Assembly (NCBI RefSeq): GCF_001194135.2 | Contig: NC_068985.1 | Location: forward strand, 78,786,162-78,850,161 | Source: Octopus bimaculoides | Lineage: Eukaryota | Direction of reading: 5' to 3' | DNA: 64,000 nucleotides | Shown: piece by piece, positions 1 through 64,000 of the stretch | How positions within the stretch are numbered: the first letter of the stretch is position 1 | Layout of the letters: each line of letters opens with the position of its first letter | Made by a program: the position numbers and the translations under genes | The notes under the pieces: generated by a model | What the model saw: the letters and a program-made list of their open reading frames with translations, nothing else | The model's database searches: none | Told to the model about the DNA's origin: nothing

Positions 1-14091: not shown

Positions 14092-14160
14092 CTAGCATCT
14101 GACGAGATGGGCATGTCTGATATGCAGCCATGAAACCTTAAGTCATATGGTGCTGAGTCA
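14092..14160 (+). ncRNA. Hammerhead-like motif (with a more decayed inverted partner at 14001-14070, minus)
   Basis: CTGACGA 14099-14105; stem II atgg/ccat plus gcat/atgc; GAAAC-cttaa-GTC 14132-14144; extra unpaired G at 14106. Confidence 0.5.
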
Positions 14161-14544
14161 AATTGCTATTAAAAATATATGTAATGCCTACCAAATTCAT
14201 TGAGTCCTGCTTTCTTTTGTTTGTTCACTATATATATATACATGTTTTGAGTCATTTCCTTTAATTGTAATTGCAAACACACACACATNNNNNNNNNNNN
14301 NNNNNNNNNNNNNNNNNNNNNNNNNNNNNNNNNNNNNNNNNNNNNNNNNNNNNNNNNNNNNNNNNNNNNNNNNNNNNNNNNNNNNNNNNNNNNNNNNNNN
14401 NNNNNNNNNNCTATATATATATACATGTTTTGAGTCATTTCCTTTAATTGTAATTGCAAACACACACACATATATATATATAAATATATATATATCAGAG
14501 ATAGCTGTTATGGAATGAAATACGAGCAGTCACCATATTTCATT

Positions 14545-14650
14545 CCATAACGGCTACCTCTGATGAGCACAGGATTACATAACTGGATTGTTACCTAACA
14601 CTCCATTGAATCCCTAGTGTGAAACTGATTGGTAAGATTGGCCATAACGG
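14545..14650 (+). ncRNA. Type I hammerhead ribozyme motif (Penelope/retrozyme type), CpG-decayed
   Basis: Core CTGATGA 14560-14566; stem II gcacaggatt/aatccctagtgt; GAAAC 14621-14625; loop tgattg; GTA 14632-14634; stem I ggctacct/agattggcc. Confidence 0.65.
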
Positions 14651-15056
14651 ATATATATTACTGTATACTTCGGAGGATATATTAACATTGAGAGTAGTAG
14701 TTCATTGTAGCTGGTCCAATGACCCAATTACTTAGTCTCTACACTATGATGCCACTTCTTTAGACAAGTCAGGTTGCGCATGAAGACAAATTCCACCTCA
14801 CCAACAGCAGAAGCAATGTGGACAGAAAATATACATATACTTGTTTTCACATCTATTTTTCTATGCTAGCATGTATTACACAAATATTTGTGAGGCATTG
14901 TTTTACATCTGGTTGCCCTTCTTGACAATAATCCTTATCTGTTTTCAAGTAAGGTATTTCTTTCTTCTACATGGCTCCAAGTGTGTGTTGCTGAAAGAAT
15001 TGACAACAACAGTACTGCTACTTTCTTAGAAGTGAATTTAAATGTAAACACAGACA

Positions 15057-15098
<42 letters not shown>

Positions 15099-15514
15099 NN
15101 NNNNNNNNNNNNNNNNNNNNNNNNNNNNNNNNNNNNNNNNNNNNNNNNNNNNNNNNNNNNNNNNNNNNNNNNNNNNNNNNNNNNNNNNNNNNNNNNNNNN
15201 NNNNNNNNNNNNNNNNNNNNNNNNNNNNNNNNNNNNNNNNNNNNNNNNNNNNNNNNNNNNNNNNNNNNNNNNNNNNNNNNNNNNNNNNNNNNNNNNNNNN
15301 NNNNNNNNNNNNNNNNNNNNNNNNNNNNNNNNNNNNNNNNNNNNNNNNNNNNNNNNNNNNNNNNNNNNNNNNNNNNNNNNNNNNNNNNNNNNNNNNNNNN
15401 NNNNNNNNNNNNNNNNNNNNNNNNNNNNNNNNNNNNNNNNNNNNNNNNNNNNNNNNNNNNNNNNNNNNNNNNNNNNNNNNNNNNNCTGCAGAAGCTGATC
15501 TTGTCTTTCAATAT

Positions 15515-16380
15515 TTCAAGGTTGATAAAATAAAGTACTAGTAAAGTACTAGGAATGTTAGTTTATCAATAAGCCTTACATCAAAATTTGTGGCCTTCTG
15601 CCTAAATTCAAAATTATTAATTATTATTGCCCGTGGATTCCTGAATTAGCAGAATCTTTCAAGTTAGTGACAAAATACCTGGTGGTACTTGTTCCAGCTC
15701 TTTATGTTCTGTGTTCAAACCCTGTTGAGGTCAAACTATGCTTTTCATCCCTCCAGATTTGACAAAAAAAAAAAAATACAAGGTTCAGTTTAATCAATCA
15801 ACCACTCCCACAAAATTTCATGCCTTGTGCCTATAAAGACAATTGTTGTTATTGTGGCGGTGTAAGATTTGCAGAATTGTTAAAGCCTCAAACAAACTAA
15901 ATGGTAGTATATTTTTTGGCTTTACCTTTCATTCTTCCTGGGTCAATTACCTAAAATACTTGTCATTTACTGTGGCTGATAATAATCTTTTCTACTCTAG
16001 GCACAAGGCCTGAAATTTTTGGGGAGCGGGGAGCAGTCAATTAGATTGACCCTGAAAGAAAGAAAGGCAAAGTCGACCTCAGCAGAATTTGAACTCAGAA
16101 TGTATAGACAGACAAAATACCACTAAGCACTTTTCCTGTCGTGCTAATGTTTCTGCCAGTTTGCTGCCTTTGTGGTTGATAATATTGACTAAACCTACCT
16201 CTTTGAAATTGTTAGCCTTGTACCTAAATCAGAAATGTTGTCATCATTATTATCAACAGGATGATAGAGTGAAAGTATGTCTGAAAAAATGCCTTAAGGT
16301 ATTTTTTCTGGCTCTTTATATTCTGAGTTCAGTCCTACCAGGCTCAACTTTGACTCTCATCTTTCCTGGTTTGATAAAAT
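15515..16380. mobile_element. Mixed-orientation decayed Meta-type SINE copies
   Basis: Plus copies at about 15515-15840 and 16290-16380; minus copy at about 15985-16170. Confidence 0.6.
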
Positions 16381-18054
16381 ATCAAATATTATTATTATTG
16401 TGGCAGAAATATTATTCTTTCAGAATTTAGTTCCAGATGTCAACTTTCAGTGTTCAAATCTTTTGCAAATGGATTTGCTTTGACTCCTTCTCACCTGAAG
16501 TTCAGCATAACTACCACCATTCATGTATTGAGAAGGGGAAACCCATATCTCTTTTACAATATTCATACTCGTAGACCGGTGGATTAGGGCAAACTATTGA
16601 AGTTTAGTTGTTAGAAGCTGAAGGGAAACAGAAACAAGAAGAAAAATCTAACAGGGAGTAAGGTCAGTTTGAGAAGGAAAGATTGAAAAAGAAGTAATTT
16701 ATCTGAGATCTGTCAGATAGAGAAGAACTTAGCATAGAGTTACCTACTTTATTCAGAGGAGCACTGGTTAATGAAAATATAACAGAGAGGAGAGACAGCT
16801 GGACCGAATTTGGTCAAAACTTGAAGAACATCAAGTCATGTTTATGCTATCAGACAGATAAATTTCCTCTTATGAATGGTAGCTGTGATGGTCAGTACTA
16901 TAAACCAATGACTCCGAAGGATAGCACAAAAGACTCCATTTCCTGTAGTACATATAGGGAAAGCAAGTAAGGTTGCATTCACCAGCTACTTACAAGGAAC
17001 TGAATTCACCTCAGCAAGCTTATGAAACAATCATTTGTTGTAGTCAACATCAATGTTTTTAAGCCTGTTTTTTTCCATACTGGTATGGATTAGACACGAC
17101 TGCAGAAATATTCTATGACAGGATACTCTTCCATTCACCAGCCTTTGATTTACAAGTGAAGCATTTTCATTCTACTGATCATCATTAAAGAAAACCACCA
17201 AATTTCAGGCTACATTGATAGTTGTAAAGATAACATCACCATTGCCCAAATAGTGTCAAAGTAAAGATACACACAAATAAACAATCACACATGCTCAAAT
17301 ATATAGATGGATGCACACAATTCTGAATTATGTCCACCTGTTATTTATATCATGTGTGCTTTTTCTGATCTATAAACCCTTCTCAGACAAGCTAGATAGA
17401 TAGATTGACAGATTATAGACATACATATGAATGATGATAAGAGAGGGGGTGGGTGGATTAAAGATAGAAAACACAAGTGAAAAGGGTCAATGATTAAAAT
17501 CTCATTTACATTATTATTGTTGTTGTTTCATCTGTCAACATCTTAAGTTTTTATTTTTTTAATCTACCAAAAATATATTACAACTAAATGCAATTCACAA
17601 ACAGTTCCACTTGGCATGCCATTCCAGCTGTGAACATCTCCCATTTTCTTTCTAGCATATAATAAATAATGAGTTTATTATATACAGTGCTCAGGTGCGC
17701 TACAACTCATTGGGAAAGAGTAAAAGTAGAAAAAAAAAGATGAAGACAGGTAGTAGCCATAAATCAAGTAAAAAAAAAAAAAACTAATGATAATCTAAAG
17801 TACATGCAGAGTACACAGGATAAAACACAAGACAGAAAAGTGAAAAATGCAAGAACCATAAAAATAAAAAGGTACATAGATATATCAGTAGTGCTGGAAA
17901 ATTTTGCTAATACTATTAGTAATCGATAGGATAGGTTTATCCAGTATATTAAATATTTTGTAAGATGGTAGGGTGAAATTTGAAGATTTGAATGAGTTTT
18001 TTTCTGGCAGACCAAGCAATTATGCAGAGGTACACACACACACATCAGTATCAA

Positions 18055-18213
18055 GTTTCACATTGCTCTCCCTATTTAGGGTCTAGAATGAAAGTGGGAG
18101 AACATTCCATTAGTGGTTACATGAATTTTTGGAGTATAATAATCCAAAATGTCTTTGGTAAGGAAGATATCAAAATATTTCCGAACTTCCTTTTAAAGAA
18201 AAAAAGTTATATA

Positions 18214-18277
<64 letters not shown>

Positions 18278-18580
18278 TTTATTTATTTATGAGCGTACAT
18301 CTAGAAAGAGAAAGACAGACTTTGAATGGCTGTTTTTTTCCAGTAGGCCAAATGATTGAGCAGAGACTCTCTCTCTCTCTCACACACACAAATCTGTATT
18401 AAACTTCGCATTGCACACCCTATTTAGGACCTAGAATGCAAGTGGGAGAACATTCAACCACTGCTTACATGAATTCTCGGAAGATAAAAATCCAAAATGT
18501 CTTTGGTAAAGATGTCAAAATATTTCTGAACTTCCTTTTAAAGAAAAAAAAAATGTGTGTGTGTGTGTGTGTATATGTAT
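18055..18580. repeat. Local tandem duplication, ~170-bp homologous blocks 348 bp apart
   Basis: ccctatttagg..ctagaatg..aagtgggagaacatt...aaaatgtctttggtaa...gaacttccttttaaagaaaaaaa occurs twice. Confidence 0.9.
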
Positions 18581-19283
18581 ACATATACATATTTACATGT
18601 GTACATCAGACAGAGAGGTGTATTTATGACAATGTGATTAAGATATTTTCTTTGTAACCAGATGATCCTGAGTTCAATGCCACTGTGTTAGCCTTGGATA
18701 GATAAACACTTTGTGTTTTTATGTTTACACTACTCTAAAAATCAATATAATTTTATGTATTAGATTTTTGTTCCACAACTTAGTGGTTTAACAAAGAGAA
18801 ATCAATAAAATAAGTAATCAACTGAAACATGTAATAAGATTAATAACCATCAAGTAAAACTTTCGAAAGATGGTGCCCCAGCATGACCACAGTAAAAATG
18901 TATGTATGTATGTCCTGGGTATAACATTAAACTGTATCTGACAATGCAGATCCATTTTGGGAGTTCTGGAGTCATGGGGCGCATGGAGTCACCCCCTGAA
19001 TTACCATTACTCTCAATAGTACCTGTTAGGGTCCCATCTGTGGGTCAAACAGATTTCCCAGGTGTAGAGGAAGCTCCCATTATTTTAGAAGGCAGCTCTT
19101 CTAGGAGAGAGATACTCTAACATAAGATTTGCAGTCAAATTAGTACCAGTCATCTTGCAATGCTTGTCATTAGGACCTACTATGGCAACAATTGTACAAG
19201 GTTTTGTCACTTAAATTCAATGACATACAGATGAATATCATTTTAAAATGTGAGACAGCTATCATCTCACAAAGCAAGACAAT

Positions 19284-19335
<52 letters not shown>

Positions 19336-19389
19336 CATTTGTCATCTATTTGCTTTATGGCTATTTGCGTTTAGTAAATACTCAAAATG

Positions 19390-19500
19390 TATTAACCCTT
19401 TAGTAGTCAGATTATTCTGTCAAATGTGGTGTTTGTTTGTTCATATCATTTTAAATTAGCGATTGTTTAGTTTCAGAATGACATTGTAGGGACGAAGTGA
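19390..19500. mobile_element. Terminal fragment of the same TTAA MITE family, opposite orientation
   Basis: ttaaccctttagtagtcagattattctgtcaaatgt is the reverse complement of the end of the 33319-33548 copy. Confidence 0.55.
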
Positions 19501-20539
19501 GCTCAGCACTTTTATGGTAACCTGAAAGTGACATGACATTCCATAATCTTGGAACAGTAGACTGTTCTAAACAGACTCAGTCACTCACCACTCAAACAGT
19601 TGCTACTGACTACTGGTGAGCTAGAAGTAGAGTTTGATGTTTCTACAATGGATGTTAAAGAGCAAAGGAGTCCAGGCACCATATTTAATTGAACAGATAG
19701 ACAATACATCTAATCTTTGCATTACAATGACAAATATCAATCATAATCACTAGACAGAGTTGATTAATTTTGCTGAATTAATTAAGCTACAACAAATAAG
19801 TTACTGAGTTTTCTGTGGTTCTTGTTATATCACTAATCCCAGACTTTGGAAAACTAGCATCATCAAACCAAATATCAATTATGTAAAAGCAATTTAAATT
19901 ACTTAAACCAGAGAGAGATGCACTGAAAAACATTAAAACCCAAGGAAACCAATGATGGTCTATGTCAGGTATAGGAAGCTTTCTTTGAGAAGTAGGTCAC
20001 ATGAGACATGGCTTATCATCAGCAGGGCTATACTACTAAAAAAATCAAGGTAAGTTTTTGCTGGTACATCATTCAGAAAGTTCTGCTATCTGCAGTTTGC
20101 CAATGACTGGTCTATGTTGACAAGTTCACAAAATCGAATAAATTTGCATGCCATGAAAGTTTAATTAGGTTTCAGTTGAAGATCCTTTGTAGGAGTAAAA
20201 GAACGAAATGAAATAGTCAAAAGAACAAAGAAATATTAAACAATTCAAACTGGTTGCACTGGGTCAAGTACATCAGTTATTAAATTAATTAAACTAAAAG
20301 AAAAGGCATTATTTGGATTATGAATAAATTATGCAATTAATGATTGATAAGATTGTAATTTTTGGCAAATGGCAGGTCCGGACTATAATTAACTTAATAG
20401 CACCACTTGGTGGTTCAAACTTTTATTGGATCATCTTTTTAGTGTTTTTTATTTTTATTACAAAGTCCTAGAAATAAGAGCAGAACCCATAAACTTTGCA
20501 GGCCTTCCTGGACATATGAGCTTGATGGAGTTGATGTTT

Positions 20540-20824
20540 AACTTTAACTCTTGTAGGTTGAGGCTTGCAGAGAAAGAGTTCCAGTGAGATATTGGTTCCG
20601 GAGGTGAGAGGATTGTGAAAGAAAGTGTTTATTGCAGGGTATAGTGGGATGAGGCACTGTAGGAATTATGGGAAGAAGAAAAGCGGGTGCATTGTGCGTG
20701 CTTGGTGGAGATGGTGCATAGTTTGCTAGATTGGAAGTGCAGGAGTCAATGCAATAAAAGTAGAAAGGAAAATGGGGGAAAAAGAGGAGCAAAAGGAATA
20801 TATATTTATGCTTTGTCAATTTTG

Positions 20825-20856
<32 letters not shown>

Positions 20857-21438
20857 NNNNNNNNNNNNNNNNNNNNNNNNNNNNNNNNNNNNNNNNNNNN
20901 NNNNNNNNNNNNNNNNNNNNNNNNNNNNNNNNNNNNNNNNNNNNNNNNNNNNNNNNNNNNNNNNNNNNNNNNNNNNNNNNNNNNNNNNNNNNNNNNNNNN
21001 NNNNNNNNNNNNNNNNNNNNNNNNNNNNNNNNNNNNNNNNNNNNNNNNNNNNNNNNNNNNNNNNNNNNNNNNNNNNNNNNNNNNNNNNNNNNNNNNNNNN
21101 NNNNNNNNNNNNNNNNNNNNNNNNNNNNNNNNNNNNNNNNNNNNNNNNNNNNNNNNNNNNNNNNNNNNNNNNNNNNNNNNNNNNNNNNNNNNNNNNNNNN
21201 NNNNNNNNNNNNNNNNNNNNNNNNNNNNNNNNNNNNNNNNNNNNNNNNNNNNNNNNNNNNNNNNNNNNNNNNNNNNNNNNNNNNNNNNNNNNNNNNNNNN
21301 NNNNNNNNNNNNNNNNNNNNNNNNNNNNNNNNNNNNNNNNNNNNNNNNNNNNNNNNNNNNNNNNNNNNNNNNNNNNNNNNNNNNNNNNNNNNNNNNNNNN
21401 NNNNNNNNNNNNNNNNNNNNNNNNNNNNNNNNNNNNNN

Positions 21439-21486
<48 letters not shown>

Positions 21487-21830
21487 ATACTTATACCGTA
21501 TTGGTGAATTAAGGGTTATTAATTAGTCAGATGACCTTGTTTGTGATGCAATCTAAAAGGTTCATGTGAATTCAGCTGTTCCTTCACAAATGTTTGAACA
21601 ATACTCCAAAATGCATCGATTCTGTGCCCAGCATAGGCCAACTACTTGTTGGAGTTAAACTAGTTTTCTGATCTCAATAGGAAAACTCAGCTCTCCAGAT
21701 ACAGTTTTGGCATTCTTATAGATGTGGGATTACCACAGACGGTGTTCAGATATAGCAAAGCATGTGAAAATTGCTATTCTGATTAATGCTTTTAAGTAGG
21801 TAAAAGACTCTTCAGGAACAATTCATAAAA
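20540..21830 (-). mobile_element. Decayed CR1/Jockey-like LINE 3' portion interrupted by microsatellites and a gap
   Basis: Minus-strand remnants EYCSNI..GTA (about 21580-21620) and a downstream C-terminal region resembling the CR1 ORF2 end (20540-20770). Many stops. Confidence 0.55.
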
Positions 21831-21989
21831 CTAAGTAAAGCTTGAAACATTTTGGTTGCAATTAATGTTCACTATCAAGTTGTCTACATGAAAGTGTGTG
21901 AAAGTGTGCATAAAGAAAATGAATTTGCACACACATATAGACAAGAAAATTATGATGCACACAGGCATATATTATATATATATATATTG

Positions 21990-22358
21990 TGGAGGCGCAA
22001 TGGCCCAGTGGTTAGGGCAGCGGACTCACGGTTTTGATTTCCAGACCGGGTGTTGTGAGTGTTTATTGAGCAAAAACACCTAAAGCTCCACGAGGCTCCG
22101 GCAGGGGATGGTGGTGAACCCTGTTGTACTCTTTCACCACAACTTTCTCTCACTCTTTCTTCCTGTTTCTGTCGTACCTGTATTTCAAAGGGCCAGCCTT
22201 GTCACACTGTGTCATGCTGAATATCCCCGAGAACTACGTTAAGGGTACACGTGTCTGTGGAGTGCTCAGCCACTTGCACATTAATTTCACGAGTAGGCTG
22301 TTCCATTGATCGGATCAACTGGACCCCTCGACGTCGTAAGCGATGGAGTGCCAACAAC
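21990..22358 (+). mobile_element. Young tRNA-derived SINE, family C, inserted in (TA)n
   Basis: Head ggaggcgcaatggcccagtggttagggcagcggactc...tttgattccc; highly similar along its length to the 62623 copy. Confidence 0.85.
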
Positions 22359-22397
22359 ATATATATATATATATACACACACGGTTGTGTGTGTGTG

Positions 22398-22710
22398 AAG
22401 GTGAGTGACTAAGTGGTTGGGGTATTTGGCTCACAATCGTAAGGTCATGAATTTCAAAACTGGTGGTGTATCGTGTCCTTGAGCAAGATGCTTTATTTCA
22501 TGTTGCTCAGGTCCCCTGAAATGGTTAAAATGAGTTGTACCTGTAATTCAAAGGGCCAGCTTTGTCACATTGTGTCACACTGAATCTCCCCGAGAACTAT
22601 GTTATAGGTACACAAGCTCAGCCACTTGTACATTAATTTCATGAACAGACTGTTCTGTTGATCAGATCAACTGGAAATCTCATAACCATAATCGATGGAG
22701 TGCCAGTTTA
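22398..22710 (+). mobile_element. Chimeric SINE: family E head joined to family C 3' module
   Basis: Head ...gtgtccttgagcaagatgctttatttcatgttgctc followed by aattcaaagggccagc...gatggagtgcca, which is shared with 21990-22358. Confidence 0.7.
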
Positions 22711-25515
22711 CAAATACACACACACACACACATAAAATATATTTGTTCAAATCTAAGTGCACAACATGTCATCTCATTGAAATAAATGGTTAAATTTAGT
22801 GCTATATTAACTTCATCTGTTCTTCAAGGATAAAATAAATTTATGAGTTCATGATAATTTGAGTTCATATAATGATATAATGATTGCCAAATTATTGTAA
22901 TAGTTTCAAGTTTGTTTTCAAAAAATCAACAATTACGTTTTTTTTTAATTAATAACTGATAAAGTTATGAAAAAAATGTTGGTGCACACAAACATTTTAT
23001 CTTAAGCTTGTAAGAAAATTAATTTTGTAAATCACTGAGCTAAATTCTTGATATACAACTAAATTAAAAAGGTATACCAGTGTGCATGTAACTGTGTGTG
23101 TATGCATATATCTGTGGTTTGAAGTTATTGATTCTGTAAAAAGAAATTTATTTTAAAAATCAGTGAAGAAGAGGATTTTAAAGATTTTTTTTTTTTTAAT
23201 AATGAAATAATGGACATCTTGACATAGTATGATATGACACATTGCATGAGATGACAATTCAACAACTAAGAAATAACAAACAATACCAGCAGAAAAAGAA
23301 AAATATCAACTGAAATTAAAACAAAAAAAAAAATTTTTAAACCTAAGAAAACATCAATGAATTCTTGACATTTTTTAAGGATTGTGAAAGAATGGGAATG
23401 GAGAGGCTAGCAGGTGTTAGTGGGCAAGGAAGTTGGAATGAGGTAGAGCAGAAAAGGATTGAAGATGAACCAATACATTAGAATCTGGCAACAGGCAGAT
23501 AATTGAACATTATCATGGAAATTAGAAATTAAAAAAAATTACAGCTTTAACAAAACCAAAAAAAAAAAAAGGACAAAATAATATTAAACAATGTTTACAT
23601 GTTTGTGATAAAAACATAAGAGAACCAACATAAATTTCCTTCAATAAATCTCTCCACCACCATTTTCCAAAATGGAAAATAGATGTTTCAAGTACTAAGT
23701 CTCAGAACACGGAATTGTCTTCTTAAGTCTGGTATTTGGTTCTGATTTCATAGCATGAAACAGATTAGCAATAAATCTCACCTTGGATAAAACAGTGATC
23801 TATTTCAGGCAACATTCAAAGATAATCTGCTACTTATTTCTGACAGCTATATCAACTGAAACAATGTAGAATTGGGTGTACTATGCAAATACACAACACA
23901 GTGGCTGCACTTGATTTCAATTCAACACTGCTAATCTTGTAATCCAATATTTTATCCACTTCTTTTACATAAGGACAGAATAAAGTAGACTATACAATGA
24001 AGTTAGTAGACCCAAACTGAAACACTACATATCTTATCTATGTGTGTGTGTGTATATATATATATAAAATACAAAAACACACAGCATTTTAATTCTAAGT
24101 CATCAGACTGTAACCATGCTAGGGCACTGCCTTAAGAGCTTTAATCAGTCAAACCAACCCAGTATTAATTATTTTTAAGTCTTCTATTTACATTGGTATC
24201 TTTCTGCTGAGCTGCTAAGTAACAAGGACATAAAAAAAAAACCACCAACAAATTAGTTGCCAAAGGATAACACAATTAAAGATGCATACTGCTACACCTG
24301 TGCATGTACAGATGTTGTTGTTCAATGAGTTCTTCCATTTTCAAGACACTGGTGATTAATTGAAGTGAGATGTGGCTGGTATTTCTGGAATGTCAAGTGA
24401 TCTCATGGAAACTCCACTGTTTGCAGCTACACAAATATATGTATGCATGTGTGAGTGTATATACATACATATATATTTGCACAAAGGTATACATATGTGC
24501 CTGTAGTATCTGCATGTTGTTATATTCATATCAGATAATTACTAAAGATATATCTGTATTGATGGGCTTATATATTTGTAATATATTTACATAAACATAT
24601 ATTTATGCCAGTTGGTATTTTATATGTGCATCTATATATGTACATGTGTATATCTTTCACTTATTCTCTCTGTATGCATGTACACATACAACTATATTTC
24701 TTTTGTTCCCACCTCCCACCAATGTTTTTAAACATCTGCTAGTGTTCCTTTTATTTATTCCTTGCTCTGACCATTGATTTTCCCCTCAACATGTTACTTC
24801 TTCCTTCTTACTAAACCTAATTTATTTATCCTTCAATCTCATTTGACATTTTTCTCTCCAACACAAAAGGTTGTTTTTCACAGTATAAAAATATATTCCA
24901 CTGTTTGAATTATTTATATTACTTTTTGCCAAAACAAAACATCAGTAGTTTCCTTAGGCTCCACTGTTTTATTATGTCCAACTGTTTTGTGACATTATCC
25001 TTAAGCTACTTCTTCGATTGACTCTTCCCCTCTCTCTCAGAAGAAACCAAATTTATAGAGCGTTGGGTAACTGTTTAGAGAAACATTAGTTTATATAGAG
25101 GCAGGAGTGGCTGTGTAGTAAGAAGTTTGATTCCTAATCTCATGGGTCCTGATTCAGTACCACTGCATGGCACATTGGGCAAGTGTCTACTACAATAGAC
25201 CCTGGCTATAATAGAAGACACTTATGAGTGGATTTGGCAGATATTAAACTACAAGCCCATCATATATGTGTCTTTAGTTCACTACCACTGCTTGACAACC
25301 TCTGTTGGTTTGTTTACACCCCTATAATTTAGCAGTTTGGCATAAGAGATAAGCTTTAAAAAAAGGGGGGCAGGGATCAATCTGTTTAATTAAAACCCTC
25401 CAAAGCAGTGCCCAAAATGGCTGCATCCCAATTAATTTTAATAAACAAAGCATTCTTGCCTATGAACCAACACAAAATTCTCACTGGATGTAAATAGACA
25501 ACAGCAATATATAAT

Positions 25516-25694
25516 CATTTCTACTAAAGGTACAAGGCCTGAAATTTTTGTGGAGGGGACTAGTTGATTACATCAACCCCAATGTTTCACTGGTACTTAA
25601 TTTACCAACCCTGAAAGAATGAAATGTAAAGATGGACAAAATGCCATTAAGTATTTTACTTGACATGCTAATGATTCTGCCAGTTCATCACCTT
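25516..25694 (-). mobile_element. Meta-type SINE (internally deleted) with perfect 16-bp TSD
   Basis: aacagcaatatataat at 25500-25515 and 25695-25710. Confidence 0.85.
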
Positions 25695-26089
25695 AACAGC
25701 AATATATAATGACTATTATTTTGCAGTGCCAAGCACAAAACACCCTGACACTCAGCAAGCCTATGTTATAGGTCATGATCAAAGGTTTCACACTTCTTGG
25801 AAATTTATCAATGACATTGGCAGCCTTAGTGAAATCACTGCCATCAATTTTATATCAGCTTTTTCATGTGGACATGGAAAATCTGATATATTTTATTAGG
25901 CAATACTCGATAGCTGGATGCTCTTCCTGTTACCAACCATTATTTTCAAGTAAGTTACTCTATTCTACTTTGCAAGCTGAACCATTGAGCTGCGAGACAT
26001 TTTGATTCTGAGAGATATAAATGTTACCACTACTCAAAAAGTGTTAAGGCAAAGACATGGTGAGACAAACACACTTATGTATATAAATA

Positions 26090-26134
<45 letters not shown>

Positions 26135-26889
26135 ACTGGATTGCCTATGTTCAGTCCAGTGTAGGACAAGGGCCTTGGCATGTTCTCTCCACCAACTAGT
26201 TTGATATGGAGGCTGTGAATTTGAGCTTGAGATCATGCTGGTTTGAGCCTACTCTGCCACGTTAGCTCAACATGGCTTGACAGAAGGGGTGCAGTTTTTA
26301 TCCTCTTACTCATGAGTAGTTAAGTTGATTACATTGACCCCAGTGCTCAATTGGCATTTATCTTATTGACTCCAAAAGGATGAAAAGCAAAGCCAACCTT
26401 AGTGGGACTTGAACTCAGAACATAAAGACAGATGAAAACCCACTGAACATTTCATCCAGCATGCTAATGATTCTACCATATACATATATACACATACATA
26501 CATATATACATACACACAAATACATGTGTATGTAGCAAGCTTCCTTACAGTTTTAGTCTACAAAATTGCATTCACAAGACATTGGTCAACCCAAAGATAC
26601 AATAAAAGTCACTTGCTCAAAATGTCATATAGTGAGATCACATCCTGCTCCCAAAATCCTATGGCTGCCAGTCAAACATCTTAACCACACAGAAATACCT
26701 TCATCTCTTTTAACTTTAATTTTTTGCACTTTCCTTTCATCATCGTATGTTTATATAATCTCTGTGAATACCACCTAGTGCCTCATGTGCCATAGACTAA
26801 CCACCAATGATATACACAATTGTTGTGACTATATTAGTCAAATGGATGTAGAGGTTTCTGATGATAATCCAATAAGATTCGAAAATCTA

Positions 26890-27177
26890 TTAACCCATTA
26901 CCTACCAGTGATCTCATATGAGATCACTTAAAAATTACAAATTTCGTAATTATCTGTCAATATTTACACATATCTAACCTTTTTGCTATATCTACTAGGT
27001 ATATTTCTCTGATATTCAAATAAGGTTTGCTAACTTTTCACCCAGTATCTCACTTATTTCTATTTAAAATGTTATTTTGATCATTCCAGCGTGTTTCTAA
27101 GGCTGTTTTATGCTAGAAATCAAAGTTTAATAAAAAAAAAATTCCACTTAATAGAATTATGGGAGGTAATGGGTTAA
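26890..27177. mobile_element. piggyBac-type MITE (TTAA TSD)
   Basis: ttaa|cccattacctacc ... gggaggtaatggg|ttaa, matching 16/17 including the TTAA. Perfect 22-bp internal palindrome agtgatctcatatgagatcact at 26907-26928. Confidence 0.8.
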
Positions 27178-27944
27178 GTATGTTCATCATTTTTACAAGC
27201 AGGACTCTAGCATGGCTACAGCCTTTGGACTGAAACATATAAAAGAATATATGACTCCATATAAGTGCCACTCTCTTACTGAGGCATAAAATAATTTTTG
27301 TACAACGTATGCATAAACAATTCTGACTTAGGATATTACTGCTACTCATATGATAAAACCTGGAGAGAACAACAAGTAAATTCTACTCCAGCAGGTTTAA
27401 AACTCATGACCAAGAGAACAGAAACTTAAGACTCTGATATGTTTAGAATATATTCCACTGTGTCAATGGCTACCACTGTCTTTATGACATTTATAATCTT
27501 TTCTTACATTGGTACAAGTCCACAAATTTTAGTGAGGAAAGTGTAGTCAATTTAATGAACCTTAGTACTTAACTGATACTAAAGAACAATAATAAGCATA
27601 GATGGTATTGGAGGAATTAGTAGTCAGAATGTAATGAAATATAAGTAATATGTACAGTCATTTATTCATTCCATCAAGTATGCTTATCATTACTATTTCA
27701 TTATTGGTATACAATGTATATTATGTGTATTCATTCATTTTTATGTGTATTTTTCATTATTGACATGGGTTAGATGAATATTTTCCCTGATGCTAATAAG
27801 CCATACCTGTTTTTAAAGTAAGAGGTCTGATGTTCTACATGGCACAAAACAAATAAAGGATTTAACAGGTGTGACAACACTGCTTAAAAGTCACAGTGTT
27901 CATAGAAGCAAGAACAAATGTAGACAAAACCACACATGTAGATA

Positions 27945-28226
27945 GGAGAAGACCCCCTTTGGTCATGAATGACCATGGGATTGCACCTAGAAAGTTACCC
28001 TCCGAGGCACAAGTCCGGGCAAGGTTGTTTGTGGAAGGCCAGCAGTCGCCCATGCATACGGCCAATACAGCTTGGCACCAGTGATGTCGCAACTCATTTC
28101 TACAGCTGACTGGAGCAACATGAAATAAAGTGTCTTGCTCAAGAACACAACATGCAGCCTGGTCCGGGAATCGAACTAACAACCTCACAATCATAAGCTC
28201 AACACTCTAACCACTGAGCCATGCAC
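27945..28226 (-). mobile_element. tRNA-derived SINE, family E; others at about 62160-62470, 55500-55722, 51405-51625, 42200-42470, 44920-45062 (minus) and 59495-59650 (plus, 3' half)
   Basis: Sense head gcatggctcagtggttagagtgttgagc...gttcgattcccggacc, then ttcttgagcaagacactttatttcatgttgctccag. Confidence 0.8.
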
Positions 28227-29849
28227 CTTCACATAGATACATGCATATATATATACATACATACACACATACATGATTTCCATTCACCAAATCTATTAAC
28301 AAGGCTTTGGTTAGCCAGGAGCTATAGAAGACACATCCTCAAGGTGTCACACAGAGGGACTGAACCTAAAATCACAGGGTTGGGAAGCAAACTTTTTAAC
28401 TACACAATCACACATGAGACTTCTGAAATTATGAAGTTGGGAAGCATGAAGACTTTTCTACCTGAAGAAACTTCAAATAATGAAGTAAAAGATATGAATC
28501 AAGTAAATTTAATAGCTATGCTCAACATGTATTGATTATTTTTATCTCGTTCATTATAAACACAATGAAATATATATTATATATATTGGTACTCTTTTTA
28601 TAGACTCTGGAGGGAACAAATACAAAGCTAGCATGGCAGAAGCCAATAAAAAAATATTTTCATATGTGTATAGATATATATAATTATATTATATTATATA
28701 TTTATTTATATGTATGTATGTATACATACCATACACGGACACACAAACTTTATAAACCAGAATGATAAAGGTCAAAGTCATTATGGATCCAAATGGACTT
28801 TGTTTTAAATTTTTGTTGTCATTTTTATGCCATGAATGATTCAAATGATATCTTCCTCTCTTCATTTCACCAGCCTCAGAGGCTCAAGCAAAAAAGTCAT
28901 GACTGTAACCATTCCTATTCTAATTTGACATTAAAAGTAAAAACAGAAGTTAATCCTAGTGCAAGAGTCCAGAACATTGATTTAGGAAAAGAAAACAATA
29001 AAATTTTTAAAAAACTTGAGAGTATGTGTGTGTGAGTTCTCATGTCTGTATCATCTTTTGGAAATTGAGAACTTCAAGCTAGAATCAAAGTTAATCTTCT
29101 GAACCATGAAGATTCATATGATTGTGAGGGTTTAACTTTGGTTTCCATTGTGCTGATTGGATGAGAGATAAAAATTTCCCAGGATAAAACTGGTTTATTC
29201 GCAGGTAGCTTTTTCCCACAAGAGGAACTGAACTTGGCACTGCAAATTAATAAATCATTCGTCGAGTTGACAGTACTACTTCTTGGAGTAGCAAATTGTT
29301 CCTATATTGGTTTCAAAGTTTCATACAAAGCCAGTAAGTTTAGAAGATGGGTTAGTTGATTAAATTGACCCATATTTCATCAACTGTGAATGGATGAAAG
29401 GAAAAGTCAACCTCGGTGGAATTTGAACTCAGAACATAAAGATGGGCCAAATGCCACTAAGCATTTTGCCCAGTATGATTTTGCCAGTTTGTTGGCCACT
29501 TTTTGCTGTTCCTCTATTGCTGAAGTTAATTACAGCAAGTTGAGCTGGGACATTTGAGAGCTTAAGTGACCTGATCAAGGACAAATATATTGCAGTGTTG
29601 TGGATAGGGTATGAATGAACCATCAACTGCTCAGTCACTAATCAACTATTACAGCCACTTAACTTTTACCATTGAAATGGTTTTACAACCAAGGAATTCA
29701 CTTATTTAAATTTATTTTCCTAAAGGTGCTGATATGGTCGTGTCTTAAGAGGCTCAATTCCCAACTGCATGGTTGCAGATTCTGCCCCACTGCATGGCAC
29801 CTTGGCAAGTGTCTTCTACTATAGTGGATTTAGTAGACAGAAACTGAAA

Positions 29850-29881
<32 letters not shown>

Positions 29882-30823
29882 CATTTACACTCCCATAACT
29901 TAGTGCTTCAGCAAAAGAGATTGATATAATAAGTATCAAACTTAAAAAAAGTAAGTATTGGGGTTGATTCATTTGACTAACAAATTCTTCAAGGTGGTGC
30001 TCCAGCATGGACACAATCTAATGACTGAAACAAGTAAAAGGTATACCCTTCAGGTTTTTTGAAAAGCCTGTTTACTCAACAAGTTCAGGAACCCCAACTA
30101 CAAACCCAAATTAGGAACTGCTGCTTTATCACATGTCCTTGGCAACATCCACAATGACCACATCAGTCACTATTACATCCACTTGGTCCCTACTAACTCC
30201 GTCCTTTGTATTTTTTTGGACCTATGTGGACATTTTATTTATTATACAAATGAAGATCTTTAAATGAAATGGTTGAACAAAAAGTTACTTATTATTATTA
30301 TTATTATTCCTATTTGATGCACAAAGTTTTGTGAAAGTACCTAGGGTGCTTCATTCACAATCACTAGATTGTGGGTTAGATTCCCAGACCGGACAGTGCA
30401 AAACACTTCATTTCATGCTGCTCTGTAATCATTTCGACATCTGACATGTGGCACACTTGTGCATCTGTACAGGCAATATTGATTGATGGAGGGAGTGAGC
30501 TAATGTGTACAGCACATACATTTTATCACTATAAACAAATCATTTGGGCAGGTCATTCAGCAAAATCTGACCACTCACATGTTATCTTTGATGGGAGATT
30601 CCATCATTATCATTCAATAGTTTCAGGCAAATTTCTACTGCATCACCTGGTACACCTCCATGTTCCTGAGATGTATGCGGCATTGTGTGTCCTTGTTTTT
30701 GTTGGTGGAGTACACTCTTCCCATTACTGTATTGCATCAGTTTGCTTTGTTGTGAGGCTTGGCTTGAGTTTTTTGTTGCATTAGTGCTGGTGTTGCATCT
30801 TGTTATTATTATCATTATTATTT

Positions 30824-30878
<55 letters not shown>

Positions 30879-31442
30879 CAGCTGCAGCGACAATAACAAT
30901 AACAGTAGCAGTGTTCCATTTGAAATTCAGCTATACCGAATTCCAGGTAATGTTTCTTAGTAATTTCCATACCTTTCTTCATGTGTGATTTCTCTGTTCT
31001 TGTAGAGTTGGAAGCAAGATATAAATGAGTGAGAAGAGTCAACAGTACCAACCAACCAGCTAGGAAAGGGATTGGTTCATGAAGTAAAAGAAAAGAGATG
31101 GGAGCTGAAGGAAATAAGAATTGGTCATGAATAAAAAGTTCTGTGTATACATAAAGAGCTGAAAATGTGTGTGTAAATATATATATATATGTGTGTGTGT
31201 ATGTAGATGATACTGCAATAATGAAAATCCAACAAACAAAATACAAAATTAAAACCAAGTATTAGTAATCAGAAAGTCATAATAATAATAAGAAGAATCA
31301 ACACTAGAAAACAACAATTTTTTCCCACAATTATTATTATTAGTATTATTTTTTGCAAAAAATACCCTATGTTCTATGAACTGTTCTACAAAGCCAATAT
31401 TATGTATTGTGCAATAATGATGATGATGATGATGATGATAAT

Positions 31443-32330
31443 GGTTTCTTATATAGGTACAAGGCCCGAAATTTGAGGGGAGATGTTAGTCGATTGAATC
31501 GACTCTAGTGCTTAACTGATACTTTATTTATTGAGTTCCTCATTCCCCACATTGGAAAGATGAAAGGCAAAGTCAACCTTGGCAAAATTACATGAACAAT
31601 TACAAATAATAGATCTTTCTCGTTTTGGCACAAGGCCAGCAATTTTGAGAGGAAGAATGGGGGAGGGGGTGCAAACTGATTATATTGACCCTGAAAGGAC
31701 GAAAGGCAAAGCTGACCTTGGTGGCATTTGAACTGAGAATGTAAAGCCAGAAGTAATGCTCACTAAGTGATTTGTCTGGCATGCTAATGATTCTGCCAGC
31801 TTGGTGCCTTAATACTACTACTATTACTACTACTACTACTACTACTAATAATAATAATAATCCTTTTTACAATAGGTACAAGGCTTGAAATTTTAAGGGA
31901 GGGAATTAGTCGATTACATCAACCCCAGTGCTCAACTGGTATTTATTTCATCGACCCTGAAAGGATGAAAGACAAAATGAACCTCAGTGGAATTTGAACT
32001 CAGGACATAAAGACGGACAAAATGCCATGAAGCATTTTGCTCAGAATGCTAACAATTCTGCCAGCTCACCCCCTTCTAATAATAATAATAATAATAATAA
32101 TAATGATGATGATGATGAGTTCTTACATAGGCACAAGGCTACACATTTGTAGGGTAAGGGGAAGTGGAGGGCCGCTTCAGTTGACTAAATCAACCCCCAC
32201 TCCCACAGTGGATAGCCGCCAAAATTGATTTTGGCAAGATCTGAATCAGACTCAGAAGAGATGACACTTCAACACCACAACATGGCATTTAGTTCAACAT
32301 TTAAACAATTCTGCTATTATTAATCAACCT
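31443..32330 (-). mobile_element. Cluster of four head-to-tail Meta-type SINEs
   Basis: Modules at about 31443-31590, 31620-31810, 31860-32075 and 32125-32330, separated by (TAA)/(TAC)/(GAT) tracts. Confidence 0.75.
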
Positions 32331-32477
32331 TACAATAATAATAATAATAATATGTGCAGCATGCTACTCTAATTCCAAAAGTAACATTGGCCAACACAGA
32401 TTAATTGAAAAACAAAGAAAAGAAAAAAAATATTTACTTGAGGTTGCAAATTATAGGATTTGATATAACCTTATGGC

Positions 32478-34110
32478 TAATACCAAGGCCCTGTGATTAT
32501 TACAAAGACTCTGTAGTAATGTGGATATTACCAAGGGCAAGTGGTTATTACCAAAGCCATGTGATATTACCAAGGCCATGTGATATTATTGCCAGAACTG
32601 TGTCATATTATTACCAAGGCTGTGTGATGTAGTTACCAAGACCATGTGATATTGTTACCAAGGCTGTGTTATATTATTATCAAGGCTGGGTGATTATTAT
32701 TAACAGATTTACATGATGTTAATTATCAAAGCCATGTGATCATTAATAGGGCAGTATCATATTATGAAAATGGTGATAATATTATTTCCATCATTAAGAT
32801 TATTACCATCAGCAGTAGCATTACCAGGTCTATTTGAAATTACCAAGACTATTATTTACCAAAACTGAGTGATACTGTCAAGATGGTCAAAATAAACATT
32901 ATTGAATTTGTGCGGTATTACCACAGAATATAACTATGAAGTCCATGAAATAATTTGTCAAGGCTACAAAATATTTTACCAAGGCCACAAGATATTATCA
33001 AGGCCATGAATATTACGAGGTTTTTGCCATATTACAAACATGTTGATATTATCAAATATCCAGTATTTCCAAGGCTGAATGATATGAAAAAGATGTAATT
33101 ATTGCCTGAACTATGTGATATTACCAAAGCTGTGTGGTATTTCTGAAAGCTGTGACATTACCAAGACAATGATATAAATAATTATCAAATCTGTATAATA
33201 TTAAGAAGGCCATAAGATTCTACAAAGTCTCTGATAATACTAAGACTATACATATTGCCAAATTGCATGGTGTTATTAAGGTCACAGGATATTTATGTGA
33301 CCATATTGTAAAGGCCTGTTTAACCATTTGGCATTTAAACCAGCAACATCCCACCCAAATATTCTACTTGTGTCATGTACAAACCAGCCAGATCCAGCCT
33401 CTCACACTTACCCTACAATGTCACTCTAAAAATAAACAATCATACCATTGAAATCTTGTAGGTATGAGATAATGCATGATTAATTCAAAACAATGTGATT
33501 AAATAAGCATTACATTTGACAAAGTAATTTGAAATCTAAAGATTTAAAACAACAAAACTGGTGATATTATAACTAAAATTTGTAGGATTATTATCCAAGT
33601 CTGTGTGATATGACCAGTGTTGGTGATGTTATCAAGGTTATTTGATATAACCAACATAGTAACATAAAGAATGTGTAGAATTTAATAAAGTCACATTACC
33701 ATATTTACACTGTATCAACCGGGCTGTATGAATTTATAAGACCTGTTTTATATCAGCAAGGCTGCATTATTCCCAAAGTTGTATATGATATCAACAAGTC
33801 TATGATATTATGAATAATGTATGTTATTACAAAGTTTATGTAGCATAATCAATGAAATATCAACCAAACTACATGATATTTCCACTGATTTACTGATGAA
33901 GTGTAGCTTTATCAAAGATGTTTTCAACTGAGATACAATATTACCAATACTATATTATTTAGTATAGCAACATTGTTATATAACTATGACTGTGTGATCT
34001 TAGGATGATTGTGATATAACAATAGGAGTAACATTATCAAGTCATAAAGTAGTACCAAAATCAAAATACAAGAATGCTACTAAAGCCCCAGGGTATCACC
34101 CATGACCATG
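32478..34110. repeat. Degenerate minisatellite, ~19-22-bp monomer (attaccaaggc[c/t][a/g]tgtgat)
   Basis: Many recognisable copies; best preserved at 32560-32740; interrupted by a MITE. Confidence 0.85.
33319..33548. mobile_element. Second TTAA-flanked MITE family, older copy inserted in the minisatellite array
   Basis: Degenerate termini ttaaccatttggcattt ... aaatctaaagatttaa. Its right end is homologous (inverted) to the fragment at 19391. Confidence 0.6.
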
Positions 34111-34240
34111 AAATTATGCTTGGGGATAGCATCATTGTTGGGTATACATATATAGAGATACATACACACACGCACATAATACATGTAATTTATATTCATG
34201 GATTATACGTATATACACACACATATACACAGATATACAC

Positions 34241-34296
<56 letters not shown>

Positions 34297-35149
34297 ACAC
34301 ACAGATACAACATGGGCTTTCCTCCTTTTTTTTCCAGCAAGAAACTAATACAACATTTATCAAAACTTGCCCCTACCATGTTGTCTTCTCTTTGTGCATG
34401 TTGCCTTCTTAGTATATATATATATATATATATAAAATCATAATTACAGACATCTCAAAAGTAAATAGATGGTCCTCCTTATACTGATTTATCTCTGCAG
34501 ACACAACTCATTAGTACCATGCCAAAATGGGTTAAACCATTAAATAGCTGCACAAGACATATCTACTAAATACTAGATTAATTATTTAAATGCATAAAAT
34601 GACATTATCTTGATTATAGACATAGGTTTTTCAAGAATGGTGTCTATTTACTTTTGAAATTTCTGTGTGTATACAAGTGTGTGTGCGTGTGTATATATAT
34701 ATATATACACACACATATATTAGTTGCTATTATGTTAAACTGTCGTATGTCCAAATTTGGCCAAATGTGTTTTTTCCAATATTTAATTTTGCTTGAAATA
34801 GCTGGTTCTTTTGGTCAAACTATCATATCTCCAGCTGCTTCAGATGAATATTGTCTAAGTGTAGTGCAACAGTTTAGCATTTTTCAAAAGTGTAGTAAGC
34901 CCTACATACGACAGTTTTGCAAAAATATTTCTGTCTGAAAATATCATACATGCATGTAGTTACGATTTTATGCACCCACAAAGTATTATTGTTAAGCTGA
35001 AACTGTTGCTAATGTAAAAAGAAATGAATGGGTAAGTCTATTTTTTAACTTTCTGAAAAAGAACATTTTGGACTTACGACACGTTTGCATTATAGCAATA
35101 ATGTATGTGCGTATAAATACATACATATATATATATATTACACACTCAC

Positions 35150-36725
35150 ATACAGTCATGATACTGCTTATCTATGTGATATTAATAAAGCCATGCCTTT
35201 GCAATATGAAAACAATATTACTAAAATCATGACACTACCTAGGCAGTAGGATATTACTGCAGACTATGATATCCGTGTCTAACCTTGGTGCATGGTTATA
35301 TATTTTAGAGGAGAGTACAGTTGATTAAACCACTCTTTGTATTGGACTGGTATTATATTTTATCAACCCAGGAAGGACGAAAGACTAAGTTGACTTGGCT
35401 GCTCCATCTTTCTGTCAATTCTGCTAATCAACCTACCATGATATCAATGTTACTAAAGCCAAGACAATCTCATAGGCTGTGATAATTTTATCCTGTGGGC
35501 TGTGTGATATTAACAAAGTTATAGATCATATTACCTTAACAACAATGTTATTTAAGCCATGATATCACATTGTCTGTGTGATATTAATATAATTGTATTA
35601 CCTTGACAACAATGTTATTAAAATTATGGTATCACATGGGCTGTTTAATATTAACAAGAGCATTATATTACTTTGACAACAATGTTATTAAAGCAATGAT
35701 ATCATGCTGGCTGTGATATTAACAGAAACATATTATTACCATGAGATAATCTTATTATTAACACCATGGTTACAAGACAGGTTATGTGATATACACAAAA
35801 CTATATTACCTTCATAACAATGTTATAAAAAAAAACTAACTTGGCAATGTTATTAAATCTATTGTATTACATGGGCTGTGTGATATTAACAAGACCATGC
35901 TATTACCTTCGCAACAAGGTCATTAAAGCTATAGTATCACATGGGCTGTGTGATATTAAGAGAACAATGATATTTCTATGGTGACATTGTCATTAAAATT
36001 ATTGTATCACATGGGCTGTGTGACATCAACAAGAAATGATATTAACCATGGGATAAACATGAAAACTTGGGTATTACATGGGCTGTGTAAAATTAACCAC
36101 GACCCATGATAATACTTAACAACAATCTTACTAAGGCCATGATACCATCTAGGTTTTATGATATTAATTAATATAACAATGACAATGATTTTCTTAAAGC
36201 TAACACATTACCAACAGTCAACAATAGTAGATAGCCCATATGATGTCACATGGACCATGTGATATTTCTGAAAGAGAATTGAACAGTGTAATCGATTCAA
36301 TTAATCAGTGTATTACTGGTATCTATTTTTAACCAAAAAGCAAAGTTGACCCTGCAAGGATTTGAATTCAGATGGGTGCAACTAAATTATCTACAACATA
36401 TAGTCGAAATGCTCTACTATTTTCGCCAACTCACTGCCCTCTAGGCTGTGCAATATTAAGATGACCACAATATCACTATGACAATGATATTATCGAGACT
36501 ATAAGGCATTATCAATACTCTGATATTACCGATATCTCGATATTATCAACAGACAACATTAACCAACAACGCCATGATACCACTTTAGGCTGTGTGATAT
36601 TTAACTAGGCAGTTAGTGACATTATATACAAAGGCTCTATAGTATTCACCAGGGCTGTGAAAATAATAACAAGGCCATGAGATTATTACCAGGGTTGTGT
36701 GCGATATTATTACCAAGTCTATAAT
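35150..36725. repeat. Continuation of the minisatellite; ~67-73-bp higher-order unit at about 35440-36180
   Basis: atgggctgtg recurs at 35871, 35941, 36011 and 36078, with variants at about 35496, 35569, 35636 and 35704. Confidence 0.85.
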
Positions 36726-37345
36726 ACCAAAAGTATCACGTTATCATGACAAGAACAAGAAGAAAAACAAAGAAAAAAAAGAACCAGGATAATTTGCTTT
36801 TCTTTTGAGAGATGAGAGGGAGAGAGAGAGTGAGAGAGAGAGAGAGAGATAGAAAGAGAAACAAAGAGAAATAAAAATAAATTCAGAGGGAAAAGTTAGA
36901 TTTGGTTAAATTCCTTTGAATTGTTGTTTTAAAATCAGTTTGGAGTATAGCAACTCTTTCTCTTAGTTCCTCAAACTGTAGGTTCTTTTCTGAAGATGTT
37001 CATTATCTAAGACAGAGAAAGTATATATGAAAAATATATGTAGAGTGAGAAAGAGAGCCAGAGAAAAAGAGAGTTCATGAGGCAGAGATAGAGAGAGAGA
37101 GAGACTGAGAGTAAGAGAGAGAGAGAGACTGAGAGTAAGAGAGAGATAGAGATAGACAGAGAAAAAGAGAGGGAGAGAGAAGAATTGTGGTTATTGTCTT
37201 CTTAGTCTTATTGCAACTCTTCAGATATGTTATTAATTTTTTTCTCTTTTTTTCTTTTTTACATTTAGAATAATATGGTTCTTCATTCATACTGCACCCC
37301 CCACCATCCCCACACTTTAGTATTGTTTCCCCCCACTCAGCATTT

Positions 37346-38262
37346 TTATCGTCTTTTCGCTTTGCCATCAGTAACTCGACCCCACTTCTGCAGCCGTTGC
37401 ACCAACTGTTTGCTGACTGGAGGAATAGGATAAGAATCGCGAATGTGCAGGATACCTTTTTGGATGAAGTTGTAAGTGTTGGTTAGAGTCCTGGGGTATT
37501 GCATATTAAACACCCAATATGCAGAGAAAAGGGCTGCAAATGCAATGGTGAACTCTTCAAATTCTTGGACAATCTGTTCTTCAGCAACAAGGAAAAACTC
37601 GTCGCTTTTGAAAATTGGACCTTTTGAGAGGAGCATAGGTACAATTCGACCTTTAGGGTCAGGCTCTTCCATGCTCCCTATCTCGTAGACCATTTCTGTA
37701 AGATTTTCTCGCATAAGCATTGGTAAAAGGCAGAGTGCAGTGACCATGTCCCAATACTGTCTTAGAGCAACGTTCTCTTCTTTGACTTCACTGGCTTGTT
37801 GTAAAATGCCACTGGATCCCGGGTAGTTACGCGAGAGATCAATAATGCCACTGGCATATTTGACACAATATTCTTGGATGGTATGGTCAATATCCAAATC
37901 TGTAACACGCTGAAACTCAACGAGCAACTCCTTGTCAATGAACAAACATGGGTAGGTTTCCTTAATCATGGCAATAGTTGGTGCTTCAATAGTAATGAAG
38001 GATCGACGGACATCAAATGTATTCTCCATATATAGGCGAATGTCACTAGGAGATTTGCTTTCCATGTCATCCCTTGACGACGAGGACGGCTTCATTTTCT
38101 TTTCATTTGGGTAGTCATTGTTTTGGTCGGCAGAGTCGAGATCTTGTGAGACACTTGTTGATGGAGTTATGTTGTCAATACTACTCGACTTCCGTTTGCC
38201 TCGCTGTGACATCATCGAAGGACTTAAAATTGGCAACTCCAAACTCTCGTTTTGATATTTGG
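37346..38262 (-). CDS. Terminal coding exon (~305 codons) of a spliced gene; SAMD3-like C-terminal domain protein
   Basis: Uninterrupted ORF, visibly more GC/CpG-rich than its flanks. On the minus strand it is preceded by a polypyrimidine tract and acceptor (ttttgttttctttctttgtattttcAG|CC AAA TAT, phase 1) and ends at TAA 37348-37346. Motifs MENTFDVRRSFI...IKETYPCL and EFFLVAEEQIV...AFAALFSAYWVFNMQYPRTLTNTYNFIQKGILHI resemble the SAMD3 C-terminal region as I recall it (not searched). Basic NLS-like patches RGKRKS, KKMKP, KAKRR. The ORF-track start at 38287 is intronic. Confidence 0.85.
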
Positions 38263-38888
38263 CTGAAAATACAAAGAAAGAAAACAAAAGTAAGCAGTGG
38301 TAAAAGAAAAAAAATGCATTAGAATTATTAAAAATAGTTTTAAAGAAACTATGACAATAAACAATTAAGTAAAACTTTTAATTTTTATGATGTGCAAATT
38401 GATATTTCAATAGCAAAGAAGACAGAACTATTCTTATGAGATACAAAATGACAGAAGGTGTTATTATTTAAGTGATTTTACAAATGTTTAAACTAGTTTT
38501 GTGTCATACAGTGTTTGTGGTATAATTTTGTAGCTCAACTTAACTATTTTCCTCAGTATGGACGCATTCCCACAGCTTTCCATGCACTTACAATTCACCT
38601 CTGATATTCAAACATGCCCTAATCCTGTTCTACGCCATCACTCAATTTGCTAAAAATAGCAACCAGATCTCAAATCACACTCTTTAACAAAAAGAGAGGT
38701 CACACGAGATGATGAAATCCTAGATGCACACTCGCTGAACAGTAAAAGGTAAAAAAAATAGAATGAACAAAATTTGAATCTCTTAGTTAATAAGTTTACT
38801 TGATCAATGTTGGCTCATGAGCGGGGATAAGGACAAAAACAAACACTAAAAAAAAAAAGACATTAAAAACATATATATATATGTCATA

Positions 38889-38932
38889 CCGGCCATGACG
38901 AAGGGAAATAGCCCTGAAACTCGAGTCGTCTT
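38889..38932 (+). ncRNA. Minimal hammerhead motif with palindromic stem-III loop; C3 replaced by A
   Basis: ATGACGA 38895-38901; stem II AGGG-aaatag-CCCT; GAAAC-TCGA-GTC 38916-38927; weak stem I. Confidence 0.55.
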
Positions 38933-39218
38933 TATATATATATATTTATATTTATATATTTATATATTTGATCCTTTATATTGAACACTCAATATTTCAT
39001 CTACATTCAATACTTTCTTTCATGGTGCCATCCATTTTTATTTTATTTTATTTTATATTGTATATTGTATATTCCATATTCTATACCCCACATTAGTTCT
39101 GCAGGAATATAAATAAAACATAAAAAACAGATAGTGTTGGAACTCTTTTAAGCAAAATAATATATTCCTCTATACACAATCATACAAAAAACCCCCACCT
39201 TTTTTGTATTTATTTTTA

Positions 39219-39253
<35 letters not shown>

Positions 39254-40738
39254 CAACACCAAACACATACAATATCAAGGTTGCCATTGCAACAATAACA
39301 ATGTCGATATAAACAGTACATCAATGTTATTCATAACGACAATCACAATTGGATAGTTTGATGGTTCTCAGTCATTTGGCAATGAGGATTCAGTTGTTTG
39401 ATCAATGGAAATACCATCTTATGGAATTAATGCTTAATTGGCTGAGCATTTCACAGATGTGTAGACCCTTAATGTTATTCTCAGATAGAATCAGCAAGAT
39501 ACAGTGAGTGACAGGGCTGTATTTTTGAATTACAGGCAAAAACCTGTCTTATAAGTTTCTGTATAATTTCCGTCTACCTAATTTCACTCACAAGCTATGC
39601 ACTGAACAAAGGTTATAGAGAATGACACTTTCCCATGATGCCACACAGTTGAATCAAACCCAAGATCCCAAACACAACAACATTAACTCTTAAGAGTTTT
39701 GTACTACAATTAATTCTTAAGTTTTGAAACTGCACATAGCAGAAATTCATGAAACATTATTGTTTGGGGCCAAAAGTCAAGAACTAGTTTAGCCTCAATT
39801 TAGAAAGAACTTTCCAAGAAAAGATTTCTGTTTACACCATGTGTCANNNNNNNNNNNNNNNNNNNNNNNNNNNNNNNNNNNNGTTTTGTTCTTTTAAAGT
39901 TTATTCAGTGAATTTCTTAGATTATTTTCTTCTTTTGATTTTCAAGTGGTGAGTTTGAATTCAGTGATATTTTAGATAAATGATATATAATTTATTAATA
40001 TTCATTAATGATTTAATTAGAGAAAGAGAGCTTGAACTTAAAAGTAATCAGTGATTCAAGTTATTCTAGCTGGAATTTATATCAGGATTATCAATTTTGA
40101 GCAGGAGTGGTGTGGTTATGTAGTTGATCATTGCATTAGTGATGCACCTGACAAAACTTTGTTAGTGATGCACACCTGACAAAACTGAATGTAGAAGCAA
40201 AAGTCATTCAGTTATTTTCATCAACATAATCTTAGAAATTTGCCAGAATGAGCAATGAGACCACAAGGTATGTACATGAGCCATGTCAAATACTCTGTAA
40301 CAGGATAATACCCTTTGCCTGTCCAAAGCAGTTTCATAAGTTTCCCTTAAACATCCAAACTTGTTTTCAGACCTATAGTTAGCCCTTGCTTCACATGTTC
40401 TGAGTAATATAAAATTTTCCTTTCATAAGTCCAAAGTTACTCTGGTGGTTGAAAAAGTTGGGAATGTGCATCACATATATGATGTATGAATGCCAAGGAA
40501 ATATGACCTGTGTATCCTGGGATACACAGTACAAGCAAAGGGTTCAGGGTACATAGGTCAGTGGAATGCTCAGTCAATTAAACAGCAATTCAACAAAATG
40601 GTGGTTCTAGTGATTGAACAACTAAATTGTCATTGTCAAATAACAGAGAACCATTCACCTACCCACCCATCCAGTTGAAATTGTTGCCATAAATGGTATT
40701 GATATTGTGCTTATATTGACATTATTAATATTCTTGTT

Positions 40739-40880
40739 GGAAGAGGGAGACCCAGGAAGACATGGGATGAAGAATTGAAGGTTGATCTCAAAATGCTGAA
40801 TCTTATAGAGATGACACAGGACCAAGATATGTCACAGATTACTGTATTCAGGAGGACCTGTCAACCACAACAGAATTGAG
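40739..40880 (+). mobile_element. RTE-type LINE extreme 3' coding fragment
   Basis: Translates GRGRPRKTWDEELKVDLKMLNL..MTQDQD, resembling the RTE C-terminal GRP..TW motif. Confidence 0.65.
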
Positions 40881-43800
40881 ATCCTAAAACCAAGGTGCCA
40901 ACTCACTGCCTACTAGGCTGTGAAATTGTTGTGGGTGGTGGTGCCACATAAAAAGAGCCAGTACACACTGTAAAGTGGTTGGGCATCATTACATCATACC
41001 ACCAAGTTTTATCCAAATTCCTGCAATAATTATATTTTTATAATTTATATACTGAACTAACTGCATTCCATCAAAATCTCTGGTTTCTAATAATGGACTG
41101 GAAGATTTATAGATATAACAGTACAAGAAGTGAAAAAATTACTCATAACAATAAAAAGACAGTGCAACAAATACAATAAACAAATACAAACACAATACCC
41201 ACCATCACTGCATAAAAAAGAACAGGTGACTCTACATGGCCATTTGACCTGCTAGAAATAGCAACCAAATCTTTCTCAAATTGAATTCTATTGTTTTATA
41301 AAAGTAAAGGAAGTAGATAATATGTTGTAAAATTATCATTTTGCATTAATTGGTTTGGTTTGAAATAAAGTTCCATGCCCCATGGTCTTTGTAGGGTGTT
41401 TGAGCTTCGTTTGTTATCATTAATGTTCTTCTTGAATGATTAAGAGTCAAGAATTATGGGGAGAAAAGGACTGGATGTTGTGGTGTGTAAAGGGGCTTTG
41501 GGTAGCTGTAGATAAAATGCGTCTAAAAAAAGGATGGGGTAGTCATGACTGGAATGCCTTTCATCGTAAGTTAGCTCAATCCATCAAGGCTGAAATGGAG
41601 TTAAACAATAACTAGAACAAAAAGTACACAAGACACATTTTAAGAAATAATGCAAAATAACTTGCAGAAACAGGGTTGGGTATGTGGTTAAGCAGTTCAC
41701 TGCACAAATGTAGTCCCAGGTTCAGTCCCATTTTGTGGCATTTTGAGCAAAAGTCTTTTATGATAGTCTTAGGTTGACCAATGCCTTGCAAATGAACTTG
41801 GTAGATGGAATATGTGTGGAAGTTCTTTGCATGTGAGTGTGTGTATGCATGTTTCTAAGCCTGTCTTGGTGTAAACACTACAAAGAAAAATCCACGTTTT
41901 GTAACTAGACAGTAGGACGAATAACAAATGCTAAAATAAGTACCAGGCGTAATGGACTACAAACCTTCAGGATAGTGTTCCTGCAAGGCCACACTCCACT
42001 GAATGAAACACATAAAAGCATATAAGAGAAAAAGAGTAACTAGTTCTTCCTCCTCCTCCTCCTCCTCAACCACCACCACCACCAGCCAGAAGGATATAAT
42101 TATTATTGGTTTAGTATATCTATCTACCTTAATAATGGTCCTATCACATTTCTTCTTTTTGCCCTTAATTTTACAATGGCTATTTTCTGGTTAAGGATAA
42201 GAAGGACACTCAACCTTGAATAATAAGATAAGAGATAAAGATCCTTCCCAAGACGTACAGACTCATAGGCCAGTTTCTCAGTTTCGATGGTACATATATC
42301 TTCTCCTTGGATAGGACACCAGTCAGTTTCAGGATTACTCATTTTTGCCAGCTGAATGAACTGAAGCAACATGAAGTGTTTGCTCAAGAACACGTTTCAC
42401 TTGGTCCAGGAATCAAAACCACAATCTTACACTCATGATTTTAACACCCTAACCACTAAGTCATGCGCCCCCACTCAACCTTTAATGAGAACCTAATTTC
42501 CATGTGAGCAACTGAACGAAGGATAAAAAACACTTCAATTTCACATTTTGCTAAATATATGTGACAATTGTCCATCTATCTATTTACTAATACTAAGATT
42601 AGTAAATGTTTTTTTTTTCCCGTAACTATTGTAAGTGGCCAAAGGAATAACAAGATAATTAAATTTCTTTCTACTTTGGGATAAAAGTTGAACTTATCAG
42701 TCATAAGTACAAGTTCAAAGATAATTTCCCCAGTTTGTTCTAAAAACTTTTTCACCAAAATGCTTCGAAATTACCACTAAGAAGACNNNNNNNNNNNNNN
42801 NNNNNNNNNNNNNNNNNNNNNNNNNNNNNNNNNNNNNNNNNNNNNNNNNNNNNNNNNNNNNNNNNNNNNNNNNNNNNNNNATATATATATATATATATAC
42901 ATACACACACACAGATATAAATACATACAAACATATATATTCTGCCTGTTTACATATTTAACTATAAAGACACTTTTATTTTCTTATTGTTTACATTCTT
43001 ATCTATGAAATACACTTTATATTTTATCTTGTTTACACATGTCTATGAATATATTATAAATTCTGTTTGTTTACAAAAATATTTGCAGAAATAAAAACGA
43101 AATTTAAATAAAATTTACAACTCATAAAATTGAGTCTGATAAGTTAGAAGGTTAATTTAAAAGAGATCTTTTTTTACAGTTTTATAAGCAAACATTCCAG
43201 GTGTTGAGTAGTATTTGTATTTAATGAAACTAAGCCAAATGATGTTCTCAGTTCAAATTCTGCTGAGATCAACTTAGCTTTCTTCCTTATAGGGTTGATA
43301 AAATTATCAGTTGAGCTCTAGGGTTGACTAACTCTGTCCTCTCAAAGCTGCTAGCTTTGAGCCAAAATTTGAAGCCATTAATAAGAGAAATGGATAAAAA
43401 TTATTTTGAGTGTGGCCATGCAGGAACACCAACCAGAAGGTTTGTAGTCCATTGTGCCTGGTACTTATTTTAGCAATCACTATTCGTCCCACTACCAAAT
43501 TTAAAAGACAGATTTTCTTTTCACCAAGACAGGCATAAAAACAGATACATAAATTCACACACAAAGGACTTCCATGCAGATTCCATCTACCATGTTCATT
43601 TGCAAGGCATTGGTCAATCTAAGACTATCATAAAAGACTTTTGCTCAAAATGTCACAAAGTGGGACTGAACCTGAGACTACATGTTTGTGAAGTGAACTG
43701 CTTAACCACACACCCAAGCCTGTTCCTGCAAGTTATTTTGCATTATTTCTTAAGATATGTGTATTGTGTACTTTTGGTCTTTTTCCTCTTAGTTATTGTT

Positions 43801-44112
43801 TAATTCTTGTTCAGCTTGGGTATGTCAGCTTGAGTACCATTGTTTTACATACCGAAATGTCCCATATCCTAAAACGGTGATTCCAAAACCTTTTTATATA
43901 TTTGTGCTCCAGCATAGCCACAGCCTTTATGCTGAAATGTATAAAAGAATATATCAGGTGTGGCTGTGTGGTAAGGAGCTTGCTTCCCAACTACATGGTT
44001 CCAGGTTCAGTCCCTCTGTGTGGCACCTTGGGCAAGTGTCTTCTACTATAGACTTGGGCCGTCCAAAGCCTTATAAGTGAATTTGGTAGACGGACACTGA
44101 AAGAAGCATGTC

Positions 44113-44148
<36 letters not shown>

Positions 44149-45129
44149 CTTTGTGTTTATGTCTCCATAACTTGACAGTTTGGCAAAAGATCGATAAAAT
44201 AAGTACCAGGCTTAAAATTAAAAAAAGTACTGGCGTTGATTCATTTGACTAAAAATTCTTCAAAAGTGCCCCAGCATGGCTGCAGACTGAAACAAGTAAA
44301 ACATAAGAGACATGTGTGTGTGTTTGTATATTTCTGTCTCCTTACTGTGACTTCATGTGATAGTCATAAACAAATTTTACTGACATGCAGGTAGTGTCCT
44401 TCATTTCCAATCTTCTGCGAAACATGTCTGATCATAAGGAATATTATCTGACTTGGAAACAGGTGAGGGTTGGTGACAGGAAGTGCATCTGGCTATTGAA
44501 AATCTGCCTCACCAAATTCTGTCCAACTCATGCAAGCATGGAAAAGTGAACATTAAAATGCCAATGTCACCAACAATGATGACCTACCAGAAAATCTATA
44601 TTTCTAGTTTCAATGAAGAAAACTTTTCTTCTCAGAGGCCCTGAAAAGTAAAGGGCTTTGCATGTTGCCCTTTCACTAAATGGTGAAAAAAGTTTCTAAA
44701 ATGTATTTATATATTTTAACCTATAGATGTAATTCAAGCTAGCAATGCAACATATAACCAACTCACAAACTAGTACAACTTGGTAGTATGCATCATGCTT
44801 TTACTAATTGTTTTAGGTATCTATGTAACCACCTATAGATACAGGTGCCCTCCTGACCAAGCAGAATATCTATTATGTGATACAAGAGAGAGAGAGAGAG
44901 AGAAAGAAAGAGAGAGATGCACTGGTATTAGGCTGAGCAGACTGGAACAACATGAAATGAAATGTCTTGTTCAACAATACAACACATCACCCAGCCAAGG
45001 AATTGAACCTACTACTTTATGATTGGGATCTGAACACTCTACATTACTAGGCCATGCATCTTCACTAATTTAAACTACAGAAACGTTTTACATACTCATT
45101 TCTTTACTTAAATAACTGTAAAAGAATTA

Positions 45130-46420
45130 GAAAGCATATAGCATTCCCCTGACTTCTACCCCAAGTCTGGTCAACTTTGCCTTTCGTTTTCCTAAGGTTG
45201 ATGAAATATATACCAGTCAAGCAAAGGGACCAATGCAAACTTACACCCTCCCACCAAAATTTCAGGCCTTTTGTCTATAGTAAAAAGAATTATCATTAAT
45301 ATTATTATTATTATTTATTATAATCACCATCATTATTTTTAAGGCAGCAAGCAGGCAGTATCATTAGCATACCAGGCAAAATGCTTAGCAGTATTTCATC
45401 CATCGCTACGTTCTCAGTTCAAATTCCACCGAGGTCGACTTTGCCTTTCATCCTTTCGGGGTCAATAAATTAAGTTTCTTACCAGTTGCTTACTGGAGTC
45501 AATCTAATCGACTGACCCCCTCCCCAAAAATTTTGGGTCTTGTGCCTAGAGTAGAAAAGATTATTTCAGAGTCAATAAAATAAGTACCAGTTGAGTACTG
45601 GGGTTGGTGTAATCGACTATGCCCCTCCTCCAAATTTTGGGCCTTGTGCTTGTAATAGAAAGGATTATTATGATGATGATGAACATGATCATTGAGGTGG
45701 TAAACTGGCAGAATTGTTAGTACGCCAGGCAAAATGCTTAGCGGCACTTTGCCTGTCCTTACATTCTGAATTCAAATTCTGCCAAGGTTGACTTTGCTTT
45801 TCATCCTTTCAGGGTTGATGAAATAAGCAGCAGTTACACACTGGGGTCGATGTAATCAACTAGCTCCCTCCCCACAAAACTTGTGCCTATAGTAGAAAGG
45901 ATTATTATTATCCTGATCATGATTAAAGCAGTGAGCTCACACAATTGTCAGCATGCCAGGCAAAATGCTTAAGGAATTTCATCTATCTTTACATTCTGAG
46001 TTCAAATTCTACCAAGGCTGACTGCCTATGATCCTTTTGGAGTTGATAAAATAAGTACCAGTTGAACACTAGGGTCAATGCATGATCATTAGCCAGACAA
46101 AATGCTTAGCAGTATATTGTCTTTACATTTTGAGTTCAAATTCAACCAAGCTTGACGTTGCCTTTCATTCTTTTGTGTGATCAATAAAGTAGGCACCAGC
46201 TAAACAATGGGGTTGATGTAATCAACTAACTTCTCACCCCTAAATTTCAGGCCTTGTGCCTATAGTATAAAGAATTACTACTATTATTAAGTTGACTTTG
46301 CCTTTCATCCATTTGGGGGTCAATAAAGTATGTACCAGTTAAGTACTGGGGTTAATATAATCTACTAGCCTCCCCACTCTCCTAAAATACTTCAAACTTT
46401 GTGTCTATTGTAGAAAAGGC
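45130..46420 (+). mobile_element. Cluster of ~7 head-to-tail Meta-type SINEs, plus strand
   Basis: Includes well-preserved copies at about 45340-45560 and 45695-45910 (ttctgaattcaaattctgccaaggttgactttgcttttcatcctttcagggttgatgaaataag). Confidence 0.8.
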
Positions 46421-46499
46421 TGCTGTTGTTGTTGGTATTTTACTATTATTGGTGGTAGTGGCAGTAGCAGTAGTAGTAGTAGTATCTCTTTGTGTCTGT

Positions 46500-47030
46500 A
46501 TAGACCATGCACGTGTTGATTGACTTACTAGATTATGAAAACGATGTTTCTTTCCAACCAGTTCCGAAGACTTCAGACAGAAAGTGCTTTTCTTTCAATA
46601 TTAACAGTTCCAAGCAATGTAGATTTTGGTCTGAAGTTGATGCTTATTTTTATTTGAAGTTGTTTGAAGTAGAGTGGAAACTATTGGTAAATTAAGCCTA
46701 GAGCCTATTATTGATATCATGCTTGTTATCTTCACATTCTTGAGAACACTAACCTAAGTTGGAAGTACTTAACAAATATCTTTAAATTCCTTTTGGGCAG
46801 TATTTATGGTCTCTAGGTATAGTAATATTCATTAAAATCCATTAGTGCTTCCTTATCAAAATCCACACTATCAGATATTTTTATTTAACTTTCATGGCCC
46901 CAAAATTATTTCATATATATACTGCAATTAGTATGTTTCTATGAGCCAATCACTGGTCTTCTGGGGTGTATCATAAGGGAGTGTTTGTAAATTGGTGTCA
47001 AACAAACACCACAAAGGACTTTATTTGAAG
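46500..47030 (-). mobile_element. Possible highly decayed RTE-like reverse-transcriptase fragment
   Basis: Faint minus-strand traces of GC.LSP-, D.DD- and YLGS..S-like segments; no intact frame. Confidence 0.3.
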
Positions 47031-48239
47031 AACACTTGTATTTTTTTTCTAGTTGTCTACTTCCTTCATTGGTATATAAAATGAGAAAATATATGCACAT
47101 GTATATACATACACATCCTTTTTGGTACGGAAATGGTGAGTTCCAGAAAATATTTTTGTAATGTGGAGTTCTGTTACGAGAAACCTGTTTTCACATTGAC
47201 TCTCATATTAAGCGGAAGTTACTGAACACAGAACTCAAAGAGAAATGTATTTCCTGCCATAGAACTCCACAATTTTCATAAATGCAATGTATCCATGCGT
47301 AAGGAATGGGTCAGTGTGTGTGTATGACTGTGTGCACATGCATAGTTCATTGCATTTGTCCATAAGAAGGTTTACAAAAATGAAATAAAGAACTCAGTAC
47401 TTCAGGAAAAGCAGTAGTTTTACAAAGTTAAATCTGTTTTGATTCTTAGAGAATTCGAACACAAATTTAGGATAACATTTCTCTTAAATTTAGGATAACA
47501 TTTCTTCTAAAATGTGAGTAGCTATGTAGCTTCTCTGGAGCATGAAACCTTTCTGCTCTGGCTCCTTCTGTCATATTTAAAAACCCTGATATCATAGCAT
47601 AAAGCTACCTCTCAGAGGGTTCATAGTTTTGCAAGCTGCATGGAAACCTCACTTGTGCTGACGGAATGTGGTGGTGGTGGTGGGGGGAAGAACAGTCAGT
47701 ATGTACTGCCAAGCAGTCGGCATTAAGAAGGGTATCCAGCCATAGAAATCATGCCAAAGTAGACAGTGGCACACAATGCTGTCCTTGGACCCATCAGTTT
47801 CTCTTGTCAAACTGACCAACTCATACCAGTATGGAACATGAATGTTAAATGATGATGATGATGACAGCGTATGTTTGGGTATGGGTGCACACATGCATTT
47901 GAAAATAGGTTTCCACAATTTACATCTGTGTGAGATCCACTAACAAGATCTTGGCCAACCAAAGGTTATGGAAGAAGACACTTGCCCAAAGTGCTATGTA
48001 GTGGGATTAAACCTGTAACTATATGGTTGTGGAGAGAATGTTTCACCCAAGACAAAGATTGGGATGCATTTTGATAAAGAAAGCAATTGTATTCCTTTCA
48101 GGTATTAGGAAGGGCATCCAACCGTAGAAACCATGCCAAATCAGACTGGAGTTTGGTACCGCCTTCCAGCTTGCCAGCATGGACAATGAACGTTAAATGA
48201 TGATGATGAAAGTGGGTTACACTCACTGTCTTCTCTCTA

Positions 48240-49060
48240 TAAATTCAATATTGGTTAGACTTTCCAACTTAGAAGATTGTATTGAGAATTTTGTCTTTAG
48301 AATCATTTGTAGAGAAGGTGAGGAAGTGTACTAAAACACTGTTTCTTTGATTTGTGGAGTGATTTTTCTTAGGACTGTTGAAGTACACTAGTTTGCTGTA
48401 TTCTATTGGAAGACAATTACATTGCTTCTTTTCTTAGAAGCACATTGCTTCTATTCTTAGAAGCAGAATATATCTAGTCCATGTTTCTGGAAGCAAAGCT
48501 GGTCTGATAAAAGTGTCTAGTTTGTTTGTAGATGATATCTGTGTGTGTTTAAAGTTGATGAGAAGTGAAGAATGACATCATATGGATAGGAGTACATTGA
48601 TGTTTCTTAACTCTGAAGGAGCTGCAATAGCAGAAGAAGACATAAAAGGAGGACACAATACCTATGTATGCTAGTGGTTATTGATGAAGGAAGATTTGCC
48701 AATCAGTCAGATGGATTTTGCTTAAGTTGTGGTCTTGAATGTTTGTGTTTATGTAGTTACAGTTTCATCAAAGATAAACAAAGCTGTACTCTATCCACGA
48801 AAGGTGCTGTTTTATCTTGTATAAGCATAGTAGATATTCAAAGTCAAAGCGGTTTCCTCTTTGAAGAGAAAACCTGTTCTTTGAGATGTAGTTTTGTTTA
48901 TGGGGTCATCATGAGAAATGATTAATCATCAGAGATTGACAAGTTTAACATTTGTAAATTTTGTAAAGGTTTTAGTTTTGCGTCGTTGAAGAACTGGTAG
49001 TCTGAGGTAGCATGTTTTCTTGTTCATGAGGAGGTATATGAAGCAGTAACTGTTAAATGT
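48240..49060 (-). mobile_element. Decayed CR1-like LINE 3' portion
   Basis: Minus-strand traces of IYKAQIRP.LEY-, Y..CSSEL- and FFPRT-like motifs; heavily mutated. Confidence 0.45.
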
Positions 49061-52000
49061 CTTATTCAAGGACACTGCACCACTGCTAACAACAAAAATA
49101 TGAAGAGTGACTCAGCTAATAACTTAATAACACTAGTTGAGTCATATCATTTGCATGTGAGATTTTTTTTTTTAACTATAATTCAGTTTTAGGTTGTTAT
49201 AGAAGTTTACTGGAGTAAAAAAAAGATAAAAAAAGGAAGAGAATAGGATGGTAGAAAAGAAGATGGAAAAGAGTAAAGATGGAAAGAAAAGCAGAAAGAA
49301 ATGAAATGAAAGCAAAAAAGGAAATGAGATACAATATGGAGTTTAGAAAAGTTAGAAAAGAAACAGAAATTGAAGGAAGACTAGACAGATATAAGCTTGG
49401 TTGCAGATTACGTTACTTTTCAGGATTGCATGCAATTATATTTTTTAATTTGAGCAACTTAAAATATTCTGGAGTGTCAATCTATCATTATTCTATTCAA
49501 TTTGAAAATTTACATTAATATTTTTGGCCAATCAGTAACATTCATACACATTAAATGGAATTTGTTTTGTCATATTCTTAGATACTTTGATTGTTATTGT
49601 GTTATGAAAGCTCAATCTTGGAAAAATAAATCATCGAGAAACTATAATTACAAAAGAATTAAATGACTTGATACAAAAATACACCAATGTAGTTCATAAA
49701 AGTAATACATAAACTATGAAGAGCAAGTTAGGTGAAATTACACAAACCTACTTTCTGCTGGAATTTATGGCATTATTGATCATTTATCACTGTTTTCATC
49801 ATACAATAACTGTTACAGCACTACCAATTACATTACATCTTCTGAAAAAATTGCTCAGGCAATCATTACACAAGTCTATTGATATTTTAGAATATTTTTT
49901 TCATAAATTCAATAAAAAATTTCAATATTGTTTGATATTAATTTTAAACTCTAAAATATTTTGATAATTATAAATAATTAATATATTGTAATGGTATTCA
50001 CATATGTTACGGAATGATTGTATCCAGGATTAAACAGAGGCATTCATGCACTTTTTGGCAAATGCTTGACTGTAAAGTTAGGTTTTACCAGTAATGGTGT
50101 ATGGCAGGTTTTATTAATAAATTTATAATAGCACTAACATACTGTCATAAAGATAGTATGGAGCGGGGCTACTGTTTTCTATGTAAACCTTTTTTAACCT
50201 GTGAATAGATGTGTATCTGGCTGCTATTTCTAACCACAAAGAAGTTCCTTGGTATAATAAAGTGAACTTGGGCATAGTTAGCAGAGAAAAAGTCTAAACA
50301 AAATACTTTTTGATAAATCTTTGTTAATCTAAGACTATACCTATTTATACAATAAGTAGTCCAATTTTTTGGTTTAGATCCTGGATAATGGATCCACAAT
50401 TTTCAAACTAGGATAGATAAAACAAATAGGATAGGAATAAAATATTGTATAAAGTGTGCCATGATGAAATATAAAGTCATAGAACCAATTTAACAAAGCA
50501 TGTTTCTTCAGCTAAACATAAAAAAGAAATGTAATAATTCACAACAAATATTCAAAGCAGGTTTTCCAGTAACACAATACCAAAATTAGAACAACAATTA
50601 GCAACATTTGCAGATTGTCGTGTAAGAAGAAATTAGCATCAATTGCAATATGAAACCCTAAAGAACAAAATACAGTGCACTTCTTTATTGGGGAAGATTT
50701 TCTATGGCAGGATGCCCTTCCTGTTGCCAACCTTCACTTGCAGCTCAATGGCTAGGAATATTTACGCAGAATACTTGAAAAGAACGACACTGGTTGTATG
50801 ACAGTGACTCAACTATCATGCAATGTCATGGCAAGGAGTCATCAACATACATGCATATACATGCCGCCATCACCACCACCAACAACCACCCACTTTACCA
50901 CGTTTGTATGGTTCTGAGAATTTTATGAAGTAGATTTTCTACAACTAGATGCTCTTCCTGTCACCAACCCTTACCAGTTTCCAAGCAAGGTAATATTTCC
51001 CCATTGGCCAGACAGGATTTTGCAAAATATTGGAAATGACTGACATTGCTTCTATGACAGTGATCCACATTTACAACTATCACACATCAAGAAAAGGAGA
51101 CACAAACATGCATGCACACACATACACATCATCATTATTGTTTTAACATCCATTTTCCATGCTTGCATGGATCAGGTGGAATTTGTTCAGCTAGATTTTC
51201 TGACTGGATGCCCTTCCTACTGCCAAGGCTTACTTGTTTCCTGGCAAGGTAATATAGCCAAGCATGTTTTTCAAAGAAGATTAGAAATGAACATCACCTG
51301 TATGATGATGGTGTGTTTACAACCATGACATGATGTCAAGACAAAGGTACACATACACAAACATACACACAATGGCAAAGTTAGGTAAATTTACCTTCTC
51401 GAATCATACCAACTCACAAGGGCCAGTTTGCTGGTTTTATGACATATATATTCCCCACCTGGATGGGATGTCGGTCTATTGCCAAATTACTCATTTTTTC
51501 CAGCTGAGTGGACTGGAGCAATGTGAAATGAAATGTTTTGCTCAAGAACACATCACATGGTTCAGGAATTGAAACCACAATCTTACTATCATGAGTCCAG
51601 CACCCTAACCACTATGCCACAAGCCTCCACTATACACACAATGGGCTTCTTTCAGTTTTTGTCTTCCAAACGCTCAAGGCATTTTTTTTGCTCAGCCAGG
51701 GGCTATAAAACAAGAAAATTGCCCCAGGTGTTGTCCAATGGGATTGAAACCTAAAACCATGTGGTTGGGAAGCAATCTTCTTAATCACACAGCCATGCTT
51801 GTGCATTTTTATCATATATAAGCATGAACATAATATATTTAGATACATTTGTTTGCGTGTTGCATACCTTTCTTGATATCTAAGGACAACAGATTAATGT
51901 CTCACATAGGACTATAAATACAATAGATATAGCAAGTGTTAAATTTGATTTTATAGTCGAATGTCTTCATTTTCATCTCATCACACACGGAAATTGATAC

Positions 52001-52149
52001 TTCAAAGGTATTTAGTCTCTTGATTTGCTCTGTTAATTCCATTACTAAAATATCTTACCATAACTGCAATGATGTCACATATTCTCTTTTCAATATTTTT
52101 CATATATAAACATATGCTGTTTAAATAAATATATATATATGCACAAACA

Positions 52150-53414
52150 CAGAGGGTGCGATGGGTAAATTGTTGCTGTTTTATAATTTCAATTTTGTGC
52201 ATGCGCATTGTTTGTTTTTGATTTTGTTGACTACAGTATAGTAAGGTCAATCGGGCACCATCTGTGAGAAAAACAGCACCATGATGCAATTCACTCTGCT
52301 AGAAATTTGGAAACGGCATGTTGTACTGCTTGGCATTCATGCTGGAAGCTCCAATACAAACGTTTCAGAATGTTCGGGTGTCAATTTGAGGACAGTGCAG
52401 AGAATTCGGAAAGATTTGGATGAGTCTAATGGAAAACTCATTCTAATTGTTCTGATTAAGAAACGAACTCCTGAATTTGTTGGTGAGATCCAGACCATGA
52501 TTGACAACAATTCCTCCATGTCAATCAGGTCCATTCCCAGGGACATGGAAATGTCTGAGTTTATTATCAGGCAAGTAGTGCATGAAGACATTTGGTATTC
52601 CTCATACAACATGAGAAAGGGCCAATTTTTATCCCAAGCCATCAAGGACAAGAGGAAAGACCATGCTACAAAGCTTTTGAACAAACTCAAGCATCCCCTC
52701 CAACTGAACATGCTTTGGTTTTTCTCAGATGAGAAAAATTTCTGCCAGGATCAGATGCTGAACACACAGAACAACTGTTAGCTTGCCGTACCCCCAAAAC
52801 ATGTACCGAGAGTGGTAAAAAATCAAACATTCAGCCAACATCATGGTGTTTGGAGAGATCACGAGTGATGATGATGTCATGCCTCCATTCATCTTTCCAC
52901 ACAGCCCAAGACTCAATATGGAAGCCTACATCAAATGCCTAGAGGAGGTAGTGCTGCTCTGGGTGCTGGAAGACTCTTTCTCTGGCAACAAGACTCTGCA
53001 TTATGTAACACAACCAAGAGAACCCAGTCATGGCTGTCAGTCAATTTCTGTGACCACACCACCCCACTCCTAACATCTGGCCACCTAACATGCCAAACTG
53101 CAACCCCCTTGATTATTATGTGTGGGGTGCAGTTGAGCAAGAGATCAACAAAATTCCTTGTAACACCAAAGATGAACTGAAGGTAAGGATTATGGCAGCA
53201 TTCACCAACTTAAACATGGAGACAGTCCAGAAAAGTTGCAGGAGATTCCGAAGTAGTCTAGAGACCATGGTTGAAGCTAATGGCAATTTTATTGAATAAA
53301 TTTACTCTTTAGTACTTCAAGATATTTTTATGTAATTTTGGTAACTATATCTGTTACAATGAGGTGTTAGCGCTATTTTCATTCTTGCATAATTCAGACG
53401 ACAATTTATTCACC
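52150..53414 (+). mobile_element. Tc1/mariner superfamily DD37D (maT-type) transposon, degenerate; transposase remnant 52281-53299
   Basis: Motifs WFFSDEK, QQDS, WPPN.P.CNPLDY. D2-D3 spacing is 37 after removing a 4-bp insertion near 53066. Left TIR gagggtgcgatgggtaaattgttg is matched by gacgacaatttattcacc at 53397-53414, which runs into a gap. Confidence 0.85.
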
Positions 53415-53424
53415 NNNNNNNNNN

Positions 53425-53475
<51 letters not shown>

Positions 53476-54024
53476 GGATAACAGACAAAAATCTGAGAAA
53501 TTAGTTAAATCAGCAGTACAGAATAAAATAGATCTCATTGTATATACAGCTGAGCCGTACATATACGATTAGTTAAGGATAGTTAATAAAAGATGCAAGC
53601 TCATGCATATTAAAACTACTGAGGCCATAAAATTAAAATAAATGAACAGATAGTCATAGTTACACAACATGCTTCTTTCATTTTCTGTCTATCAAATCCA
53701 TTCACAAGGTTTTGGTCAAGCCTGAGTATATAGTATAAGACATTTGCCCAAGGTACTACATAGTGGGAATGATCATTTGGAATCAGGTGGTTTGGAAGCA
53801 AGATTTTCAACCACACAGCTACTCCTGTGGCTGTGTGTGATGTATGTATCTTTAGCCAAATGCAGGTCAGCATATTTAAGTAATGAGCCAAAAATGATTT
53901 TTAACTAAAATTACCTTGCTGCTTAATGTTAAAAATAGTTAAGGGAGATATGTAAAATACAAATTTTAATGAGTTTGGGAGGAGCAGGGAGAGTGTGCCT
54001 GATCACCGGTAGCCATGGTGACAA

Positions 54025-54065
54025 CTCTGAACATGTTTCAGTCTTACTGAACCTCTTCAGCGAAG
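54025..54065 (-). ncRNA. Minimal hammerhead motif with intact catalytic core
   Basis: Minus strand reads cttcg CTGAAGA ggtt-cagtaa-gact GAAA CATG TT cagag. Confidence 0.5.
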
Positions 54066-55949
54066 CATAGTTCACTCAAGGGCTGCCAAAACTGACAGAA
54101 GTATAACTGTTTTACATGAAGTATATTCACTGATTAGGAAAATTAAAATTTAAACGATATATGGATAATTTCCTAAGGACAATTTCTGTAGCAATAATAT
54201 ACAGCTGAGTGCATGCTGGCCATTTGAGGTGGTAATTTTTCGATTAATCAAAATTACAAACCTAATGAGAAAAATGTTATTAGTCTTAATGAAAATTTGG
54301 CTTGATTGATTTGACTTGAATGTTTGATTAGATTAAATTGATTGATAGATTAGATTATACAGGTTAGATAGATTGATAGAGATTGTGTATGTGCATGTAT
54401 GTGTCAGAGAGAGAGATAGTGTGTGGGGGTGGGGAAAGAAGAGAAAAAGAGATGAAGGATGATAAGCAAGAAAAAAAAAAGATAATGAATAGACAGAATG
54501 AGGCAAGCAGAATAGAAGAGAGAGAGAGAGAAAATAAAGACATTGAATAGAGAAAAAGGGCTTTGAAAGAAAGTATTGAGAAGTAGCAAAGATAAAAGGG
54601 GGAAAATATAGAAATGAAAGAGAGAGACAGAGAGAGAGAGAGAAGCAAAGAAAAGTAAAACATTTGTGGGCATCAGCATTAAGAGATTACTGAAATGATC
54701 GCCACAGTAGGGAGGGAGAGGGAAAGAAAGAAGATAAAGTAGTGAGAGAGTAAGGGAGTAGATGGAGAGTGTGAGTTAGCAGGAAAGGAGGGACAGGCAG
54801 AGGAGTTGAAATTACCTTACATCTATCAAGTTTATAAATACTGCAGTTAAACCTTTATAATCCTTAGCTATCATAATGATAGTAGTGGTGGTGGTGGTGG
54901 TGGCAGTTATGGCAATGAAGCGGATGAAGATTTTGAAAGCAAACCTTGGAAAGTTAGATCTTAATCTGGGAGTGCAGTGCAGTGCTGTGTAGTGCAGAAA
55001 ACTTGCTCATTTGGTTTAGCAAGAATTATACAGAAAGTTCTTGACACAAAGTAAGAACAATATGAATGGCAGAAAAGGATTTTAGAGGAGAAAGGACAAA
55101 AAAAAATAAATAAATAAAAAAACTCCTCGTCCTCAGAACTCAAGTTGTGACCTGACAGAAAACATTCCCCACTTGACAATATATTAGATGCACTTTTTTA
55201 CAAAAATAATGTCTAAAAAATCCACCCTGCTTGATGTGAGATGATGATGGTGGTGGTGCTGGTGATCATCACCATCGCTGTTTGACTGGAGCTGATCAGG
55301 CAGATGACTGCACCATACTTCTGTGTCTGTTTTGACATGACTTTTTACGGCTGGTTGAACTTCTTAACATCAACCACCCTGCAGAATGCGCCGAGTGCTT
55401 TTTATGTGGCACCAGCACAGGCAAGGTCAGTTTTGGCATTATATGCTTTAATGTACTAATAACTTTTTACTTGAATATGGGCTAGTCCAACTTACTCTGT
55501 AAGGAGCAAAGGGCCAGTTTCCTGATTTCTATGACATATACATTCCTCCTTGGACAGGATGCCAGTCTGTTGCAGGATTACTCATTTTTATTAGCTGAGT
55601 GGACTGGAGCAACATGAAATAAGGTATTTTGCTCAAGGACACACACATTGCCTGGTCCAAGAATCAAAACCACAATCTTATGACAATGAGTCCAACACCC
55701 TAACCACTAAGCCATGTGCCCCCACTACTTTTTTTCATGGATATACACTTCTGTAATTAGGATGAATATAATATGCCCATGTGTCTTTTTGCCATTAAGT
55801 ATGTAATTAACATCATCATCATTTAATGTCTGTTTTCCATGCTGGCATAGGTTGAACAGTTCTACATGAAATAGAGTGTCTTGCTCAAGAACACAACACA
55901 CAGCCCGGTCCAGGAATTGAATTTATTCATCAATAAATGTACCAAATAA

Positions 55950-56145
55950 TGGTTTCAAATTTTCAAGGAAGGCATAATTTAATTACATCGACCCCAGTGC
56001 TCCACTGGTACTTATTTTATCAATTCTGAAAGGATGAAAGGCAGAGTTAACCTCAGCTAGATTTTAACTCAGAACGTAAAGACAAATGAAATGCTGTTAA
56101 GCATTATGCCCAGCGTGCTAACGATTCTGCCAGTTTGCCATCTTT
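55950..56145 (-). mobile_element. Meta-type SINE copy; further copies at about 26320-26478, 29310-29495, 35300-35430, 36270-36440, 60770-60900 (minus) and 43185-43400, 57848-57990 (plus)
   Basis: Shared module recognised by direct sequence comparison within the window. Confidence 0.7.
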
Positions 56146-57032
56146 AGTGTACAAAATGATCCCTTGCTTCAGTTATCTGAGATGTCAACTTGTAAAGGAA
56201 GGCCACAGTTGATGGAATTAACAACTCCTATGATATATAACTGGTACTTATCTACCAGTCGTATGCTACTTTGTCAAGGTGATGAAATGAAAACTAGGCC
56301 TCATAACAAAGCCAGTCAGTGAGTTTCTTGTTCATTCAAAATTGTAGAAATAGCAATAAAATCACCTTCAAATTGCACCCTACCATTTTGAAATTAGGAC
56401 TCATTAAATAATGTTGTCCTAGAGGATACTATTTAATAAAAAGTGAGATGTCCATGGCTGGAACATCTTTGATTATAAGTCTGCTGTTTCATAGATCAAA
56501 ATTAACTTGGGGCTAAATAGCAACATAAAGTAGATACTACCAAACATCTTATGATAGTTATTGTAGATATAAACATGTATTAAAAGAAATGCCTTTATCT
56601 AATTGAGGTACTTTCTAAATTAATACCAGGTTTATTCTAAAGTTGATTTACAAATAAATTAAAGACAAATACCTTTTAGATTTTAGCTGTTTTAGTAATT
56701 TGACTGTGACCATTTGGGACATAACCTTGAAGGGTTTATAGTTGAAGAGATTGACAATTGTATTTTTGTTTTTAAAGCCTAGAACTTACACTGTCACTCT
56801 CTTTTGTTGAACTGCTTAGTTACAGGGACATAAATAAACACATACACCCAAACACATGCATAGATAGACAGATAGATACACACATACACATGTGTACATA
56901 CACACATGATGGGTTTCTTTCTGTTTCCATCTACCAAATCCACTCACAAGGCTTTGGTTAACTTGGGATTACAGTAGAAGGTATTTGTATATGGTACCAC
57001 ACAGTGGGACTGAATCTGAGGCCATTGTTTGA

Positions 57033-57348
57033 ATGAGAAATAATGCCCCACCCACCATATTTGCCAGACATTGCCCCCATCTGATTATCATTTATTGCGC
57101 AGTCTTCAAAATCATTTGGACAGAAAAAATATGAATTCTGTAGACGAGGTCAGAACAGTACTGGATGAGTAGTTTTTTGTCACAGACAAGTGAATGTTGG
57201 AAGAAGGGCCTTGCAAGTCTACCAGATAGATGGAAGAGCATTGTAGAAAATGAAGGAGAGTATATTTTAGATTAAAAATGAACTTTATCTTAATTTTGAA
57301 AAATAAAAGAAGTATAAAAACACACATTATTTATGGGATGACCCAATA
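57033..57348 (+). mobile_element. 3' fragment of a second mariner family
   Basis: Translates to PHPPYLPDIAPSDYHLLRSLQNHL...RWKSIVENEGEYILD*, followed by a mariner-like right end ...ttatgggatgacccaata. Confidence 0.8.
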
Positions 57349-59639
57349 CATTATTAGTGTGTAGTAAACTATAAGATGCATTTTATTTGATCTGTTTTTA
57401 TCATTATTAGTTGCAGTTACCAATATCTTTTGCTCTGATCATTATTTCTTTAATCTACAGATTGCATACTTTTAAAAGGATTGAACTATTCATTACTTGC
57501 TTGAAAATATTTTCCTTATAGTCCTCTTCTATGTATTCCTTCAGTGTTTCAAAAATACACCTAACTTTAGCTTGAATTGTTGGTTTGCTTAAAAGTACGT
57601 TTTTGTAGCTGGCCTTTTACTTAGAACATTGGCAATTTTTATATTTTGTGGATAGTTCCAAGCCACTTCTCTATCATTGCTGATTGCTGACAGCTGAACT
57701 TTTTACAGTGTCTGAGACTCCTTGTTCTTAAGAATTTTGGAGATTTTTGAATAGTACGGTTACAGATCACATGCAGGAGCATTTACTTATTATTCCCTCC
57801 CCACCTGCCTTCATGTTGGTTAATTGCTGCCATTATAATTTCCAAATCAAAGGTAGCAAGCTGGCAGAATTGTTAGCATGCTGGACAAAATGCTTAGTGG
57901 CATTTCATCTGTCTTTATCCTCTGAGTTAAGATTTTACCAAAGCTGATGTTTGCTTTCATCTTTTTTGGGTCAGTTTAATAAGTATTAAAAGATAAATGT
58001 TTCAAAAATCACCTCAGGTCCTTCATGCAAAGTTGGGTCTCCAATGTTCTAAATGTTGGCAACAGGAAGAGCTCTGGAATTTTATTTGATCCAATACAAG
58101 CATGGAAACATGGACATTAAAATGGTAGTGGCGGCAGCGGCGTGTGAGAGAGAGAGAGAATTGTTCATGAAGAAAAATCCCTTGTTTTGCATCAACTGAG
58201 ATACTTCCTCATCACTCTTGCCATCAGGAAAACAATGAACCAAAGATTTTCCTGTTGGAAACCCTTAACCAATGATGCTATTCTTTTATCTTTTTATCTT
58301 TTACTTGCTTCAGTCATAAGACTGTGGCCATGCTGGAGCAACACCATTAAAGATTTTTAGTCGAATGAATTACTTCTAGTACTTATTTATTTTTTAAAGC
58401 CTGATACTTATTCTGTTGGTGTCTTTTACCAAATTAAGATATGAGACATAAATACACCAACACCAGTCGTCAAACATTGGAAAGGGATGAACAAAGACAC
58501 AGATATATGGGCTTCTTTCGGTTTCTGTCTACCAAATCCACTCATAAGGCTTTAGTCAGCCTGAGGTTACTCTAGAAGGTACTAACCCAAGGTGTAACAC
58601 AGTAGAACTGAACTTGGAACCATGTGGTTGGGAAGCAAGCTTCTTACCACATACCCACACCTATTATTCACAAATGGAATATAAAAATAAAACAAATTGA
58701 TAATCTGGGATCGTCATGGCTGGAATACTTTTGACCATATGTTTGCTGGATCAAGGTTTGGCTTAGGGCTAAATGTCAGAAACTATAAATGATACATTGC
58801 AAGCCTCCATCCTCAAGCAGTGGTTAACCTTAAGGTGTCTCTTCTGAAGGGATTCCATGATGTATTTCCTCAGCAGTTACACAATAGGTATGACAGGTAT
58901 CTATGTGCCATGCCTATTGTTTTCTGACATATAAGTTAGTGTAGTATATAGTGTAAACATTCAAACATTATCACTATCTTTCTAAACCCTGCTGCATTTC
59001 ACATGGCATTTTCAGTCCTCCAAAGTGTCTTGGTGTGTAAGCCAACTTACATTGTTTTGACTTCTAAGTTATGCTTTTAAAACTTTAATTTATATGCCAG
59101 AAAATATATTTGCATAAGGATGTGGTGGTGGTGGTGGTTGCAGTGGTGGAAAAGACAAGGAAGAAGAGGTGTAGAAATTTAAAGCAAGCTGGTGTAAGGA
59201 AAGTGTTTAAATGAAAGAGTTGTATTTGAAATATCATTATTGTTTTTACACAATGTTGATTCTATAACCAGCAAGTGGTTGGCATTAGGAGGGGCATCCA
59301 GCCATAGAAACCATGCCAAAACAGCCATGGAACATCGGCAGCTCTTCAGCTGACCAACTCCTGTCAAACTGTTCAGATAACTGAAGAAAGGGATCATTTT
59401 GTACACTAAAGATGGCAAACTGGCAGAATCGTTAGCACGCTGGGCATTTTCAGTCCTCCAAAGTATCATGGTGTATAAGTCAACTTACATTGTTGCTTTT
59501 CCTTTGGATAATATCGGTGGTGTGGAAAGGGAGGCTGGTATGTATGGGCGACTGCTGGTCTTCCATAAACTACCCTGACTGGACTTGTGTCTTAGAGGGT
59601 AACTTTCTAAGTGCAATCCTATGGTCATTCATAACTGAA

Positions 59640-60030
59640 GGGAGTCTTTAATGATGAATGAATTCTTAGATAATTAAATGAATGCAAGAATGGATGGATG
59701 GAATGATAAATAGAAGAAATAATGGATGGAATGACAAACAGATTGATAAATAAAGGTATGGATGGAATAACAAATGGGAGACTCACTGGATAGATAGAAT
59801 GATAGACAGGATAGAATGAGAGTTGAAAAGGAATGATTGGATGTTATTAATGTTAGGTGGATGGAATGGAATGATAGATGGATGAACAATAGATGGATAG
59901 AATGAGAACTGAATAAGAATGATAATTAGAAAATTGAAAAATAAATGGAATGATTGAATGGTTGGGTAGATAGATGGGAAGGAAAATGGAATGATAGATG
60001 GAAAGATGGAAGAATGGATAGATTGATTCA
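59640..60030. repeat. Degenerate purine-rich (GAAT/GGAT/GATA)n low-complexity tract; similar GA-rich tracts at 36790-37190 and 54360-54790
   Basis: Direct inspection. Confidence 0.85.
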
Positions 60031-61129
60031 AATGAGGAATTTTAAAATGTTAAGACCATGTTATTATTTCAGTCTCTAAATCTCTAGCTCAGTAGAATAT
60101 TTGCTTAACATTATTTATCTGGTTTTCTTCTCTATAAGTTATGAAATCTTAAAAGCTATTCTTCCCCATCACTACCAAAAAGAAAAACACAATTAAGAGA
60201 GGAATTCTATACAATTGCTTATCTCCAAATCTCTTTCAATATCCACCCCCCTCTCTCTTTCACAGACACACACACATACAATATTATTACAACACAACAT
60301 TAGGCACTATCAAAACACACTTCCTTAGGAAATTTCAAGTTTTCTAGTCCCTATAACACACAACACCCGCCCACTCCCTGATCCCAACAGTTGTTGTTTG
60401 AATGTTGTTGTTTAGTCCTGAGTCAGCTGAAACTGAAGAGACATATCATCAAAGATATTTCCGCTTCGACCCATGACCATCCCATCATTGGAAGGATATC
60501 TAAAACTTCATTATCTAATTTGTCCTTTGTAATTTTTTTAAAGATGAAAGATGATTTTGGTTGCTATTTTTAGCAATCACAAAAAGGCTTCTTTGATGGT
60601 TTGAGACCATTCTGTGGTAGGAGGTGAAGAAAAGGGGTGCAAAAATGGTATCTACAAAAACATCTTCAACATAACACTTAAGAAAAAGATTTTTACAAAA
60701 AGCAATAAAAATAATCATTTCCCACACAGACACTAAGTCAGAAATTTTAAGCAAGGAGCAATCAAATACTGGCAAGATAAGTTATTTTGTTGGTCCCTGA
60801 AGAATGAAAAGCAAAATTAACTTAGGAGGGATTTGAACTCAGGATATAAAAAGAGCTGGAACAAAGTCTTTTGTTTAATCCACTAATGATTCTGTCAACA
60901 ACAATCATCTAAGCAAATACGATTCAACTTCATGCTATAATCCAAATGGTCCAGTCTTTGTTGTAGTGTAGTTGAGTGCCTTAATGACTCTGATAGCCAT
61001 GCCAGCAGAGCGATAGCTCCTGATAAAACTTCTCATGCTGAACAGGCCAAAGGATAGAGGCCAGACTAATAAAGTCAACTTCTTCCCTGAGATAAAAATG
61101 GGTTTGCATAGGACCAACAACCTACCTAG

Positions 61130-61165
<36 letters not shown>

Positions 61166-61166
61166 A

Positions 61167-61573
61167 AGGTGCAGGAGTGGCTGTATGGTAAGTAGCTTGC
61201 TTACCAACCACATGGTTCCGGGTTTAGTCCCACTGCATGGCACCTTGGGCAAGTGTCTTCGACTATAGCCTCAGGCCGACCAAAGCCTTGTGAGTGGATT
61301 TGGTAGACGGAAACTGAAAGAAGCCCGTCGTATATATGTATATGTATATATATATGTGTGTGTTTGTGTGTCTGTGTTTGTCCCCCCAACATTGCTTGAC
61401 AACTGATGCCGGTGTGTTTACGTCCCCGTAGCTTAGCAGTTCGGCAAAAGAGACCGATAGAATAAGTATTAGGCTTACAAAGAATAAGTCCTGGGGTCGA
61501 TTTGCTCGACTAAAGGTGGTGCTCCAGCATGACCGCAGTCAAATGACTGAAACAAGTAAAAGAGTAAAGAGTA
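61167..61573 (+). mobile_element. Young full-length tRNA-derived SINE, family B (internal (TA/TG)n, 3' gtaaaaga tail)
   Basis: A/B-box-like head ggagtggctgtatggtaag...ggtttagtccc, then ggcaccttgggcaagtgtcttc; CpG-rich; follows a poly-A run. Confidence 0.85.
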
Positions 61574-62622
61574 AGTTACAGAAACATCTATGACAATTCA
61601 AAACTAACAAAACCTGGGATGGTTCCCTGAAGGAATGACTTTGTTCAGGGAAACATATGACCCGGTGCAGCAAAATTTAATGGAAAAAAGCAGAAAAGAC
61701 AGCATAGAATCAAGAACTATGGAGAAAAGTTGTTAATGGCCTATGATTTGCAAGGAGCAAGTGCTTAAGTAAGTCATGGTATAATATATGTACACTATGA
61801 AATACAAGGTTATTTTTTCACAACACTGCTCCACCACTAATACTATCACTTCCTCAAAATTAAAATATAATAAACCCTTGATTAATGAACAAATATGAAG
61901 GAAGGTGTGTCCATTAATGCCAAAAGTTAATCATATCAAAGGCAACCTAGATGCTATTTTCATAGTGTTTGTGATGTTAAAAAAGAGCTTCAAATCAAAA
62001 TACATTACAGCACAGTTTGAAATCCTCAAATTATGATAAAGAATATGTAATATTTACTTCCCTCCTGACAGTGCAGACTAAAAATCTTTTGCCAACACCA
62101 TAGATGTAGTATAGCATTGAAGAAATCATTTTATCCAGTCAGTCAAATAAAGTAAAAGAGTAAAGCCTCTCTTCGGTCATGAATGACCATGGGATTACAC
62201 CTAGTTACCCTCTGAGATACAAGTCCGTGCAAGGTTGCTTGTAGAAGACTAGCAGTCACCCATGCATACCAGCCTCGCCTCTCCATACCACCGATATTAT
62301 CCAAGGGCAAAGCATCAGTGATGTCACAACTCATTACAGCTGAGCAAACTGGAGCAATGTGAAATAAAGTGTCTTGCCCAAGAACACAACGTACAGCCCG
62401 GTCCAGGAATCAAACTCACTACCTCATGATTGTGAGCCCAACACTCAAACCACTGAGCAATGTGCCTTCACACAGTCAGTAAAATAGAGCACTGTTGAGC
62501 CAAAAGTTTACTGTATATTATCAGTTAATGAAGCAGTATCAGTTAGTCTTTCAAGACCTTGGATCCACAACTGCAAAGTCACGGTTTTGTCATGTTGGTA
62601 GAACAGTATTTACTATGATTAT

Positions 62623-63015
62623 GTGGAGGCGCAATGGCCCAGTGGTTAGGGCAGTGGACTTGCGGTCATAGGATCGTGGTTTCAATTCCCAGACCGGGCG
62701 TTGTGAATGTTTATTGAGCGAAAACACCTAAAGCTCCACGAGGCTCCGGCAGGGGATGGTGACGAAACCTGTTGTACTCTTTCACCACAACTTTCTCTCA
62801 CACTTTCTTCCTGTTTCTGTTGTGCCTGTAATTCAAAGGGTCAGCCGTGTCACACTGTGTCACGCTGAATATCCCCGAGAACTATGTTAAGGGTACACGT
62901 GTCTGTGGAGTGCTAAGCCATTTGCACGTTAATTTCACGAGCAGGCTGTTCCGCTGATCGGATCAACTGGAACCCTCGATGTCGTAAGTGACAGAGTGCT
63001 TCTCATCTCTCTTTC
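62623..63015 (+). mobile_element. Young family C SINE with 11-bp TSD
   Basis: actatgattat at 62612-62622 and 63016-63026. Confidence 0.85.
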
Positions 63016-63115
63016 ACTATGATTATAGAGACTCGCATATGAATGACAGTCATGCACTTGTAGGCATTGTCTGCTAGTCTTGTCAGTGATGTAGCTAGAG
63101 TATATGCTACCCAGG

Positions 63116-63565
63116 CAGGGCTAGATTAAAACCCATAGAGGCCCTAAGCACTTACAAGATTTTAAACCCCCCCCACACACACACACACCATATATATATA
63201 TATATATATATATAAATCAAAATATTAATAATAATAAAACATAAAATAAATTATTTTTTGAAATGAAACAAAACTAACAGTAAGAAGGAAAATAAAGTTT
63301 ATTCTTGTATAGTTCCACTTTATATTTGAAAAGTTTTCTCCTACATTTTTTTTTTATTGTAAAGTCTTTGATAAGATCCTCACTAGGACACCATGAACAC
63401 TTCAAAATTATATTTCCAATAATATAAACCACTTCAAATATTATTTTAGCAAATTTAAAGTGATTTCTTTTGTGCTGTAAATCATTTACAATTTCTGAGG
63501 TGCCCCCTGCTTCCCTTGATGCCCTAGGCACACGCTTATTTTGCTTAATAGTTAATCCAATACCG
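63116..63565 (-). mobile_element. Non-autonomous hAT deletion derivative with 8-bp TSD
   Basis: Identical 8-mer tacccagg at 63108-63115 and 63566-63573. Imperfect TIRs cagggctagattaa / ttaatccaataccg. The internal minus-strand remnant SEDLIKDFTIKKKCRRKLF resembles a hAT transposase C-terminus. Confidence 0.75.
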
Positions 63566-64000
63566 TACCCAGGCAGCCCTTGAGATTGCCAATACCTGTT
63601 ATCAACATTAAAAACACTTTTATTTCAATACAACCTATACAGGCTTAAAATATAGATCCAAAAGTGCCATGCTCATAAAAGTGTCTTCTAGAGTGGACTG
63701 CCCATCCCACTCTTAATTATGCTACTGAGTTCTGTCTTGGTGCTGTGCTCCCATCAAATTTGCCTTTCTTTATCTGCAAACCCCATCTTCTCCCCTTGTC
63801 ATTTTAAACTTGTCTAATCCCAGTCTCTAGTGAGAGCAATCCTTAGCAATGTCCTCACACTTTTCGACGTTCATGTTAAGTGTTATATATGTAGTGACAT
63901 GTATATCACTTAATGCTAACGCACATTTTCAATCACATGGAACCTATGTTACTTCCCTCATCTCTATTTCCTCCACCCAGCCCACAAATATGGCTTCTGA

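What the first reader, a model, noticed from the sequence alone, without database searches (positions are those of the whole stretch)
37346..38290. Intact spliced exon encoding a SAMD3-like, possibly transposon-derived domain in a field of dead elements
Seen: a 917-bp exon with no stops or frameshifts and a textbook acceptor, whereas every transposon ORF in the window is broken; no TIRs or transposase lie nearby. Recalled: this domain type occurs in vertebrate SAMD3 and in many uncharacterised animal proteins, some associated with DNA-transposon (EnSpm/CACTA-like) accessory ORFs; its function is unknown. Inference: a host gene under purifying selection, possibly a domesticated transposon domain spliced onto unknown upstream exons, with a low-complexity basic linker suggesting nuclear localisation.
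Basis: partly seen in the sequence, partly recalled or inferred. Interest (0 to 1): 0.7.

Follow-up and report, generated by a model that had tools for sequence, protein, structure and literature searches.

The report
Conserved mollusc gene with transposon-related domain
The exon is almost the whole coding sequence of a single-copy gene kept under strong selection in octopus, snails and bivalves, and its folded domain, which has no known structure or function, is also carried as a second gene inside a cut-and-paste DNA transposon in fish.

Summary
A 917-nt terminal coding exon lies on the minus strand at 37346-38262, with a phase-1 acceptor (ttttcag|CC). Its frame is 343 stop-free codons, against at most 207 in 200 shuffles.

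Supported:
- It is a host gene. dN/dS is 0.02-0.03. Most named mollusc species have one orthologue, at 46-66% identity.
- Spliced transcripts with the same junction exist in a cuttlefish-like relative.
- Residues ~63-305 match the C-terminal domain of proteins that databases name SAMD3 or SAMD3-like (hhalign 98.6%).
- The transposon link now has direct evidence. In crucian carp this domain belongs to the second gene of a ~10-kb element with CACTG...CAGTG inverted ends, 2-bp target duplications and a tnp2-like transposase.

Not supported:
- Upstream exons add no domain. They give only Met-Ser plus one base, from a 7-nt coding mini-exon about 13 kb beyond the window. Bivalve orthologues have an intronless coding sequence.
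- There is no SAM domain.
- The N-terminal region is disordered and slightly acidic, with two conserved basic clusters.

The domain models confidently (pLDDT 94.7) but matches nothing in Pfam or PDB. Best reading: an anciently co-opted transposon accessory domain acting as a non-catalytic binding module. The direction of transfer and the function remain inferred.

The parts
37346..37348 (-). Stop codon TAA
   Evidence: Read directly from the sequence. The translation ends ...GKAKRR*.
37349..38262 (-). Coding part of the terminal exon: 2 nt of a split Ser codon plus 304 codons, that is 305 of the 307 codons of the protein
   Evidence: ORF. It is 99% identical to the 307-aa Octopus vulgaris/sinensis protein P0001. 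dN/dS is 0.02-0.03. Exon identity to O. sinensis is 98.5%, against 90.5% in the adjacent intron.
38263..38290 (-). 3' splice site: polypyrimidine tract and AG (ttttcag|CC)
   Evidence: Sequence. The site is conserved in O. sinensis and Argonauta. Similarity to spliced cuttlefish-like transcripts begins within 4 nt of it.
38263..64000 (-). Distal 25.7 kb of the large intron that separates the 7-nt coding mini-exon from this exon; the mini-exon lies outside the window
   Evidence: The window is collinear with O. sinensis L001 and O. vulgaris L002 at 89-96% identity. Window position 64000 corresponds to about L001 23069, while the ATG mini-exon is at L001 10001-10007.
38210..38215 (-). Two in-frame ATG codons (M17, M18). 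These correspond to the start codon of the bivalve and gastropod orthologues (MSQ.KRK) and are the probable ancestral start
   Evidence: Scallop, oyster and consensus proteins start MSQxxKRK. The bivalve coding sequences are single exons. Acceptor-like sites lie 22-50 nt upstream of this Met in oyster, scallop, abalone and octopus.
38078..38262 (-). N-terminal intrinsically disordered region (residues 1-62) with conserved basic clusters (KRK at residues 23-25, window 38189-38197; EKKxK at about residues 53-57)
   Evidence: AlphaFold2 pLDDT is below 50 for residues 1-62. K23, K55 and K56 are invariant or nearly invariant across 30 mollusc sequences. The region has 47% S/T/P/N/Q and pI 5.2.
37349..38080 (-). 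Folded alpha/beta domain of 244 residues: about nine helices, a four-stranded sheet, then three C-terminal helices. This is the 'SAMD3 C-terminal-like' domain, ending in a basic tail KAKRR
   Evidence: AlphaFold2 gives pLDDT 94.7 and pTM 0.90. hhalign against a fish protein named SAMD3 (P0339) gives probability 98.6%, and against the carp transposon gene product (P0296) 98.5%. There is no Pfam, PDB or BFVD match.
35644..35649 (-). Only AATAAA/ATTAAA-type signal (ATTAAA) within 2.3 kb downstream of the stop; a candidate polyadenylation signal, unverified
   Evidence: Pattern scan. The 2 kb downstream of the stop is 96-97% identical to O. sinensis, more than the intron at 90.5%. This is compatible with a long 3' UTR.

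Best explanation
Window 37346-38262 (minus strand) is the single large coding exon of a mollusc-wide host gene that is single-copy in most named species and is expressed.

Gene structure. A non-coding 5' exon region ends in a 7-nt coding mini-exon (ATGTCAT). This lies about 46.7 kb upstream in O. sinensis and about 13 kb beyond the right end of this window. It is spliced in phase 1 onto this exon.

Protein. The 307-aa product has a disordered N-terminal region of about 62 residues with conserved basic clusters. It then has a compact, acidic alpha/beta domain of about 240 residues.

Origin of the domain. The domain is homologous to the C-terminal domain of the 'SAMD3 / SAMD3-like' superfamily. 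In teleosts and a thrips, members of that superfamily are the second gene of CACTA/EnSpm-type DNA transposons with a tnp2-like transposase. There the domain follows a PB1- or CIDE-N-type oligomerisation module.

Most likely history (inferred). The accessory-protein domain of such an element was placed behind a host 5' exon and splice acceptor, and was fixed before cephalopods, gastropods and bivalves diverged. It lost the oligomerisation module and any link to a transposase.

Most likely mode of action (inferred, weakest step). It is a non-catalytic module that binds a protein partner, probably in the nucleus. It retains the partner-binding surface that the transposon protein uses. It is not an enzyme or a non-specific DNA binder.
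For: Shown:
- ORF, splice site and phase.
- The same exon junction in spliced transcript contigs of a decapodiform cephalopod, found in 92 sample blocks.
- dN/dS 0.019-0.028, with dS up to 1.08.
- The exon is more conserved than the intron.
- Orthologues at 46-66% identity in about 25 named mollusc species, one per species except two stylommatophoran snails with two each.
- In the exhaustive profile search the mollusc orthologous group scores at least 338 bits; the next full-length proteins score 104 bits or less.
- The locus is collinear in three Octopus genomes.
- Bivalve coding sequences are intronless.
- An acceptor or acceptor-like site lies 22-50 nt upstream of the ancestral Met in four classes or orders.
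- Domain homology: 1050 representative proteins at E<=1e-3, named SAMD3-like in echinoderms, teleosts and bivalves. hhalign gives 98.6% and 98.5%.

Transposon link:
- Two Carassius loci on different chromosomes share a 10.2-11.2 kb block at 99.6% identity.
- The block is bounded by CACTGTAAAATGTAA inverted ends and 2-bp duplications (CA, TA).
- It carries an 886-aa C2H2 plus tnp2-like ORF, followed by the SAMD3-like gene.
- The same gene order is seen in a mormyrid fish and is fused in two thrips proteins.
- Apostichopus has dispersed copies at >=90% identity on at least 8 chromosomes.

Non-enzymatic reading:
- Superfamily-wide conserved positions are mostly hydrophobic or structural, plus one Arg.
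- The domain has pI 4.7.
- Relatives repeatedly fuse the domain to polymerising modules: PB1 weakly, CIDE-N strongly.
Against: - The direction of transfer (transposon to host, or host to transposon) is not resolved. At 20-25% identity no phylogeny was attempted.
- The transposase assignment rests on sub-threshold Pfam Transposase_21 hits (25 and 14 bits against a cut-off of 28.6) plus the CACTG ends.
- Homology to genuine tetrapod SAMD3 was not tested directly. The fish proteins named 'SAMD3' have no SAM domain by Pfam, so the name may simply have spread through annotation pipelines.
- Expression and splicing were shown in another cephalopod, not in the window's species.
- Nuclear localisation rests only on short conserved basic clusters.
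- No partner or activity is known.
- The Foldseek searches found no fold that could suggest a function.
Confidence: 0.6

Rival explanations
1. Reverse direction. The domain is an old metazoan host domain, represented by this mollusc gene and by vertebrate SAMD3. CACTA-type transposons captured it as a passenger gene, so the mollusc gene was never part of a transposon.
For: - The mollusc gene is very old and single-copy in most species.
- Transposons of this superfamily are known to capture host gene fragments (general knowledge of plant CACTA elements, from memory).
- Only some relatives were shown to sit in elements. The Labeo locus L010 shows no adjacent transposase.
Against: - The transposase-linked arrangement recurs in two phyla with the same gene order, in thrips and in teleosts.
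- Most of the superfamily is multi-copy.
- An intronless coding sequence placed just behind a splice acceptor is a typical domestication layout.
Confidence: 0.25
2. First reader's version. The exon supplies a C-terminal domain to a larger protein whose N-terminal domains, for example a SAM domain, are encoded by unknown upstream exons.
For: - The phase-1 acceptor shows the exon is not translated on its own.
- Related proteins of about 500 aa carry N-terminal modules.
Against: - Annotated proteins in O. vulgaris/sinensis and Argonauta are 307 and 306 aa and start MSS.
- The mini-exon ATGTCAT|GTAAGT is conserved.
- Transcript contigs of a relative read ...ataaaaATGTCATCCAAA....
- Bivalve orthologues are complete at 290-296 aa in one exon.
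Confidence: 0.03
3. The exon belongs to a currently or recently mobile transposon copy that happens to be intact.
For: The domain family is transposon-borne elsewhere.
Against: - No inverted ends and no transposase in 64 kb.
- The orthologous position is shared by three Octopus genomes.
- The same gene structure is found in Argonauta, with dS of about 1 and dN/dS 0.03.
- One protein cluster for Octopus.
Confidence: 0.01

Closest known systems
Vertebrate SAMD3 (sterile alpha motif domain-containing protein 3) and the many proteins annotated 'SAMD3-like'
   Same: A C-terminal domain of about 230 residues with the motifs M..TF..RR, YP.LF, EF.R.T and YyVFN..YP....T..FiQ. The profile search gives E 1e-24 to 1e-11 against SAMD3-like proteins of echinoderms, teleosts, bivalves and ticks. 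hhalign gives 98.6% against a protein named SAMD3 in Danio aesculapii.
   Different: No SAM, PB1 or CIDE-N module, and no middle region. The protein is about 300 aa rather than about 500. It belongs to a separate mollusc-only orthologous group (score gap 338 to 104 bits). It is single-copy in most species and far more conserved than the rest of the superfamily.
Second gene (accessory ORF) of animal CACTA/EnSpm-type (CMC superfamily, tnp2-like transposase) DNA transposons, as in the Carassius element L009:4349-14600
   Same: Homologous C-terminal domain (hhalign 98.5%, E 3e-15).
   Different: The transposon gene has an N-terminal PB1-like module and about 270 extra residues. It has introns and sits 170 nt behind a transposase ORF, inside CACTG...CAGTG ends with 2-bp target duplications. 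The octopus locus has none of these features.
TnpA of plant En/Spm (CACTA) elements, the classical accessory protein of this superfamily
   Same: The resemblance is functional only. Both are a second, non-transposase protein encoded by a CACTA-type element (established knowledge of En/Spm, from memory).
   Different: No sequence similarity was tested or claimed. TnpA is a DNA-binding protein, whereas the domain here is acidic (pI 4.7).

Membership tests
SAMD3 (vertebrate gene family) | N-terminal SAM domain | tested here: not met
   No Pfam hit in the 305 aa. Residues 1-62 are predicted disordered. The full protein has only 2 more residues.
SAMD3 (vertebrate gene family) | C-terminal domain of about 230 aa shared by SAMD3 and SAMD3-like proteins | tested here: met
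   hmmsearch profile hits to proteins named SAMD3-like. hhalign gives 98.6% against P0339, 'SAMD3 [Danio aesculapii]'. Caveat: the names come from annotation pipelines, and human SAMD3 itself was not compared.
SAMD3 (vertebrate gene family) | Orthology to vertebrate SAMD3 | tested here: inconclusive
   The mollusc group is separated from all other hits by a gap from 338 to 104 bits, and the nearest outsiders are echinoderm proteins. No tree or synteny analysis with vertebrates was made.
Domesticated (co-opted) transposon-derived host gene | Homology to a protein encoded inside a bona fide transposon | tested here: met
   The Carassius element has inverted ends, target duplications and a transposase, and two copies at 99.6% identity. 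Its second gene product P0296 matches the mollusc profile.
Domesticated (co-opted) transposon-derived host gene | No transposon ends or transposase at the locus | tested here: met
Domesticated (co-opted) transposon-derived host gene | Single-copy orthologues at a conserved position in several species | tested here: met
   The locus is collinear in three Octopus genomes. Argonauta has the same structure. There is one hit per named mollusc species, apart from two snails with two each. Synteny between mollusc classes was not assessable. Whole genomes were not searched for paralogues.
Domesticated (co-opted) transposon-derived host gene | Purifying selection on the coding sequence | tested here: met
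   dN/dS 0.019-0.031 in four pairwise comparisons.
Domesticated (co-opted) transposon-derived host gene | Expression as a host transcript | tested here: inconclusive
   Spliced full-length transcript contigs exist in 92 sample blocks of a decapodiform relative, with the same junction. No data are available for the window's own species.
Domesticated (co-opted) transposon-derived host gene | Direction of transfer is transposon to host | not testable with these tools
   This needs a rooted phylogeny of host and transposon-borne copies with curated element consensus sequences. Identities are only 20-25%.
CACTA/EnSpm-type DNA transposon copy | CACT[AG] terminal inverted repeats with short target duplications | tested here: not met
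   Only 3 chance-level 12/14 matches among about 1000 candidate end pairs within 16 kb on either side. Other inverted repeats are microsatellites.
CACTA/EnSpm-type DNA transposon copy | Adjacent tnp2-like transposase | tested here: not met
   tblastn with the thrips and fish transposases found nothing in the window at E<=1e-3.

The most novel reading that the evidence does not exclude
An accessory-protein domain of CACTA-type transposons was domesticated at the base of Mollusca more than 500 million years ago. It has a fold not represented in Pfam or the PDB. It now acts as an essential nuclear regulator, for instance by binding the same partner that the transposon protein uses (possibly the tnp2-like transposase itself), and so restraining related elements. 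By extension, vertebrate SAMD3 would be an independent domestication of the same transposon gene.
Probability: 0.3. Interest if true: 0.6.

Novelty: new member of a known kind. Interest (0 to 1): 0.45.

Why it matters
- The gene is an uncharacterised protein kept at 46-66% identity across the three largest mollusc classes. That makes it a good candidate for a conserved but unknown cellular role in molluscs.
- The domain has no Pfam entry, no solved structure and no Foldseek match. It is nonetheless present in over a thousand representative animal proteins.
- This work ties the domain, by direct evidence, to the second gene of a TIR-bounded CACTG transposon.
- That link gives a concrete starting hypothesis for the unknown function of the SAMD3-like family. 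According to database names, this family includes vertebrate SAMD3.
- Within the library I could search, no paper describes this link.

Tried and rejected
- Pfam on the exon product gave only a chance VirC1 hit. PDB sequence searches with the single sequence and with the profile found nothing.
- Foldseek against PDB with two models, and against BFVD, gave best E-values of 2.8, 3.5 and 0.33 with TM <= 0.17. No fold assignment is possible.
- I searched the window for the ATG mini-exon by pattern and by BLAST. It is absent and lies beyond the window's right end.
- A word-indexed profile search with a superfamily alignment mostly re-found the mollusc proteins, so it added little.
- I tried to validate a human SAMD3 sequence recalled from memory by exact look-up.
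- Pfam found no SAM domain in 68 relatives or in 7 fish proteins named 'SAMD3'.
- Synteny between mollusc classes could not be judged. The scallop neighbour is a D123 gene and the oyster neighbour a Sec7/IQSEC-like gene, and no gene lies within 10 kb in octopods.
- The Labeo locus L010 shows no adjacent transposase. The mormyrid copy has an internally deleted transposase.
- Five literature searches for SAMD3 with transposon terms, and one for the gene identifiers, found nothing relevant.
- I rejected the chance-ORF, pseudogene, active-transposon and larger multi-exon-protein readings. The reasons are given under the rival explanations.

Full report
**1. What is in the sequence**

The feature lies on the minus strand. 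The stop codon TAA is at 37346-37348 and coding bases run to 38262. Upstream is a long polypyrimidine tract and AG (ttttgttttctttctttgtattttcag|CC) at 38263-38290.

Its stop-free frame of 343 codons is the longest in the window. The next real frame has 178 codons. In 200 base shuffles the longest frame averaged 129 and never exceeded 207.

The window has several assembly gaps and many microsatellites. It contains no other long frame.

**2. Gene structure**

The product is 99% identical to a 307-aa protein of Octopus vulgaris/sinensis and 94% identical to a 306-aa protein of Argonauta. Those proteins start MSS-K.

In the O. sinensis, O. vulgaris and Argonauta genomes the first coding piece is a 7-nt mini-exon, ATGTCAT|GTAAGT. 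It sits about 46.7 kb (Octopus) or about 26.9 kb (Argonauta) upstream of the main exon.

The window is collinear with both Octopus loci at 89-96% identity, so it comes from a close but different Octopus species. Its right end corresponds to about L001 position 23069. The mini-exon therefore lies about 13 kb beyond the window.

Upstream exons contribute only Met-Ser plus one base, not a domain.

In scallop and oyster the whole coding sequence is a single exon starting at MSQ.KRK. That Met aligns with the internal M17/M18 of octopus. In abalone an annotated intron ends 36 nt upstream of that Met. Scallop and oyster have acceptor-like sites 46 and 22 nt upstream of it, and in octopus the acceptor is 48 nt upstream of the first of the two ATGs. 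I infer an ancestral layout of non-coding 5' exon(s) spliced just ahead of one intronless coding exon. Some lineages then extended the frame from an upstream ATG.

**3. Expression**

Contigs of 2.0-2.7 kb assembled from public sequencing runs carry the uninterrupted 306-aa frame with the junction ...aaaATGTCAT|CCAAAT.... They represent an 88%-identical protein matching the cuttlefish gene model and occur in 92 sample blocks.

Because the genomic intron is tens of kb long, these contigs must be spliced transcripts. They align to the window only across the coding exon, starting within 4 nt of the acceptor. This shows expression and the junction in a coleoid relative, not in the window's own species.

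**4. Selection and distribution**

| Comparison | dN/dS | dS | Differences |
|---|---|---|---|
| Window vs O. sinensis/vulgaris | 0.019 | 0.071 | 14 nt, 1 amino acid |
| Window vs Argonauta | 0.028 | 1.08 | 131 nt, 16 amino acids |

The exon is 98.5% identical to O. sinensis, the adjacent intron 90.5%, and the 2 kb downstream 96-97%.

Orthologues at 46-66% identity occur in cephalopods, bivalves and gastropods. There is one per named species, except two stylommatophoran snails with two each. Heterobranch snails add a low-complexity N-terminal extension of 200-300 aa.

In an exhaustive profile search of 1.84 billion representatives, the mollusc group scores at least 338 bits. After some short fragments, the next full-length protein scores 104 bits. 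The gene is therefore a distinct, mollusc-specific orthologous group inside a much larger superfamily with 1050 representatives at E<=1e-3.

**5. The domain**

AlphaFold2 predicts residues 1-62 to be disordered. The rest is a compact domain of about nine helices, a four-stranded sheet and three final helices. The domain-only model has pLDDT 94.7 and pTM 0.90.

Nothing known matches it:
- Pfam found no family.
- PDB sequence and profile searches found nothing.
- Foldseek against PDB and BFVD gave a best E of 0.33 to 3.5 with TM <= 0.17.

The domain is acidic (pI 4.7). It is flanked by conserved basic clusters, KRK and EKKxK in the N-terminal region and KAKRR at the C-terminus. Positions conserved across the whole superfamily are mainly hydrophobic, plus one Arg. 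This argues against an enzyme.

**6. Relatives and the transposon link**

Distant relatives at 20-28% identity are named 'SAMD3-like' or 'SAMD3' by NCBI/UniProt. They occur in echinoderms, teleosts and bivalves. Unnamed ones occur in ticks and a sea spider. The mollusc profile matches the C-terminal 210 residues of 'SAMD3 [Danio aesculapii]' with hhalign probability 98.6%.

None of the 68 relatives, nor 7 fish 'SAMD3' proteins, has a Pfam SAM domain. Some have weak PB1 hits, and two thrips proteins have a strong CIDE-N hit. I could not compare with human SAMD3 itself. A sequence I recalled from memory failed an exact look-up and was discarded.

It now has direct evidence:

- **Crucian carp.** Two loci on different chromosomes share a block of 10.2-11.2 kb at 99.6% identity with sharp edges. 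The block starts CACTGTAAAATGTAA and ends with the inverted copy of that sequence. It is flanked by 2-bp duplications, CA in one copy and TA in the other. Inside are an 886-aa ORF and, 170 nt later, the SAMD3-like gene.
- **That 886-aa ORF.** It has C2H2 fingers. It aligns to a thrips protein over residues 117-868 (E 1e-60). It gives a sub-threshold Pfam Transposase_21 hit at the same profile region as the thrips protein does.
- **The SAMD3-like gene in the element.** Its product matches the mollusc profile with probability 98.5%.
- **Mormyrid fish and thrips.** The mormyrid has the same order, with an internally deleted transposase ORF ending 6 nt after the start of the SAMD3-like ORF. In thrips the two parts are fused in two gene models.
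- **Signs of mobility elsewhere.** A sea cucumber has 23 members at >=90% identity on at least eight chromosomes. One 90% cluster spans several teleost orders.

The octopus locus has none of these transposon features.

**7. Interpretation**

- Near-certain: this is a conserved host gene, and the exon holds essentially the entire coding sequence.
- Well supported: its domain belongs to the SAMD3-like superfamily, which is carried by CACTA-type elements in other animals.
- Inferred: the mollusc gene is an ancient domestication of that accessory domain. I put this at about 0.6, and capture in the opposite direction at about 0.25.
- Weakest inference: it works as a non-catalytic, probably nuclear, partner-binding module.

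As annotated sequence, the gene exists in databases only as a 'hypothetical' or 'uncharacterized' protein. I found no literature on it, or on the SAMD3-transposon link, in the searchable library.

Noticed in passing
L009:4349-14600 and L008:4350-15556 (Carassius carassius OY720492.1 and OY720470.1): A young DNA transposon with two copies at 99.6% identity, 10.2 and 11.2 kb long. It has 15-nt CACTGTAAAATGTAA inverted ends and 2-bp target duplications (CA, TA). It carries an 886-aa C2H2 plus tnp2-like transposase ORF, followed by a PB1-like plus 'SAMD3-like' gene. This implies that many teleost 'SAMD3-like' gene models are transposon genes.
   Followed up: partly
Protein cluster of P0138: One 90%-identity cluster holds SAMD3-like proteins from Cypriniformes, Clupeiformes, Esociformes and Perciformes. 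That is far too similar for vertical descent and suggests horizontal transfer of the element between fish lineages.
   Followed up: no
L007:6430-7983 (Paramormyrops kingsleyae): An internally deleted transposase ORF (C2H2 fingers joined directly to the C-terminal half) ends 6 nt after the start of the SAMD3-like ORF. This looks like a non-autonomous derivative that keeps the second gene. An unrelated integrase/RNase H-like retroelement remnant lies at 12484-14399 (-).
   Followed up: partly
window 52245-52778 (+): A 178-codon stop-free frame ending ...WFFSDEKNF. This is a mariner/Tc1-like motif from memory. Pfam gives only a weak HTH_23 hit, so it looks like a truncated transposase remnant.
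   Followed up: partly
window 2155-3043 (+): Two frames (…AAQDQCLPTRNYQANI… and …IPVVIGALGMI…) resemble the C-terminal parts of retroelement proteins common in marine invertebrates. That resemblance is from memory. Pfam found nothing.
   Followed up: partly
window 35346-37345 (-): The 2 kb downstream of the stop is 96-97% identical to O. sinensis, against 90.5% for the intron. This may reflect a long conserved 3' UTR. It contains a (GA)n/(GAGA) tract at about 37060-37180, and the only ATTAAA signal is at 35644-35649.
   Followed up: partly
Proteins P0007 (Acanthosepion pharaonis) and P0056 (Aplysia californica): Public annotations of orthologues are flawed. The cuttlefish model translates the 5' UTR and replaces the C-terminus with low-complexity sequence. 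The Aplysia orthologue is named 'proteoglycan 4', apparently because of its low-complexity N-terminal extension.
   Followed up: partly
window 3592-4340, 11653-11784, 14289-14410, 15099-15485, 20857-21438, 39847-39882, 42787-42880, 53415-53424: Runs of N (assembly gaps), mostly next to microsatellites. One of them (39847-39882) lies in the intron 1.6 kb upstream of the exon.
   Followed up: no
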